A DNA stretch of 64,000 nt from a bacterium. Its GTDB lineage: Bacteria > RBG-13-61-14 > DATKZS01. The translations under genes were made by a program, and so were the position numbers. The number at the start of each line of letters is the position of its first letter. Within the stretch, counting starts at the first letter, position 1. Below are positions 1 through 64,000 of the stretch, piece by piece. The stretch lies in contig CAXXFL010000001.1 in assembly GCA_963674965.2 (NCBI GenBank), positions 1,440,001 to 1,504,000 of the forward strand. The letters run 5' to 3'. The notes beneath the pieces are model-generated. The model saw only the letters and a program-made list of their open reading frames with translations, was not told the origin of the DNA and ran no database searches.

Positions 1-20
1 CGTTAACGGCGGAAAGCCCG

Positions 21-1196
21 TCACAGTCCCAGGTCCGACTTGGCGCGCAGGAAGTCCATTACCGCCTCCCTCGTGACCATGCCCACGAAGACGCCGTCCT
101 TTACCACCGGGACCTGGTTGTAGCCGTCGGCCGCCATCATCTGCATAAGGTCGGTCAGGGGCGCGTCGGGGGGGACCGACTTAAGGACCGAGGCCGGGAT
201 CATGACGTTCCTGACCTCCGTTTGCGGCCACAGTTCGCGCGCCACTCCCTGCAGGTTGTGCAGAGTCACGATACCCGAGACCCTGCCGTCCTCGAGGATG
301 GGAAAACACCTGCGGCCGGTGTGAAGTATCTGTCCGTATACCAGGTCCGAGATAAGGGTCCTGGGATCGATAAAGGGGCAGTCCGTCATCATAACGTCGC
401 CGGCCTTGTGCCCGGCCAGCATGTCCTGGAGGCGCTGGCGCTTGCCCGTCTGGGTCGCCGCGTTCAAGAGGAACCAGCCGATGAAGGCTATCCAGATGCC
501 GTTGAACATGAGACCGCGAAATATCATGTATACTCCGCCGAAGATGAACAGGAAGGCGATGCCCCTGCCCACCGCGGCCGCGATCAGGGTGGACTTGGCC
601 GAGTCGCTCGTGACTCCCCACAAGATCGAGCGGAAAACCCGGCCGCCGTCGAGGGGGAAGCCGGGTATGAGGTTGAAGACGGCCAGCATCATGTTGACCA
701 TGGAAAGCCAGCCGAAAAGAACCACCAGCGGATGCAGTCCCCATTCGTTCATGGGCGCCGAAAAGCTGATCTCGCCCTGGCCAAAGGACATGTACGCGAA
801 TATCGCCGCCACGCCGGCCAGTACGGATATGACGACGCTCACCGCCGGGCCGGCCAGGGCCATGAAAAACTCGTCTCCCGCGCTCTTGGGCTCCTCCGCT
901 ATCTGCGCCGCGCCTCCAAAAATAAACAAGGTAATGCGGGGAACGGGTATGCCTTTGGCCAAGGCCACGAAGCTGTGCCCCAGTTCATGAAGAAGCACGG
1001 ATAAAAAGAAAAGGAAGCTGCCCACTATCCCCAGGCCCCAGGCCACGTATATCGGTCGGGCCACGCCCCCGAACTGGAACCTGGCCAGCGACCACGTTAC
1101 CAGCACGAAAATAATGAACCACGAGTAATCGAGGCGGACCTCGATACCCCTGACGGTGAAAATTTTGAATCCGTTTCCCAGCATATATTTACTCAA
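21..1196 (-). CDS. Site-2 protease family (M50, SpoIVFB-like) membrane metalloprotease with C-terminal CBS pair
   Basis: HELGH zinc motif, AGP and NLIPGFPLDGG motifs in hydrophobic helices; C-terminal CBS repeats (GIVT...DVM, GMVTR). Confidence 0.92.
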   Translation of the reverse strand: MSKYMLGNGFKIFTVRGIEVRLDYSWFIIFVLVTWSLARFQFGGVARPIYVAWGLGIVGSFLFFLSVLLHELGHSFVALAKGIPVPRITLFIFGGAAQIAEEPKSAGDEFFMALAGPAVSVVISVLAGVAAIFAYMSFGQGEISFSAPMNEWGLHPLVVLFGWLSMVNMMLAVFNLIPGFPLDGGRVFRSILWGVTSDSAKSTLIAAAVGRGIAFLFIFGGVYMIFRGLMFNGIWIAFIGWFLLNAATQTGKRQRLQDMLAGHKAGDVMMTDCPFIDPRTLISDLVYGQILHTGRRCFPILEDGRVSGIVTLHNLQGVARELWPQTEVRNVMIPASVLKSVPPDAPLTDLMQMMAADGYNQVPVVKDGVFVGMVTREAVMDFLRAKSDLGL

Positions 1197-1205
1197 CTCC
1201 TTAGA

Positions 1206-1985
1206 CTAAAGCCGAAGCCCGCCGGGGACGGGCTCGCCCTTGTAAAACATTTCGCCGCCGTCCCCCCTCGCGAACCATCCCCGGGCAATGGCCTCGATGG
1301 CGAGCGGAAAGACGACCCAGTCGCCTTCCTCTTTGAGCCTCTCCTGGTTCTCGTCGGCCACTCTTTGCAGCTCGGCCCGGTCGGAGGGGTCGAAGCCCTC
1401 CGGCGTCTTTACCTCGACGGGGGCCGAGACAATCAGCAGCGGCCCCATGTCCACCTCGTGTATCACCAAATGCGTGCTCGACCTGATGGTCTTCTCGCCC
1501 GCCTCGATGGCGTCCCTTACCGCGTGGGCCCCGGTCCAGCGGCGCTTGCCGTCCTCCCGCTTCACCGACAGGTCCGCCGGATGCACGTTGACTCCGAGGA
1601 AAGCGTCAATAAACCGAGGCGACACGATCGACATATAGCCGCCGTAAATGGCCACCTTGGCCCCGAAGGGCTCGAGCATCTCGATCGTCCGGTCGTCGAA
1701 CCTCTCCCTGGCCGACAGGTCTTGTCGGTCCACGCCGTTCCTCTTGAGCCATCCGACCAGGTCGTGAGTGACCACGGGTATATCGTATTCTCTCCCGATC
1801 TGGTTGGCGTTCGAGTCGTAACGGTCGGAAAAGATCACGGCCACCTCGAAGGGCGAGTGTCCCTCCTCCCTTTTCAGGCGCTCGCCCAGCTCGAGCACGC
1901 GGCGGACGTTGGTCCCGCTTCCGCTCATGAGGGCGAGGGTCTTAAGAGGACCTTCCCCAGGATCGTGGATCGGCTTCGGTTTCAT
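1206..1985 (-). CDS. Folate-dependent formyltransferase (PurN-like)
   Basis: N-terminal LMSGSGTN, GYMSI, NVHPADL, STHLV..EVDMGP motifs of the formyl_trans_N fold. Confidence 0.8.
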   Translation of the reverse strand: MKPKPIHDPGEGPLKTLALMSGSGTNVRRVLELGERLKREEGHSPFEVAVIFSDRYDSNANQIGREYDIPVVTHDLVGWLKRNGVDRQDLSARERFDDRTIEMLEPFGAKVAIYGGYMSIVSPRFIDAFLGVNVHPADLSVKREDGKRRWTGAHAVRDAIEAGEKTIRSSTHLVIHEVDMGPLLIVSAPVEVKTPEGFDPSDRAELQRVADENQERLKEEGDWVVFPLAIEAIARGWFARGDGGEMFYKGEPVPGGLRL

Positions 1986-2127
1986 GCGTTTCCCTCCCCC
2001 CGCTTCATCGGGTATCCGCCAATATAGCAGAGGCCCCGAGGCGCTTCAACGGACGACGCGCCGTCGCCTACATCTTTTCGGACGCCCCCATTTCCGGAAT
2101 TGTTCCGCCGGCCTTGCTGGACGCGCC

Positions 2128-2156
2128 TTGTATTTGCCATGCCGATTATCTATGCT
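2128..2156 (+). promoter_or_regulatory. Putative sigma-70 promoter of the Crp-family gene
   Basis: TTGTAT-N17-TATGCT, 28 nt before ATG 2184. Confidence 0.45.
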
Positions 2157-2183
2157 CGAACCATTGGAACCGGGAACGCGAGC

Positions 2184-2888
2184 ATGAACGATTGGAACAA
2201 ATACCTGGGCAGGGTTGACTCCTTTTGCAGTCTCGCGGAAAAGGAGAGGGAGACCCTTCTCCTGGCCGCCCGGGAGAAGCGGCTCGAGAAGGGCCGGTCC
2301 CTCTTTTCCTCGCCCGAGAGCGAGGAGGTAATAATTATCCTGGATGGAGCGGCGAAAAGCTTTTACGCGGGGGGCCTGGAAAAGAAGCCGCTTTTGGACT
2401 TCCACAAGTCCGGCGAGGTCCTGGGCGAGGAGTCGGCCCTCCTATCCGGCCCGAGGGACGTCGAGGCCCTGGCCATGGGGAAGGCGCGAGCGCTGTGTTT
2501 TCCAGCCGACGAGGTCAGGGCCATGATGGACGCCCAGCCCAGGTTCGGGAGGACCATGTCCGCCCTATGCGTCTCCCGCGCCCGAGCGTGCCGCGCTCGA
2601 CTTTACTCGATGACCGCCGATCCCGTTCCCGTCCGCGTGGCCGGCGCCCTTTACGCCCTGGCCAGGAAGTTCGGCGAGCGAGGCAAAACGGGGACCATGA
2701 TCGCCCTCGCCGTCACGCACCGGGACGTGGCCGACTACGTTGGCGCCTCCCGCGAGGCCACCTCCTCCGTCATCTCGATCTTTCGAAAAAACGGACTAAT
2801 CACCGGCGGGGCAAGGCGGATAATTATCCCCGATATGAACGCCCTGAAACGGGCCTCGGAGAGAAACGCGGCGGACGACCGAGGATGA
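2184..2888 (+). CDS. Crp/Fnr-family transcriptional regulator with cNMP-binding domain
   Basis: Phosphate-binding cassette GEESALLSGPR; Crp-type HTH THRDVADYVGASREATS; start taken at ATG 2184 within ORF 2100..2888. Confidence 0.9.
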   Translation: MNDWNKYLGRVDSFCSLAEKERETLLLAAREKRLEKGRSLFSSPESEEVIIILDGAAKSFYAGGLEKKPLLDFHKSGEVLGEESALLSGPRDVEALAMGKARALCFPADEVRAMMDAQPRFGRTMSALCVSRARACRARLYSMTADPVPVRVAGALYALARKFGERGKTGTMIALAVTHRDVADYVGASREATSSVISIFRKNGLITGGARRIIIPDMNALKRASERNAADDRG

Positions 2889-2925
2889 TTTTTCCGGTTT
2901 GGAAGAAACCGGCCGAGCCAGCCCC

Positions 2926-2963
2926 AAAAAAAAGCGGGGCCGGATAAGTAGCCCCGCTTTTTT
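2926..2963. terminator. Bidirectional intrinsic terminator between convergent genes
   Basis: A-run + GCGGGGC ... GCCCCGC + T-run. Confidence 0.8.
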
Positions 2964-2975
2964 AGCTTTTTATCG

Positions 2976-5450
2976 TTACTTGGTAATAACCAGGTCGCCT
3001 CCCGCCGGTGAGGTCGAGCTGGAGATCACCTGCACGGAGGATGAACTGTTCGAGATGGCGGTGATTTTTCCCTCGCCTATCTTTTGGGTGTCCGCTCCCA
3101 GGCTGTTTCCGGCCTGGTCGGTCTGGGCCACGACCTTGAAGAGGACGACCTTCATTCCCGGCAGTATTCGGTTGTTCCTGCCCAGGGTCACCTGCATGTT
3201 GTTGCCGCTGGCCTGGGCTATGTTGCCCTGGACGATGGGGAATGAATTTTGGAGCTTGACCGCCAGTCCCTGCGTGATGAACTGGAGGTTGGACAGGGAC
3301 TTGTCCTGATGGAAGGCGTCCCTGGTAACCATGACCCGCGACGAGTCCACGTCCACCACCTGGGCCTTGAGCTCGATGCTGGTGTCGGTCTCCCGCACCA
3401 CTCCCATGATGATGGCCTCGGCCGAGCTCCTCTTGCCGGCCCGCACCGCGCTGGTGGGATCGGTCAGGCCCGTGCCCGACAGTCGAAGCTCGCGAACCAC
3501 CGAGTCGACCTGGGACCGGTCGATGTACTTGAAGCGCCGCTGGCGGATGAGGGCGGTTGAGAGGTTGTCGTAGGCCACGTCGCCGATGTCCTTGAAGTTC
3601 GGGTCCTGGAAGAAGGGAAGCATGGAAACGGAAAGCCGCTCGGCCACGCTCCTGACCCTGGGCACGACCCTGGTGACCTTGAGCGTGACCACTTCCTCCT
3701 GGCCCTTCTCGTCGATGGCCCGGATATGGATGATGTTCTGGCCCGTCCTTAAATAAACCAGCTCGTTGAAAAAGGCGTTGGTCTTGGGAGCGCGCATCAC
3801 CTGCTTCTTGCCCACGAAAACCTGCTTGACCATCGAGCCCTGGCCGACCACGCTTCCCTCGATGTAAAGCTGGTTGCTGAACACGGTCTGGGGCTTGGTC
3901 TTGAGGAAAATTTGCGGCGGCTTGTCCTCGATGCCCATGGTCTCCTGGAGGGCGTTCCAGTAAAGCTCCGTTTCCACCGCCACCTTGACCGGCTCGCTAT
4001 AATCGGGCACGGCCCTTTCCCAGACCTGCTTGTTACGGTTCCAGGGCTCGACGACCATGCCCTTCGGGGGCAGCATGATCGGACGGGCGTCGGACGTCCC
4101 GGCCGAGGCCAGGCTGTAAAAGCGGTCGATCATCCTGGTCCAGCGGATGGGGGAGGGCGCCCTTGTGCCCTTGGTCTTGGGACCGAGCACGAGCACGCCG
4201 CTGGTCTCGTTGCCGGCGCTATCCACGGCGATGAACTTGACCCGGTCGGCCTGAAGGGGAGCGGTGACCTCGAACTTTCCACCGCCCAGGTTCTTGGGGG
4301 TCACGCCGCCGAACTCGAAGGACTTCATGCCCGAGGCCTCGTCGATGGTCCCCTTGATCTGGGCCTTGCCGCCCGGCGCCTCCTGAACGTCATCGATGTA
4401 AACGCGGGGGCCCTCGCGGTCGATGGTGAACTGAACGTTCTCCCGCGACTTCTTGCCCAAGAGGTCGGTAACGGCCACGCTGAGGGTGACCTGGCCGTCG
4501 GACTTCTGGAGGGGCACGGTAAAGAGGTCCATTGGCGTTTGTTCCTCCTCGCTCATTCCCTCTTGAGTGTCCTCGGCCGCGGCCTGGATCATGACCGGGA
4601 ACACGTCGGCCCTGGTCTTCTGGGAGAAGGTATAAGGACTCTGAGTGCCGTTGGCCTCGACGATCTGTACGCCCTGGTCGTCGCTGGACTCGATGACCAG
4701 ATAGAGCGTGCCCTCCTTGACCGGCGCGCCCGTCACGTCGTCGTCGCTTTTCCACCTGATGACCTTGCTGCCCCAGCCGACTTTGAGGCTCTTCTCGAGC
4801 TGCTTCCTGTCCTTGCCGCTTACCGCCTCGAGCAGCTCGGCTATCTCGTCCTCGGTAAAGTAGTAGGGCGACGCGACCTGCTCGTATCCGGCGGGAGCGG
4901 ACGGGCTGGATTCCATGACGAAGTCCACCGACGGCTCGGATGAGATCACTTTGATGGAGGAAACCTCGGGGTCCTCCGAGTCGCCGCCCGAGGTTTTAAG
5001 CTTCCCGGCCCGGGCCTTGTCCAGGTAGTACTGGGCCTGGCTGGACTCGGTGCATTGGAGAGATAATTCGAGTTCCTCGATGGCCCCGTCCATGTCCCCG
5101 AGATTGAACAAGGCCACGCCCCGGCCGCGATGGCCGAACCACTCGACGAAGTGCATGCCGTAGCTTCTGGCCCTTCTCGTGTCGCAGCCCGGGACCTTGG
5201 CCGCCCGGTCCACGCCCTCCCGTAGCTCGATGGCCCGCTCGTAGTCGTCCTTGGCGGCGTCCCAGCACTCGCCCGCGGCGTAGGAGTCGGCACGCTCCTG
5301 GTAACTGTACCATTCCTCGCGGAAGTTGCCCTCCACCTCCCCGTAGGTCTTCCCGTCCTTTTCGCAGGGCGGTCCCTTTTTGGCCGCGGCGCTTACCGCC
5401 AAGCCAAGGGCCGAGATGAGAACTAAAAAGACCGTAGCCAACCTTTTCAT
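2976..5450 (-). CDS. Secreted/periplasmic protein: signal peptide, TPR region, Ig-like beta repeats, C-terminal CsgG-like and FlgT-C-like modules
   Basis: MKRLATVFLVLISALGLAVSAAA signal after AGGAGG RBS; TPR-like helices (GRGVALFNLGDMDGAIEELE); D..P/A.D.AGN Ig motifs; RFKYIDRSQVDSVVRELRLS...AEAIIMG CsgG-like segment. Confidence 0.75.
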   Translation of the reverse strand: MKRLATVFLVLISALGLAVSAAAKKGPPCEKDGKTYGEVEGNFREEWYSYQERADSYAAGECWDAAKDDYERAIELREGVDRAAKVPGCDTRRARSYGMHFVEWFGHRGRGVALFNLGDMDGAIEELELSLQCTESSQAQYYLDKARAGKLKTSGGDSEDPEVSSIKVISSEPSVDFVMESSPSAPAGYEQVASPYYFTEDEIAELLEAVSGKDRKQLEKSLKVGWGSKVIRWKSDDDVTGAPVKEGTLYLVIESSDDQGVQIVEANGTQSPYTFSQKTRADVFPVMIQAAAEDTQEGMSEEEQTPMDLFTVPLQKSDGQVTLSVAVTDLLGKKSRENVQFTIDREGPRVYIDDVQEAPGGKAQIKGTIDEASGMKSFEFGGVTPKNLGGGKFEVTAPLQADRVKFIAVDSAGNETSGVLVLGPKTKGTRAPSPIRWTRMIDRFYSLASAGTSDARPIMLPPKGMVVEPWNRNKQVWERAVPDYSEPVKVAVETELYWNALQETMGIEDKPPQIFLKTKPQTVFSNQLYIEGSVVGQGSMVKQVFVGKKQVMRAPKTNAFFNELVYLRTGQNIIHIRAIDEKGQEEVVTLKVTRVVPRVRSVAERLSVSMLPFFQDPNFKDIGDVAYDNLSTALIRQRRFKYIDRSQVDSVVRELRLSGTGLTDPTSAVRAGKRSSAEAIIMGVVRETDTSIELKAQVVDVDSSRVMVTRDAFHQDKSLSNLQFITQGLAVKLQNSFPIVQGNIAQASGNNMQVTLGRNNRILPGMKVVLFKVVAQTDQAGNSLGADTQKIGEGKITAISNSSSSVQVISSSTSPAGGDLVITK

Positions 5451-5612
5451 GTGGCCTCCTTTCAAAAGGCGTGAAAGTCAGGCGTTCCTTTCAACCGGGA
5501 AAGGACGCGTCTTATAGAATAATGGTTCACGGGCGGATCAAATGCAAGTATATTTCGCCCCTACACTTATTAATTGACGGGTTAACGGGCGGCGCCTTTC
5601 TTCAGCCCTCGG

Positions 5613-5654
5613 AAAAAATCGGCCGCCCTTGTCCTTCCTTGGCAAGGGCGGCCG
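5613..5654 (-). terminator. Intrinsic terminator after the cyclase-CHAT gene
   Basis: 12-bp perfect stem CGGCCGCCCTTG/CAAGGGCGGCCG followed by T6 on the minus strand. Confidence 0.75.
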
Positions 5655-5701
5655 CTCCAGCCTCCCGATATGAGATATTCCGCTTGCGGCGGTATTAGCG
5701 T

Positions 5702-8700
5702 TTATTCAGCGGCTTCCTTAACTTTCATGCCCGCGGCCATTTTCTCGGGCGCCTGAAGGACGGTCGCCTTCGAGACGTCGGGTCCCGCGCCGGTGATCTC
5801 GATCTTTCCGATCTCGATCTCGTCCGCGTCGAGAATATCGAGTTTCATGCCCTTGGCCGCGCCGGCCTTTTTACCGACGTTAATCTTAATTTCCGTTTTA
5901 TCCTTCGAGACCTCGGTGATCTTGCCCTGCACCGGGTACTCGCTCTCGATCTGGGTAATGAGACTGGACGCTATGGCCTTGGCCAGGTCGCCGGGGCTTT
6001 GCTTGCCCTGGATGACCTCGCTTATGGCGACCTTGGCGATGGTGGTCTCGGTCTCGATCAGGCGGAGGTTGACCTGGGTTTCCTCGCCGCTCCTTATATA
6101 GGAGCCAGTGGCGATCAGCCTGGCCCCGAAGAGTTTTCCCAGCCTGAGCCTGGTATCGTCGTTGGCCAGCTCGGTGGAGGAAAGGTTGAGCTCGCGAAGG
6201 ATCAGGTCGATCTTTTCGCGCTCGACCACCTCGACCCTGCCGGAGTCGCGAAGGGCCTGGGTAAGGGCTATCTTGAGGAATTCCTCCTCTCCTTCCATGA
6301 GCATGCTCTTGCCCTTGCGGTCGAAGTCGAGGAAAGTCATGGTCATGGCGCGGGAGGTCCATTCATCGTCCGCGTTCTTGGGAGGAGGCACGTTGCCCGT
6401 GCGGAAACGCTCGGCCAGGTCCTTGGTCAGGCTCTGAAGCTCGGCCTGCTTTTCCGAGTCGGCCTGCATGGCCATGGTGTTGTTTATCTGGGCCAGCATG
6501 GCCAGGGCCACGGTGCTTTCGGGGTCGGACTTGAGCGCCTTCTCGAAGACCTCCTGGGCCTGGGCCACGTTGCCCATGGCCAGGAAGCTTTGACCGGCGT
6601 TGATGGCCAACTCGGAGTTGTTGGGATCGGCCTTGAGCCCGGCCTCATAGGCCTTCATGGCCGCGTCCTTGTCCCCCCGCTGGCTGGCGTCGAGACCCAT
6701 GCGGTTATAGGTCAAAGCCAGGCCCTGCATGCCCTGCATCCTGGTCTCGGGTATCTCCGAGAGTTTTCCGTAATCGGCCAGGGCGCCCGGGTAATCTCCC
6801 TGCTGGAGCTTCATGCCCGCGGAGGCCAGAAGCTTCGAGTGGTCCTTGCCCCCGCCGAACAGCACGTAGCCGCCGATGGCCAGGAGCACGGCCAGTATGG
6901 CCACGGCTACTCCCAGGGTGGCCTTGCTGAGTCCCTGGTCCTGAGCCGGGGCCGCCATAGTCGAGGCGCCCCGGGTGACGACCGGCTGGCCGGGCTGAGT
7001 AAGAGGGGCCGCGTCGGCCTTGGGCGGGGCCGGGGCCTCCATGTCCTGAGTCGTCTCGTCGGCGGCGGCCACGTCCTCCAGGTAAGAGAAGGTCGGGTCG
7101 CCGTAGACCATATAGGAGGCCCAGACAATGGTGTCCTCCCCGTACTTGTCGATAAGAGCCAGCCTGGCCCGGCGGGCCGATTCGCCCACGGAGGCGCCCT
7201 TGATGACTTCCTTGTAGAAGGCTATGGCGAAGTCGTGACCCGGGTCGTCCAGAATGTCCCAGAAGGTGCCGATGTAGTGCTGCACTCCCGAGACCAGGAA
7301 GGCGTTGGCCACGCCGAAGATGTCCTTTTCATATCCGGCCTCGAGTTTCCACTCGTCCGTCTGGCCCGACTGGCAGGCGTTGGCGAAAACCAGACTGGGC
7401 ATGGGCTTCTTGCCGGTCATGTTCTTGACGTCGGCGGCCGAGAGCTTGCCGTCGGCGAGCAGCCAACCCGAGTTCTCGGGATTGTCCGAGTCGTAGTCGG
7501 CGTGCCCGGCGTAGTGGATGAGGTCGTAGTCCCGAATCTTGGCCTTGAGGAAATTGGTCGGGACCTCGCTCGACTTGAGGTTGACGTTGATGAACTCGTG
7601 CTCGCCGTCAAGCTCGTTCCTGATGTTCGAGCCCTCGTCCCGGCTGGCGGGAAGGTCCGAGCGCGGATCGGCCACGACCAGCATGCGAAGAGGCTTGGCG
7701 ATCTCGCGGTCGGGCACGTCGGCGATCCTCTGCCGGGTCGCGACTATCCGGCCCATGCCGAAGCGCTGGCAGAAGAACTGCTTGCCGTCGAATAAAAGCT
7801 CCCACGGCACGTGGACCAGGCGGTCGTCCATTTTGATGACCAGGTGCTCGGCCTGGGAATTGGCGATTTTCTCCTTGGCCTCCTGGGACAGGAGGTGGTC
7901 GAAGAGTATCTGGCCCACGCCCTGCATCTGCTTCAAGATTTCCTTGGTCACCTTGCCCCGCGTGTTGGCGCGATTCAACAGGTTGACCACCTCGTCGCAC
8001 TGCTCGCGCACCAGCTTCTCGTCGAGCTTGACCACGTCGTACTGGCTGACGGTCCGCTCCTCTCCCCGCTGGCGCTCGAACACGCTGATCTTGAGCTTGT
8101 TGCCGTCGCGGGAGGCGTCGAGCTCGATCACCCTGCCCCTGACGACCTTGCCCCTTTTATCGACGGTGCGGCGGGTGGCGGCCTTCTTGAACTCGCCCTC
8201 CGCCACCATCTGGGTATCGCTCCATACGACGCGGTAAATCTTGACCGGCTCGGCCTTGCCCTTGCACTCGACGTCGCCGAAGAAGCGCACCAGTATCTCG
8301 TCGTCTCCCCTTACCTCTTTATAGAGGCTGTCGGAGATGAGTATCTGCTCCGCGTCGCATTTGGACTCGACCCGGGCGGCAACGTTGACCGCGTCGCCGA
8401 ACACGTCCTTTTCCTCGACAACGGCCGGGCCGTGGTTAAGGCCGATGCGAACGAGGATACGCCGGTGCTTCTGGTCCTGGGCCTTGTTGTATTCCTCCAG
8501 GACCTTCTGCATGGCGATGGCGGCCTTGACGCCCTGGGCCGGGTCGTCGAACACGGCCATGATGGCGTCGCCGATGGTTTTGATCACCCTGCCGCCGAAC
8601 TGCTTGACCTTGGGAAAGAGCATGGCGTTATGGCGCTCGACCATGGCCCGTCCCTCGACGTCTCCATAGGTCTCGAAATATGAGGTCGACCCTTTGATGT

Positions 8701-8881
8701 CGGTGAACATGACGGTGATGTTCTTCTGGAACTTCTCCTTGAGCATCTGGTCGAGCGCGGCCTGTTCCTGCTCGAGCCGGAGGCGCTCCTGGAGGATGGA
8801 ATCGACCGAGGCGGGCATTTTATCGTCCTTCTTTGGGGCCTCGCCCTGATTTTTCTCTTTATCGTGCTCATTGTCCGCCAT
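5702..8881 (-). CDS. Class III adenylate/guanylate cyclase - CHAT (caspase-like) protease - TM - TPR - CsgG/FlgT-like fusion protein
   Basis: Cyclase motifs VMFTDIKGST, KTIGDAIMA, DVFGDAVNVAARVE; CHAT motifs VPWELL, LIHYAGH, LVFANACQS, WASYMVYGDP; single hydrophobic helix GVAVAILAVLLAIGGYVLFG; TPRs; RVEVVEREKIDLILRELNLS CsgG-like segment. Confidence 0.88.
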   Translation of the reverse strand: MADNEHDKEKNQGEAPKKDDKMPASVDSILQERLRLEQEQAALDQMLKEKFQKNITVMFTDIKGSTSYFETYGDVEGRAMVERHNAMLFPKVKQFGGRVIKTIGDAIMAVFDDPAQGVKAAIAMQKVLEEYNKAQDQKHRRILVRIGLNHGPAVVEEKDVFGDAVNVAARVESKCDAEQILISDSLYKEVRGDDEILVRFFGDVECKGKAEPVKIYRVVWSDTQMVAEGEFKKAATRRTVDKRGKVVRGRVIELDASRDGNKLKISVFERQRGEERTVSQYDVVKLDEKLVREQCDEVVNLLNRANTRGKVTKEILKQMQGVGQILFDHLLSQEAKEKIANSQAEHLVIKMDDRLVHVPWELLFDGKQFFCQRFGMGRIVATRQRIADVPDREIAKPLRMLVVADPRSDLPASRDEGSNIRNELDGEHEFINVNLKSSEVPTNFLKAKIRDYDLIHYAGHADYDSDNPENSGWLLADGKLSAADVKNMTGKKPMPSLVFANACQSGQTDEWKLEAGYEKDIFGVANAFLVSGVQHYIGTFWDILDDPGHDFAIAFYKEVIKGASVGESARRARLALIDKYGEDTIVWASYMVYGDPTFSYLEDVAAADETTQDMEAPAPPKADAAPLTQPGQPVVTRGASTMAAPAQDQGLSKATLGVAVAILAVLLAIGGYVLFGGGKDHSKLLASAGMKLQQGDYPGALADYGKLSEIPETRMQGMQGLALTYNRMGLDASQRGDKDAAMKAYEAGLKADPNNSELAINAGQSFLAMGNVAQAQEVFEKALKSDPESTVALAMLAQINNTMAMQADSEKQAELQSLTKDLAERFRTGNVPPPKNADDEWTSRAMTMTFLDFDRKGKSMLMEGEEEFLKIALTQALRDSGRVEVVEREKIDLILRELNLSSTELANDDTRLRLGKLFGARLIATGSYIRSGEETQVNLRLIETETTIAKVAISEVIQGKQSPGDLAKAIASSLITQIESEYPVQGKITEVSKDKTEIKINVGKKAGAAKGMKLDILDADEIEIGKIEITGAGPDVSKATVLQAPEKMAAGMKVKEAAE

Positions 8882-8882
8882 T

Positions 8883-9584
8883 TTACTCTCCTTTCATCTC
8901 CAGGGTGATTTTACCAAGCGGCTCTCCCACTCGAGTAATTTCAACCCGGTATTGTCCAAACTTAAGGTTCTCGAAAACGGCGGTCCCGCCGTCGAGCATC
9001 GAGCTTTCCAGCTCGAGGTCATCGTCGAAAAGACTGACCCTGACGCCCCTGGCGGGAAGGCCCGACTCGGCGTCCGTCATTTTTACCGTGATTTCCCCTC
9101 GGTCCGGCTTGGTTTTTTCCACGTCCACGTCGGTCCTGAACGGGGGCATCAGCTTGGAAAAGGTAACCAGGGTCTCGCTCACCACGTGGCCTTCTCCCCG
9201 CGTGGCGTCGGTGGCGGCAACGGCCTGGCCGCGGACGTCGTCGCTCATTTTAAGGACCTTGGCTACTCCTTTGGCGAATTGAATGACCAATTCCATGGTT
9301 TGGTTCCTCGAGGGGTCAAGGGCCTTGGCCCTGGCAAGTGCTCTTTGCGGTATAATTATCCGATCTTCCTTGTCTTTTTCCGAAAGGACCGTCTTGATTA
9401 CCCGCAAGGTGAAAAGACACTCAGGGCATCTGGCGGCGTGCATAAGAAGCTCGTCGGCGAGAGATTCCTCGAGTTTTCCCTCAGCCAGGGCGGCCAGGGT
9501 TTCATCGTCCGGACATTTTCCCCTGGGCCGGCTGGTGATGGACCTTTTGGCCAATCTCTTTAATATGTTGTCTTTTAGCTTCAT
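8883..9584 (-). CDS. Soluble zf-HC2 (ZAS) anti-sigma factor with C-terminal beta-sandwich domain
   Basis: CP...LAAL.EG.L...HAARCPEC zinc motif; no TM helix; directly downstream of ECF sigma; start taken at ATG 9584. Confidence 0.8.
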   Translation of the reverse strand: MKLKDNILKRLAKRSITSRPRGKCPDDETLAALAEGKLEESLADELLMHAARCPECLFTLRVIKTVLSEKDKEDRIIIPQRALARAKALDPSRNQTMELVIQFAKGVAKVLKMSDDVRGQAVAATDATRGEGHVVSETLVTFSKLMPPFRTDVDVEKTKPDRGEITVKMTDAESGLPARGVRVSLFDDDLELESSMLDGGTAVFENLKFGQYRVEITRVGEPLGKITLEMKGE

Positions 9585-9638
9585 CTCAAAAAAATCCGTC
9601 GTTGAAAGGACCCTGCGCACCTTCAATCTCAAAGGAAA

Positions 9639-9665
9639 TAGACGGGCGAGAAATTATTTTCTTCC
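9639..9665 (-). promoter_or_regulatory. Putative ECF-type promoter overlapping the sigma gene 3' end, driving anti-sigma and cyclase-CHAT genes
   Basis: Minus strand GGAAGA-N15-CGTCTA; CGTC -10 is typical of ECF promoters. Confidence 0.45.
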
Positions 9666-10319
9666 CCGCTTCTTTACCGATTCTTTCAGTTTATTTTTAA
9701 TCCTATTTACGCGGCTATAAACGGTTTTCACCGAAATGCCAAGTATTTGAGAGACTTCCTCGGGACCAAGTTCCCGTCCGTAATATAACTCCATGAAATA
9801 TCTGTCGTTTTCGCATAATTCCTCAATGGCTTCCGCCATGGCCGCGTTTTTTTCGTTTTCCTCAAAATCTTCGTCCGGCATGGTCACGGGGTTCCTATGG
9901 GATACCTCGAGCGCCATTTCCTCGCTGGTAATGTCCACAAGTTTTATTCTTCGGGCCTTTTGCCTCAAATAATCGATAATGAACCTTACCGTAATGGTCC
10001 GAATCCAGGTCGCGGCGGTCGCGCCCTCGTACCCCCTGTAAAGTCTAAGCTTTTTACAGTCGTCCTTGATAAAGTGGATGATGACGTCGTTAAACAGGTC
10101 TTCAAGTTCTTCAGGGGCGGGCTTGTAATTCTTAAGGGAACAGGTGCGGTGGATGGAATAATAGATAAGCTTGCCGTATTGGTCCAGGAACCTGTCCCAT
10201 GCCCCGGGCTCCGCGGCACAGCAGGCCCGGAGCAACTCCTTGCCGGAATCGAGATCGTCGAAACTATTATCGCCGTTAATTTCGGACAAAATTATATCCG
10301 CGCGTGGCCGTCTCCGCAT
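9654..10319 (-). CDS. ECF (group 4) sigma-70 factor
   Basis: Region 2 (AWDRFLDQYGKLIY, EDLFNDV, TWIRTITVRFIIDYLR) and region 4 (EEVSQILGISVKTVYSRVNRIK); exact start uncertain. Confidence 0.9.
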   Translation of the reverse strand: MRRRPRADIILSEINGDNSFDDLDSGKELLRACCAAEPGAWDRFLDQYGKLIYYSIHRTCSLKNYKPAPEELEDLFNDVIIHFIKDDCKKLRLYRGYEGATAATWIRTITVRFIIDYLRQKARRIKLVDITSEEMALEVSHRNPVTMPDEDFEENEKNAAMAEAIEELCENDRYFMELYYGRELGPEEVSQILGISVKTVYSRVNRIKNKLKESVKKRGRK

Positions 10320-10446
10320 TCCAGTCGGAAAAACGACGCGCCGGGCGCCCTCCTTACATTGGCCAACCGCTTATGAAATTACCAGATGCGGATAATAAGG
10401 TCAAGGTATGGGCGGCGCTCCAGCGGGGGAGCGCCCGGGCGGCCGC

Positions 10447-12012
10447 TTATAATTTATCGTACCTGAAGAAAAGCCTCTTGATGGGAGCCAGTATCCATCT
10501 GAAAACGATTATAGGTATGCCGGTTTTCTTGAACCTGAAATAGGCGTCCATGGCCGAAAGGCCCGAGAACATCCAGTCCGAGAAGCGGTAGGCCTCCTCG
10601 ATGAGGTCCAGGCTAACGGGCAAAAGGTCGATAACGTTCTGCCAGGGATCGTATATGGACTTGTCGCCCTCCCAGATCACCTCGGGCTTGCCAAAGGCCT
10701 CCCAGGCCAGGCCCAGGAAACGGCCCACCCGCGGGTCGTCCGCGTCAAGCCCCATCTTCTTGGCCCCCACCCAGTCCACGGCCATGAGGTTCTCGCCCGC
10801 GATAATCGTCTTGGTATGGTTCGGATGGGTGTCCGTTATAACGCCGAGCTGGCCGTCAGCGCTCCAGAAGGCGTCGATAATCCCGAAGTGGACCTTGAAG
10901 TGCTTCATGCTCTCGATGGTGGGCCAGTCGTATTCGCGCTTGGTATGGTACTCGAGGAGCTTGTTCTGACAGGGCAGTGTCCCGTAAATGTTTTTAAGGG
11001 TCAGGGTGTACTGACAGAAGACGTGGGTCTTGTTCTTGGCGAAGGACACCCGGAAGTCGGCGTCGCGCCAGGTTGGCCCCACCCAGTGCATGCCCAGCCT
11101 TCCTCCGTAATCGTAGGGGACCATCTCCTCGGTAAGGTCCACTATCCGGTAGTTCTCGCCGGTGTATCCGATATATTCGGCGACTTTTTTAACCTCGCGG
11201 TTCTCATAATAGTTGCCATAGGTGCTCTGGGCCTCGACCAGGGCAATATTGGTGAATCCCTCATCATAAATAATTTTAATGAGCTTCTCGACCAACTGGG
11301 GGTCCGTAAAGGAGCTGTGGTCCTTTTTGCTGTGCATGAACATGAAGTTGGGCTTGACCGCCACCAAAAAGTCCTCTTTACTTTTTCCAGAGTCCTTATG
11401 GCATTTTTTAAGGACTTCCATGAATTTCGCGTCCTCGAGGGTCTTTTCAAGGAGCGCGATCTTTTCCTCGCCCTTGTTCACCACCACCCGGGTGGGACCG
11501 GTATGCTCGGTAATGTCCAGGTGGTCGCGACAGTAGACCGTCTGCCTTTTGAACCAGGCCCGGATGGACCGAAGATACAGGATAAGGGTGATCCAGAAAA
11601 TGGTGCCGTCCACCAGAAAGATGGCAAGATAGGCGAAATGCCGGGCGGAGAAAAGAAACAGGCCCATGCCCGAGACGGCGCTCGCCGCCTTGGCCACCAG
11701 AACGTAAACGGTAAGGGGCTTGTACTTGACCACGTTGTAATAGACCATGCAACTGAGGGCGGAGATGGTGGTCATCATCGAGAAAGTGAGGGAAAGCCAG
11801 AACCTCTCGCTTGACATATCGACGGGCGGCAGCTTGAGATGCAGCCCTTCCGAGATATCGTTCATCAGGGTCAGCGTGAAGTCGGGCGCGAAAAGGAAGA
11901 CGAAACCGACGAACAGGTAGGTCAGTCCCGCCACTCCCATGAAGTATCTTAGCTGCGTCTCCTGGCGATGGGGCGCCCTCTCGTCCTCGCCGCATCCTTT
12001 GTGCTCGTTCAT
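10447..12012 (-). CDS. DUF362-family (Fe-S-associated) protein with N-terminal 4-TM domain
   Basis: VKPNF, TDPQLV, KNKTH..TLTLKN.YG, IIDA, NLMAVDWV motifs; ATG 12012 with AGGAGG RBS overlapping upstream stop (ATGA). Confidence 0.7.
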   Translation of the reverse strand: MNEHKGCGEDERAPHRQETQLRYFMGVAGLTYLFVGFVFLFAPDFTLTLMNDISEGLHLKLPPVDMSSERFWLSLTFSMMTTISALSCMVYYNVVKYKPLTVYVLVAKAASAVSGMGLFLFSARHFAYLAIFLVDGTIFWITLILYLRSIRAWFKRQTVYCRDHLDITEHTGPTRVVVNKGEEKIALLEKTLEDAKFMEVLKKCHKDSGKSKEDFLVAVKPNFMFMHSKKDHSSFTDPQLVEKLIKIIYDEGFTNIALVEAQSTYGNYYENREVKKVAEYIGYTGENYRIVDLTEEMVPYDYGGRLGMHWVGPTWRDADFRVSFAKNKTHVFCQYTLTLKNIYGTLPCQNKLLEYHTKREYDWPTIESMKHFKVHFGIIDAFWSADGQLGVITDTHPNHTKTIIAGENLMAVDWVGAKKMGLDADDPRVGRFLGLAWEAFGKPEVIWEGDKSIYDPWQNVIDLLPVSLDLIEEAYRFSDWMFSGLSAMDAYFRFKKTGIPIIVFRWILAPIKRLFFRYDKL

Positions 12013-12800
12013 GATTCCTCCTTTTCCTTGGGCGCGTCCTGGCCGAGGGACTCGGCCGCGAGGAAGGCGGCCAGCGCGAATTGGGTCAGTATCTCGAGGG
12101 GCCAGCATCCGATAACCAGAAACAGGGGCGGATAGCTTGGGCTATGGCTGAACGTCCATATCCCGGCGGCGATTGCCCCCAGGTACTCGCAAAGGTTGGC
12201 GGCGATAAGCGTCGCCATGACGGTCCCGGCGAAGACGGCGAAATTCATCCGGATGGAAGTATAGGCGGCGACGGCGAAGAGGATGACGTAAAAGGCCACG
12301 AAGTAATAGCCCACGCCGTCCCAGTACTCGCCGAGGGACAGCCAGATGAACCAGAAGAAGAAGGCCACGCAAAGCGGGTTGATCCATCTCGGCGCGGGCC
12401 TCAGCCATTGGGGGAAAGAGGGCTCGAGCAGGCTGACGGTCTTGATCAAGACCCGGGACGAGACAACGTAGACCGTGACCGCCGCCGCCACCCAGGCCAA
12501 TATGCCGAAAGTGTAGAAATGGCCGGGCCCGTTGTAGGTCCAGCATTTCGAGGCCACGCCTATGGACTCCTTCACGTACTCGATCAGGAAGACGCCAAGC
12601 AAAAGGGCCAGCATCCTTTTGGTGGACGAGAAAAGGGCCATCCAGACCACGCAGGCGAAGCCGAAAAGGAGCAGGACCAGGAAAGGCCCTCTCAGCATGG
12701 GCGCGTAGCCTTCATGGACGGCCGCGAAAAGGGTGACGGCTATGAAAAGCCCGGCTAGAAAAAGGTTCTTGGGCCTGTCGTTGACGATATCCGACTTCAT
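12009..12800 (-). CDS. Polytopic membrane protein with internal duplication (E..G....WT(Y/F) motif twice)
   Basis: About 8 hydrophobic helices; EYVKESIGVASKCWTY and CEYLGAIAAGIWTF; translationally coupled to the DUF362 gene. Confidence 0.65.
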   Translation of the reverse strand: MKSDIVNDRPKNLFLAGLFIAVTLFAAVHEGYAPMLRGPFLVLLLFGFACVVWMALFSSTKRMLALLLGVFLIEYVKESIGVASKCWTYNGPGHFYTFGILAWVAAAVTVYVVSSRVLIKTVSLLEPSFPQWLRPAPRWINPLCVAFFFWFIWLSLGEYWDGVGYYFVAFYVILFAVAAYTSIRMNFAVFAGTVMATLIAANLCEYLGAIAAGIWTFSHSPSYPPLFLVIGCWPLEILTQFALAAFLAAESLGQDAPKEKEES

Positions 12801-13249
12801 CCGGCTCCTCCCGCTTGAGTTGTAGTGCCGCCGCTATTAATACGATTATTAGCGGTCATATATTCCTATCACAAACGCCCTCGACCGGCAAGAGATATTT
12901 TTAAAAGCATGGGGAAGCCACACGGATAATCTTTTCTCGAGGCTTTAATCTCTTTCATTTGTCTGGAAGGAATTTGTTGAAGGCCATAGTACAGAGATTT
13001 GAAAGAAAAACGGCCATGAATATATAAGAATGCTACTCCCGACCGGTTATAGAAACTCGTTTCGCGGTGTATTTGACGATATCTATAATACTCGTATATG
13101 ATGAGCCGAAAATTACAATTGGTGGATTCATCACGGCCGGCTGGAAGCGGGAATTTTCAAGCTGCAATAAGATACGTATAGACGACGGAACGTTGAAATC
13201 AAGATTTCAAACTTAAGTCAAAACGGGAAAGAAAGGAGAAGTCAAAATA

Positions 13250-16200
13250 ATGGATTTTATAAAAAAGAACCGTTCAAAAATGGCCGTCCCTTTAGGGACT
13301 TCGTTACTTATTTGCTTAACGGTTGTCACCTGTGCGCTTCCACAAGGGGCCGATATTAAGTGGACCCACCCTCCGTTTCTTAATTTCGGTTACGGCATAA
13401 AGATTCATGACGTCGTAGACCCAAACATGAACGATAAGAATGAACGGATAGTTTTCTATTTTGGAGAGGGCCAGGACACTTCATCTTTTTATCCTGGCGA
13501 CGATTTGGCAATTGAAAAATGCCTTGCCCATGAAATAAACGGGGTTTGGCAGTGCGACGGACAGTCCGAAAGTCTTGACCTCAACGAGTATCTCCCGACC
13601 GATTTCTGCCAGTTCGGTCCCGGCCAGCCGGGGGCTGAACTTTGCTTCATTTGCAATGATTATTCCACTCCATGCTCTTCCAGTGACAATAACTGCTGCC
13701 AGTTTATAGGCTTTCAATATGACACGGAGGAGTACATTCTATCCGAGTCGTCGAGAGTAACCGGATCGTTTACATACGCATATGCGTGGGACTGGACGGA
13801 AAAAGACGGACTGGATGATAAGATATACGACCGGCTGACGATATGGGTGGACAACCTGGAGGGAGACGCCTCAAGCAACTACCTGTATTTCGTAACCATA
13901 AACGGTCAATATACGCTTGAGTTCGTATCTCACGCGCATGACGACTCCTGGGATGAGATACCATATTTGAAGTCCCGCCGCCCGGCCTTTAACTCCGGTC
14001 TCGGGATCGGCGAACCTTTTCCACCACATGGTGAGTTGAAAATGGAGTTCAGCGAGCCGATGAGGATAGTTGCCCCTCATGCCTGGTATGATCCCGCTCC
14101 TCCACCCAGCGAAGATTCCTTCATCGGCCTGGACGAGTACGGCCAGGAAATCAGCGACTTCACCAACTCCACCGTTTTCAGGGGCTGGATGGACGCGGGG
14201 CTTCCTCCTAACACGGACGTCAATATTATCCTGTTCGGCGAGGGAAATGAATGGTGGAGCATGCTCAATTACCATCCAGACGACCTCATCGGCCAAAGCG
14301 TCCGTCCGTCCGAGATTGGACATGATCAATACTTGGTCTGGCCGCCCCTCCAGGACGCCGATGGAACGCGAATGGCCATGGGGGACTATATCGAAGCCGT
14401 CGAAAACCCCGCCGGGTCCGGAGTGCTGGAGGAATCATACACGATGGACGAGTTTTCCTCCCATGACCCGTACGACGTGGTGGAACTGCTCTTTAAAACG
14501 TCTCCCGTCCGGGCCGACGTCCGTTACGACAAAGACAATATCGACAATGAATTGCTGGCGCCCTACATGCCTTTGTCCGGATGCGTCGAAATGTCAGCCC
14601 AGGTTGACGAGGCCGAGGTGGACGGACTTGATCTTGAGGTCCTCGACCCGTCCGCTGATTACGCTGACTCCGGACTGGGCCTGGGCTCGTGCGGACCCAT
14701 TTCGTCCGGACAGGCCGCGTGCGCCTTCGATTTTTCCGGCGTGCCCGTATCCGGGAAAACCTACTCCATAAGGTTCAATTCCTACTACGGCGCGGCGCTT
14801 AAAGGTCTCGATCAGATCAACGCTCAATTCGATCTAACCGGTGACCATGACGCCGACGGCCTTTCCGACGCCCAGGAGATTCAAAACCACTCCACCGACC
14901 CTTGTATAGCCGACACGGACGGCGACGGCTTGTTCGACGGAGACGAGGTTTACACCTATATGACTGACCCGACGGACCCGGACACCGATGGAGACGGCAT
15001 GCCCGACGGTTGGGAGCACGTCAACGGTCTTGACCCGCTCGACGACGGCGATTGGGACGACGATCAGGATTCCGACGGCCTGACCAACCTTAATGAGTTT
15101 AATAACGGGACGGACCCATCGAATCAGGACACGGACGGCGACGGCCTATTCGACGACATGGAGATTTTCTACGGATATCCGTATGATCCTTTGGAACCCC
15201 AAGAAAATTCAAATATTATCGTTGACGCGCGGTCCAGCGTGTTCGGTTCTTTTGACGACCCATACAATCACAGGACCATTCCAAACATGGACACGGGACT
15301 TTACGAATTGTTCCTGCTGAATCAGGCCAAGGACACTTTCGACTACGTGGGAAATGGAATGCTGCTATTCGAGATTGACGCGAATGGCTCATTGACACTG
15401 GTAAGACATTTAAATTCCGACGTCTCCAGCGGAGATTGGGACGGCGTTGATACCGAGGACCAGTGGTTCGAGGACACGATAACTTCATTCGCCCTTAACG
15501 GAGACGAGCTTGTCATTGGATCGTTCAGAGGCGGCCTGTATTATTACGACCTTGTCAACGAAAAGATAAACAAACATTTTACGATGGCCAATACCAACGT
15601 TGCGGCCACGATTACCCAAATCGCCGGGAACGACATATATCTTGTTCCAGACGACTGCGATATAGTAAATCCGCTTTGTCCATCACCTTCGACAACCCCA
15701 TGCTTGTCAAGTGATTTGACGAGTGGCTGGGATTGGCAAAACGCAATAAACCGGCAGATTATGATAAACGGATACAGTTTTATAGTGACTTCTATAAGCG
15801 TCGCCGGCTCCGAAATTGTAGTTCAGTTACTTCAGCCCATGGAATACTTCGCGCGACCAGACCCGATTCAAGGGGTGGGGCCATCCTACAATAAAGCCGT
15901 TTTCCAAACGGGGCTTATCGAGAATAACGTTTTTCAAATCCAAGCTGACTCGGATGATATATGGATCAATTCGGGCAGGAGTCAAATGAAAAGCCCGTTT
16001 CTAGGAGCGGACGAAACTGGGGGTATGAGTAAAATCAAAAAATCCGGTATCCAGGATGGAAATTCCTCGATAAGGCCTCAAGCTTCCGAGGCTGGATATA
16101 ACATGTACCCGGCGGCCTCATTTCATATTGACTCGAACGAAACGAAATGGATCGTGTGGGACAATTCCGACTCCGCTACCGAGACCGCCATTGGAAAGCT

Positions 16201-19200
16201 TACACTAATCGGAGATTACAATGAAAAAACCTATACTTACGCCGATCCTTCCACAATCTATGGCGCGGAACCTATAAGCGTCATTGAAGACGCGCAATTA
16301 GGAGAGAAAAAATATTTGTTATTCGGTACAAAATATAATGCGGGGAGTATTGAGAAAGGAGTCTTTGTTTATGATATCGACTCGGATATCTTCATCGCTA
16401 AATTAAGACATAACTTGGACGACTACTATCATGTTATCGATGGAGATCAAAGCGGCGATCCAAACAGCATCTTGGGCAATAATGTATTCGCGATAAAGGC
16501 TCAAGTAGTTAAGGTAGGGCCCTCTAATAATGAGAAAGACCACGTTTTCGCCTGGATTGCTACGGACCATGGAGTAAGCCTGGTCGATCTGCCGCAGACC
16601 TCTACTGATGAGCTAGAAAATTGCGGTACCAACTGCGCCTTTGAACATTTTGACGCGTCTAGCAAGGTTACCAACGGATGGGACTATTCTGGATACCCAA
16701 TGATGCACGACGACGTTTTACAATATTCTTGCCTGCCGGATAACATTGTATATGACGTTCACGTTGAAAGCGCAATTCCTGCGAATGATATAAAGGACGT
16801 GACGTGGACCGTATGGTTTGCAACCGCAAGCGGACTTGCACGGTTCAAAGGCACAAGCGAGGAGTTTCAATATGTCGATAGCCAGTGCGAGCAATTACAT
16901 TGGGATTATTACAATAATAGTACGGATTCATTATTATTCCCCGACCAAAAAAATGATAAAGTTAGCTCCATGCTATTTTTCAATCATGGTGACAAGGATT
17001 ATCTTGCCGTAGGGTCGGGGGATCCTTTTTATCATAATACCGGAAATACTTCTAAAGAGATAGAATTACTTAATGAAGCTAATAAAACCAGCCCAAACAA
17101 GCCCTTCAGAAAAGTAAGAGCAAATATCTTTATCAATGAGGATTGGACACAAAACGTTTGGGAAAGAGGATACAATTCGATATATAACTTTTATACGAAA
17201 GATTTTCATGACGCCACAAGCGTTACTGGAGATGAATGCGGAATAGAAGAACCGCAATGCATAGAAGACGAGATTCACAGGTTGAAATTTGGCAATCTCG
17301 ACTTGATCATGGACAAGTTGGTACAGGAAAGAGACGTGATACCCATTATAGGTTTCCATAGTTTTCCGATGATTATTTGGAATGAAATGGGAAAAGATTG
17401 CGGCCACTTTTTTGCTAGTGACCCTGAACATTCCATGGGTTGCTGGGGAAGCGTAGATTGGAGAGTCTATCAGAACCTCGTTTACGCTCTACTTTATCAC
17501 TACCGGGAAAGATATGGGTCCGATAAAGTTAATAGTTGGTACCTCGAGATTTATAACGAAAACGGCCCATTTGATCTTAATGACGATTACTATCAGGCCA
17601 CTCTTGAGGCCATTGAGGCTTTTGAGGCCAAATACGGAAAGACCATCAATTTTGGAGTTAATAAAAGCGGATTTGTAGACGATTTTTCATTCTCGGAAGG
17701 AGATGATGGTTGGATGTCTCGTTTGGATATTATTACGTGCCATCCATACGACCACGCCTCTCTATATAAAGCCAGCCCAATCCATTTGCAGACTCATTTA
17801 GATGGCGTAAGAGCATCAAGACTCTGGATTCATAAATTATTTCCACATGCCACATGGGCATATACTGAGGACGGCCCGTGGTTCTCAACGGACTCCCGGG
17901 CTAATTACGATATATTTCTTCGCACGTATAACAATCATCGATTCGGAATCTACAACTGGGACGGCGTAAGAGATATCCATGATAGCTCCATGCTTGATAT
18001 ACTGAGGCCTCCGGACTTCTCGAATCATGAAAACTTCAATTTCAGTAAAGCGGGTTCTTTTGTAAATCTATGGAATTATACAAATTATATTGAAGATAAA
18101 GCCGTCGTGAGAAACGTTAATTTCACGGCCCAGGAAGCTTTGTCCCATTTGGGAGACCTGAGAATCTTCGCTTCGAAATACGGAAACGGGTCAGAAATGG
18201 CGCCATTCGCCACTCTCGATTCCCATAACATGGGCAGCATTGCCGTTGCCGCGCAAGATTACTCTTTCTGGGGATTATATCCTGATGATTTACTAGACCA
18301 AGCGCTGGTAAACCGAAGCGTAAGAACACATAATATAACCATCAATGGATTGGACCCCAACGCCGAATACAACGTCCTCGAGTACAAACTCGACGAAGAG
18401 CATGGAAGCGAAAGCGACGATGATTACTATCTTGGCGCTTATTATCAATATATGGAACAAGGCTGCGCCATCAAGCCACAGAACTGCACGGGACCGGTCC
18501 TGGAAAAAATAATCGAAGACTCCAAATTGAAAAGATTGAAGGGCGCCAGTGAAAGAGCGTTTTCAGAGATGGTGTCGGGGTCCTCGCATATCGATGGCTC
18601 TATCGATCTGGTCGAGGGCGGAGCCTACGTAGTAGAGTTACAGGCCGCGCCGGTCCTTCATCACGATCCAGCCCAGATTCCGGCGGAACATTCCATGATA
18701 TCCGACCCGGCGGGAAACATCTTCGTGACTTACAAGGCGGGGGACAGCCTGTTCCTCAAGTCGTGGGACGTTAACACTAATAAATGGTCCGTCGAGGGCG
18801 TTTTGGACTTTGACGACTCAAGGTCCGTGTCTGACGTGCAATACGTCGTGGACGCTCAATCATATCTCGCCTCCTTCCAGGACGGCGCGCCCGGAGGGCC
18901 ATACGAGGGAAAGAAAATAATCCATCTCGCCGATCATTACATCCACCCGGAGTCGATCGTCCTTACCCAGACTGGGATTGATTATACCCCTCGAAACGCC
19001 TGTTATCAGGGAATGTACAACCTCAAGTACAATTACCATGACAAGACCCTCGAGCTTTGTCCAGGGTCCGAGATGAGCGACGGGCAGGTAACGGTTAATT
19101 ACGACCGCTCGGTAGTCCTGCTGGGAGCCGAGAGTTCGGCCAATCAACCGGGATTATACGCGCATGACGGCGTCAGCCTTTTTGGCCACGTGGTGGAACA

Positions 19201-20050
19201 AAACGGGCTGGTTGGAGGCCAGATATCCCTCTCCACCGCCCCGGATTCCGCCAACAACCCTGGAGCCGTTCACTACGCGTATATCAATGATGATACGGCC
19301 GATACCGTCAGATACTCCCAATGCGTTTTCTCCTCCAGTTCCCCATATATATCCTGCCTTGACGCCATCGAGATCGCGGAAATAGACATTGGCAACGGAG
19401 CGATCGACATGACCTCGAAGGAGATATACAACGCCTTTTATGGCCAAACGAGAAACACCGCTTTTATAAGCAAATTGGACGTGAGCGGCACGGGGCAGAT
19501 AAGTGCCTATGCCGCTCACCTTAACCAGGCTCAGACCGGACTGGCCAGCGCCTTATTGCGCGTTGAATACATCCCTGTCTCCGGCAGGTTGAATTTCGAT
19601 ACTTCCTGTAGCCTATTTAACAACAATTTCATCGCCCATCTCGCGTATGGCGCTAACGAATACGGCACGGGCAAGATTTACTACTCTTTTATTTCCGGGG
19701 GACAGTACTTGACCATATTGGTTTCCGACGGGAGCGCGGACGCCACTGACCCGTCGATTACCATCGATCCGGCCGGAGACGTGAACGTCGTTTACATGCA
19801 AGTCGTGGATGGCTCGATTCAAATCCACCATCGTAAGGTGATGATCAAGTACGACTCCGACGCCTCGGGTTACGATCTGCATCTTGGAGACGTAAGAAAC
19901 GTGACGGACTATGATCTCTCCGAAGACGCTTCCGCGCCGGTGGTGGACGTGGACCGGAATCTTCATATGAGTTTCTTATGGCTGGATAAATATTCTTTCA
20001 AAGAAGATAGCGAGAACGATAAATTGATGTATCGATACGTCAGGCAATAG
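13250..20050 (+). CDS. Very large secreted multidomain protein with thrombospondin type 3-like Ca-binding repeats, beta-propeller-like segments and a GH39-like glycoside hydrolase domain
   Basis: 2266-aa ORF, AAGGAG RBS, N-terminal signal; DxDGDGLxD repeats at about 14840-15160; RYGSDKVNSWYLEIYNE and AYTED resemble GH39 acid/base and nucleophile motifs. Confidence 0.7.
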   Translation: MDFIKKNRSKMAVPLGTSLLICLTVVTCALPQGADIKWTHPPFLNFGYGIKIHDVVDPNMNDKNERIVFYFGEGQDTSSFYPGDDLAIEKCLAHEINGVWQCDGQSESLDLNEYLPTDFCQFGPGQPGAELCFICNDYSTPCSSSDNNCCQFIGFQYDTEEYILSESSRVTGSFTYAYAWDWTEKDGLDDKIYDRLTIWVDNLEGDASSNYLYFVTINGQYTLEFVSHAHDDSWDEIPYLKSRRPAFNSGLGIGEPFPPHGELKMEFSEPMRIVAPHAWYDPAPPPSEDSFIGLDEYGQEISDFTNSTVFRGWMDAGLPPNTDVNIILFGEGNEWWSMLNYHPDDLIGQSVRPSEIGHDQYLVWPPLQDADGTRMAMGDYIEAVENPAGSGVLEESYTMDEFSSHDPYDVVELLFKTSPVRADVRYDKDNIDNELLAPYMPLSGCVEMSAQVDEAEVDGLDLEVLDPSADYADSGLGLGSCGPISSGQAACAFDFSGVPVSGKTYSIRFNSYYGAALKGLDQINAQFDLTGDHDADGLSDAQEIQNHSTDPCIADTDGDGLFDGDEVYTYMTDPTDPDTDGDGMPDGWEHVNGLDPLDDGDWDDDQDSDGLTNLNEFNNGTDPSNQDTDGDGLFDDMEIFYGYPYDPLEPQENSNIIVDARSSVFGSFDDPYNHRTIPNMDTGLYELFLLNQAKDTFDYVGNGMLLFEIDANGSLTLVRHLNSDVSSGDWDGVDTEDQWFEDTITSFALNGDELVIGSFRGGLYYYDLVNEKINKHFTMANTNVAATITQIAGNDIYLVPDDCDIVNPLCPSPSTTPCLSSDLTSGWDWQNAINRQIMINGYSFIVTSISVAGSEIVVQLLQPMEYFARPDPIQGVGPSYNKAVFQTGLIENNVFQIQADSDDIWINSGRSQMKSPFLGADETGGMSKIKKSGIQDGNSSIRPQASEAGYNMYPAASFHIDSNETKWIVWDNSDSATETAIGKLTLIGDYNEKTYTYADPSTIYGAEPISVIEDAQLGEKKYLLFGTKYNAGSIEKGVFVYDIDSDIFIAKLRHNLDDYYHVIDGDQSGDPNSILGNNVFAIKAQVVKVGPSNNEKDHVFAWIATDHGVSLVDLPQTSTDELENCGTNCAFEHFDASSKVTNGWDYSGYPMMHDDVLQYSCLPDNIVYDVHVESAIPANDIKDVTWTVWFATASGLARFKGTSEEFQYVDSQCEQLHWDYYNNSTDSLLFPDQKNDKVSSMLFFNHGDKDYLAVGSGDPFYHNTGNTSKEIELLNEANKTSPNKPFRKVRANIFINEDWTQNVWERGYNSIYNFYTKDFHDATSVTGDECGIEEPQCIEDEIHRLKFGNLDLIMDKLVQERDVIPIIGFHSFPMIIWNEMGKDCGHFFASDPEHSMGCWGSVDWRVYQNLVYALLYHYRERYGSDKVNSWYLEIYNENGPFDLNDDYYQATLEAIEAFEAKYGKTINFGVNKSGFVDDFSFSEGDDGWMSRLDIITCHPYDHASLYKASPIHLQTHLDGVRASRLWIHKLFPHATWAYTEDGPWFSTDSRANYDIFLRTYNNHRFGIYNWDGVRDIHDSSMLDILRPPDFSNHENFNFSKAGSFVNLWNYTNYIEDKAVVRNVNFTAQEALSHLGDLRIFASKYGNGSEMAPFATLDSHNMGSIAVAAQDYSFWGLYPDDLLDQALVNRSVRTHNITINGLDPNAEYNVLEYKLDEEHGSESDDDYYLGAYYQYMEQGCAIKPQNCTGPVLEKIIEDSKLKRLKGASERAFSEMVSGSSHIDGSIDLVEGGAYVVELQAAPVLHHDPAQIPAEHSMISDPAGNIFVTYKAGDSLFLKSWDVNTNKWSVEGVLDFDDSRSVSDVQYVVDAQSYLASFQDGAPGGPYEGKKIIHLADHYIHPESIVLTQTGIDYTPRNACYQGMYNLKYNYHDKTLELCPGSEMSDGQVTVNYDRSVVLLGAESSANQPGLYAHDGVSLFGHVVEQNGLVGGQISLSTAPDSANNPGAVHYAYINDDTADTVRYSQCVFSSSSPYISCLDAIEIAEIDIGNGAIDMTSKEIYNAFYGQTRNTAFISKLDVSGTGQISAYAAHLNQAQTGLASALLRVEYIPVSGRLNFDTSCSLFNNNFIAHLAYGANEYGTGKIYYSFISGGQYLTILVSDGSADATDPSITIDPAGDVNVVYMQVVDGSIQIHHRKVMIKYDSDASGYDLHLGDVRNVTDYDLSEDASAPVVDVDRNLHMSFLWLDKYSFKEDSENDKLMYRYVRQ

Positions 20051-20060
20051 GCGCCTGGGC

Positions 20061-20278
20061 GGGTGGGCCACGCGGTTTTGCAAAAAATCGCGTGGCTCGC
20101 GCGAAACGAGACGGGTATGCCGTTAAAAGCTTCTCACGGTTCTTGGAAATTCAATTTGAGCTTTTAACTTCCTTAACGCGCGCATACGGTGAAGCCGCAA
20201 GCTTCTACTTGCCTCGTGGCGCAAGGCCCGTTCGTTTGGCCCACCCCCTCATTCGCGCCGGATGAGGGGGACAACCCC
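20061..20278. repeat. REP/REPIN-like palindromic element, copy 1
   Basis: GGGTGGGCCACGCG...CGCGTGGC hairpin at left end, CCCCCTCATT...ATGAGGGGG hairpin at right end; internal sequence shared with 24531-24722. Confidence 0.7.
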
Positions 20279-20307
20279 GGAAAAGAGCTCGAGGAGGGCG
20301 GCGCCAT

Positions 20308-21000
20308 TCAGACTTCAGGATATCTTCCGCAGCCGATGCCCTCGCCCAGTTTGCACCAGGTGCATTGGCCCGGCGTCTGATCGGCCAAAAACAGTTGGGA
20401 CTCGCATTTTCCGCAAAGGTATTCCTCGCCCTTTTTCATGGGCCCGTCGCAGGGAGTAATGGTCATGGGGCACAGCTCGACGCAGTAGCCGCATTTTTTG
20501 CAGTAATCGGGCCGGACGCCAAAGGGAAAATCAACTCGGCGGTCCTTGCCCCGGCCCACGAAGCCGATGGCGCGCGCTCCCCAAAGCTCGGTACAAGCCC
20601 TTACGCAGCGCCCGCACAACACGCAGTCATGGTTGCGGAAAGGATACCTGACCTCCTTGACCCCGCACCGCGCGGCTATGTCCTGGATGGCCCTCGAGTT
20701 GGGGGCCTGGGCCACGAGCAGCTCGGCGATATTTTTGCGAAGTTTTCTTATCTTATCGGTATTGGTTTTTATGACCATTCCCTCCTGGACCTTGAGGGTG
20801 CAGGAGGTCGTGATTTTGGATTTTCCGTTAACCACGTGCTCGACGATGCAAAGCCTGCAGGCGCCTATATCCGAGAGGGTCTCGACGTGGCAAAGGTGAG
20901 GGATGCAAATCCCGTACTCCAGGGCCACGTCCAGGACGCTGGTTCCCTTTGCCGCCTTGACGTTTCCGCCGTCTATAATTACGTTCACGTAATGGATCAT
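20308..21000 (-). CDS. HoxU/NuoG-N/HydA-N-like Fe-S subunit (2Fe-2S + 2x4Fe-4S) without catalytic domain
   Basis: IPHLC...GACRLCIVE...TSC; CVLCGRCVRAC; CKKCGYCVELCP; extra C-terminal Cys cluster. Confidence 0.85.
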   Translation of the reverse strand: MIHYVNVIIDGGNVKAAKGTSVLDVALEYGICIPHLCHVETLSDIGACRLCIVEHVVNGKSKITTSCTLKVQEGMVIKTNTDKIRKLRKNIAELLVAQAPNSRAIQDIAARCGVKEVRYPFRNHDCVLCGRCVRACTELWGARAIGFVGRGKDRRVDFPFGVRPDYCKKCGYCVELCPMTITPCDGPMKKGEEYLCGKCESQLFLADQTPGQCTWCKLGEGIGCGRYPEV

Positions 21001-21011
21001 GTTTCACCTCG

Positions 21012-22865
21012 TCAGTTGATTTGTATGGCCTCGAACTTGCACTCGCTCCGGCATATGCCGCACTTCTGACATAGTTTCAGGTCGATCGAGTGGGCCATCT
21101 TTTTGCTTCCGCTGATGGCGTCATGGGGACAGTTACGTTTACAAACTCCGCAGCCCGTGCACTTTTCGGGATCGATGGAGTAGCTGATAAGGGCCTTGCA
21201 AACGCCCGCGGGGCATTTCTTGTCGTTAATATGCGCCTCGTACTCCTCGCGGAAATAGCGCAGCGTCGAGAGCACCGGGTTGGGCGCGGTTTTTCCGAGT
21301 CCGCAAAGGGCGGTCTGGCTGACGGTGTCGGCCAGCTCTTCAAGCAGCTCGAGTTTTTGCGGCGTGCCTTTTCCCTCGGTGATATCCGTGACGATCTCGA
21401 GCATGCGGTCGATGCCCAGGCGGCAGGGCACGCACTTGCCGCAGGATTCATCCTGCAGGAACTCGAGGAAATACTTGGCCACGTCCACCATGCACGACTC
21501 CTCGTCCATGACCACCATGCCGCCGGAGCCGACCATGGAGCCCGCCTCATAAAAGAGATCGAAGTCAACGGGCAGATCGAATTTCGAAACCGGGAGGCAA
21601 CCGCCGGAGGGACCACCCGTTTGCACGGCCTTGACGGCCTTTCCGTTCAAGGCCCCGCCCCCCACGTCGAAAACAACCGTCTTGAGGGGCGTGCCCATGG
21701 CGACCTCAACGAGGCCCGTGTTCTTGACGCGTCCAGTCAAGGCGAGGATTTTAGTTCCCTTGCTTCCGCTTGTCCCCTTGGAGGCGAACCATTTGGCCCC
21801 GTTCGATATTATGGAGGGGACGTTGGCCCACGTTTCCACGTTGTTCAAAGTGGTCGGCTTGTGCCATACCCCATCGATGACGGTATGAATGTCCTTTGGC
21901 CTTGGCTCTCCCACTTTTCCCTCGAGCGAGGCCATAAGGGCCGTCGATTCTCCGCAGACGAAAGCTCCGCCTCCACGTGCTATCTCGACGTCGAAGGAAA
22001 AGGAAGACCCCAAAAGGTCCTCCCCCAACAGGCCCATTTCTCTTGCCTGTTCCACCGCTATGCGCGAATGTTCCACCGCCAGAGGATACTCGTTGCGGAC
22101 GTAAACGTATCCCTTTTGGGCGCCCACGGCCAGGGCCCCGATCATCATGCCCTCGAGCACGAGATGGGGATTGCCCTCGAGGAGGCACCTGTCCATATAA
22201 GCGCCGGGGTCACCCTCGTCGGCGTTGCAGATAACGTACTTCTCGTCGCCCGGCGCCTCATGGCATTCGGTCCATTTTTTGCCGGTGGGAAATCCGCCTC
22301 CTCCTCGGCCCCGCAGGCCGGAGACCTTGATCTCACGGATTATCTCCTCCGGAGCCATGCCCTCGAGGGCCTTGACAAAGGCCGAGTAGCCTCCAATCGC
22401 CACGTAGTCCTCGATCGAGCAAGGATCAACCTCGCGGTTAAGGGAGAGCAACCGACGCTCCTGGGCCGCGTAAAAAGGTATATCGGACTGGGTTTTAGCC
22501 CTCTTCCCGGTCACGGGATCCGTGTAAAGAAGGCGCTCGACGATCTTGCCTTTGTGGAGGGTCTTGAACACCACCTCCTGGGCGTCCTCCGGGGTCAGTT
22601 GGCAATAGAAAAAATTGCCCGGCTCGATCACGGCTATGGGACCCTGCTCGCAAAACCCGTGGCATCCCGTCACCCGGACGTGGACCATCTCGTCCATGCT
22701 CTGCGCCGTCAGTTCCTTTTTTATGGCCTCGATAACGCGCTGGGACTCCGAGGCCCGGCAGCCGGTTCCGCCGCATATGGTGATGGTTTTTTTGGCTTTT
22801 CCCCGTGAGCGGCTGATCTTTTTGGCCAGAGCTTCAAGGTCGCCGGATTTTTGCAACTTAGGCAT
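21012..22865 (-). CDS. NuoF/HoxF/HydB-like NAD(P)H- and FMN-binding subunit with N-terminal 2Fe-2S and C-terminal 2x4Fe-4S
   Basis: GLRGRGGGGFPTG, CNADEGDPGAYMDR, GAFVCGE, ESCGKCVPCR; start taken at ATG 22865. Confidence 0.93.
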   Translation of the reverse strand: MPKLQKSGDLEALAKKISRSRGKAKKTITICGGTGCRASESQRVIEAIKKELTAQSMDEMVHVRVTGCHGFCEQGPIAVIEPGNFFYCQLTPEDAQEVVFKTLHKGKIVERLLYTDPVTGKRAKTQSDIPFYAAQERRLLSLNREVDPCSIEDYVAIGGYSAFVKALEGMAPEEIIREIKVSGLRGRGGGGFPTGKKWTECHEAPGDEKYVICNADEGDPGAYMDRCLLEGNPHLVLEGMMIGALAVGAQKGYVYVRNEYPLAVEHSRIAVEQAREMGLLGEDLLGSSFSFDVEIARGGGAFVCGESTALMASLEGKVGEPRPKDIHTVIDGVWHKPTTLNNVETWANVPSIISNGAKWFASKGTSGSKGTKILALTGRVKNTGLVEVAMGTPLKTVVFDVGGGALNGKAVKAVQTGGPSGGCLPVSKFDLPVDFDLFYEAGSMVGSGGMVVMDEESCMVDVAKYFLEFLQDESCGKCVPCRLGIDRMLEIVTDITEGKGTPQKLELLEELADTVSQTALCGLGKTAPNPVLSTLRYFREEYEAHINDKKCPAGVCKALISYSIDPEKCTGCGVCKRNCPHDAISGSKKMAHSIDLKLCQKCGICRSECKFEAIQIN

Positions 22866-23340
22866 CTTTGGACTCCTTTTTCTCCTTGAGAGAAAGCTCA
22901 TTGATAAGTTTCCGAAGTTTGCCGGGAGTCATGTGGTGATGGTAGACGCCGTTTACGGAAACGATGGGACCCAGGGCGCAGGCCCCCAGGCAATTGACGT
23001 GCTCGACGGTAAAGAGGCCATCGTCGGTCATCTGGCCGGGCTTGACGCCAAGCTGAGCTGTAGCCTGGTCCAGAAGCAGCTTTCCGCCGCGCACGTGACA
23101 GGCGGTGCCCATGCACATGGTGATCACGTTTTTTCCGCGGGGGAACAGCTTGAAAGCCTTGTAAAAGGAGGCCACGCGGTATACCTCGATTTGCGGCACT
23201 CCCAGTTCCCTGGAGATTTCCTTCATGGCTTCCTCGGGTATGTATCCGACGCTTTCCTGCAGGTCCTGCAGTACTTCGATAAGCTGGCTGGGACTGCTGC
23301 GTCGTCCTTTTAAAATGGAGTCGAGTTTAAAGGTCTGCAT
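22858..23340 (-). CDS. NuoE/HoxE/HydC-like 2Fe-2S subunit
   Basis: VASFY, CMGTACHVRG, CLGACALGP. Confidence 0.93.
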   Translation of the reverse strand: MQTFKLDSILKGRRSSPSQLIEVLQDLQESVGYIPEEAMKEISRELGVPQIEVYRVASFYKAFKLFPRGKNVITMCMGTACHVRGGKLLLDQATAQLGVKPGQMTDDGLFTVEHVNCLGACALGPIVSVNGVYHHHMTPGKLRKLINELSLKEKKESKDA

Positions 23341-23440
23341 ATAAACCTCCAGGTTCGATTGAAATAGTGAATTTGTTATTGACCTTACCGATTCTAGAGT
23401 GTAAGATTAAGCGTGTAAATACGGATTAATTACAATATAA

Positions 23441-23496
23441 TTGCCTATTTATTATAGGCAAATATAACTATTATTCATACAGTATGTTTTGCCTAT
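23441..23496. promoter_or_regulatory. Palindromic operator TTGCCTAT-N5-ATAGGCAA plus extra half-site in divergent promoter region
   Basis: Perfect 8-bp inverted repeat 23441-23461; TTGCCTAT again at 23489-23496. Confidence 0.55.
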
Positions 23497-23515
23497 ATAA
23501 AATGTGTAAAAAGGG

Positions 23516-24499
23516 ATGGATATGAGTAAGGACGAGTTTGGACCAGTCGGGCCGGAAGGCAATCATCATTATCCCGATCAAGAGCTGGCAAAGTTGTGGA
23601 GAATTCCCTTCAGCGACGAGTCGGAGTTCGCGAAAATCGAGCAGGCCCTGCGCGAGCGTATAAAGGAGCTAAACTGCCTTTACGGAGTCTCCCAGTTGGC
23701 GGAGCGTCATTTCAATTCCCTTGACGACCTTCTTGGCAGTCTGGTGAATTTTCTTCCCCACTCTTGGCAATACCCGAGGATAACCAGGGCCAGGATTACC
23801 TTCAAGGAAAAAACCTTTAAAAGCGATGGTTTCAAGATCACCAAATGGCGCCAATACTCGAGGATTTTCATTTATGGCGAGGCGGTGGGCGAGGTTTCCA
23901 TGTTTTACATGGATGAGCGCCCGCCCGCGGACGAAGGCCCTTTTTTAAAAGAGGAGAGAGCGCTTCTGGACGCGTTGGCCGAGCAGATCGGCGCCATCGC
24001 GGCCAGGATTTCCGCCGAGCTCGAGATTCAGGAAATAAATAAGCAACTCACCCTGGAGCGCAGGGCACTGCAGGAATCCAACGTCGCCATGCGCTCGGTC
24101 CTTTCCCGGATCGAGGAGGAAAAGCAGGATATCTACCGGAACATAAAGGCCAACGTGGACAAAATTCTCATGCCCATTCTACACGCCCTGGCCCTGGAGC
24201 TTCCCGCGAACCAGAAAAAGTACGTGGAAATGCTGAGCGCCAACCTCGAGCAGATAACTTCCCCCTTTATCAGCCATTTGTCGCGTTCCTACCACGCCCT
24301 CACCCCCACGGAGATATCCATCTGCAACATGATACGAAACGGCCTTCGCACCAAGGAGATAGCGCGGGTCAGAGGCGTTTCCGACTCCACCGTGAATCGA
24401 CACCGCGAAAACATCAGAAGGAAGCTTAATATAACCAACAGCGACGTCAACCTCGTGACCTACCTTCAATCCAGCATGTGGGAGGATGAAAGACGCTGA
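23516..24499 (+). CDS. LuxR-family transcriptional regulator with N-terminal GAF-like sensory region
   Basis: C-terminal LTPTEISIC...GLRTKEIA..RGVSDSTVNRHRENIRRKL HTH; ERIKELNCLY...GPFLKEE region. Confidence 0.85.
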   Translation: MDMSKDEFGPVGPEGNHHYPDQELAKLWRIPFSDESEFAKIEQALRERIKELNCLYGVSQLAERHFNSLDDLLGSLVNFLPHSWQYPRITRARITFKEKTFKSDGFKITKWRQYSRIFIYGEAVGEVSMFYMDERPPADEGPFLKEERALLDALAEQIGAIAARISAELEIQEINKQLTLERRALQESNVAMRSVLSRIEEEKQDIYRNIKANVDKILMPILHALALELPANQKKYVEMLSANLEQITSPFISHLSRSYHALTPTEISICNMIRNGLRTKEIARVRGVSDSTVNRHRENIRRKLNITNSDVNLVTYLQSSMWEDERR

Positions 24500-24530
24500 T
24501 TTTTTTTTTTAGGATCGGGCGCGCCATAAA

Positions 24531-24722
24531 ACGGCTTTGCCAAAACCGCGTGGCTCTCGCGGAGCGAGACGGGTATGCCGGTATCAGCTTCTCACGGTTC
24601 TTTGAAAAATCAATTTGAGCTTTTCGCATGCAAGTGGAGCCGAAAGCTTCGACATGACTTGAGGCGCTAAGCCCGTTCGCTCCGCTCACCCACTCATTCG
24701 TGCCGAATGAGGTGGGCCACCC
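24531..24722. repeat. REP/REPIN-like palindromic element, copy 2 (left end truncated)
   Basis: Shares CGCGTGGCTC, CGAGACGGGTATGCCG, AGCTTCTCACGGTTCTT, TCAATTTGAGCTTTT and terminal CTCATTCG...ATGAG hairpin with copy 1. Confidence 0.7.
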
Positions 24723-25087
24723 AAGATGACGAGATCGAGGAGGGCGACACCCTCAAGCTGTCCGTGGCGGGCGCGCTGGACGCGGGGACGTACACGGTTC
24801 GGTTCGATAATGGGTCGGGCGCGGTTTTCACCATCGAGGCGTACGTTTCCGAGGGCGCGACTTATATCCTGGTGGACACGGGAGACCCCGGGGACGACGC
24901 CGGCTCCGGCTCATACGATATTGGAATGATATGGGGATATCATACTTATTTATTGACGTTTCCGATATCTCATGTCAATATCGGCAATGATAGTTATAGA
25001 GGGTGGATATTGAATAGCTTAATACAAACAGGAAACGAAATATTATCTCGGCACTCGGAGGAGATACTTGGGCATACAGCGAATTAA
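24723..25087 (+). pseudogene. Possible gene fragment (GC-rich beta-strand-like segment joined to AT-rich sequence)
   Basis: ORF 24707..25087 starts inside the REP-like element; abrupt composition change near 24925. Confidence 0.3.
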
Positions 25088-25162
25088 GTATGCTGTCCCC
25101 AGAACTTCCCAAGTATGCTGTCCCCAGAACTTCCCCTGTCCCCAGAACTTCCCCAGAACTTC
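25086..25162 (+). repeat. Short tandem repeat cluster (CCCCAGAACTTC core x4)
   Basis: AAGTATGCTGTCCCCAGAACTTCCC twice (25086-25135), then two shortened copies. Confidence 0.85.
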
Positions 25163-25240
25163 ACGCAAAATTTAAGACAATATCGCGGGCCATCCCACGC
25201 CACCCTGGGAATGAGTTCACCATTTAAAATTTGGCAACAA

Positions 25241-26539
25241 TCACTGGTCCTCGAACAACGTCCCGGCCTGCCAGTTGTAGTATCCGGTTATGGTATGGCC
25301 GTTTCCTCCGCTTACGGACGAGTAATTTCCATTGGCGTGGTTCTGGTATCCGCCGCTGACGGTGGATTCATTTCCGTCCGCCCCGTTGCCTCTTCCTCCC
25401 AGGACGGCCGAGTCGTCTCCGCTGGCGACGTTATTGTATCCTCCGCTCACGACCGCGAAGTCTCCACTTGCAAGGTTGTGATAGCCGCCGCTCACGCCGG
25501 TGGCGTAGCCGGCGGACCTGTTGTCAAAGCCTCCACTGACGGTGGATGCCATGCCGTAGGCCAGGTTGCTGTCTCCTCCGACCAGGGTCGAGTTTTCGCC
25601 TACCGAGTGGTCCGTCACCAGGGAATCGCCGGCCAGGTTTCCGTAACCGCCGATAATGGCGGAATAATTGGCAAAGGCATGATTGGTGACGTAGCCTCCT
25701 CCTCCCGCCACGGTCGAGCAAGACCCGCTCGCGACGTTAAGGCTTCCGCCGCTGACGCTCGCGTAGACGCCAAGTATACGGTTGCCCTGGCCGGCGACCA
25801 GTCCGCCGTAAGAGCTGTAACCGTGATCTTTGCCGACGATAATGTTATGCGAGCCGCTCCTGTCATATAAGCTGGAGTTTTCGTTATACCCGACGATCAG
25901 GTTGCCGTATCCGGTGGTGTCGCCGTCGGTCGCACCCGTGCCGCTTCTTACGTGGACGTTAACGCCCGTAAAGATAAGGTCGGATACGGTATCACCCTTT
26001 TTTGTCACTGAAACGGGCTCAAGCTTTTCCTCCACGACGCCAAGCGTGGCGCTATTGGTCGCGATATTTACGGAGTTGCCGTCGATTTGCGCTTGAAGCG
26101 CGGCGATCATCGCGTCGACTTCCGCCTTGCTATAATAGTCCCCGCCCCCGCAGTCTCCCGCGACCATGGCGAAGGGGACCGAGGCTATCCTTTGGCGGGG
26201 CGTGAATACTTCTCCTCTTACGGTGACCTCGAGATATACGGTCGAGCCGGAAAATACGGATGGAGTGATCGGGTTGACGCTTCCCAAAAGGACCGAGTAG
26301 ATGCCTTTACTGACGCTAACCGCCGCCTGGGTCTCGCCCCATAATAGGCTCGAGCCGGGAGTATCTCCGTCAACCAATTCGAAACGGACCTCTAACGTGG
26401 ACCCGTCAACGGGCGCCCCGCTATGATCGATGAGCCTGCCTTGGTAGTTAATTAGTTGAGGAACGTCTTGAGCGTTCGCCAAACCGCACGACGCCAATAT
26501 GACCCCAAAAAGGAGCCAGGCCATGGTCTTCGACTTCAT
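25241..26539 (-). CDS. Secreted surface protein with glycine-rich (S)V(S)GG..N.A beta-helix repeats (fibre/adhesin-like)
   Basis: Signal peptide ending ANA-Q, VPQLINYQGRL N-domain, short coiled coil, about 14-aa SVSGG repeats; start at ATG 26539. Confidence 0.7.
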   Translation of the reverse strand: MKSKTMAWLLFGVILASCGLANAQDVPQLINYQGRLIDHSGAPVDGSTLEVRFELVDGDTPGSSLLWGETQAAVSVSKGIYSVLLGSVNPITPSVFSGSTVYLEVTVRGEVFTPRQRIASVPFAMVAGDCGGGDYYSKAEVDAMIAALQAQIDGNSVNIATNSATLGVVEEKLEPVSVTKKGDTVSDLIFTGVNVHVRSGTGATDGDTTGYGNLIVGYNENSSLYDRSGSHNIIVGKDHGYSSYGGLVAGQGNRILGVYASVSGGSLNVASGSCSTVAGGGGYVTNHAFANYSAIIGGYGNLAGDSLVTDHSVGENSTLVGGDSNLAYGMASTVSGGFDNRSAGYATGVSGGYHNLASGDFAVVSGGYNNVASGDDSAVLGGRGNGADGNESTVSGGYQNHANGNYSSVSGGNGHTITGYYNWQAGTLFEDQ

Positions 26540-26629
26540 TTTTTCCCTCCCTGTATAGTTGCCGTTTAACTCCGGCCCCACCCCGGAAAGGCAAAGGAAA
26601 ATAATGCTCCTTTTTGTATTAGGAGGTTA

Positions 26630-27226
26630 TTAACCTTTCCTTGGCGCGGCTCGACAAAGAATAAACCAGTTGGGCATGGGGTCCTCGCCCATCTTGAAGG
26701 CTCGGCCTATGACCACGTCGTCCGATACCCAGCGCAGGTTGTCCTTGGTTCCACCGTAAACGAACATGCTGGGAAAGGCGTCGTTGGATTTGATTTCCGG
26801 CCACCCGGCGGGCCGCTCGGAGGGTATGCGCGTATAGTTGACCTGGATTTCGTATTCCTCGTTCTTGGGGTTCCTGTTGACCATGTAATAGCCGGGTCCC
26901 ACCAGCCAGCCGATCCAGGCGTTGTTGTAGCCGCACAGGTTGCCTTCATTGTCCAGGTAAAAGACCTTCTGGAAGAGGGTGAAGGCGGGCAGGGAGTTCC
27001 TGCCGTCAAAGGGGAAAGCCTCGAGGGGCTTGGCGTCGCGGGGAACGAAATAATCGAAGTCGAGGGGTTTCGAGTTCTCGGAGATTTCCCATAATTTCAC
27101 CTGCTCCTTTTTACCCAGCTCGCGGGACTGGATCACCCGCTCGGGATGAGCGAGCGAGTCGAGATGCTCCGTGACCTCGGCGAGAGTCACGCCGGCGCGA
27201 TTTAAAAGTTCCTTTAACCTGGACAT
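26630..27226 (-). CDS. Hypothetical protein
   Basis: 198-aa ORF with GGAGG RBS and coding-like composition. Confidence 0.65.
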   Translation of the reverse strand: MSRLKELLNRAGVTLAEVTEHLDSLAHPERVIQSRELGKKEQVKLWEISENSKPLDFDYFVPRDAKPLEAFPFDGRNSLPAFTLFQKVFYLDNEGNLCGYNNAWIGWLVGPGYYMVNRNPKNEEYEIQVNYTRIPSERPAGWPEIKSNDAFPSMFVYGGTKDNLRWVSDDVVIGRAFKMGEDPMPNWFILCRAAPRKG

Positions 27227-27401
27227 GGTCCACCTCCTATGATCTTCGCGGGGCTTGCCGCGCTTTCATTTTAGCATTATTGGCCGGGTATCCAAGCCCA
27301 AAATTTATCCGGAAACATGCCGGCCCGGTTTCCGGTTCGGGGGAAGTTAAAAACCAGGTGAAGAAATTTCCCGTAAGCGTTATAATACGTAGCGGAAACG
27401 G

Positions 27402-28838
27402 ATGAAACGCCTTTTGATAGCCACCACCGATGAAGGGGCGGTCTCCTCGATCCGGGAATGCCTGGGAAACGAGTATGAGGTCGAGACGACCCTCGACCGG
27501 GCGTCGTGCCTGGCCAGGTTCATGGAAAGGCGCCACGAGTTCGCCTTCATCGATCTTTCATTCCTGCTCGACGGCGAGACCCGGGAAAAGGAAGACTACG
27601 GAGAGGCGCTGGCGCCGTACTGGAACGCCTTTCCCACCGCCCATATAATCGTCATGGCCTCCCAGCCCGAGATCAGGAGGGCCGTCAACCTGGTCAAGGC
27701 CGGGGCCACCGATTACCTGACCTATCCCATCAGCCCGGCCGAGGTATCTCTCGTGACCGAGACCACGGCCGAGTCCATCCGCGCCCAGTCCGAGCTCGAG
27801 TACTTGAGGGACCGCTTCTGGAAAAGCGAGTCGGAAAAGGTGGTACACACGCTAAACCCCGTGATGAAAAAGGTCTTCGACAAGATCAAGTCCGTGGCCC
27901 CCACCAGGTCCACGGTCCTTCTCACCGGCGAGACCGGCACCGGAAAAAGCGTGCTGGCCAAGATCATCCACCTCCACAGCAACCGCTCCAACGACCAGTT
28001 CATCAGCGTCCACTGCGGGGCCATACCCGAGACCCTGGTCGAGAGCGAGCTTTTCGGGCACGAGAAGGGGGCCTTTACCGGGGCCATTAAAAGGAAGCTG
28101 GGAAAGTTCGAGATAGCCCAGGGAGGGACCATCTTCCTCGATGAGGTCAGCACCGTCACCAAGCCGGTCCAGATAAGACTCCTCCAGGTGCTCCAGGAAA
28201 AGACCTTTGCCCGGGTGGGCGGCGAGGTGGAAATCAAGGCCGACGTCAGGGTCATAGCCGCGTCCAACGAGGACCTCGAGACCCTGATCGAGGACGGCGG
28301 CTTCAGAAAGGACCTTTACTATAGGCTCAACGTTTTCCCCATCGCCATCCCTCCACTGCGGGAAAGGATCGAGGATTTGCCCTTTTTGGTCCAGAGCATT
28401 CTACACGAGCTGGATAAATACAACACGAAAAATATCAACGCCGTTCATCCACAGGTAATGGAGGCCTTCAGAAACTACGATTGGCCGGGGAATATAAGGG
28501 AACTTGAGAACCTGATCGAGCGGGCTTATATAATCGAGCGCTCGAATATTCTTTCGCCCGAGAGTTTTCCCTCCGAGCTTTTCGGATCCATGAAGCCGGG
28601 TACCCGTATCAGCCCCGACCTCTCCGGCACCCTGGCCCAGGCCAGGGCCGAGGCGGTTCAACTAGTTGAAATACAATATCTTAAGGAGCTGTTGGCCGTT
28701 AACAACGGGCGCATGGACCAGACGGCCAAATCGGCTGGAATAGGCACGCGTCAACTGCATAAGCTGATGACCAAATACGAAATCAAAAAAGAAGATTACA
28801 AAACGCGTAAAGGAGACACGAACAAACCGGAACCGTAA
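27402..28838 (+). CDS. Sigma-54-dependent NtrC-family activator with atypical receiver domain
   Basis: GETGTGKS Walker [36 protein letters not shown]-terminal Fis-like HTH. Confidence 0.92.
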   Translation: MKRLLIATTDEGAVSSIRECLGNEYEVETTLDRASCLARFMERRHEFAFIDLSFLLDGETREKEDYGEALAPYWNAFPTAHIIVMASQPEIRRAVNLVKAGATDYLTYPISPAEVSLVTETTAESIRAQSELEYLRDRFWKSESEKVVHTLNPVMKKVFDKIKSVAPTRSTVLLTGETGTGKSVLAKIIHLHSNRSNDQFISVHCGAIPETLVESELFGHEKGAFTGAIKRKLGKFEIAQGGTIFLDEVSTVTKPVQIRLLQVLQEKTFARVGGEVEIKADVRVIAASNEDLETLIEDGGFRKDLYYRLNVFPIAIPPLRERIEDLPFLVQSILHELDKYNTKNINAVHPQVMEAFRNYDWPGNIRELENLIERAYIIERSNILSPESFPSELFGSMKPGTRISPDLSGTLAQARAEAVQLVEIQYLKELLAVNNGRMDQTAKSAGIGTRQLHKLMTKYEIKKEDYKTRKGDTNKPEP

Positions 28839-28917
28839 CTTCACATCGCCATTATAGGAACCTGGAGTTCTTGTTTTAAGCATTCAATTCGTTTTTTACC
28901 TAAAGCCTTTTTAAATG

Positions 28918-29101
28918 AGCTTCTTGCAAAAGTCCCTTTCTTGGCGGCATAGCCGCTTTGGATTGTGGTCTCTTGAGAGCGCTTTCGATGGCCTTGGCTT
29001 GAAAAAGCCTAAGAATACAACGGTTAGCCTCGCGTCAAGCCGCTCGGAAGAAAAGCGGCGTCGAGCCGCCGCACTCCAAAGCGGGACTTTTGCAAGAGGC
29101 T
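28918..29101. mobile_element. MITE-like element with 19-bp terminal inverted repeats and internal REP-like palindromes
   Basis: AGCTTCTTGCAAAAGTCCC ... GGGACTTTTGCAAGAGGCT (18/19 match); internal GCTTTGGA...TCCAAAGC and GCGGCGTCGAGCCGC. Confidence 0.65.
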
Positions 29102-29201
29102 TAAATAAAAGAGTTGCCGCTAAAGGGAAAAAAGGGACCCCCCCAAAATCCTTTTTGGAAGAATTTTCCCGTTTCGATATCTTTTCAGTCACTTGTCAAA
29201 C

Positions 29202-29218
29202 AGGAACTTAAAGTTCCT
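29202..29218. promoter_or_regulatory. Palindromic putative activator site AGGAAC-N5-GTTCCT (second copy AGGAAC-N5-GTTCTT at 28856-28872)
   Basis: Perfect palindrome about 55 nt upstream of a sigma-54-like promoter. Confidence 0.5.
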
Positions 29219-29270
29219 ATAATTTGCCATTCTAAAATGAAACATTAATATAAACGGCGACTTAAATTTT

Positions 29271-29285
29271 TGGCACGATCTTTGG
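29271..29285 (+). promoter_or_regulatory. Sigma-54-like promoter (-24/-12)
   Basis: TGGCAC-GATCT-TTGG; one deviation from TTGC; downstream of a sigma-54 activator gene. Confidence 0.55.
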
Positions 29286-29298
29286 TATATAGCTGGCC

Positions 29299-29607
29299 AT
29301 GACGACCGACGAAAAACAGCAAAACGGCATTTCCAATCATTTGGGCGATAAGTCGGCGTCAGTGAGAGGGTCGGGAATTTCGGTAAAAGGAATAATACTT
29401 CCCGCGGAATTGGACTGGAATTTCAACACCACCAGCATCATGGTGTCCACGGACCAGGAGGAAGAATATCTTCTTGCGCGTGGGGCCAAGGAGAGGGAAC
29501 TATTCGACCATATAAGGGAATCGGTAAGGGTTACCGGTACCGTTATGGATAAAGGGGAAGGCCAAAAGATAATCGACGTTACCGATTACGAAGTTATTGA
29601 TTACTAG
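29299..29607 (+). CDS. Small hypothetical beta-rich protein
   Basis: 102-aa ORF directly after the sigma-54-like promoter. Confidence 0.6.
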   Translation: MTTDEKQQNGISNHLGDKSASVRGSGISVKGIILPAELDWNFNTTSIMVSTDQEEEYLLARGAKERELFDHIRESVRVTGTVMDKGEGQKIIDVTDYEVIDY

Positions 29608-29660
29608 AGGTCTTGGTATCAAATCGTTTCGCGATACGAAAAAATGGAGGATTTGTAGAA

Positions 29661-30443
29661 ATGGAATTCAAAAAGGCAATGGTTCTTACGGCTATGCTTT
29701 TCGCGGTATTGGCGGTGGTTTTCGGACCGTCCGTCAAGGCTTCCGCGGAGGAGGGCACGGTCGCCCGTGTACAGATGGCTTTCGATATTATATCGGTTTC
29801 CGACGATGACGTAACCGACGGCGCGACCACTGACGACGGTGACACCGCCGAGGTAGAGGAACTCATTTCGATTTACGCGGCCAATGAGGACGACGTCGAG
29901 GACGGGACCACGGCAGAGGACGGCGACACCGCCGAGGAGTTGAGCTCGATTTACGCCGCCAATGAGGACGACGTCGAGGACGGGACCACCATCGAGGACG
30001 GCGACACCGCCGAGGAGCTGAGCTCGATTTACGCGGCCAACGAGGACGACGTCGAGGACGGGTCCACCATCGAGGACGGCGACACCGCCGAGGAGTTGAG
30101 CTCGATTTACGCCGCCAATGAGGACGACGTCGAGGACGGGTCCACCATCGAGGACGGCGACACCGCCGAGGAGCTGAGCTCGATTTACGCCGCCAACGAG
30201 GACGACGTCGACGATGGCTCCACCATCGAGGACGGCGACACCGCTGAGGAGCTGAGTTCGATTTACGCCGCCAATGAGGACGACGTCGAGGACGGGTCCA
30301 CCATCGAGGACGGCGGTACCGCCGAGGAGTTGAGCTCGATTTACGCGGCCAACGAGGACGAGCCGGACGACGGATCGACCGTTGGCGACGGCGACACCAC
30401 CGGTGACGACGCGGGCGACGAAGCGCCTGGCGACGACGAATAG
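29661..30443 (+). CDS. Secreted highly acidic protein with 26-aa tandem repeats
   Basis: GGAGG RBS, signal peptide MEFKKAMVL...KASA; six near-identical SSIYAANEDDVEDGSTIEDGDTAEEL units plus degenerate flanking units. Confidence 0.8.
   Translation: MEFKKAMVLTAMLFAVLAVVFGPSVKASAEEGTVARVQMAFDIISVSDDDVTDGATTDDGDTAEVEELISIYAANEDDVEDGTTAEDGDTAEELSSIYAANEDDVEDGTTIEDGDTAEELSSIYAANEDDVEDGSTIEDGDTAEELSSIYAANEDDVEDGSTIEDGDTAEELSSIYAANEDDVDDGSTIEDGDTAEELSSIYAANEDDVEDGSTIEDGGTAEELSSIYAANEDEPDDGSTVGDGDTTGDDAGDEAPGDDE
29862..30400 (+). repeat. 78-bp coding tandem repeat
   Basis: TCGATTTACGC recurs every 78 nt from 29868 to about 30336. Confidence 0.95.
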
Positions 30444-30526
30444 CAAGATTAGTATCAAGGAGAATCCCGGTACTTCAGCCAATAACCGAATCGCGCGGGG
30501 GTAGGCCGTGAAAGGCCGCCGGGGAT

Positions 30527-30560
30527 GGGGGATGGGTTAACGCTCATCCCCCTCTGTTTT
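30527..30560 (+). terminator. Putative intrinsic terminator
   Basis: GGGGGATGGG-TTAACG-CTCATCCCCC stem followed by TCTGTTTT. Confidence 0.55.
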
Positions 30561-30603
30561 GGGGCAGGCAATAACCTAATTAATTCAGGAGGATTTCTAT
30601 CTT

Positions 30604-32619
30604 ATGAACGAAAAGACCGACGGCGGCCCTCCCAAGGGTGGTCAAAAAGCAAAGCATGAACTCAGCGGCATCCGTACGCTGGGACCCGTTCCGGACCTGG
30701 AACGCCATTTGCCCTCCGACTGGTGGAGGACGCTCTTCAACTCGGTCTATTTGAAAACGGATGGAGACGTAGTCGAGAATCTCGATGGCACCAAGGCCGA
30801 AATAGACCTGGTCACGAGCATAGGCGGCCTCGAGAAGAACGACTCGATCCTGGACCTTTGCTGCGGCCAGGGCCGGCACTCGCTCGAGCTGGCTCGCCGG
30901 GGCTTCAAGAACGTAACGGGCCTCGACCGGTCGCGCTACCTTATTCGGCTGGCCAGGAAAAGGGCCCGCGACGAGGGCCTTTCCGTCGAGTTCCGGGAGG
31001 GAGACGCCAGGAAGTTCCGCCTCAAGGACAGGGCCTTCCATTGCGTGACCATCATGGGAAATTCCTTCGGATACTTCGACCAGAAGTCGGACGACCTGGC
31101 CGTGCTTAACAACGTGGCCCGGGTCCTGGCCCCCAACGGCGTGCTGATCATGGACATTGTGGACGGCGCCTGGATGCGCGAGCACTATGAGCCGAGGTCT
31201 TGGGAGTGGATCGACCAGAACCAGTTCGTGTGCCGGGAAAGGTCACTCTCCAAGGACCGGGAGCGGATAGTGGCGCGCGAGGTCATCGTTCACGCGGAAA
31301 AGGGCGTCATCGTGGACCAGTTCTACGCCGAGCGCCTTTACGACCGCGACCAGATAGCGGACCTGCTTGACAAGGCCGGCTATCGCATGGTCAGGTTCCA
31401 TTGCGGGTTCGAGTCCTGCTCGACCCGGAACCAGGACATGGGCATGATGGCCCACAGAATAATCCTGACTTCCCTGGCGCCGGAGAAGCCCCGCCTCAAG
31501 GCGGCCGGCAAGGCCAAGGCCCTTTATCCTAACGTCACGGTCATGCTCGGCGACCCCACTTTGCCCGACTCGGTCAAGGTGAACGGAAAGTTCAACGACC
31601 TGGACCTTGACACGGTAAGCAGGATGAAGGAAACCCTGGCCCAGCTCCCGGAGTACAAGTTCACCTATTTCGACAACCACCAGACCATGCTCCGGTCGCT
31701 TGTGGCCAATCCCCCTGAGTTCGTGCTTAACCTTTGCGACGAGGGGTACATGAACGATCCCTTCAAGGAGCTTCACGTTCCCGCCATGCTCGAGATGCTC
31801 GATATCCCCTATACGGGGGCCGGACCCGCCTGCCTCGGCCTCTGCTATAACAAGGGACTTATCCGGTCCATCGCCGAGTCCCTCGAGATACCGACCCCCA
31901 TGGAGTCCTACCTTGGTCCCGACGACGTGGTGGCCACCATCCCCGCCACTCTGCCGGCCCTGGTCAAGCCCAACTTCGGCGACTCGAGCGTGGGCATAAC
32001 CAAGGACTCGATCGTCTACAGTCACGACGCGCTTCTCGAGTACATCGAGCGGCTCCGAAAGACCTACAAGCGTTGCGCCGTGCTGGTGCAGGAATATCTG
32101 ATCGGGACCGAGTACTCGGTGGGCATAGTGGGCAATCCCGGGCTGACCTATCGCGCCCTGCCGCCGCTCGAGGTCGATTACTCGGGTCTGGACAAGGACC
32201 TGCCTCCCATTTTGGGATACGAATCCAAGTGGCTGCCCGACTCTCCCTATTGGAAACAGGTGGCCTACAAGGAGGCGGAGATATCGGAGGACGTGCTTCG
32301 CAAGCTGCACGATTACTCGAACGTGCTGTTCGAGCGCCTCGGGTGCCGGGATTACGCCAGGTTCGATTTCAGGATGGACTCGAGCGGGGCCATCAAGCTC
32401 CTCGAGGTCAACCCCAACCCCGGATGGTGCTGGGACGGGAAGTTCAACATGATGGCCGGCTTCGCGGGCATGCGCTACGCCGATCTCCTGCGCGCCATTA
32501 TCGACGCGGCCCAGGAGCGAGTCTCCGTGGCAAAGGCCGCCGGCCGCTCGGAAGAGGAGTGCGAGCTGCAACGAGACCTTGCCCCGAGCGTGGCCGTTCA
32601 CGTCCCGGCCCCCGCCTGA
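30604..32619 (+). CDS. Class I SAM methyltransferase fused to D-Ala-D-Ala-ligase-like ATP-grasp domain
   Basis: ILDLCCGQGRH motif I; IPYTG, LVKPNFGDSSVGI, LVQEYLIGTEYSV, DYARFDFR, LLEVNPNPG ATP-grasp motifs. Confidence 0.85.
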   Translation: MNEKTDGGPPKGGQKAKHELSGIRTLGPVPDLERHLPSDWWRTLFNSVYLKTDGDVVENLDGTKAEIDLVTSIGGLEKNDSILDLCCGQGRHSLELARRGFKNVTGLDRSRYLIRLARKRARDEGLSVEFREGDARKFRLKDRAFHCVTIMGNSFGYFDQKSDDLAVLNNVARVLAPNGVLIMDIVDGAWMREHYEPRSWEWIDQNQFVCRERSLSKDRERIVAREVIVHAEKGVIVDQFYAERLYDRDQIADLLDKAGYRMVRFHCGFESCSTRNQDMGMMAHRIILTSLAPEKPRLKAAGKAKALYPNVTVMLGDPTLPDSVKVNGKFNDLDLDTVSRMKETLAQLPEYKFTYFDNHQTMLRSLVANPPEFVLNLCDEGYMNDPFKELHVPAMLEMLDIPYTGAGPACLGLCYNKGLIRSIAESLEIPTPMESYLGPDDVVATIPATLPALVKPNFGDSSVGITKDSIVYSHDALLEYIERLRKTYKRCAVLVQEYLIGTEYSVGIVGNPGLTYRALPPLEVDYSGLDKDLPPILGYESKWLPDSPYWKQVAYKEAEISEDVLRKLHDYSNVLFERLGCRDYARFDFRMDSSGAIKLLEVNPNPGWCWDGKFNMMAGFAGMRYADLLRAIIDAAQERVSVAKAAGRSEEECELQRDLAPSVAVHVPAPA

Positions 32620-32657
32620 CGCGGCCGGACGTTAAAAACCGGTTTTAATTAAAGCGC

Positions 32658-32698
32658 CGAGGTTGTCGGAGGGAATAAAGAACCCGCCGGCAACCTCG
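32658..32698. terminator. Hairpin after methyltransferase/ATP-grasp gene
   Basis: CGAGGTTGTCGG ... CCGGCAACCTCG inverted repeat. Confidence 0.45.
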
Positions 32699-33101
32699 TT
32701 GTCTCTCTTACGCGCCCGCGAGGCGGCAAATTAAGAAGACAGGGCGGACGCCTTTGTTCCTGCAATAAATCCACCTGCCTGAAGGGGAAATTTTTTCGAG
32801 CGTCCTCTTTCAACCGTGCTATAATCCATGGAATTGGCGTTTGGCAATCCGGAAGCAGTCGAAAACGGGGCCTAACCGCGGTCTTGCACCCGGCAAAAAT
32901 ATCCAATAAACTTAAAAGCCGCAACTTGTCGGGCCCCGGGAAAATTATGATATTTTATCGATAACCGAACTTCCCCTGGAGGAGTGGCATGTGCTATAAA
33001 GTGAGGCGACGGACGTCTCGGGTCATGCTGGCGGCGCGCCATCTTGCAAGATATTTGTCCCATGAACGGATGCTTCCAAGGCGGATCGAGGTCCATTTGA
33101 C

Positions 33102-36100
33102 ATGGGCCGCGTAAAACCCGATATGCCCGGACGCGGTCCGACGCCGGCCATCAACGCCCTCTTGCCGGCCTTTGTATCCTTAATTATTTTTCCGGCAATC
33201 CTCCTGGCCCCTTCCGTCAAGGCCGACGGACCGGCCTTGTCAACGCTTTCCGATTCCGAACGGGCCTGGCTGCAAGCCAACGCCGGCAAGGTCGAGCTTT
33301 GGTATAACCCGGACTTTCCTCCCTTGGAGTTCGCGGCCGAGGGCGGAGGGTTCGTGGGCATGGGCGCGGACGTTATCGCCCTCATCGAGAAGCGCCTGGG
33401 ATTGACCTTCAATAAGCGCGTCCAAAAGGATTGGAACCGCCACCTTGACGGACTTGAAAAAGGCGCCTGCGCCATCGCGCCGACCATAGTCCAGACCGAG
33501 GACCGGGAGCGCTACGCCTATTTCACCACCCCTTACGCCCGTGTCCCCGTGGTTATCATTGGCACGTCCGCCCTGGGAAAGGGCCTGTCGCTGGACGATC
33601 TCACCGGGCGGCGCGTGGCCGTCGTTTCGGGCTTTGCCAGCGAGGGCTACGCTCGCGGCCAGTCGGAGGGACGATATGACGTGGTGACCGTGCCTCGAGT
33701 CGAGGAAGGGCTGCGCGCCGTGGCTTTCGGCCAGGTGGACGCCTACGTCGAGAACCTGGCCGTCGCCTCCTATTACATAAGCGAGAACGGCATTACCAAT
33801 CTCCAGGTATGCGGCAAGACGGATTACGACTTCGTCTTCCGCGTGGCCGTAAGCCGCAAGTACCCGGAGCTTTACGGCGCCATTCAGAAGGCCCTTGACG
33901 ACGTCGCGGACGCCGAGTTGGAGGAGGTTCACGACCGCTGGATTTCACTTCGCCCGCGGGAGGGGCCCTCGCCGGAGTCGGTGAGGCTCATGATAATGGC
34001 CGGGGCTTTTCTTGCCCTCCTCGCCCTGGGCCTGGCCATAATATCGGCCGTGCTTAAAAGGAGCTTAAACGAAAAAGTGGCCAGCCTTAAAAGCGCCCAG
34101 GATGAGATAGCCCTCAGCGAGGCCCGGTTCCGCTCCCTTTTCCTCCATGCTCCGCTCCCGCTTATCGAGTTCACCCTGCAAGGAGACGTGGTCAAATATA
34201 ACGACGCGGCCACCCGCCTTCTCGGGTATACGGCCGAGGAACTGCCGACCTTCGACGCCTGGTTCGAGGCGGTCTGTCCGGACCCTGAATACCGGGAAAA
34301 AGTAAGGGCCACCTGGGCCAGGGACATGGAGAAGGCCATGGCCGGCAACGGCCGAATCGAGCACTCGGAATACATCGTCCGCTGCAAGGACGGGAGCGAC
34401 AGGACGTTTCTCATCGGGGCCGGGATTATTGGAGACCGTGCCGTGGCTTCCCTGGTCGATATCGACGAGCGAAAGCGCATGGAAGTCGAACTCGAGGCAA
34501 GCCGCGAGCGTTTCTTCACCCTTTTCGACATGGCCCCCTTCTCGTGCGTGATCAACGACATGGAAGGCCGCTATATCATGGTCAATCGGCACTTTCTCGA
34601 AAGCATAAATCTCTCCCGCGACCAGGTTGTCGGCCGAACCGTGGCCGAGCTCGGACGCGCCACCCTGGGCGACGAGATGGACCACATCGCCCGGGAGATT
34701 ATTAGGACCGGCTCCAGCCCCTTGCGGGAAGTTACCGTCCAGGACGGGACCTCTCGGCGCTCGATCCTTTTCGCGAGCCGTCTTATTGAATGGGACGACA
34801 GGCGGGCGATCCTTACCGCCACCGTCGACGTGAGCGACAAGAAAGAGGCGGAGGAGGAGCTAAGGCGCCAAAAGGAAAGCCTGCGCGTGACCTTGGACTC
34901 GATCGGCGACGCGGTCATCGCGACCGACACCTCGGGCCGGGTTACGCGCATGAACCCGGTGGCCGAGCGCCTGACCGGCTGGACCGCGGCCGAGGCGGAG
35001 GGAAGGCCCCTCCAGGAGGTCTTCGCCATCGTGGACGCGAGGACCCGGCAACCGGCCGAGGACCCGGTGTCAAAGGTCTTGAGTTCCGGCCAGATCGTCA
35101 GCCTGTCCAATCACACCATCCTCATCGCCCGGGACGGAAGCGACATCCAGGTCGCCGACTCGGGGGCGCCCATCCGGGCGGATGACGGGAGCGTCATCGG
35201 AGTGGTGCTGGTCTTCCGAGACGTCACCCGCGAGTACGCCGTCCAGGAACAACTCCGGCAATCGCAGAAGATGGAGGCCGTGGGCCAGCTCGCCGGAGGC
35301 GTTGCCCACGACTTCAACAACATGCTGGTTGCCATCATCGGGGGCGCCGAACTCATGCGGGGATTCATCCAGGACGATCCCGACAAGCTTCAGTATCTCG
35401 ATATGATCCTGAACGCCGCCGGCCGCGCCTCCGACCTGACCCGCAAGCTCCTCACCTTCTCGCGCAAGCATCCAGCCGAAACGCGGCCCATCGACGTCAA
35501 TCAGCCCATCCGCGAGGCCCTGGCCCTGATCGAGAGGACGATCGATCCCCGCGTCACTCTCGAGGTCTCGCTTCTGGAGGGACCTATCGAGATACTGGGC
35601 GACCAGTCGCAGCTTCAAAACGCGGTCCTCAACCTTCTTATAAACGCCACTCACGCCGTGCCCGGCGGCGGCCTGATAAGCGTGACCACCGCTCTCGCCG
35701 ATCTCGATATGGCCGCCTGCCAGGCCACGGGTTTTTCCATCGAGCCGGGACGCTACGTCGAGATCGAGGTAAGGGACACCGGATGCGGCATACCGCCGGA
35801 GAACCTCCATAGGATTTTCGAGCCCTTCTTCAGCACCAAGGACCCGAGCCAGGGGACCGGACTTGGCCTTTCCACGGTGTTCGGCGCCGTCGAGCGGCAT
35901 GGGGGGGCCATTACCGTTTATAGCGAGCCGGGAAACGGTACCAGCGTCCGGGTCCTTTTGCCCACCACCGAAAGGACCATGGAGGAGGAAGCCGCCGAGG
36001 GCGAAGTGCTGGAAGGTTCGGGCCGGTTGCTGGTCGTGGACGACGAGCCGACCGTGAGGACGGTGGCCGTCAGAATACTTGAAAGCCTCGGATACGAGGT

Positions 36101-36383
36101 CACCTCGGCGGAAAACGGACGCGAGGCCCTGGAAATTTTCGCCGCGAACGGAGGCCGATTCGACCTGGTCATCCTCGATATGATCATGCCCGAGATGAAC
36201 GGACGAGACTGCTTCAAGGCCCTCAGAAAAATGCGGCCCGACCTTCGCGTCCTCTTGTCCTCCGGCTTCTCGCGAGAAGAGGACGTGGCCGACATGCGTA
36301 GCGAGGGCCTTGCCGGTTTTATTCACAAACCCTTTCGCGCCGCCGAGCTGGGAAAGGCCGTAAGGCGAGCCATCCTTTCCTGA
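33102..36383 (+). CDS. Hybrid sensor histidine kinase: periplasmic solute-binding domain, 3 PAS, HisKA, HATPase, receiver
   Basis: DFPPLEF SBP3-like domain, TM, PAS repeats, AGGVAHDFNN, DTGCGI/EPFFSTK/GTGLGL, VVDDE..DLVILD..MPEMNG. Confidence 0.92.
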   Translation: MGRVKPDMPGRGPTPAINALLPAFVSLIIFPAILLAPSVKADGPALSTLSDSERAWLQANAGKVELWYNPDFPPLEFAAEGGGFVGMGADVIALIEKRLGLTFNKRVQKDWNRHLDGLEKGACAIAPTIVQTEDRERYAYFTTPYARVPVVIIGTSALGKGLSLDDLTGRRVAVVSGFASEGYARGQSEGRYDVVTVPRVEEGLRAVAFGQVDAYVENLAVASYYISENGITNLQVCGKTDYDFVFRVAVSRKYPELYGAIQKALDDVADAELEEVHDRWISLRPREGPSPESVRLMIMAGAFLALLALGLAIISAVLKRSLNEKVASLKSAQDEIALSEARFRSLFLHAPLPLIEFTLQGDVVKYNDAATRLLGYTAEELPTFDAWFEAVCPDPEYREKVRATWARDMEKAMAGNGRIEHSEYIVRCKDGSDRTFLIGAGIIGDRAVASLVDIDERKRMEVELEASRERFFTLFDMAPFSCVINDMEGRYIMVNRHFLESINLSRDQVVGRTVAELGRATLGDEMDHIAREIIRTGSSPLREVTVQDGTSRRSILFASRLIEWDDRRAILTATVDVSDKKEAEEELRRQKESLRVTLDSIGDAVIATDTSGRVTRMNPVAERLTGWTAAEAEGRPLQEVFAIVDARTRQPAEDPVSKVLSSGQIVSLSNHTILIARDGSDIQVADSGAPIRADDGSVIGVVLVFRDVTREYAVQEQLRQSQKMEAVGQLAGGVAHDFNNMLVAIIGGAELMRGFIQDDPDKLQYLDMILNAAGRASDLTRKLLTFSRKHPAETRPIDVNQPIREALALIERTIDPRVTLEVSLLEGPIEILGDQSQLQNAVLNLLINATHAVPGGGLISVTTALADLDMAACQATGFSIEPGRYVEIEVRDTGCGIPPENLHRIFEPFFSTKDPSQGTGLGLSTVFGAVERHGGAITVYSEPGNGTSVRVLLPTTERTMEEEAAEGEVLEGSGRLLVVDDEPTVRTVAVRILESLGYEVTSAENGREALEIFAANGGRFDLVILDMIMPEMNGRDCFKALRKMRPDLRVLLSSGFSREEDVADMRSEGLAGFIHKPFRAAELGKAVRRAILS

Positions 36384-36387
36384 GCCT

Positions 36388-37200
36388 TCAGGTTACGTCA
36401 AGGATTTTTCCAATCCGCTCGATGGTCTTGTCCACGTAGGCCGAGTCGTCCACCCGTATCTCGATGGCCCCGTCGGGACAGGCCTCGGCGCAGCGGCCGC
36501 AGCCCCGGCACTCATCGTTTATCACGGGACGGCCGTCCTCCATGGTGATGGCCTGGAATATGCACTCGTCCGCGCAAAGGCCGCAACCGCCGCAATCGTC
36601 GGTCACGTGGACCGACACGCCGGGCATCCTCGAGAACTTGGCCCCCACGAACGGCGCCGAGTAGGGTATGGTCCTGGTTATGCAGCAGCAGGGGCAACAG
36701 TTGCAGATGGACATGAGCCTTCTCTCGGGCCAGACCTCGAGCCAGACGTTATCCAGCTTGCTGTTTCCAACGCAGTGCACCAGTCCGGCCTCCCTGCACC
36801 TGGCCGCGTGATCGAGGGCCTCCTCGACCGAGGCCTGGCGGCCCAGGTCGGGATGGACCCGGGAGGCGGCCTCCCCCAGGAATATGCAGCCAAGCTCGCG
36901 AGGATAATCCCGGCACTCGTTACTCTCGCGGCAGATACAGAAGTTCATCACCACCCGGTGCGAGGCCTTCCGGATAAAATGCTCCAGCACCCGCGAGGGA
37001 AGCACCACGTCATCCCTGCCCCCCACCGACTCCTCGATTTTGATCACCCCGTCCTTGGGAAGGCAGATCATGTCGTCGGTCTTGAAGAACTGCTCGAGGA
37101 CTTTGGCCGTATTGGGATTTTTTGTCGGGTTGTCGTGAGAGAGACTCTTGGGGTACATGGCCATATATTTATCGATGCGTTTCTTTACTTTCTCGTCCAT
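36388..37200 (-). CDS. 4Fe-4S dicluster-domain protein
   Basis: CICR..C, ICNCCPCCC, CGGCGLCADEC, CRGCGRCAEACP. Confidence 0.85.
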   Translation of the reverse strand: MDEKVKKRIDKYMAMYPKSLSHDNPTKNPNTAKVLEQFFKTDDMICLPKDGVIKIEESVGGRDDVVLPSRVLEHFIRKASHRVVMNFCICRESNECRDYPRELGCIFLGEAASRVHPDLGRQASVEEALDHAARCREAGLVHCVGNSKLDNVWLEVWPERRLMSICNCCPCCCITRTIPYSAPFVGAKFSRMPGVSVHVTDDCGGCGLCADECIFQAITMEDGRPVINDECRGCGRCAEACPDGAIEIRVDDSAYVDKTIERIGKILDVT

Positions 37201-37336
37201 CTCCCGCCTCCTTCATGAGCCGACGCGAGGGCCGGCCTTTTTATACCGCAAGATAAATATAGGGCGTTCAAATTGTCAAGACGGAAGGGATAACGAAATC
37301 CGATCCGGTGAGGGGAAGACGAGGATTCTTTTCCAA

Positions 37337-38326
37337 TCAATCAACCTGTCCCAAGCCCAGCAGATACCCTCCCAGCCAGGTCGAGAGAGCGGCGTCGGCC
37401 ATAAGCGCCCGGTCCATGGATTCCTCGTCGTCCTCGGCCAGGCCTTGGGCGGCCATAAGCATAACCGCCTCGTTTATGGCCAGGTATCCGGCGCTGACGT
37501 CGACCAGGGCCCGATAGGAACCGGGCCCGAACTCGCGCCTCTCCATGAAATCCTCCCATACTCGTCCGCCCCTCTCGATGGCGCCCGGCAGCCTTTTATC
37601 GAGGCGGCGGCTCATCCGCTTCCAGCCGTCGCTCGACGGATGAGCCAACTTATCGCGCAGGGGCAAAAGGGGAGAAAGGGCGGCCCCCGCCTCCGGATAA
37701 TCGCACTCGATAAGTCCCCCGCAGACGATGGAATTGGCGAGCGCCTCCTGGCCCGCGGGCGGGCGCCTCAGCACCTCGAGCAGGTAGCCCCGGTTGTATC
37801 CATAGGTGAAAACGAGGGCGTTAAAAGCGGCCTTTAACTCAGCCCGCTTGGCGCCTAGGCCGCCCTGGCGGACGAGCCAGAGGCGGCGGCGGATGAGCTG
37901 GTCCAGCCCCAGAAGCGCGGGAAGGCGGAAGCTGTTAATGGCGGAGGACCCGATAGGCCGCTGCCCGGCCTCGATGAAGGTCCGGTTCAGCCAGACGCCT
38001 CCCTCGTGCCCGGAAAGGAACAGCGTTCCGTTTATATGCGGCATGTCGTTCACGCCAGCTTCTCCGGAAAGGACCTCGTGAAAGACGCGCTCGGGCAGCC
38101 ACGCGAAAAGGAAATCCTCCCGGCCGGCGCCGGTACGACCCGATCGATAGGTTTCCTCCCATGCGGCCAGGGCGTCCCCGTCGATAATGATGGAGTCGCT
38201 CGCGAAGCGGGGAATGGATGGCGGCTCCGGGATGAAGGACTCGCCGCCAAAGGCGGCCGGGCAAAGAGCCATGGTTATGAGGGCGAGAAAAAACGCGGCC
38301 GCTTTTTGATATGACCTTTTTGCCAA
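37337..38326 (-). CDS. Hypothetical exported protein
   Basis: TTG start, signal-like N-terminus, co-oriented just downstream of the two-component pair. Confidence 0.55.
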   Translation of the reverse strand: MAKRSYQKAAAFFLALITMALCPAAFGGESFIPEPPSIPRFASDSIIIDGDALAAWEETYRSGRTGAGREDFLFAWLPERVFHEVLSGEAGVNDMPHINGTLFLSGHEGGVWLNRTFIEAGQRPIGSSAINSFRLPALLGLDQLIRRRLWLVRQGGLGAKRAELKAAFNALVFTYGYNRGYLLEVLRRPPAGQEALANSIVCGGLIECDYPEAGAALSPLLPLRDKLAHPSSDGWKRMSRRLDKRLPGAIERGGRVWEDFMERREFGPGSYRALVDVSAGYLAINEAVMLMAAQGLAEDDEESMDRALMADAALSTWLGGYLLGLGQVD

Positions 38327-38340
38327 CCGCCGCTCCCTTC

Positions 38341-39375
38341 TCAGTCCGGCCTTGGCCTCAGGGGAAGGTGGACGGTAAAGGTCGTGCCCGACCCGGGACC
38401 TTCCCGGCTTTCCACCGCAATCTTGCCTCCGTGGGCCCGGACGATGTGATCGCAGATGGCCAGTCCCAGGCCGTAGCCGTCGTGCCGGGTCCTTCGTGAG
38501 GGGGTGCCCCTGTAAAAGGGCTCGAAGATGTGGGGCAGGTCCTTGGGGCTTATGCCCACGCCCGTGTCTCGCACCCGCAGTTGTACCTCGTCCCTCTCCC
38601 CGTCCATGACCAGGGTCACCTCGATCTTGCCCCCCGAGGGAGTATAGTGCAGGGCGTTGTCCATCAGATTATGGATGAGCTGCCTCAGCCTGGCCGCGTC
38701 GCCCTCGATCCGTATGTCGCCCTCGATGTAGGACTCGAGGCTGATGCTTTTGCGCCGGGCCGCCTCGAGGAAACCCTCACGAATCTCGGCCGCCAGAGCG
38801 CCCAGGGCCACCCCCCGAATGTTGAGACCCAACTCGCCGTAATCCGCCCGGGCCAGAGTAACCAGGTCCTCCACCAGCCGGTGGATGCGCTCGATCTCCT
38901 CCAGGTTCGACCGCAGGATGTCAACGTACTCCGACGGCTCCCTCTCCTTCATAAGGGCGACCTCGACGTCGCCCTTCATAATGGTGAGAGGAGTCCGGAT
39001 GTCGTGAGAGACCGCTCCCACGAACTGGCGCTGGCGGGCCATGGCCTCCTCCATCCTGTCCATTAAGGAATTGAGCTCGAGCTGGACCTCGCCCAGGTCG
39101 TCCCGCGCGTCCGTCACGTAAAGACGGTCGCGAAAACCACCGCCCGAGAGGTTCTGAACCAGGTCCCGAGTCTGCTGCAAAGGGTTAAAGGCCAGGGCGG
39201 AAAGAAACCGGGCGGATACGAGAAAAAAAACCGAGCATAAAAGATATGAGATAATCGCGCCGATGGACGCGTATCTCGGATAAGCCAAAACGAGGGTGAG
39301 GGCGATCCACGCCGCGGATACGAAGCCGACCCCCGCAACCGCCAGGAACAGCAGCCTTGGACGAGTCAACCGCAT
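38341..39375 (-). CDS. Sensor histidine kinase (2 TM, HAMP, HisKA, HATPase)
   Basis: SHDIRTPLT, NLMDNA, DTGVGI, GYGLGL. Confidence 0.92.
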   Translation of the reverse strand: MRLTRPRLLFLAVAGVGFVSAAWIALTLVLAYPRYASIGAIISYLLCSVFFLVSARFLSALAFNPLQQTRDLVQNLSGGGFRDRLYVTDARDDLGEVQLELNSLMDRMEEAMARQRQFVGAVSHDIRTPLTIMKGDVEVALMKEREPSEYVDILRSNLEEIERIHRLVEDLVTLARADYGELGLNIRGVALGALAAEIREGFLEAARRKSISLESYIEGDIRIEGDAARLRQLIHNLMDNALHYTPSGGKIEVTLVMDGERDEVQLRVRDTGVGISPKDLPHIFEPFYRGTPSRRTRHDGYGLGLAICDHIVRAHGGKIAVESREGPGSGTTFTVHLPLRPRPD

Positions 39376-39381
39376 GGGCCG

Positions 39382-40185
<804 letters not shown>

Positions 40186-40274
40186 GACGTTTCGCTCGCG
40201 TGAAAATCAACCTTAGATGATTTTAATCAAAGGGGTATGAGCTTGTCAACAAAAATGTGCATAAAAAAGAAAGG

Positions 40275-42044
40275 TTATTTGACCGAGCCCGTTTTTGCCC
40301 TTCCACGTCCCTGGCCTACATTGTAACCCGTCTTTGGAACGTAGTAAATCCAAACCGACGCGCCCACCTTGGCGAAGGGTATCTCGTCCCCTAACCAGCC
40401 GAGGCATTGTTCGTCGCCCATGTATAAATCCACTCCCAAAGCCTCGTTGGCGCTGACGGCGAGATACCCCGGAAGCGGCGGACAGGGGGCGACCTCGTAC
40501 TCGACGCCGAAGAGAGCGGGGTCCACCGGACCGAAGCGGGCAAGCTGGATTTTGCGGACGCCCTTTTCCCGCTGCCACCTGGCCAGACGTATCCAGTCCT
40601 GGCCCCAGTCCAGGTTAGAGTCGGCCAGGACCTGGTGACCCCGGTGAGGAAGCCTGGGGCCTCCAGCCAGAACGTTAAAATATGAGAGATAATCAGGATA
40701 GGCGGCCAGGGTCGAGAGAGAGATCAAAATCAGACAAACGAAGTAAAATGACGCGGCAACATGGCCGGCAGCCTTCTTCTCGAACCTCCGTTTAATCCCC
40801 GCCAGGGAAACGGATACGAAAATGATAAAAAACCCCATGGCCGGAAGAAGTACCCGCGCTCCGTAAAGCTTGCCCGTCGAGACGGAAACAAGGACCAGGT
40901 AAAACAGGGCCGGCAAAAGCGCGTAAAGACGCTCTTGTCTGCCCGATAGAAACAAGCAGGCCGCCAGAAGAAAAAGGAAGGCCAGCGGAGTTTTGTAGGC
41001 CAGGCAAATAAGGTAGTACCAGGGACTGGCCTCCTTGGTGACTTTTCCGAACAGGTAATTCCGCCAGGGACCGGCGCTGTCCGCCGCCTGGAGGTCGGCT
41101 TGTATCACGAGGCGCTCGGGCGCGATAATCGGGGCCCAGCCAAAATGAGCTTTGACTTTATTAAAGGCCCCCGACTGAAAATTCAGCTCGCCGTAGGTTT
41201 TAAAAAAGCCGCCGCCATAGACAACGATCAAGATTGCCCATACCAGGGCCGCGATAAAGCTTGCCTCTTTAATAAAGCCTATCCAATCGAGTCGTCTAAG
41301 GAACGACATATCCTCGGTCCCGGCTTTTCTCGAGCCGGCCAATAAATAGAAGAGCGCCAGGGGAGCGAAAGGAATAACGGTGAACTTGGCCATGAAAAGG
41401 AGTCCAATGGCCAGGGCAAGAAGGAGAAGTTTGATTCTCGTTCTCTTCTTGACGTAAAGATACGTCGCGTACATGGCGAAGACGGAAGCGGCGGCCGCGG
41501 ACAAATCGGTCGTGACCAGACCGCCGTGGGCCAGGAAATAAGGGCACAGGCAATAAAGTAAAAGCGCGATCAGCCCGGCGCGCGGACCGCCGAGCGACCC
41601 GGCGAAGGCATATACGACGAGACCGGTCAGGCAGGCCAAAAGACAAACCATGAGCCTGGCCGAGCGGTAAAGGGATTTATATATGGCCCGGTTCTGCTCC
41701 ATGAAGTCGATCCCGACCTTCCAGAACCCGAGCGCGTCCGGATAGGGCTTGCTCTCGAGCCTGACGTCGTTCCGAAATAAAAGGGGCAAGGCCGCGATGA
41801 CGCGCTGGGACGGGGGGTTCATAATAAGCCATCTCGAGTCTCCGGTGACGAGATAGGCGTAGCCGATGGGAAGGTGGCCTAGCTCGTCGATGGTCACGGA
41901 CGTGGTCTTAAGGCTGGATTTAAGAAGGATAAAGAAAAAGCCAAGAAGAAAGAAGACCGCTAGAAAACGCGCCGCCCTCGCTCGATACGCCGGCCTTTGG
42001 GCCGCGGGTTCTTTTTTTGCCTCGGTCTTTTCCATGCCCGTCAT
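40275..42044 (-). CDS. GT-C (ArnT/PMT-like, GT39/83) membrane glycosyltransferase
   Basis: TIDE loop after TM1, NPP motif, many TM helices, DSNLDWGQD. Confidence 0.8.
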   Translation of the reverse strand: MTGMEKTEAKKEPAAQRPAYRARAARFLAVFFLLGFFFILLKSSLKTTSVTIDELGHLPIGYAYLVTGDSRWLIMNPPSQRVIAALPLLFRNDVRLESKPYPDALGFWKVGIDFMEQNRAIYKSLYRSARLMVCLLACLTGLVVYAFAGSLGGPRAGLIALLLYCLCPYFLAHGGLVTTDLSAAAASVFAMYATYLYVKKRTRIKLLLLALAIGLLFMAKFTVIPFAPLALFYLLAGSRKAGTEDMSFLRRLDWIGFIKEASFIAALVWAILIVVYGGGFFKTYGELNFQSGAFNKVKAHFGWAPIIAPERLVIQADLQAADSAGPWRNYLFGKVTKEASPWYYLICLAYKTPLAFLFLLAACLFLSGRQERLYALLPALFYLVLVSVSTGKLYGARVLLPAMGFFIIFVSVSLAGIKRRFEKKAAGHVAASFYFVCLILISLSTLAAYPDYLSYFNVLAGGPRLPHRGHQVLADSNLDWGQDWIRLARWQREKGVRKIQLARFGPVDPALFGVEYEVAPCPPLPGYLAVSANEALGVDLYMGDEQCLGWLGDEIPFAKVGASVWIYYVPKTGYNVGQGRGRAKTGSVK

Positions 42045-42107
42045 TTTAGCGTGAAAGCGTAAATCTGGAAACGGCTCGGTCTGATTTTCCGGCGGGAAGA
42101 AGCGGCC

Positions 42108-42935
42108 TCATCTTTGCTCGGGCAGGCGGTCCTTGAAGGAGATGTAAGGATTAAGGTCCAGGTCCTTGGCGATTTTAAGGGCGATGGGCACTCCGGCCCC
42201 GAGGTCCTCGACCCGGTGGGCGTCCGAGCCGATCAGGACCAGGGAACCCGTAAGCTCCCTGAAAAGCTTGAGCGCGTACTCGTCCGGATACGTGCTTTCC
42301 GGCGCCTGCCGAAGGCCCGAGGTGTTGATCTCGATGGGCATGGACCTCTTGATCGCGCCCTCGAAAATCCCGCGGAGAGGCCCGTAATAAATTCCCCACT
42401 CGAGGGGCTCTTTTAAATAGCGCTGGCCATAGCGGCGAACCAGGTCGAGATGGCCCACCACGTCGAAGAGCCCGGTCCGGACCATCATCTCGACGGCGTC
42501 GAAATAAGCGGCGAATATATCGAGCGGATCGTGTTTGGCGAAGGTCTCGAGGGCCTCGTATTCGTCGCTCACGCCGGCTTCCCCGTCATATACGGCGTGG
42601 ACCGAACCGATGACGTAGTCGAAATGGCGCTCGTCAAGATAAGCGGCGATATCGTCCGCGATCTTGGGCAGAAAACCGACCTCGGCGCCCATAAGTATCT
42701 CGATCGAGTCGAAGCGTCGCCTGGCCTCCCCGATCTGGCTTTGATATTTTTCGTAGTCCAGGTTTCGGCAATAAGGGTCGTTGGGATCTAGGTCAACGTG
42801 CTCGCAAAAGCCCACCGTTTTCATGCCCCTTTTTTGGGCCTCCTCGCAGAAATCGAAAATGGTCCCTTCCCCGTCCGCGGACAGGGCGGTGTGAAGGTGG
42901 AAGTCGAAGGGGGCGATGGAGTGAACGTCGTTCAT
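42108..42935 (-). CDS. PHP-family histidinol-phosphatase (HisJ/HisK-like)
   Basis: DFHLHT, EH, GAEVG, GSVH, GHLD, EINTSG, GSDAH. Confidence 0.85.
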   Translation of the reverse strand: MNDVHSIAPFDFHLHTALSADGEGTIFDFCEEAQKRGMKTVGFCEHVDLDPNDPYCRNLDYEKYQSQIGEARRRFDSIEILMGAEVGFLPKIADDIAAYLDERHFDYVIGSVHAVYDGEAGVSDEYEALETFAKHDPLDIFAAYFDAVEMMVRTGLFDVVGHLDLVRRYGQRYLKEPLEWGIYYGPLRGIFEGAIKRSMPIEINTSGLRQAPESTYPDEYALKLFRELTGSLVLIGSDAHRVEDLGAGVPIALKIAKDLDLNPYISFKDRLPEQR

Positions 42936-43144
42936 GAATGTCCTCCGTCCGGCGCCTTTGCGCCTTGATTTTCAATTATCGGCCATAAACCTCGCGTTGG
43001 CAATACCCTTCCGATCTTAATAAATTGTCGTCCGAAAATTTCTTTTGGCCTTGCCTGTTATCGAGTTTAAGCATTATTATAGAGATGAATTCATTATCGA
43101 CGGCTCCAGGTTTTACGACGGCGGGACGCGCGGGAGGGGAGAAA

Positions 43145-44719
43145 ATGTCTGGGATCAACTATCATGAACTTCTCGAGCAAAAGGCCAAGGCGCTCGGCGA
43201 CAAGACTTTTCTCATCTTCGAGGACGAGAGGATAAGCTACGCCGAGATGGACCGGCGCTCGAACCGCTTCGGTCACGCCCTGGCCAAGCTGGGCGCGGGT
43301 CCGGGCGTGGGCGTGGCCAACATGATACCGAACTCGCCCGAGACGCTTTACGCTCATTTCGGAATTCAGAAGATCGGGGCCTACTCGGTGCCGGTCAACA
43401 CGGAGTTAAAGGGCGACCACCTGGCGTATATCCTTGACCACTCGGACGCCAAGATAATCCTTACCAATCAGGACCTCTATCCCAATTACCGCAAGGTCAA
43501 GGAGCAATGCCCGAAGCTGGAAAAGGTGGCCGTCAGTCTTCGCGAGGCGGACCCCATTTTAAAGGTCCGGCCGGGGGTGCAGGTAATGCAGGACTGGCTC
43601 CAAAACGAGTCGCCCGAGCGGCCGGCCTTGCAAAGCCGGGAGGGGGACGTGGCGCTTATCATGTACACCTCGGGAACCACGGGCCGGGCCAAGGGCGTCG
43701 TATACCGCTTCGGCAAGCTGGGCCTCGAGCGGCTGGGCCTGGCGGCCAAGGTTTTCTACAAGCCCGAGGACGTGCTTTTCACCGTGCTTCCCCTTTTCCA
43801 CGCCAACGCCCTTTACGTTACCCTTCCCACCGTCCTCTGGGCCGAGGCCACCATGGCGGTGGGAAGGAAATTCTCGGCCAGCCGCTTCTGGGACGACGCG
43901 AGAGATGCGGGCGCCACCGAGTTCAACGCCCTGGGCGCCATGATCCCCATCCTCATGAAGCAGCCCGAGCGTCCGGACGACGCGGACAACCCGGTCCGTC
44001 TGGTGCTCTCCGCCGCCTGTCCCGCGGCGTTGTGGCAAAAGTTCGAGAAGCGCTTCGGTCTCAAAATCTACGAGTTCTACGGGGCCGTGGACGGAGGCGG
44101 CAACGCGGTTTTCAACCTGGGCAACGCGCCGGTGGGAAGCATCGGCAAGATGCCCCGCCCAAACGCCAGGGTGGTGGACGAGGCGGGCGCCGACGTTCCC
44201 GCCAACGTTCCTGGCGAGCTGGTCTTCAAGATCGAGGACAAGGAAAAGCCCGTCGAGTATTACAAGAACGAGGAGGCCACCAGCGAGAAGCAAAGGGACG
44301 GCTACCTTCACACTGGTGACCTGGTTTATTACGACGACAAGGATTTCCTGTATTTCGTTGACCGCAAAAGCGACAACATGAGGCGGCGGGGCGAGAACGT
44401 CTCGAGCTACGAGGTGGAGCGGACGGTCGAGAAGTTTCCCTCGGTTTTGGAGGCCGCGGCCTTCGCCATTGCCTCCGAAATCGGGGAGGACGACGTGATG
44501 GTGGCGGTGGTCCCGAGGCCGGGGGAGGAGGTTGACCCCGAGGCGCTCTACGACTTTTGCCGCGAGGAAATGCCCAGATACATGATCCCCCGCTATATAA
44601 GGGTCGTGCCCTCCTTCGAGAAAACCGAGACCCATCGCGTGGTCAAGGGCCCGCTCCGCGAGGAGGGAGTAACCCCCGATACCTGGGACGAAGAGAAAGC
44701 TCGGGGCCGGAGAAAATAA
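43145..44719 (+). CDS. Acyl-CoA ligase (CaiC-like AMP-binding enzyme)
   Basis: YTSGTTGRAKG, LHTGD, DRKSDNMRRRGENVS; start at ATG 43145. Confidence 0.9.
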   Translation: MSGINYHELLEQKAKALGDKTFLIFEDERISYAEMDRRSNRFGHALAKLGAGPGVGVANMIPNSPETLYAHFGIQKIGAYSVPVNTELKGDHLAYILDHSDAKIILTNQDLYPNYRKVKEQCPKLEKVAVSLREADPILKVRPGVQVMQDWLQNESPERPALQSREGDVALIMYTSGTTGRAKGVVYRFGKLGLERLGLAAKVFYKPEDVLFTVLPLFHANALYVTLPTVLWAEATMAVGRKFSASRFWDDARDAGATEFNALGAMIPILMKQPERPDDADNPVRLVLSAACPAALWQKFEKRFGLKIYEFYGAVDGGGNAVFNLGNAPVGSIGKMPRPNARVVDEAGADVPANVPGELVFKIEDKEKPVEYYKNEEATSEKQRDGYLHTGDLVYYDDKDFLYFVDRKSDNMRRRGENVSSYEVERTVEKFPSVLEAAAFAIASEIGEDDVMVAVVPRPGEEVDPEALYDFCREEMPRYMIPRYIRVVPSFEKTETHRVVKGPLREEGVTPDTWDEEKARGRRK

Positions 44720-44736
44720 TCGGCGATACAAATCGG

Positions 44737-45207
44737 TTATTGGTTGATCACCTGGTTGAACTTCTCGCGGATGGTATCCGCGTGCCGCCGGGTGTCGTCG
44801 GACAAGGTTGACAACATCCGCTTCAGGTCCTCGCCGTCATCTTCATAAACCTCGAAGATCATGCTCTCGATGGCTCGGGCCTCAAGCTCGAGGGCCGTGG
44901 AAAGGGCTTCCCCCGCGGAAATTTCCTCGCGCCTCGCGTAGTCGAGATAATCGCCCAGAGATTTTATAGCCGCCTCCACCTCTTGCCGGCGAAAGGGACG
45001 GGCCACGCTTTTGATTCCCTTCTTGTCCATCAAGCCTCTGAAATTCCTCACCAGGAAGGCGTGGGTCCTCTCCTCCGTGGAAAGGGCGCGCCAAAAGGCC
45101 TCGTGCTCGGGTATCTTCTGAGCGTAAACTTCATAAAGGTGGGCCAGACCTATCTCGTGCTTCTCCAAAAGCTCGGCCGCCTCCAACCGCTCGACGTTGT
45201 CCGTCAT
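44737..45207 (-). CDS. Ferritin/rubrerythrin-like four-helix protein
   Basis: E....LY, EERTH, ALELE, D..RH pattern; start uncertain. Confidence 0.65.
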   Translation of the reverse strand: MTDNVERLEAAELLEKHEIGLAHLYEVYAQKIPEHEAFWRALSTEERTHAFLVRNFRGLMDKKGIKSVARPFRRQEVEAAIKSLGDYLDYARREEISAGEALSTALELEARAIESMIFEVYEDDGEDLKRMLSTLSDDTRRHADTIREKFNQVINQ

Positions 45208-45255
45208 GATTGGACCCCTTAATTTTTCAGTGTACAGATTCAAAACGCGGAGTAA

Positions 45256-46236
45256 TTATTCCACGCCTTCCGCCTCGTCCGCTCCGGTCAGTTCCATGAC
45301 CCTCGAGACCAGTTCGTGAAAACCCCGGTCGGTCATAAGGCCGCTTATGTCCTGGGTCTCGATCTTTCTCAAGATTTCGGGATTGTTCATCATTTCCCTT
45401 ACCTCGGGGTCTTGCCGTATTTCCTCGATGCCCTGGCCCAGCCGGGCGATGCCGTCCGCCGCCTTGCGCATGAGGTCTTCCGCGTCGTCCTCCGAGTCGA
45501 CCAGTCCCAGTTCCCTTCCCCGCTCGAGAAGGTCCTCATCCTCGAGGACCTTGCGCAGGGCGTCGCTTCTCATGATCTTTTCCGGGTCGCCGGTTTCGAC
45601 GGCGGCTTGAAAGGCGGGGTCCGAGGCCAGGTCCTTGAACTTTGGGTCGCTCACGATCTCCTTCAGGTTGGACGCGGTCCGGGCGGGGTCGCTCACCGCC
45701 GCGGACAGGGCACGGGACGCGTTTTCGTCCTTGATCAATTTCTTGGCCATGGCGTAGCTGCCCTTCTCGATCACCGCCGAGGAGGCCTTGCCCGCCGCGC
45801 TTTGGCTTAAGTCGGGCAGCTTCTCGCCCGCCGGCGAGAACTGGGCCATGTTGTAAACCCAGATGCAAAGGACGGCCATGACCGCGCCGACGGCCGCGCC
45901 CGCCACGCCTCCCATCCACTTGTCAACCGGGTTGACGCTATCCTCGCCCTTTTCCTTGATGCTCTTTTTCCTTCTTCGATTAACCATGAAGGATAAAACG
46001 GAAAAAATAAGATATAAGGGCAAAAACGCTGCCAGGCCCCCCAGGGCGTAGGCCCCCACCCGAGGCACGTTAAAAAAATGCTCGATCATGAGGCCGATGG
46101 GCTTGAAGGTAACGTAGGCGAAAACGTAGGCCAGGATAAGGCCGCCTACGCTTATGGCGGTCACGAGAACGCCGCGCCGGTAACCCCGGTAAAAGAAAAG
46201 GGCGATCAGGATGATGGCGAAAAGGTTTGCCGGCAT
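45256..46236 (-). CDS. CvpA-family membrane protein with C-terminal soluble extension
   Basis: RGYRRG near N-terminus, DKWMGG..G motif, 4 TM helices. Confidence 0.75.
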   Translation of the reverse strand: MPANLFAIILIALFFYRGYRRGVLVTAISVGGLILAYVFAYVTFKPIGLMIEHFFNVPRVGAYALGGLAAFLPLYLIFSVLSFMVNRRRKKSIKEKGEDSVNPVDKWMGGVAGAAVGAVMAVLCIWVYNMAQFSPAGEKLPDLSQSAAGKASSAVIEKGSYAMAKKLIKDENASRALSAAVSDPARTASNLKEIVSDPKFKDLASDPAFQAAVETGDPEKIMRSDALRKVLEDEDLLERGRELGLVDSEDDAEDLMRKAADGIARLGQGIEEIRQDPEVREMMNNPEILRKIETQDISGLMTDRGFHELVSRVMELTGADEAEGVE

Positions 46237-46360
46237 GAACCAAGGACCTCCGTTTCAAGTAATCAGAAAATATCATTTTCCGAGAATAAAGGAAAGAGCG
46301 AGAAAAAAAAACAAGGACGCGGAGTTCCGCGCCCTTGCCGCCAATTGCCTAGGATAAATT

Positions 46361-48970
46361 TTACTCGGGGACCTGTTTCTTGGCCAGGACGTCCAGCTTG
46401 ACGGCCTTGACCTTTCTGTAGACTTCGCTAAAGGACTTCTTCTCGCCGTTCACGGTTAACAGGTCGTCGACTGAAATACCGAACAATTCCTCGTTTTCCC
46501 GGAGGTAGGGAAGAATCAGGTTCCAGTCCTTTTCCGTTACCTCGGCGTACTCGCCGCCGTTTAGCTGCTCATCGGCCAGCTTCTTGTGCGGGTCGCGAAC
46601 GAATATGGCGCCGCCCGAGGCCAGGGAGAACAGGTTGGAACCCGGATATGGGTTATCAAGCTCGATCACCTTGCCCTTGTCGTCGAAGGCCATGCCGTTA
46701 AGGATTACGAACCCGCCTCCCTTGTGCGGGTCGCCGGCCATGAAGGACTCGGCCAGGTAATCCAGGCAGGTGCCGTTAATGACGACCCGGGGCCGGCCCA
46801 CCGCGTTGATGAGCGGCCGGCCCGCGCCGTTGCCCATGATATAAATCTCGCCGCCCTTGCCGCCGTAAAGGAAGGCCTGGCCCACGTCGCCGAATATCAC
46901 GACCTTCCCGGACTTGGTAATCTGGCAAAGCTGGTCCTGGGCGTTGTCGTGTACCCTTATCTCGAGCCCGTCAATGCCCGAGGCCAGATAATCGCCCGAG
47001 GCCCCGTAAACGTCTATCCTGACGCCCTGGGTGTTGAGGCCCAGCCCGCAGCCGTGGAAACGCTGCCCCTTCAATCCATAGTGGATAAAGTTCTTCCAGC
47101 CAAGCTCGTAAGCCTTGACCCCCAGCCTGGCGTCGTTGTCGTCTCCCTCCGGCGGGAAGTCGCGGCCGAAGATAACCAGGGTCCGCTCCCCTTCCTTGGG
47201 CGGCCGGATCGCGCCTCGCGTCTCCCAGTCAACGCGGGCGAACTTGCCTTTGCCGCCTTCCGCGATGGAGGGGACCGAGTCCAGTATCGAGTTTATGGCC
47301 TCCCGAATCACGTGGAGGATGGCGCTCCGCCGGATCGAGCCGGGATCGTAGCGCCGGTCGTTAAGAAGGGTGAGGGCCTCGAGGCAGGCCGCCATCTCGG
47401 CGTCTCCCTTTTGCGCCGCCTTGACCAGAGCGCCCGCCAGCCATTGTACGCCGGCCAAATTCCACTTGGGGATCGCCTCGACCACCGCCGCGAAGCATTG
47501 CCTGGCGCCCTCCGAGGCGGCCTGCGCCTCGAGGGCCTTGATCAATTCCTCTCCACCCGCCGGAGCGGAAGGCTCGGACTTCGTATCGATAGCGTATTCG
47601 CCCTCGGGCGCCTCGATGATCTTGCCGAACTTATCCAGGCACCTTAACTGGGAAGACCCGTTGTTTTTATGCAGGGTAAAGGAGAAGGCCCCGCCGTCGG
47701 TATGGCTGCCGCCCCGGGCGTTCCAGTAGCGGTCGGCCACCAGCCTGAACCTCGGGTCTTCCTCATGCAGGGAGTGGAGGGTAGCGTCGATGGCCTGTTT
47801 CTCCGAGGCCACCAGCCCGATGCTCACGTCTCCCTCCTGCAGGGCGAAGACCTGGGGCCGGAGCATGGCCGTGTCGGTAATGCCCAAAAGCCGATACATG
47901 CCCTCGTCCGGTTTCGAGCGGGCGATGATGAAGAACCAGGGACCGTCGGGCGAGCCCGCCACGTGGTTGGCCTGGATGGCGCCGTAGACTTTTTGTTTCT
48001 CCGGCGGGAGTTGGTCGAAGTCGTGCTCGCTGGTGGGGGCCATGGCCTCGATGACGTACTCGAGGGGGTATCCGTATGTCCTTCTCCACAGGTCGAAAAG
48101 CTGGACCGAGACCTCGGTGTCCGTCAGGAACTGAGGAGATATGTTATGGCGGCGAAGATATTCCGACACGCTGTAGTAATTGGCAAAGTCGCCGTTATGC
48201 ACCAGGGCCTCGTTCATGCCCATGAAGGGATGGGAACCGGCGGGATGCCACACGCGTCCCTTCGTGGGGTAGCGCTGATGGGCGATCCAGACGTGGGCCT
48301 TGAAGTCCTCGAGACCGTAATACTGCACCACGTGCTCGGCGTAGCCCACCACCTTGAAGATCATAAGGTCGCGGCCGTGGGACATGACGAAGGCCCGCTT
48401 GTCGCCCAGGGCCGAGTAATACTTGAGGTTCAGCCGGGCCGTGTTCTGGTAGACGAACTCGTCCTCAACCTCGCGGCCGGTGGCTTCCTCGATCCCGTTC
48501 TCGGAGGCGAACCTGGAGAGGACCTCATCCTTGACGCGAACGAAATAGCGGGCCAGGTCCGGCGGCTTAACCGGCATGCCCAATTCTTGCCAGTCGGTCA
48601 CTCCCGTAAGTTCCGCCTTGTGGTCGATATTGAAAAAGGGCTCGATAAACTCGGCCTCGACTTCGCCCTTGGCGGATGGATCGAGCAGGGCGATCTGGAG
48701 GATGTAGTCGTTTTTCAAGGTATCCGCCTCCACGCCGAGCTGCTCGGGGTCGTGACAGGCGCAGGCAATGCCGCCGCCTTTTCCGTTGCCCCGGTTGTGC
48801 ATCTGGATGGAAGGCTCGAAGATATGTCGGCCACCCACCGGCACGCTCGAGGCGAAGCCCACCACGCCGCATCCGCCCTCTTCGGACTCCTTGCGGATGG
48901 GTCCTTGTTGAAGCAGTCCGCGCCGCGAGTCGATAAGGCGCCTCATCAGTGTTTCCCTATCTATTGCCAT
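46361..48970 (-). CDS. Glutamate synthase component: class II glutamine amidotransferase domain fused to GXGXG beta-helix domain
   Basis: CGVVG nucleophile, HNRGNG, AHQRY, HPF, HNGD, TDTE; C-terminal G-rich beta-helix (AESFMAG). Confidence 0.85.
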   Translation of the reverse strand: MAIDRETLMRRLIDSRRGLLQQGPIRKESEEGGCGVVGFASSVPVGGRHIFEPSIQMHNRGNGKGGGIACACHDPEQLGVEADTLKNDYILQIALLDPSAKGEVEAEFIEPFFNIDHKAELTGVTDWQELGMPVKPPDLARYFVRVKDEVLSRFASENGIEEATGREVEDEFVYQNTARLNLKYYSALGDKRAFVMSHGRDLMIFKVVGYAEHVVQYYGLEDFKAHVWIAHQRYPTKGRVWHPAGSHPFMGMNEALVHNGDFANYYSVSEYLRRHNISPQFLTDTEVSVQLFDLWRRTYGYPLEYVIEAMAPTSEHDFDQLPPEKQKVYGAIQANHVAGSPDGPWFFIIARSKPDEGMYRLLGITDTAMLRPQVFALQEGDVSIGLVASEKQAIDATLHSLHEEDPRFRLVADRYWNARGGSHTDGGAFSFTLHKNNGSSQLRCLDKFGKIIEAPEGEYAIDTKSEPSAPAGGEELIKALEAQAASEGARQCFAAVVEAIPKWNLAGVQWLAGALVKAAQKGDAEMAACLEALTLLNDRRYDPGSIRRSAILHVIREAINSILDSVPSIAEGGKGKFARVDWETRGAIRPPKEGERTLVIFGRDFPPEGDDNDARLGVKAYELGWKNFIHYGLKGQRFHGCGLGLNTQGVRIDVYGASGDYLASGIDGLEIRVHDNAQDQLCQITKSGKVVIFGDVGQAFLYGGKGGEIYIMGNGAGRPLINAVGRPRVVINGTCLDYLAESFMAGDPHKGGGFVILNGMAFDDKGKVIELDNPYPGSNLFSLASGGAIFVRDPHKKLADEQLNGGEYAEVTEKDWNLILPYLRENEELFGISVDDLLTVNGEKKSFSEVYRKVKAVKLDVLAKKQVPE

Positions 48971-49018
48971 CTTGATATCCTCATGAAATTAATTAGTTAA
49001 GCGTTTTATCTCTCGCCG

Positions 49019-52009
49019 TCAGGCGCTCTTTTCAGCGTAATCGAGATGGGTCAGAAGATCGGTTCTTCCCACCAGTTCCTTCACGCTCTTCATTCCCAGG
49101 CGCCACAGTATCTCCTGAAGCTGGAGGCACCAGGAGTGAAAGAGGTTTATAAGCCTTTGCGATCCCCAGACAGAGTCGTAGGCCAGGGACAGCTCGCTGT
49201 CGGTGGTGGCTATGCCGCGGGGACAGCCTCTTCCGCTCTCGCAGTTGCCGCAGCGGATGCACTCGAGGGCCACCATCTCGGCCGTTCCGATCACGGCCCC
49301 GTCGGCGCCCAGGGCGATGGCCTTGGCCAGGTCCCAGGCCGTGCGTATGCCGCCCGAGGCGATAAGGGTCATCTTGTCCCTAATGCCCTCCTCGACCAGG
49401 AAGTTGTGGACCTTGGGTATGGCGTACTCGATGGGCATGGCGATGTTCTTCTTGGCGATGTCCGGCGCCGCGCCCGTGCCGCCGTAGCTGCCGTCGATGT
49501 GGATGATGTGGGCCCCCGCGTAGTAGCTTCCCACCGCCACCATGTCCACGTCGGTGGGCGTGCTGACCTTGACCGACACCAGGGCTTTCGGGTTAACGTG
49601 CTTGATCCAGTCCACGTGTTTCTTGTGGTCCTCGACCGAGTAGACCGAGTGGAAGGGGAAAGGCGAGAACAGGGCGCTGCCCTCGACGGCCTCCCTCATT
49701 TTGGCCACCGCCGGGGTGACCTTGTCCCCCAGAAGGTGGCCGCCCAGGCCCGGCTTGGCGCCCTGGGCGTACTTGAACTCGACTATCTTCACCCGCTGGA
49801 TCGTGTCCTCCCTGACCCCGAAAAGACCGGTGGCCACCTGGGTGATCACGTTGTCGTCATAATGCTTGAGTGCGTCTGGATAGCCGCCCTCCCCGGTGCA
49901 GGTGAAGGAGTTGAAAGCCTTCCAGGCCCGGGCCCGGCTGACCATGGTCGCCAGACTGATCGAGCCGAAGCTCATGCCCCCGCCGTAAACCGGGAAGCCG
50001 ATGGACACCTCGGGGCGGCCGTCGTCGCCTCTCCGGTTGAGAGGTATCTCGAGGTCCACGTCCTCGGGCTTGAAACCGGGACCGGAAGACCCCTCGGGGA
50101 AAACCAGGTCGATACGGTCGAACCCTCCGCCCGACTGGCCCACCTTGTACTCGAGGCCGGAGTCTTTGGGCGGCAAGCCCGTCTCGGCCTGGAGCCAGGT
50201 GGCGGAGATGAGGTCCGCCGTCCAGCGCGGGTCGCCGAAGGTTTTCCAAAGCGGGTTTTCTCCAACCCAGATGGCCGACTCGGGACAGGCGTCCACGCAA
50301 AGCGAGCCTAGTTCCCGGCAGGTAGAGGCCCCCCGGCAAAGGTGCTCCTTGGGCCGGAGAAGCCGGCCGGCCTCGAATACCAGGGCCTCGTATTTGCACG
50401 CCTCGACGCATTTGCCGCACTCGGTGCATTTATCGTTTACCACCACGCGGTACTTGGCCAGGTAATTTCTATAACGAGAGCGGCAAAAGCTCGCGAAGGC
50501 CTCGGCGCCCTTGTATTTCCAAGCCTCGATGGCGGGCGGCTCGGGCGCGGGAGGTTCCTTTTTCGACTCCTGGCGGGTCTTGGCGTCCCATCCGGGGTTC
50601 CCGGAGGGAGGATCGTAGTGGTCCCGCTTTCCGAAGATGGGCGCGAAGCTCTCGTTCTCGAGGTCCTTGAAGAACATGGCCCTGCCGACCTCGCCCCTGA
50701 GTCTCCTGACCTCGCGAAGGCCCATGGCCCCCATGACCTCGATAAGCTGGCTGTGCCAGGACCCCAAAAGGTTCACTATCCTTTGGGCGCCCCAGTTCTC
50801 GTCCATTTCCCCGAGAGTGACCGGGCACTCGGCCTGTTCCTCACAGTCCACGCACATGCGGCACTCGAGGGCAACGATGGGCGCCAGCTCGACGGCCGCC
50901 GCGTCAACCCCGCAGATGATGATCTTGGCCAGGTGCTCGGCCAGGGCTATCCCGCCGGTCAGTATCAAGCTGACCGACCCGCGGGCGTTGTCCTCGACCA
51001 GCCGAAGATGTATCTCACGCGTCATGTCGATAACGAACTCTTCTTCTTTCTCGCCAAAGCCCTTGCCCTTGGGGGTAGCGTGAAGATGGATAACGTCGGC
51101 CCCGCCCGAGGCCAAAGCCGAAGCCCTGTCCGCGGCCTTCTCGTCCAGCTCGAGCCTGATCGACACGACCATGCCGGGATGGGCTTCCTTGATCTTCGCG
51201 GCCTCATCGAGTACGCCGTCCGAGTAAAGAAGCTCGGCCATGCGCGCTCCCGCCAGGTCGGCCGCGTCGTCCCGGGCCGGATCGAAGCGCACGATCAGGC
51301 GGTCTTTCAAGTCCGACAGCGCGCCCCCGGCCTCGGCCGCGGTCGCCACCGCCAACGAGCCCAGCTTGCCGGCGGCGATGGCCATGGCCCTTCTCGCGCT
51401 CTCGCCCAGATGCCGGGACTGAGGGTCCGGCGGCGCGTCGATGACGGCGGGAAAGGAAATCGCGCAAAGGGGAGGCGGGTCCTGGGCCAGGTTGCCCTTC
51501 TCGTCAAAGGACAGGCGCCCGGGCTTTCTTCCCAGCTCGACCAGGGTCGAGATATACTCGCGGCCGTGGATGCCGTCGCGGGTGGGCCGCACGATCTCGG
51601 ACATGTCGGTCCACATCCTGTCGAAACCCGGCCCGCAAAAGGGCCCCCTGTAGCCGGCGCCGGAGACGGGAATCTTGCCCGTGCCCGCCTGTTTCCAGAC
51701 GCGGTCGATAATATCGGGGGTCCAGTAGTCGTCGCCCAGTCTTTCCCATCTGGGATTTAGGGAGCGGGAGAATATGTTGTTCTTGCATTCCTGCACGCAC
51801 CTCATGCAGTTAATGCACATGTTGTCTCCCGTGTCCTGCATCTGGAGGGGATCGAAGGATTTTTTTCTGTAAACTCCGTAGACGCAGGCCGTGTACTTAA
51901 CGCATCTTCTGCATCCGTAACACCTGGTGATCTCGAAGCTCGCGTACTTCGAGATGGGCGAGAACCGGGGAGGAGCCTCTTTAACGCTGACATGATACTT
52001 CTTTGGCAT
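49019..52009 (-). CDS. Glutamate synthase FMN-binding subunit with tandem ferredoxin + FMN-barrel modules
   Basis: Two ferredoxin motifs; C-terminal barrel with GGMSFGS, TGEGG, QVATGLFGV, KYAQGAKPGLGG, C..C..C...CPRGIAT; N-terminal degenerate copy. Confidence 0.85.
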   Translation of the reverse strand: MPKKYHVSVKEAPPRFSPISKYASFEITRCYGCRRCVKYTACVYGVYRKKSFDPLQMQDTGDNMCINCMRCVQECKNNIFSRSLNPRWERLGDDYWTPDIIDRVWKQAGTGKIPVSGAGYRGPFCGPGFDRMWTDMSEIVRPTRDGIHGREYISTLVELGRKPGRLSFDEKGNLAQDPPPLCAISFPAVIDAPPDPQSRHLGESARRAMAIAAGKLGSLAVATAAEAGGALSDLKDRLIVRFDPARDDAADLAGARMAELLYSDGVLDEAAKIKEAHPGMVVSIRLELDEKAADRASALASGGADVIHLHATPKGKGFGEKEEEFVIDMTREIHLRLVEDNARGSVSLILTGGIALAEHLAKIIICGVDAAAVELAPIVALECRMCVDCEEQAECPVTLGEMDENWGAQRIVNLLGSWHSQLIEVMGAMGLREVRRLRGEVGRAMFFKDLENESFAPIFGKRDHYDPPSGNPGWDAKTRQESKKEPPAPEPPAIEAWKYKGAEAFASFCRSRYRNYLAKYRVVVNDKCTECGKCVEACKYEALVFEAGRLLRPKEHLCRGASTCRELGSLCVDACPESAIWVGENPLWKTFGDPRWTADLISATWLQAETGLPPKDSGLEYKVGQSGGGFDRIDLVFPEGSSGPGFKPEDVDLEIPLNRRGDDGRPEVSIGFPVYGGGMSFGSISLATMVSRARAWKAFNSFTCTGEGGYPDALKHYDDNVITQVATGLFGVREDTIQRVKIVEFKYAQGAKPGLGGHLLGDKVTPAVAKMREAVEGSALFSPFPFHSVYSVEDHKKHVDWIKHVNPKALVSVKVSTPTDVDMVAVGSYYAGAHIIHIDGSYGGTGAAPDIAKKNIAMPIEYAIPKVHNFLVEEGIRDKMTLIASGGIRTAWDLAKAIALGADGAVIGTAEMVALECIRCGNCESGRGCPRGIATTDSELSLAYDSVWGSQRLINLFHSWCLQLQEILWRLGMKSVKELVGRTDLLTHLDYAEKSA

Positions 52010-52060
52010 TTTACCTCACCTGACCGTTGTTATTTTATTAACGCGGTGTTTTTCCGCGCG

Positions 52061-52504
52061 TTAGTCTTTCTTCTTCATCGGGCTGGGACCTACCTCGGCT
52101 ACGGCCGTTGCCCTTTTGCCGGCGATATCGAGGAGGTCGTCCATGGAAAGGCCGCTTCCCCTGGTCAAACCCACCCGGTCGGGACCGAACCCGATCTCGG
52201 CCAGCCGGTCCTTTACGTACTGGACCCTGGCCTTCTCCTTGGTGGCCCCTCCCAACATCCTGCATGCCTCGGGCGGACAGGTGACGACCTCGATTCCGTC
52301 CGCCCCCAGCTCGAGTATCCGGACCATGTGCCCGATCTCGATCTTGCTCGAGCAGGGCATAACGATCAGCTTGGCCTTGGCCCCGCCCGTCTTCCTGACC
52401 GCGTCCATCAATTTGACGTCCTTTTTGACGCAGTTCTGGCAGTACATGACAACGATCTCGGGCTCGAAGTCCAAGGCCGCTTTTTTAGCGCCTTTTTTCG
52501 TCAT
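52061..52504 (-). CDS. MvhD/FlpD-like 2Fe-2S subunit
   Basis: PEIVVMYCQNC, MPCSSKI, GADG...C...C, GFGPDRV; start at ATG 52504. Confidence 0.8.
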   Translation of the reverse strand: MTKKGAKKAALDFEPEIVVMYCQNCVKKDVKLMDAVRKTGGAKAKLIVMPCSSKIEIGHMVRILELGADGIEVVTCPPEACRMLGGATKEKARVQYVKDRLAEIGFGPDRVGLTRGSGLSMDDLLDIAGKRATAVAEVGPSPMKKKD

Positions 52505-52602
52505 TTCCTTCCTCTCAAATCCACTATTGATAACGTTTGCGGGCCGTAATATTTTTCCCCGGCCCCGCATGTCTCGCGTTGCCGCCCGCGCCTAATAGTC
52601 CC

Positions 52603-53274
52603 TTAAAGTCCGAAAAAATTCGCGAAAATGGCCTGACCGAGCCGATAGATTGCCGGCTCCAGTTCCTGGAATTCATTTAGAATGCGATCTTTTCTCCGGG
52701 AAGACGCGAACCAATTTTTTAGTATACCATAGTTAACCTCAGGGTGAAATTGTATTGCCAGGGCGTTTTTATAGCGGAAAGCCTGGCTGATTTGCCCGCC
52801 GCTCGACGCGGCCAGGACCCTCGATCCGGGAGGAGGAACGAAGCAGTCCCGGTGCCACTGGAAAGCCTTGAATTTCAAATCGAGTCCATGCAAATATTTG
52901 TCCCTTTCGCCGTCCCCGGTTAACTCGACGTCGAAAAATCCTATTTCCGTGACCGGAGACTCCTTGACCTCGCCCCCCAGGGCCTTGGCTATCATTTGAG
53001 CGCCAAGGCAGACTCCCAGTACGGGAGTTCCGCTCTCGACCGCCCTTCTTAAAAATTCCTCCTCCTTAACCAGGAAGGGAAAAATGTCGGCCTGGTGGAC
53101 GTTCATGTCACCGCCCATGGAGGCGATCGAGTCGAAACCATTAACTCCGCCGGGCAGCTCGTCGCCCGCGTAGGGTTTTTTCACGACCACGCTCGCCTTA
53201 TTCCTTTTCAGAAAATTTCCGAGTTCTCCCGGTCCGTCCGGCTCGTCGTGAAGGATGATTAACGACCTGTGCAT
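52603..53274 (-). CDS. Class I glutamine amidotransferase
   Basis: LGVCLGAQ nucleophile elbow, QWH, QFHPE; start at ATG 53274. Confidence 0.88.
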   Translation of the reverse strand: MHRSLIILHDEPDGPGELGNFLKRNKASVVVKKPYAGDELPGGVNGFDSIASMGGDMNVHQADIFPFLVKEEEFLRRAVESGTPVLGVCLGAQMIAKALGGEVKESPVTEIGFFDVELTGDGERDKYLHGLDLKFKAFQWHRDCFVPPPGSRVLAASSGGQISQAFRYKNALAIQFHPEVNYGILKNWFASSRRKDRILNEFQELEPAIYRLGQAIFANFFGL

Positions 53275-53287
53275 CCCATGTCCCGGC

Positions 53288-54997
53288 TTACTTGGGTCGG
53301 TATCGATTGGTGATGGGAAGCCGCCTGTCCTTTCCGAAAGCCTTGGGAGTGATCTTGACGCCGGGCGGGGCCTGTCTTCTTTTATACTCGTTGCGGTCCA
53401 CCATGCGGACGACCTCGAGTACGCGGCCAAGGTCGAAGCCTTTTCGAGCGATATCCCTCGGGGCCAGGTCCTCCTCGACGTAAAGCTCGAGTATACCGTC
53501 GAGCTCGTCGTATGGCGGCAAAGAGTCCTCATCCTTCTGGTCGGCGCGAAGCTCCGCGCTGGGCGGCCTTTCTATTACGCTCAGCGGAATGACCTCGGCG
53601 CCGGCTTTTTCGTTCACGAGCCTGGACAGCCCATATACCAGGGTCTTGGGCACGTCCTTGATGGCCGCGAAGCCGCCGGCCATGTCGCCGTAGAGGGTCG
53701 CGTAACCGACGGCCATCTCGCTTTTGTTGCCCGTGGTCAATACCAGCCAGCCGAAGCGGTTGCTGAGAGCCATAAGAATATTGCCCCGGACGCGGGCCTG
53801 GAGGTTTTCCGCCTCGACGCCGGGCGGTCCTTTTCCGAACTCCCGAGACAGCCCTTCCCCGTAGGCCTTGACCATGGGCTCGATGGGTACCTCGATATAC
53901 TTGATTCCCAGGTTCCTGGCCAGCAGACCGGCGTCGGAAAAAGTCCCGTCCGAGGTATAGCGGGATGGCATGGTCACGCCGACGACCTTGTCCGCGCCAA
54001 GCGCGTCCCGCGCGACGGCCGCGGTAAGGGACGAGTCGATGCCGCCCGACAAACCAATAAGCACCTTATCGAACCCGTTTTTTACAACGTAATCTCGGAC
54101 CCCGACTACCAGCGCCTGATAGACTTCCTCCTCGGTAGCCATCTCGGGAGCCAGGGACGGGAAGGTTTTTATGGTCCTCGAGATCCCGGAGGTCCTCTCG
54201 GATATCAGGATGAAGGGATGATCGCCGGGAGGGTCGTATTTTGCTAAATGAGCGTAGGAAGCCACCATGAGGTCCGTAATAAGGAGGTCTTCCTCGAAGC
54301 GTCTGGCCCGGGCGAACAACTCTCCATCCGGCCCCAGGGCCATGCTGGTCCCGTCGAAGACCAACTCGTCCTGGCCCCCCACTAAATTAGCGTAGAACAG
54401 ACACGCTCCGCTGGCGCGGCAGAACCTTTCAAATATCCGGGTCCTTTGCCTCAGCTTGCCCGCGTGAAAAGGAGAGGCGCTGAGGTTTATCACGCCGGCC
54501 GCGGATGAATCCCGGGCCGTTCTTTCAGCCCCGGACCCCTCGATCCAGACGTCCTCGCAAATGGTCACGGCCAGGCGGACGCCGTTGACCGTTATTACCA
54601 GGCCCTCGGTCCCGGGGGTGAAATATCTTCTCTCGTCGAAGACCCCGTAATTGGGAAGCTCGTTCTTGAAATAATAATCGACAATGGCGCCGTCCCTGAT
54701 CACTACGGCCGCGTTTTTCAAAGAGCCGTCCGCCATAACGGGCGCTCCCACTATGGCGGTAATATCTTTTACTTCTTTCGCCAGGGCCTCGAGCTTTTCC
54801 CCGCAATCCCTTATGAACGCGGGTTTTAGCAGCAGGTCCTCCGGCGGGTATCCGGCTAGAGCCAACTCCGGGACCGACGCGAGGTCGGCCCCGGCTTGCG
54901 CGGACTTTTTAATAGAGTCGGCTATCTTTTTCGCGTTTTGTTCCAGGTCCCCCACGGTAAGGTTTATTTGAGCCTGGGCTATTCTTATGGACTTCAA
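53288..54997 (-). CDS. nadE: Glutamine-dependent NAD+ synthetase
   Basis: Nitrilase domain (PEL, K.ELPNYGVFDE, ICED) plus GLSGGIDS, ENLQAR, TGNKSE, SAEL. Confidence 0.95.
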   Translation of the reverse strand: MKSIRIAQAQINLTVGDLEQNAKKIADSIKKSAQAGADLASVPELALAGYPPEDLLLKPAFIRDCGEKLEALAKEVKDITAIVGAPVMADGSLKNAAVVIRDGAIVDYYFKNELPNYGVFDERRYFTPGTEGLVITVNGVRLAVTICEDVWIEGSGAERTARDSSAAGVINLSASPFHAGKLRQRTRIFERFCRASGACLFYANLVGGQDELVFDGTSMALGPDGELFARARRFEEDLLITDLMVASYAHLAKYDPPGDHPFILISERTSGISRTIKTFPSLAPEMATEEEVYQALVVGVRDYVVKNGFDKVLIGLSGGIDSSLTAAVARDALGADKVVGVTMPSRYTSDGTFSDAGLLARNLGIKYIEVPIEPMVKAYGEGLSREFGKGPPGVEAENLQARVRGNILMALSNRFGWLVLTTGNKSEMAVGYATLYGDMAGGFAAIKDVPKTLVYGLSRLVNEKAGAEVIPLSVIERPPSAELRADQKDEDSLPPYDELDGILELYVEEDLAPRDIARKGFDLGRVLEVVRMVDRNEYKRRQAPPGVKITPKAFGKDRRLPITNRYRPK

Positions 54998-55033
54998 TGG
55001 GGGACCCGCCTTTAGCCGCTCATCCTTTGCCCG

Positions 55034-56362
55034 TCAGAGTATGGGCAGATAGTTATCGAGCTCGAATTTACTCACGTGAATCCTGAAGCGGTCCCATTCG
55101 ATTTTCTTGTTCTCGATGAACTTCTCGAATATATGGTCGCCCAGGGCCTCCCTGACCAGCGCGCTGTTCTCGGTGACCTCGATGGCCTCGCCCAGGCTCC
55201 CGGGCAGGGACTCGATACCCGCTTCCTCCCTGGCCTTGGGCGACATCTCGAAGATGTCCTCCTCGACCGGATCGGGCAGCTCGTATCCCTCCTTGACGCC
55301 CTTGAGGCCGGCGGCCAGCATCACGGTAAAGGCGAGGTAGGGGTTGCAGGCCGGGTCCGGGCAGCGCACTTCCATCCTGGTGGCCTTTTCCTTGCCCGGC
55401 TTGTACATGGGAACTCTGACCAGGGCCGAGCGGTTGCGCCTGGCCCAGGCCACGTAAACCGGGGCCTCGTAGCCCGGTACCAGCCTCTTGTAGGAGTTGA
55501 CCCACTGGGCGATGACCAGGCAAATCTCGCGGGCGTGCTTGAGGACGCCCGCGATGTAGGCCTTGCCCTCCTTGGACAGGTTGTACTGATCGCTCGAGTC
55601 GAAGAAGGCGTTCTTGCTTCCCTTAAAGAGGGACTGGTGCGTATGCATTCCCGACCCGTTTTCGCCGAAGATGGGCTTGGGCATGAAGGTGGCGTAGACG
55701 CCGTGCTTTTGCGCGATCTCCTTGACCACCAGGCGATAGGTCATGGCGGCGTCGGCCATCTTGAGTCCCTCCATGTAGCGCAGGTCGATCTCGTGCTGGG
55801 AGGGCGCGACCTCATGGTGGCTGTACTCGACGGCGATGCCCAGGCTTTGCAGGGCCAGGATGGTGTCGCGGCGCAGGTCGCTGGCCGCGTCCAGGGGCGT
55901 CAAGTCGAAGTATCCGCCCTCGTCCAGGACCTCGGTGCCTTTATTGTCCTTGAAGTAAAAGTACTCGAGCTCGGGCCCGACGTACATGGTATAGCCGTCG
56001 TCGGCCGCTTTCTTGAGCTGCCTCTTCAGGGCGTAGCGGGGATCGCCGGCGTAAGGCGTGCCGTCGGGCTGAAGAACGTCGCAGAACATCCTGGCCACGG
56101 CGTACTCCTGGGGCCGCCAGGGCAGGATTTGAAAGGTCGAGGGGTCCGGCATGGCTATCATGTCGCTCTCGTGGATGCGGGCGAAACCCTCGATCGAGCT
56201 GCCGTCAAAGCCCATTCCCTCCTCCATGCCCACCTCGAGTTCATCGGCGGAGATGGCGAAGCTCTTGAGCATGCCAAGGACGTCGGTAAACCAGAAACGT
56301 ATGAATTTTACGTTTTTATCCTTGACCATTTTCAATACGGCTTCCTTGTTCATGTCCGACAT
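55034..56362 (-). CDS. glnA: Glutamine synthetase type I (alpha-like)
   Basis: FDGSSIEG, GPELEY, HHEVAPSQHE, FMPKP..GENGSGMH, RLVPGYEAP, NRSA. Confidence 0.97.
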   Translation of the reverse strand: MSDMNKEAVLKMVKDKNVKFIRFWFTDVLGMLKSFAISADELEVGMEEGMGFDGSSIEGFARIHESDMIAMPDPSTFQILPWRPQEYAVARMFCDVLQPDGTPYAGDPRYALKRQLKKAADDGYTMYVGPELEYFYFKDNKGTEVLDEGGYFDLTPLDAASDLRRDTILALQSLGIAVEYSHHEVAPSQHEIDLRYMEGLKMADAAMTYRLVVKEIAQKHGVYATFMPKPIFGENGSGMHTHQSLFKGSKNAFFDSSDQYNLSKEGKAYIAGVLKHAREICLVIAQWVNSYKRLVPGYEAPVYVAWARRNRSALVRVPMYKPGKEKATRMEVRCPDPACNPYLAFTVMLAAGLKGVKEGYELPDPVEEDIFEMSPKAREEAGIESLPGSLGEAIEVTENSALVREALGDHIFEKFIENKKIEWDRFRIHVSKFELDNYLPIL

Positions 56363-56457
56363 TTTTTATTTCCTCCTTAAAATTTCCTTTGCTTTTTGAG
56401 GCCTCCGGCGAAAACCCCATGGGCCTCTTTTATTCGTTAAATCTTGAACGTCTTAAT

Positions 56458-56472
56458 TCAACCATCGTGCCA
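56458..56472 (-). promoter_or_regulatory. Sigma-54-like promoter of glnA
   Basis: TGGCAC-GATGG-TTGA on the minus strand. Confidence 0.65.
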
Positions 56473-56548
56473 GTTCGTCAATAAAAATATAAAATCCATT
56501 TATAACCAAGCCTTACGGCGCCAGGCTTGAATTCGGCGGTCTGATCAT

Positions 56549-56596
56549 CCTACATATTTGTAGGTTCACGATCGGGCGATCCTACAAATATGTATT
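56549..56596. promoter_or_regulatory. Pair of CTACA-N4-TGTA(G) palindromes upstream of glnA promoter
   Basis: CCTACATATTTGTAGG (56549) and CCTACAAATATGTATT (56581), 32 bp apart. Confidence 0.7.
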
Positions 56597-56600
56597 TATC

Positions 56601-56942
56601 TTAGCCTATGGCCTGGGCGCCCATCTCGCCCGTCCGTATTCGCATGCAGTCCTCGAGGTCGAACACGAATATTTTCCCGTCACCGATCTCGCCCGTTCTC
56701 GCGCCCTTCCTGATGGCGTCGAGCGTGGGCTGGAGAAAGGGGTCGGTAACGGCGATCTCGATCTTGACCTTCTTGAGGAGATTGCCCATTTCCTCCATGC
56801 CCCTGTAGATGGTGGTAATGCCCTGTTGTCTGCCGCATCCCAGGACGGGCGTAACCGTTATCAGGTTCACCTGCGCCGCTTTCAGTTCCTCCCGTACCTC
56901 GTCCAGCATATGGGGCTGTATAACCGCGATAATGTACTTCAT
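56601..56942 (-). CDS. glnK: PII nitrogen regulatory protein
   Basis: [27 protein letters not shown]; adjacent to amtB. Confidence 0.93.
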
Positions 56943-56953
56943 CTTTCCCCTCC

Positions 56954-58186
56954 TCACTCGAGGACCGTATAGCCCGCTTCCCGGTGCTGGCTGATATCGA
57001 GTCCTACAATTTCGTCTTTTTTCGTCACCCGCATCCCGATGACGGCGTCGACCAGCTTATAAAGCACGAAGGTCATAACCGCGGCGTAGGCGATGGTGGC
57101 CAGGACCGAGACGGCCTGGACGCCGAACTGGTGGAAGTTGCCGAAGAGAAGACCGTCGGTCCCGCCGACCGATTTCTGGGCGAATATGCCCGTGGCCAGG
57201 GCGCCCCAGACGCCGCCGACGCCGTGGACGCCGAACACGTCCAAGGTGTCGTCGTAGCCGAGCCGGGGTTTTATCACGGCCACGGCCACGAACCCGAGGG
57301 CGCTCGATCCCGCCCCTATTGGAATGGCCGCCATGGGGCCCACGAAGCCGCAGGCCGGGGTGATGGCCACCAGCCCGGCCACGGCCCCGGTGGCGGCCCC
57401 CAGCATGGTGGGCGAGCCGTTATGTTTCCACTCGATAAGGGCCCAGGTCAGGCCCGCGGCGGCGGTCGATATATTGGTGGTGACGAAGGCGTTGGCCGCG
57501 GCCCCGTCGGCGGCCAGGGCGCTGCCGGCGTTGAAGCCGAACCATCCGAACCACAGGACCGAGGCGCCCAGCACCACGAAGGGCAGGTGGTGGGGGGTAA
57601 AGGGACCTCCCTTGTAACCCTCCCGCTTTCCAATAAGGAGGGCCATGACCAGGGCGGCCACGCCCGCGTTGATGTGCACCACCGTGCCCCCGGCGAAGTC
57701 CAGGGCGCCCAGATTCCGCATCCAGCCCCCCACGCCCCAAACCCAGTGACAGACAGGGTCGTAAACCAGGGTGGCCCAGATCACCATGAAGACGAGGAAA
57801 CCGGAAAACTTGATCCGCTCGGCGAAGGCGCCAATGATCAGGGCGGGAGTGATCACGGCGAACATGCCCTGGAAAGCCATGAAGGCCAGGTGAGGTATGG
57901 TGGTCCCGTAATCGGGCGAAGGTTCCATCCCGACCCCGCTCAGGCCGAGGAAATTAAGGCCTCCTATTAAGCCGCCAAGCGAGTTGGCGCCGAACGAAAG
58001 CGAGTACCCCAGTATGACCCATTGCAGAGTGATGACGCAGATGAGGATGAAGCACTGCATAAGGACGGAAAGGAAATTTTTCCTTCTTACCAGTCCTCCG
58101 TAAAAGAACGCCAGGCCCGGCGTCATGAACAGCACAAGGGCCGCCGACATGAGCACGAACGCGGTGTCTCCACCGTTTACTTCCAT
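56954..58186 (-). CDS. amtB: Ammonium transporter
   Basis: [44 protein letters not shown]; start at ATG 58186 with GGAGG RBS. Confidence 0.95.
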
Positions 58187-58289
58187 TTTCTTGCCTCCTT
58201 GATCGATATGCGGGGACCGGACTCCCGGAAACCCGATGGGACGGCCGGTTTTAACCCTGGAGTTTCCACCGACCGTCCCGATCAAGGAG

Positions 58290-58304
58290 GCAATCGCCAT
58301 GCCG
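58290..58304 (-). promoter_or_regulatory. Sigma-54 promoter of amtB-glnK
   Basis: CGGCAT-GGCGA-TTGC on the minus strand. Confidence 0.6.
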
Positions 58305-58381
58305 ACGGCACGACCTTTTTTAATTATTTAAATATATCAGCGCTTTATCGTTATATAAGGCCTCCGACTCAATATTTTATA

Positions 58382-58428
58382 GCTACATATTTGTGGTTAA
58401 TCATAGTATATAACCACATTTTAGTAGT
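58382..58428. promoter_or_regulatory. Pair of degenerate CTACA-N4-TGTAG palindromes
   Basis: GCTACATATTTGTGGT (58382) and ACCACATTTTAGTAGT (58413), 31 bp apart. Confidence 0.6.
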
Positions 58429-58430
58429 TT

Positions 58431-58772
58431 CTAGCCTATGGCTTCCCCTCCTCTCTCGCCGGTCCTTATCCTTATGCACTCGGTGAGGTCGGTGACGAAT
58501 ATCTTGCCGTCCCCAATCTCGCCGGTCCTGGCCCCTTTGATGATGGCCTCGATGGTGGGCTCGACGTAGTCCTCGTTCACGGCTATCTCCATCCTGAGTT
58601 TCTTGAGAAGGTTGATCTCGGTTTTTACGCCGCGATAGGACTTGGTGTATCCTCCCTGCTGGCCGCAGCCCAGGGCGTTGGTTACGGACATCTTGGATAT
58701 CTGGGCGTCGAAAAGGGTCCTTTTCACGTCCTCCAATCTTTCCGGCTGTATATAGGCCACAATCAGTTTCAT
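58431..58772 (-). CDS. glnK: PII nitrogen regulatory protein
   Basis: [27 protein letters not shown]; adjacent to amt. Confidence 0.93.
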
Positions 58773-58809
58773 TTCATACCTCCTTATTGAAAATCACCTT
58801 TTCGCCTAA

Positions 58810-60174
58810 TTACTGCGTGGTGAAAATCTGGAAACCGGAATAGGCCTCCATGCCGTGTTCCTCGAGGTCCAGGCCCCGGATTTCCTCCTCTTTCGAGACG
58901 CGAAGGCCCACGATCTTTTTGATGGCGAAGAACATGATAAAAGCGGTTATGCCCACCCAGGCGAAGACGCCGATCACGCCGACGAGCTGGATACCGAACT
59001 GTCCCAGTCCGCCGCCGAAGAACAGCCCGTTAACCGGGTCGCCGCCCGCGGCCACCGCGTATTTGGCCTGGGCGAAAAGTCCCACGCTGAGGGTCCCGAA
59101 GGCCCCGCACACGCCGTGCACGCTGACGGCTCCGACGGGGTCGTCTATTTTGAGGACCTTGTCGATGAACTCGACGGACAGGACCACCAGGACGCCGGCG
59201 ATCATGCCGATGAGCACGGCGCTTCCCGGCCCGACCACCGCGCAGGGGGCCGTGATCGCCACCAGTCCGGCCAGGGCGCCGTTGAGGCTCATGGAGGCGT
59301 CGGGTTTTCCGAACCTTATCCAGGCCGTGATCATGGCCGTGATGGCCCCGCCGGCCGCGGCCAGGTTGGTGGTGACGGCGATGAGTCCTATCCCGAGGTT
59401 GGTGCCCGCCGTGGTCGATCCGGGGTTGAACCCGAACCATCCGAACCAGAGGATAAACACTCCCAAGGCCGCCAGGGGTATGTTATGGCCGGGGATGGCT
59501 TTGGAAATCTTTTTGCCGCCCCCGTTCTCGACGTATTTGCCCAGCCTCGGGCCCAGTATTATGGCCCCGACCAGGGCAGCCCATCCGCCCACCGAGTGAA
59601 CGACGGTGGAGCCGGCGAAGTCGATCATGCCCAGCTTCGAGAGCCAGCCGCCGCCCCAAATCCAGTGGCCCACCACCGGATAAATGACGGCGGTGACGAT
59701 TACGCTATAAATAAGGTACGAGGAAAACTTGGTCCTTTCCGCCATGCCGCCGCTGACGATGGTGGCCGCCGTGGCCGCGAAGACCGTCTGGAAAAGCCAG
59801 AAGGTCAACTGCCACATGCCGCCTTCCTTGGTGGGGTCGCCGGCGCTGAGGAAAAAGCCGTCCGTGCCGAAAAGCCCTCCGGCGCTGGCGCCGAACATGA
59901 TACCGAACCCCACCGCCCAGTAAATGATCGAGCCAACGGAAAAGTCCATAAGGTTCTTCATGATGATGTTGCAGGCGTTCTTGGCCCGGGTGAAACCCGT
60001 CTCGACCATGGCGAAGCCCGCCTGCATGAAAAAGACCAGGAACGCCGCCACCAGGGTCCATACCGTGTCGAGCGCCGCGGCGTTCGAGCTGGGCGTGGGT
60101 CCCTCGTCGGCGAGAGCAAGCCGGCCGATAAGGAACGCGGCTATGGTAACTACCGGTATTATATAGCGTCTCAT
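58810..60174 (-). CDS. amt: Ammonium transporter (second Amt clade)
   Basis: FMQAGF..VE, FAATAATIVSG..AER, DFAGSTVVH, DDPVGAVSVHG. Confidence 0.95.
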   Translation of the reverse strand: MRRYIIPVVTIAAFLIGRLALADEGPTPSSNAAALDTVWTLVAAFLVFFMQAGFAMVETGFTRAKNACNIIMKNLMDFSVGSIIYWAVGFGIMFGASAGGLFGTDGFFLSAGDPTKEGGMWQLTFWLFQTVFAATAATIVSGGMAERTKFSSYLIYSVIVTAVIYPVVGHWIWGGGWLSKLGMIDFAGSTVVHSVGGWAALVGAIILGPRLGKYVENGGGKKISKAIPGHNIPLAALGVFILWFGWFGFNPGSTTAGTNLGIGLIAVTTNLAAAGGAITAMITAWIRFGKPDASMSLNGALAGLVAITAPCAVVGPGSAVLIGMIAGVLVVLSVEFIDKVLKIDDPVGAVSVHGVCGAFGTLSVGLFAQAKYAVAAGGDPVNGLFFGGGLGQFGIQLVGVIGVFAWVGITAFIMFFAIKKIVGLRVSKEEEIRGLDLEEHGMEAYSGFQIFTTQ

Positions 60175-60284
60175 TTTTATCCTCCCTGAAATGGGCGCGA
60201 GTCTCGGGCGCGGCTTCAGCCGATACTCTCGCTCGGCGTGAGGCCCTCTTATCGCGAGCCCATGTTTTATAAATTATTTGTCGA

Positions 60285-61154
60285 TTAGATTTCCCCGGAC
60301 CATCCCAGGCTGATCATGAAAAGGCCGGCCTGGTCTTGCAGGTCAAGGTCCGTGCCCACGTTGCCCAGGTCGATGGCGTCCTTGGCGTCCTCATTGAGCA
60401 GTCCCACGTAGCTGTAGGAGGGCGTGATGGAGAAGCCCATGGGCAGTCCAACTGGAAGGGCCACGCCCACGGAATAGTCGTGGAAACCATCCTTGTCCTC
60501 GAAGCCTTGTACGCCCATCGAGTCGAAACCCCAGTAGAACTGGCTGAACTTCTCGTTGGCGTATCCCACGTGGCCGGACAAATCCAGGCCCAGGGTCACG
60601 TCGCCCTCCTCGATGAGGGAAAAGGAATGGCCCAGGTCGAGGCTCAAGTAGCCCGCTCCGTCGGCCTGGTCCTGGTCCCAGTAAAAAGTCAGGCCCGGCG
60701 AGGAGGGAACGTCAAAGGCCACGCCCGTGAAAATCTCCGTGCTGGCGGCCAGCTTATTGGGGTTGTCGCCAATGGGTCCTCCCGGGTGGGGGAAGGTGTA
60801 GTTGATCACGCCCAGGCTAATCTCGGCCGGTCCCAAGGCGCGGGAATAGCTCGCCGTGTAGTCTATCTCGGTCAGTTGTCCCGACTGGTCCCCGTAACCC
60901 ACGAAGGGAGACGCGCCCCAGTCGGTCAGGTCCATGTTGCCCCAGGCGTTGAGGCTGAAACCGCCGCCGGAAAGGGTGATGGACGGTTGGAGGACGGACT
61001 CCTCGTTCAGCGGTATGCCTCTCCACACGTAGCGGTCGCAATAAGAAACGTCCACTCCCACTTCGACCTTGGACTTGTCATCCGCCAGGGCGCCTGAAAG
61101 CGCCGACGCGCATAAAACCAGAGCCATGGCCAATCCCGATAACAACCTTTTCAT
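60285..61154 (-). CDS. Putative outer-membrane beta-barrel (TorF/Gcw_chp-like porin)
   Basis: Signal peptide, YVWRG, QPS, AWGN, EIDY motifs, alternating beta strands; heads the amt-glnK operon. Confidence 0.7.
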   Translation of the reverse strand: MKRLLSGLAMALVLCASALSGALADDKSKVEVGVDVSYCDRYVWRGIPLNEESVLQPSITLSGGGFSLNAWGNMDLTDWGASPFVGYGDQSGQLTEIDYTASYSRALGPAEISLGVINYTFPHPGGPIGDNPNKLAASTEIFTGVAFDVPSSPGLTFYWDQDQADGAGYLSLDLGHSFSLIEEGDVTLGLDLSGHVGYANEKFSQFYWGFDSMGVQGFEDKDGFHDYSVGVALPVGLPMGFSITPSYSYVGLLNEDAKDAIDLGNVGTDLDLQDQAGLFMISLGWSGEI

Positions 61155-61196
61155 TTTCTACCTCCTTGAAAATAGTCAATTTGGAAGGGTTATTAA

Positions 61197-61211
61197 TCAA
61201 CCTTCGTGCCA
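61197..61211 (-). promoter_or_regulatory. Sigma-54-like promoter of porin-amt-glnK operon
   Basis: TGGCAC-GAAGG-TTGA on the minus strand. Confidence 0.65.
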
Positions 61212-61309
61212 AGAGGCGAAAATATTTTATTCGATTTATAACATGCCGATTAATAGTGGATATTTAGAAAAGAAGCCCTATGGCCGGAAAGAGAACGGGA
61301 ATATATAAA

Positions 61310-61355
61310 TCTACATTAATGTGTGGATATCATGTTTATACTACATTTATGTACG
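61310..61355. promoter_or_regulatory. Pair of CTACA-N4-TGT palindromes
   Basis: TCTACATTAATGTGTG (61310) and ACTACATTTATGTACG (61340), 30 bp apart. Confidence 0.6.
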
Positions 61356-62900
61356 GAATTGTTTGTAGTCGATCCCGTGCTTGGAAACGCGAAGGCCCAT
61401 GATCCGCTCGGTGATCCCGAGCTGTCGGGCGGCCTTGGCCATGTTTCCCCTCGCGCTTTTGAGGGCGTCCATGATAATGCTCTTTTCCACGCCGTCGATG
61501 GTCTCGGCCAGGGTTCCTTTTACCACCGTGTCCGAGGCCTCGGCCGTCTGCAGGGAAGGGGGAAGGTGGTGGCCGTGCATGACCTCGCCGTTGGTCAGGA
61601 GCACGGCTCGCTCGACGCAGTTCTCCAACTCGCGCACGTTCCCGGGCCAGTGGTAGGACATGAGCATGTCGATGGCCTCGCTCGAGATGCGCTTGATTTT
61701 CTTGTGCTCGTCCTTGGCGTATTTCTCGACGAAGTGGTCGGCAAGGAGCATGATGTCGGTTTTCCTTTCCCGGAGGGGCGGCATGAAGATGGGAAAAACG
61801 TTAAGCCGGTAATAAAGGTCCTGGCGGAAGGACCCCGCGGATATCAGTTCCTCGAGTTCCCTGTTGGTGGCGGCCACCACTCGGACGTTGGACCGGATGG
61901 TCTCGGACCCTCCGACCCTCTCGAACTCTTTTTCCTGGAGCACCCTAAGCAGCTTGACCTGAATGCTGGGGGACAGGTCGCCGATCTCGTCGAGAAAGAT
62001 GGTACCGCCCGAGGCCAGCTCGAACCTGCCCTTCCGCTGGGCGATGGCCCCGGTAAAGGCGCCCTTTTCATGGCCGAAAAGCTCGCTCTCGATCACGGTC
62101 TCGGGCAGGGCCGCCAGGTTGACCTTGACGAAGGGCTTCTTGGCCCGGGGGCTGTTGAAATGGATGGCGTGGGCCACCAGTTCCTTGCCCGTGCCGCTCT
62201 CGCCCCGAATCAGGACCGTGGCGTCGCTCCTGGATACCTGGGCGATGAGGTCGTAGACCGTCCTCATAGCCTTGCTGTTGCCGATGATGTTGGAAGGACG
62301 GAACCTGTCCTGCAGGACCTCCTGCAGCCTCTCGTTCTCCTCGAGAAGTTTCTGGCGCTCCTCCTCCGCCGCCTGGCGGAGACGGACGGCCTGGGCGATC
62401 ATGGAGGCGATAATCGAAAGAAGCCTTACGTCCTCCTCCAGGGACACCTTGTCGCTGAAAAGGCTGTCAACCGAGAGCGCCCCTATTGTCTCCTTGCCGA
62501 TCTTGATGGGAACGCAGATAAAGGAAAGGTCCTTTTTGCTCAGCTTGCCCCGAGCCCCCGTGCGGTTCAAGAAGGTGGGCTCCTCCGAGATGCTGGGCAC
62601 GACCATGGGCCGTCCCGTCTGCACCACCCTGCCCGTAACTCCCTCCCCGAGCTGGTAGCGGCCGCGCTGCTTCTGCGTGATCGAGAGACCGTAAGCCGCC
62701 TCGATGAAAATCTCGCCCGTCTTCCGGTTTAAAAGGCTCAAGGTGCCGCGGCGCATGTCCATGTGATCGGCCATGCCTTTAAGGACCATGCCCAACACGT
62801 CGCGAAGGTCGTAGCTTTCCCCCAGAATCCCGCTGATCTCGTACAGAAGTCCCAGCTCCTTTACCTCTCTTCTGACTTGATGTTTTTTTGCTTTGGCCAT
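61347..62900 (-). CDS. NifA-like GAF-AAA+-HTH sigma-54 activator
   Basis: GAF ([10 protein letters not shown]...SFICVPI), [42 protein letters not shown]; start at ATG 62900. Confidence 0.9.
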
Positions 62901-62922
62901 GGCGGGTCCTTTCTTTAAATTT

Positions 62923-62938
62923 CCTACATAATTGTAAC
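62923..62938. promoter_or_regulatory. Single CTACA-N4-TGTA site upstream of the NifA-like gene (possible autoregulation)
   Basis: CCTACATAATTGTAAC, 23 nt before the ATG. Confidence 0.55.
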
Positions 62939-63027
62939 ATATTTTTTCAAGGCATGAAATCCCCCGGGAATTTAAACGCCTCGGCCCGGCCGCTAAGAAC
63001 GGGGCTATTGGCGGCCACATGAAGAAA

Positions 63028-64000
63028 TCAAATGGTTTGGCCGATATGGTCGGCCACGTGGGCGGCCAGGGCCATGATGGTGACCTGGGGATTGACGCCC
63101 GGCGAGTTGGGGAAGATCGAGGCGTCGGCGATGAATAGTCTCTCAATATCGTGGGACCGGCCATAAGAATCGACCACGCCTCTTTTCGGGTCCCCGCTCA
63201 TGCGGCAAGTACCGTTAGGATGGTTGCCAATGGGACTGAAGTCCTCGGCCTTTAAGTTCGCCTCCATGATAAGGCGGGCCTTGTCTCGCCGGTAAAGCTC
63301 GGACGGGACCTTGTGTATGCCGGGGCATATGTATTCGCAACCGGCCGCGAATAAAAGGTCGGCCGTGGCCTTCATGGAAATCTGCATGAGCCGGGCGTCC
63401 CGGTTGGTCATGTTATATATTATGGCGGGGCTCCAGCCGTTCTTCCGGGCCTTGACCGTTCCTTGAGTCTTGGCCCGGATCATGGCGCCCCATAAAACCA
63501 TGTTCTTGAGGCGGGCCATGCCGTCTTTGTGCCTTATCCCGAACCCGGGAAGACGAATACCGATAACGTCCGGCGGCGCCCAGGCGACCTCGATTATAAA
63601 GCCATCCTTCCTGAAGGCGTCGCAGCAGTAACCCTGGTTCACGCCGTCCCAGGCGTAAACGTCCTCCTTGAAAAACCCCACCATGCCCGTGGCCGTGTGG
63701 TTACAAAGGTTTCTTCCCACCAACCCCGAGGAGTTGGCCAGGTTGTTCTTCTGCAAAAGAACGGGGGTACCCATGGCCCCGCAGGCGATGACCGTGGCCC
63801 TGGCCCGGACCTCGACCGAGCTTCGCGACGGCTCGAGACTCTCCGGGTCGATCATGGTCCCGGTCACGCCCAGGGCCCGGCCGTTCCGAACCAGTATCTT
63901 TTCGATCCGGCAGTCGGTGACGAGCTCTCCCCCCAGCTCGAGGAACCGGGGAATAAAGCAGCGGTCCACGCTCATCTTGGCCCCGTCCACGCAGCCCGAC
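63028..64000 (-). CDS. GMC-family oxidoreductase (partial, 5' end outside window)
   Basis: [42 protein letters not shown]. Confidence 0.88.

Follow-up and report, generated by a model that had tools for sequence, protein, structure and literature searches.

Introduction

Regulated proteolysis of anti-sigma factors is a main bacterial route for envelope signals. In the RseA/DegS/RseP and RsiW systems, an envelope cue leads to anti-sigma proteolysis and release of an ECF sigma factor, and anti-sigma factors of the RseA/RsiW type sit in the membrane, where periplasmic and intramembrane proteases cleave them. To our knowledge, the only cases of caspase-like CHAT proteases that target sigma inhibitors are CRISPR type III-E and, as a proposal, DdvA. 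In Craspase, the type III-E CASP module (Cas7-11, the TPR-CHAT protein Csx29, Csx30, and CASP-sigma), CASP-sigma is bound by the N-terminal domain of Csx30, Csx30 associates with Csx29 whether or not target RNA is present, and cleavage falls in a small flexible loop within the C-terminal domain of Csx30 (PMC10028731). In DdvA/DdvS of Myxococcus xanthus, a CHCC zinc-finger domain holds the ECF sigma factor, and a TPR-CHAT region is proposed to gate its proteolytic release; the CHAT domain is periplasmic, fused to the anti-sigma factor, and incomplete in its active site, and release is proposed to need RseP (PMC11506125).

Here, we describe a locus in a 64,000-nucleotide stretch of bacterial DNA (referred to in full as the window) in which these elements recur in another arrangement. 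A preliminary description had named five genes, for an ECF sigma factor, an anti-sigma factor, a cyclase-CHAT receptor, an exported partner, and a Crp regulator; all five are present, with open reading frames, Pfam, and NCBIfam in agreement. The first four constitute a widely conserved, uncharacterised cassette, which suggests that envelope signals may reach gene expression by a new route. Literature searches yielded no paper describing a cyclase-CHAT receptor together with an anti-sigma factor, consistent with the earlier statement that no characterised example with this architecture was known to its author, and the main text of the ECF reclassification, as distinct from its supplementary groups, which may list the gene context of the sigma factor, does not contain the words CHAT, cyclase, or caspase (PMC7826278). 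The features of the locus are as follows.

9654..10319, minus strand: ECF (group IV) sigma factor, 221 aa, matching TIGR02937, Sigma70_r2, and r4_2
8883..9584, minus strand: soluble ZAS-type anti-sigma-like protein, assigned by conservation and profile matches; 233 aa with the ATG at 9584 as start
9417..9515, minus strand: codons of the zinc-ligand motif C-x24-H-x3-C-x2-C, anti-sigma residues 24–56, from sequence and conservation
9183..9212, minus strand: disordered loop, anti-sigma residues 125–134 (pLDDT <50), a candidate scissile loop
8892..9170, minus strand: C-terminal Ig-like beta-sandwich in the anti-sigma model, residues 139–231, the predicted CHAT docking domain
5702..8881, minus strand: single-pass receptor, 1059 aa, with cytoplasmic cyclase and CHAT domains, one transmembrane segment, and a periplasmic TPR and FlgT-like module
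8249..8731, minus strand: class III nucleotidyl cyclase domain (PF00211), receptor residues 51–211, with a Lys/Asp substrate-specifying pair
7097..7918, minus strand: CHAT caspase-like protease domain (PF12770), receptor residues 322–595, with the dyad His460/Cys503
6845..6922, minus strand: single transmembrane segment, at about receptor residues 654–679 (Kyte-Doolittle)
5705..6823, minus strand: periplasmic TPR and FlgT/TolB-N/LpoB-like module, receptor residues 687–1059 (model and Foldseek)
2976..5465, minus strand: exported partner, 829 aa, with a signal peptide, TPR, an Ig-like domain, and a C-terminal FlgT-like module
2184..2888, plus strand: Crp/Fnr regulator (cNMP_binding, HTH_Crp_2)

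Conservation of the Cassette

A receptor relative is encoded in 218 genome stretches from a collection with one genome per species; the best 80 were taken as related loci and span Desulfobacterota, Nitrospirota, and other phyla. In 55 of these 80 loci, a member of the anti-sigma family is encoded immediately upstream of the receptor, and in 54 of the 55 it lies on the same strand at −127 to +63 nt from the receptor start. A sigma homolog is present in 46 of the 80, positioned 600–900 nt upstream of the receptor start in 40 of those 46. Among the 61 loci with at least 1.6 kb of upstream sequence, 46 carry the anti-sigma gene and 42 carry the sigma and anti-sigma genes together; among the 32 loci with at least 4.5 kb on both flanks, the exported partner is found in 30, the anti-sigma gene in 26, the sigma gene in 23, and a gene for a FadL-like barrel in 22. 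In the related loci, the conserved surroundings of the receptor amount to just five gene families; neither cas or effector families nor flagellar genes are found among these conserved neighbors, in line with the CRISPR-independence proposed earlier, and the conserved cassette encodes no cyclic-nucleotide reader. The earlier proposal of a five-gene unit thus stands for the sigma, anti-sigma, receptor, and partner genes, which are co-conserved as one cassette across phyla, and fails for the Crp gene, a homolog of which is found in 0 of the 80 loci.

The association holds in the phylum of the window, where 10–11 of 13 genomes carry the cassette in one copy each. A full-length anti-sigma gene is found in 10 of the 13, each directly beside a full-length receptor gene; the exported partner and a long receptor match occur in the same 11 genomes, and the one genome without the receptor is also without the anti-sigma factor and the partner. 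Other genes near the cassette in the window, namely those for a DUF362 protein (10447–12108), a 263-aa open reading frame (12009–12800), a formyltransferase (1206–1985), and an M50/CBS protease (21–1196), were each considered as cassette members and set aside, with homologs in 0 of the 80 loci. No shared promoter motif emerged from k-mer and bipartite counts over 43 sigma-gene upstream regions (maximum 7/43, against shuffle maxima of 4–6), and a scan of the window with ECF-type promoter consensus sequences yielded nothing useful.

The Sigma Factor and the Zinc-Finger Anti-Sigma

The sigma factor matches TIGR02937 with 92.5 bits (2.1e-26; cut-off 42.9), and its Sigma70_r2 and r4_2 domains place it in the ECF group (group IV) of the sigma-70 family. 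None of the named ECF subfamily models in NCBIfam reaches its cut-off, and the type III-E sigma model NF041236 gives 38.4 bits (cut-off 100). The anti-sigma reading frame occupies 8883–9632 on the minus strand and is open from a TTG at 9632, the ATG at 9584 being the likely start; its stop codon lies 1 nt from the ATG of the receptor. The ligands C24, H49, C53, and C56 (C..HxxxCxxC) are at least 90% conserved among 46 homologs, and the N-terminal helical domain with HxxxCxxC and an upstream Cys identifies the protein, on sequence grounds, as a putative class I ZAS. In searches against solved structures, the family profile matches RsiW (4.5e-5), 3hug_B (9.1e-5), ChrR (0.003), DdvA (0.018), and RsrA (0.026); 3hug_B is deposited as a 'probable conserved membrane protein' and is presumably the Mycobacterium tuberculosis anti-sigma factor RslA. 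The protein had been introduced as a zf-HC2 anti-sigma factor: ligand conservation and the profile matches uphold this assignment, whereas the single-sequence match to Pfam zf-HC2 remains below the cut-off (E = 0.051, 14.1 bits; cut-off 22.2). It has no hydrophobic segment and is therefore regarded as soluble, as had been stated, and a transmembrane segment is likewise absent in 54 of 56 family members.

The family comprises 332 cluster representatives at E ≤ 1e-30, annotated at source only as 'hypothetical' or 'putative zinc-finger'; all but one of the best 150 of the 332 are 201–283 aa long. Fused forms longer than 448 aa were not found, which counts for little. The model of the anti-sigma factor has a mean pLDDT of 85.9, falling below 50 only in the loop of residues 125–134, just before the C-terminal Ig-like domain; within this loop, Arg129 (codon 9198–9200) is invariant in 46 of 46 sequences. 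A fold search with the model returned generic Ig-like sandwiches only.

The Cyclase-CHAT Receptor and Its Envelope Partners

More than 1200 homologs of the receptor were found, and Pfam, hydropathy, and Foldseek agree on the architecture first ascribed to it, with cytoplasmic cyclase and CHAT domains, a single transmembrane segment, and external TPR and CsgG/FlgT-like domains. Residue conservation was counted in a quick alignment and tree of 68 full-length receptors of at least 890 aa, 13 shorter or cut rows being left out. The cyclase domain matches PF00211 with 79 bits (4.4e-22; cut-off 21.9), and the closest solved structure among the matches listed is Ma1120 (3.6e-37). Class III cyclases have two metal-binding Asp residues, a transition-state Asn and Arg, and a substrate-specifying pair; the corresponding residues are all present in the receptor, as expected of a class III enzyme, and are conserved in the homologs at D61 (66/68), D105 (66/68), N166 (67/68), and R170 (68/68), with the substrate-specifying K101 and D159 kept in 42 and 41 of the 68; E/A and D/H variants occur in other clades. 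The CHAT domain matches PF12770 with 129.3 bits (2.6e-37; cut-off 24), and the putative catalytic dyad H460 and C503, which assigns it to the His-Cys CHAT proteases, is invariant (68/68). The claim that the catalytic residues of both domains are conserved is thereby sustained, the dyad being invariant and the cyclase residues nearly so. The sequence of the CHAT region has 0 matches to solved structures at E ≤ 0.01, and the best 60 matches listed for the full-length receptor profile are all TPR or cyclase chains.

Residues 654–679 are the only stretch of the receptor with a 19-residue Kyte-Doolittle mean above 1.6. Beyond this segment, TPR repeats (690–810) are followed by a CsgG/LpoB-like match (872–929), and the AlphaFold model of residues 687–1059 has a pLDDT of 91.2. 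In Foldseek, this model is most similar to FlgT (8z5n, 1.8e-10; 3w1e, 4.2e-10), the Vibrio flagellar H-ring protein, and then to TolB and LpoB. The FlgT alignments extend over 280–283 columns with low TM-scores (0.27–0.29), because the periplasmic model has several domains, and the predicted fold similarity covers both FlgT domains; a second fold search, with VIA, was filled by TPR matches, none bearing on the FlgT-like part. Unlike FlgT, the module is here fused to a signalling receptor and has no conserved flagellar neighbors.

The FlgT-like module is shared with the exported partner, the C-terminal module of which is homologous to that of the receptor (E = 2e-5). The N-terminus of the partner resembles a signal peptide, and the protein matches TPR, CsgG/LpoB, and, below cut-off, Big_13, in line with its initial designation as a secreted TPR/Ig/CsgG-like protein. 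The gene for the FadL-like outer-membrane barrel is present in most relatives and absent at this locus; three FadL-like homologs are encoded elsewhere in the genome of the window, none with a cassette homolog beside it.

Predicted Docking of the Anti-Sigma Factor on the CHAT Domain

A complex prediction for the CHAT domain and the anti-sigma factor, as proposed in the preliminary description, indicated direct contact: co-folding of receptor residues 225–640 with the anti-sigma factor gave an ipSAE of 0.77 (0.76, 0.77, and 0.78 in three runs), against 0.00 for the best of three controls. Of 80 solved complexes, 58 attain the same ipSAE mark, as do 2 of 110 mismatched pairs, counts that apply only roughly here because our own alignments were used. 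At least 83% of contacts agree among the runs, and the pLDDT of the partners is at least 69. Sequence searches turned up no solved homolog for either side of the interface; therefore, the prediction is unlikely to reproduce a memorised structure. The predicted interface joins receptor residues 408–444, in the CHAT domain, with anti-sigma residues 179–220, in the C-terminal Ig-like domain, and takes in R182, E191, S194, and F204, the most conserved C-terminal residues of the anti-sigma factor. Docking of this Ig-like domain on the CHAT domain is therefore supported at the level of prediction. None of the confident contacts involves the active site, and the model does not bring the loop to His460/Cys503. 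On the receptor side, conservation of the interface residues is marginally higher where the anti-sigma gene is present, a small trend exemplified by R421 (42/49 with the gene, 9/15 without) and D425 (44/49 and 9/15), the rows not being independent.

Relation to Known Systems

As in Craspase, a CHAT protease would face a soluble two-domain inhibitor of an ECF-type sigma factor, with a putative N-terminal sigma-binding domain, a flexible loop containing an invariant Arg, and a C-terminal domain for which docking on CHAT is predicted. Unlike Craspase, the cassette has no CRISPR, no Cas7-11, and no RNA trigger; the protease is one domain of a transmembrane receptor that also carries a cyclase and a periplasmic sensor, and the inhibitor, unlike Csx30, is a zinc-finger protein of the putative class I type, with no Csx30 among the profile matches listed. 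The lack of cas neighbors and the NF041236 score below cut-off likewise place the locus outside type III-E. The combination of an ECF sigma factor, a CHCC zinc-finger anti-sigma factor, and TPR and CHAT domains is shared with DdvA, and the anti-sigma profile weakly matches the DdvA N-terminal domain (0.018). In DdvA, however, ZAS, a transmembrane helix, and periplasmic TPR-CHAT form one polypeptide; here, the anti-sigma factor is soluble and has no transmembrane segment, and CHAT is cytoplasmic, on a separate receptor fused to a cyclase. The proposed proteolysis on an envelope cue resembles the RseA/RsiW route, and the anti-sigma domain is homologous to that of RsiW (4.5e-5); unlike in that route, the anti-sigma factor is a soluble protein, and it would be left to a separate receptor to carry the signal across the membrane.

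Proposed Mechanism and Alternative Explanations

We consider it somewhat probable that the cassette spans the envelope as a signalling system in which the receptor gates cleavage of the docked anti-sigma factor by CHAT, with a cyclase output. The periplasmic TPR and FlgT-like module of the inner-membrane receptor would pair with the exported protein bearing the same module, joined in most relatives by the FadL-type outer-membrane barrel. In the cytoplasm, the soluble zinc-finger anti-sigma factor would hold the ECF sigma factor through its N-terminal domain and, with its C-terminal Ig-like domain on the edge of CHAT, park it at the receptor. A periplasmic cue would activate CHAT, probably through altered receptor association; active CHAT may then cut the docked anti-sigma factor in the flexible loop with the invariant Arg, and degradation of the sigma-binding fragment would free the sigma factor. 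The same activation would bring the cyclase domains together and may raise the cyclic nucleotide level. The fully specified version, a CRISPR-independent receptor cascade in which a cue is sensed through the FlgT-like and FadL components, CHAT cuts at the Arg loop, and the cyclase acts in parallel, is advanced tentatively, as possible but short of probable. If the mechanism holds, the protease logic of CRISPR III-E and DdvA would also be used by an ordinary transmembrane receptor, a protease would be coupled to second-messenger synthesis, and bacteria would have a transmembrane route with two outputs for which no description is known. Such a route would be broadly distributed, with 218 genome stretches, more than 1200 receptor homologs, and 332 anti-sigma clusters in Desulfobacterota, Nitrospirota, and others, and, with only four proteins, a single predicted docking interface, and a single candidate cut site, it would lend itself to testing.

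The co-fold supports docking but not cleavage. Of 64 full-length receptors with enough upstream DNA, 15 have no adjacent anti-sigma gene and keep the dyad, and in 4 of 5 genomes of such receptors examined the anti-sigma factor is encoded nowhere in the genome; therefore, CHAT must have a role that does not need the anti-sigma factor. Together with an interface (receptor 408–444) away from His460/Cys503, the conserved dyad in 15 of 15 such receptors speaks for docking as an anchor or regulated partnership without cleavage, in which a signal would alter binding and release or capture the sigma factor, and CHAT would cut the receptor itself or another substrate. We regard this as rather unlikely in view of the invariant Arg in the one disordered loop of the anti-sigma factor and of the Craspase precedent, in which constitutive docking is combined with loop cleavage (PMC10028731). 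The zinc site itself could serve as a redox sensor: the C/H/C/C ligands are at least 90% conserved, the profile matches RsrA (0.026) and ChrR (0.003), and an anti-sigma factor sensing thiol or oxidative stress like RsrA could act independently, with the sigma factor merely driving the receptor and partner genes and with CHAT and the cyclase downstream of it. The conserved extra C-terminal domain predicted to dock on CHAT, and the adjacency to the receptor of 10 of 10 full-length anti-sigma copies in the phylum, render this distinctly unlikely.

Defence systems often contain CHAT and cyclase domains, and the two could form an anti-phage or conflict module under sigma control. PADLOC gives weak domain matches to PycC (9.5e-10) and BovA (5e-7), and DdvA/DdvS controls a defence island (PMC11506125). 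These matches, however, are to single generic domains with no system-level match, the conserved partners are periplasmic or outer-membrane proteins, cas and effector families are absent from the conserved neighbors, and the presence of one copy in each of 10–11 of 13 phylum genomes is unlike a patchy defence island, so that we consider a defence role highly improbable. We give equally little credence to the full model of the preliminary description, in which the adjacent Crp would read the cyclic nucleotide of the receptor as a dedicated second output. The Crp gene adjoins the cassette in the window; its product has cNMP_binding (5.2e-10) and HTH_Crp_2 (3.1e-16) domains, and its nearest solved relatives include the M. 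tuberculosis Crp/Fnr-family entries 3d0s, 3mzh, and 3i54. Matches to the CRP and FNR models of NCBIfam all stay below cut-off, the CRP model giving 27.7 bits (cut-off 266). The cNMP pocket had been called intact; it retains Gly-Glu and Arg, but the Arg is followed by Asp (PRDV), as against Thr in the two best solved relatives (PRT[AS]). In cAMP-binding CRPs, a Ser or Thr at this position contacts the cyclic phosphate. Linkage to the cyclase also fails: besides the absence of Crp from the 80 related loci, in 10 of 10 other phylum genomes having a Crp homolog, the homolog and the receptor are on separate contigs, one phylum genome keeps a Crp homolog without the receptor, anti-sigma factor, or partner, and two have the receptor without a Crp homolog. 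The genome carries at least five further cyclase-domain genes. Crp was accordingly excluded from the cassette, with neither the canonical phosphate-binding cassette nor the cyclase linkage of a dedicated reader.

Transcript Coverage

In one wastewater metatranscriptome library, found with the receptor gene, five short contigs cover the receptor gene only (5662–8726). The sigma and anti-sigma genes have no cover in this library, an observation that carries no weight. The five contigs, for which DNA carry-over is possible, differ by 1–11 letters per 266–633 nt.

Gene content of the locus

[quoted passage not shown]

2184–2888, plus strand: Crp/Fnr-family regulator (domain matches)
2976–5465, minus strand: exported partner of 829 aa, with a signal-peptide-like N-terminus, TPR, an Ig-like domain, and a C-terminal module
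5702–8881, minus strand: receptor of 1059 aa (domain matches and hydrophobicity)
8883–9632, minus strand: anti-sigma ORF with a C-x24-H-x3-C-x2-C motif
9654–10319, minus strand: ECF sigma factor (TIGR02937, 92.5 bits versus a cut-off of 42.9)

All named ECF subfamily models scored the sigma factor below their cut-offs. The ATG at 9584 is the likely start of the anti-sigma factor, since the first residues of the ORF are missing in most homologs; the 3′ end of its gene lies 1 nt from the ATG of the receptor, and its sequence contains no hydrophobic segment. From the N-terminus, the receptor comprises a class III cyclase domain (51–211), a CHAT domain (322–595), one hydrophobic segment (approximately 654–679), three to four TPRs, and a CsgG/LpoB-like match. 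Residues 687–1059 were modeled with a pLDDT of 91.2, and the best fold matches are FlgT structures (8z5n, 1.8e-10; 3w1e, 4.2e-10), followed by TolB and LpoB. The C-terminal module of the partner is homologous to this periplasmic module (E = 2e-5, 22% identity). A lipoprotein-type signal peptide is found in 16 of 44 partner homologs with a strict lipobox pattern and in more by eye, including those of related loci L017, L020, L025, L026, L051, L052, and L062; the copies in the window and in Nitrospirota look plainly secreted. The G+C content is 0.49–0.57 over the sigma and anti-sigma genes (window 9000–10500) versus 0.60–0.65 over the receptor gene.

Conservation of the cassette

The receptor family comprises more than 1200 proteins at E ≤ 0.001 among 8000 candidates scored, and the cyclase-CHAT-(TPR)-CsgG-like architecture is common to the best matches listed, except for a few short or partial ones; their source names are merely "CHAT domain-containing protein" or domain-based. 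Scanning by pattern, with each species represented by one genome, yielded 218 stretches encoding a receptor relative, the best 80 of which were analyzed as related loci. The anti-sigma family is present in 55 of these 80 loci, in 54 cases on the same strand at −127 to +63 nt from the receptor start, and a sigma factor is present in 46, of which 40 are sited 600–900 nt upstream of the receptor. Because contig ends cut many loci, genes were also counted by available flank: among 61 loci with at least 1.6 kb upstream, 46 contain the anti-sigma factor and 42 both sigma and anti-sigma factors, and among 32 loci with at least 4.5 kb on both sides, the exported partner is found in 30, the anti-sigma factor in 26, the sigma factor in 23, and a FadL/TodX-type outer-membrane barrel (PF03349, 4.7e-19) in 22. 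This barrel is the fifth conserved family, and the genes are usually arranged as sigma, anti-sigma, receptor, barrel, and partner, or as barrel, partner, sigma, anti-sigma, and receptor. No adjacent barrel occurs in the window or its nearest relatives; the window's genome encodes three barrel homologs elsewhere, none with a cassette homolog beside it.

In the window's phylum, 10 of 13 genomes encode a full-length anti-sigma factor, in a single copy always adjoining a full-length receptor. In one further genome the receptor is cut by a contig end, one contains only a 124-aa fragment matching the periplasmic part of the receptor, and one lacks receptor, anti-sigma factor, and partner. The anti-sigma family includes 332 cluster representatives at E ≤ 1e-30; with one exception, an unrelated repeat protein, the best 150 are 201–283 aa long, and nearly all match end to end in one stretch.

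Enzyme domains and predicted docking

The CHAT dyad, His460 and Cys503, is invariant in 68 full-length receptors, in which the cyclase metal-binding Asp residues are retained in 66, Asn166 in 67, and Arg170 in all. The closest solved cyclase among the best listed matches is Ma1120 (3.6e-37). Cyclase activity of the receptor is predicted. The window shares its substrate-specifying pair, Lys/Asp (K101 and D159), with most homologs (K in 42/68, D in 41/68), and the pair is Glu/Ala or Asp/His in whole clades (variation at L030, L032, L037, L040, L041, L056, L059, L074, and other loci), which suggests that the cyclic nucleotide produced may differ among receptor clades.

The anti-sigma family profile matches the solved anti-sigma domains of RsiW (4.5e-5), 3hug_B (9.1e-5), ChrR (0.003), DdvA (0.018), and RsrA (0.026), and no match to Csx30 was found in the search of solved structures. 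The AlphaFold model (pLDDT 85.9) consists of an N-terminal helical domain and a C-terminal β-sandwich; the only stretch below pLDDT 50, residues 125–134, contains Arg129, a residue found in all 46 sequences compared. Co-folding of receptor residues 225–640 with the anti-sigma factor scored 0.77 (0.76–0.78 in three runs) versus 0.00 for the best of three controls. In the tool's calibration, 58 of 80 solved complexes reached this mark, as did 2 of 110 mismatched pairs; these counts are only rough here because the alignments were custom-made. The runs share at least 83% of contacts, with a partner pLDDT of at least 69, and the confident interface joins receptor residues 408–444, including strand 433–437, to anti-sigma residues 179–220, which hold its best-conserved C-terminal residues (R182, E191, S194, and F204). 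The model is unlikely to reproduce a known complex, since sequence searches found no solved homolog of either side of the interface. It supports binding of the anti-sigma factor to the CHAT domain. The Arg loop is not placed in the CHAT active site.

Receptors without the anti-sigma factor

Proteolysis of the docked anti-sigma factor by CHAT, in response to an external cue sensed by the receptor, would free the sigma factor. Evidence against this comes from 15 of the 64 full-length receptors with sufficient upstream DNA, which have no anti-sigma factor and all retain the dyad. These receptors are scattered over a quick tree, on which the starred branches force at least seven changes. In four of five genomes whose receptor has no adjacent anti-sigma factor, none was found anywhere in the genome; in the fifth (L053, G017:C45:8787-9011), the stretch immediately before the receptor gene still holds a remnant of this protein's C-terminal domain, interrupted by an in-frame TAA, which looks like a recent loss from the cassette. 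The scattered distribution and the retained dyad argue that the receptor–partner(–barrel) core is older or more constant than the sigma/anti-sigma pair, that this pair is an output lost several times, and that CHAT must have a role independent of the anti-sigma factor.

The neighboring Crp regulator

Crp had been proposed to read the cyclic nucleotide of the receptor, and this part of the earlier interpretation was abandoned, while cassette co-conservation, enzyme residues, and predicted CHAT docking stand. Crp was dropped from the system because homologs are found in none of the 80 related loci, the gene lies on a contig different from that of the receptor in all 10 other phylum genomes having one (11 of 13 with the window's), its pocket is altered, and at least five further cyclase-domain genes are present in the window's genome. 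The pocket, previously described as intact, retains Gly-Glu and Arg, but an Asp occupies the position of Thr in the two best solved relatives. One phylum genome keeps a Crp homolog and has no cassette, and two contain the cassette with no Crp homolog at E ≤ 1e-20.

Relationship to known systems

Protease-gated anti-sigma release is well established, with RseA and RsiW cited as examples in a Craspase report (PMC10028731). In Craspase, Csx29 cleaves Csx30 within a small flexible loop of the Csx30 C-terminal domain; CASP-sigma is held by the N-terminal domain of Csx30, and the binding of Csx30 to Csx29 does not depend on target RNA (PMC10028731). Myxococcus DdvA is a membrane anti-sigma factor with a periplasmic TPR-CHAT region, called by its authors the only characterized anti-sigma factor with a TPR-CHAT domain (PMC11506125). 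CHAT-linked anti-sigma control is in print in two cases, Craspase and DdvA. The cassette resembles the layout of Craspase, although it has neither a CRISPR link nor Csx30 similarity and its sigma factor falls below the III-E model cut-off. Unlike in DdvA, the anti-sigma factor is soluble, and CHAT is cytoplasmic, on a separate receptor, and fused to a cyclase. The cassette falls outside both systems. A literature search found no paper on a cyclase-CHAT receptor with an anti-sigma factor, and the words "CHAT," "cyclase," and "caspase" are absent from the main text of the ECF reclassification (PMC7826278). The cassette represents a novel form of protease-gated sigma control, in which CHAT would cleave the anti-sigma factor.

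Flanking genes and a possible second pairing

The cassette is flanked by an M50-family peptidase with two CBS domains (21–1196, minus strand) and a 553-aa DUF362 protein (10447–12108, minus strand), neither of which has homologs in the 80 related loci. A 2266-aa ORF (13250–20050, plus strand) in a region of lower G+C content (0.46) contains bacterial TSP3 repeats and a weak GH39-like stretch. Elsewhere in the window's genome (G000:C5:775301-781223; L006 and L011), a 690-aa cyclase-domain ORF lies approximately 2 kb from a 401-aa ORF matching the CsgG/LpoB-like part of the receptor, and the two may represent a second, simpler pairing.
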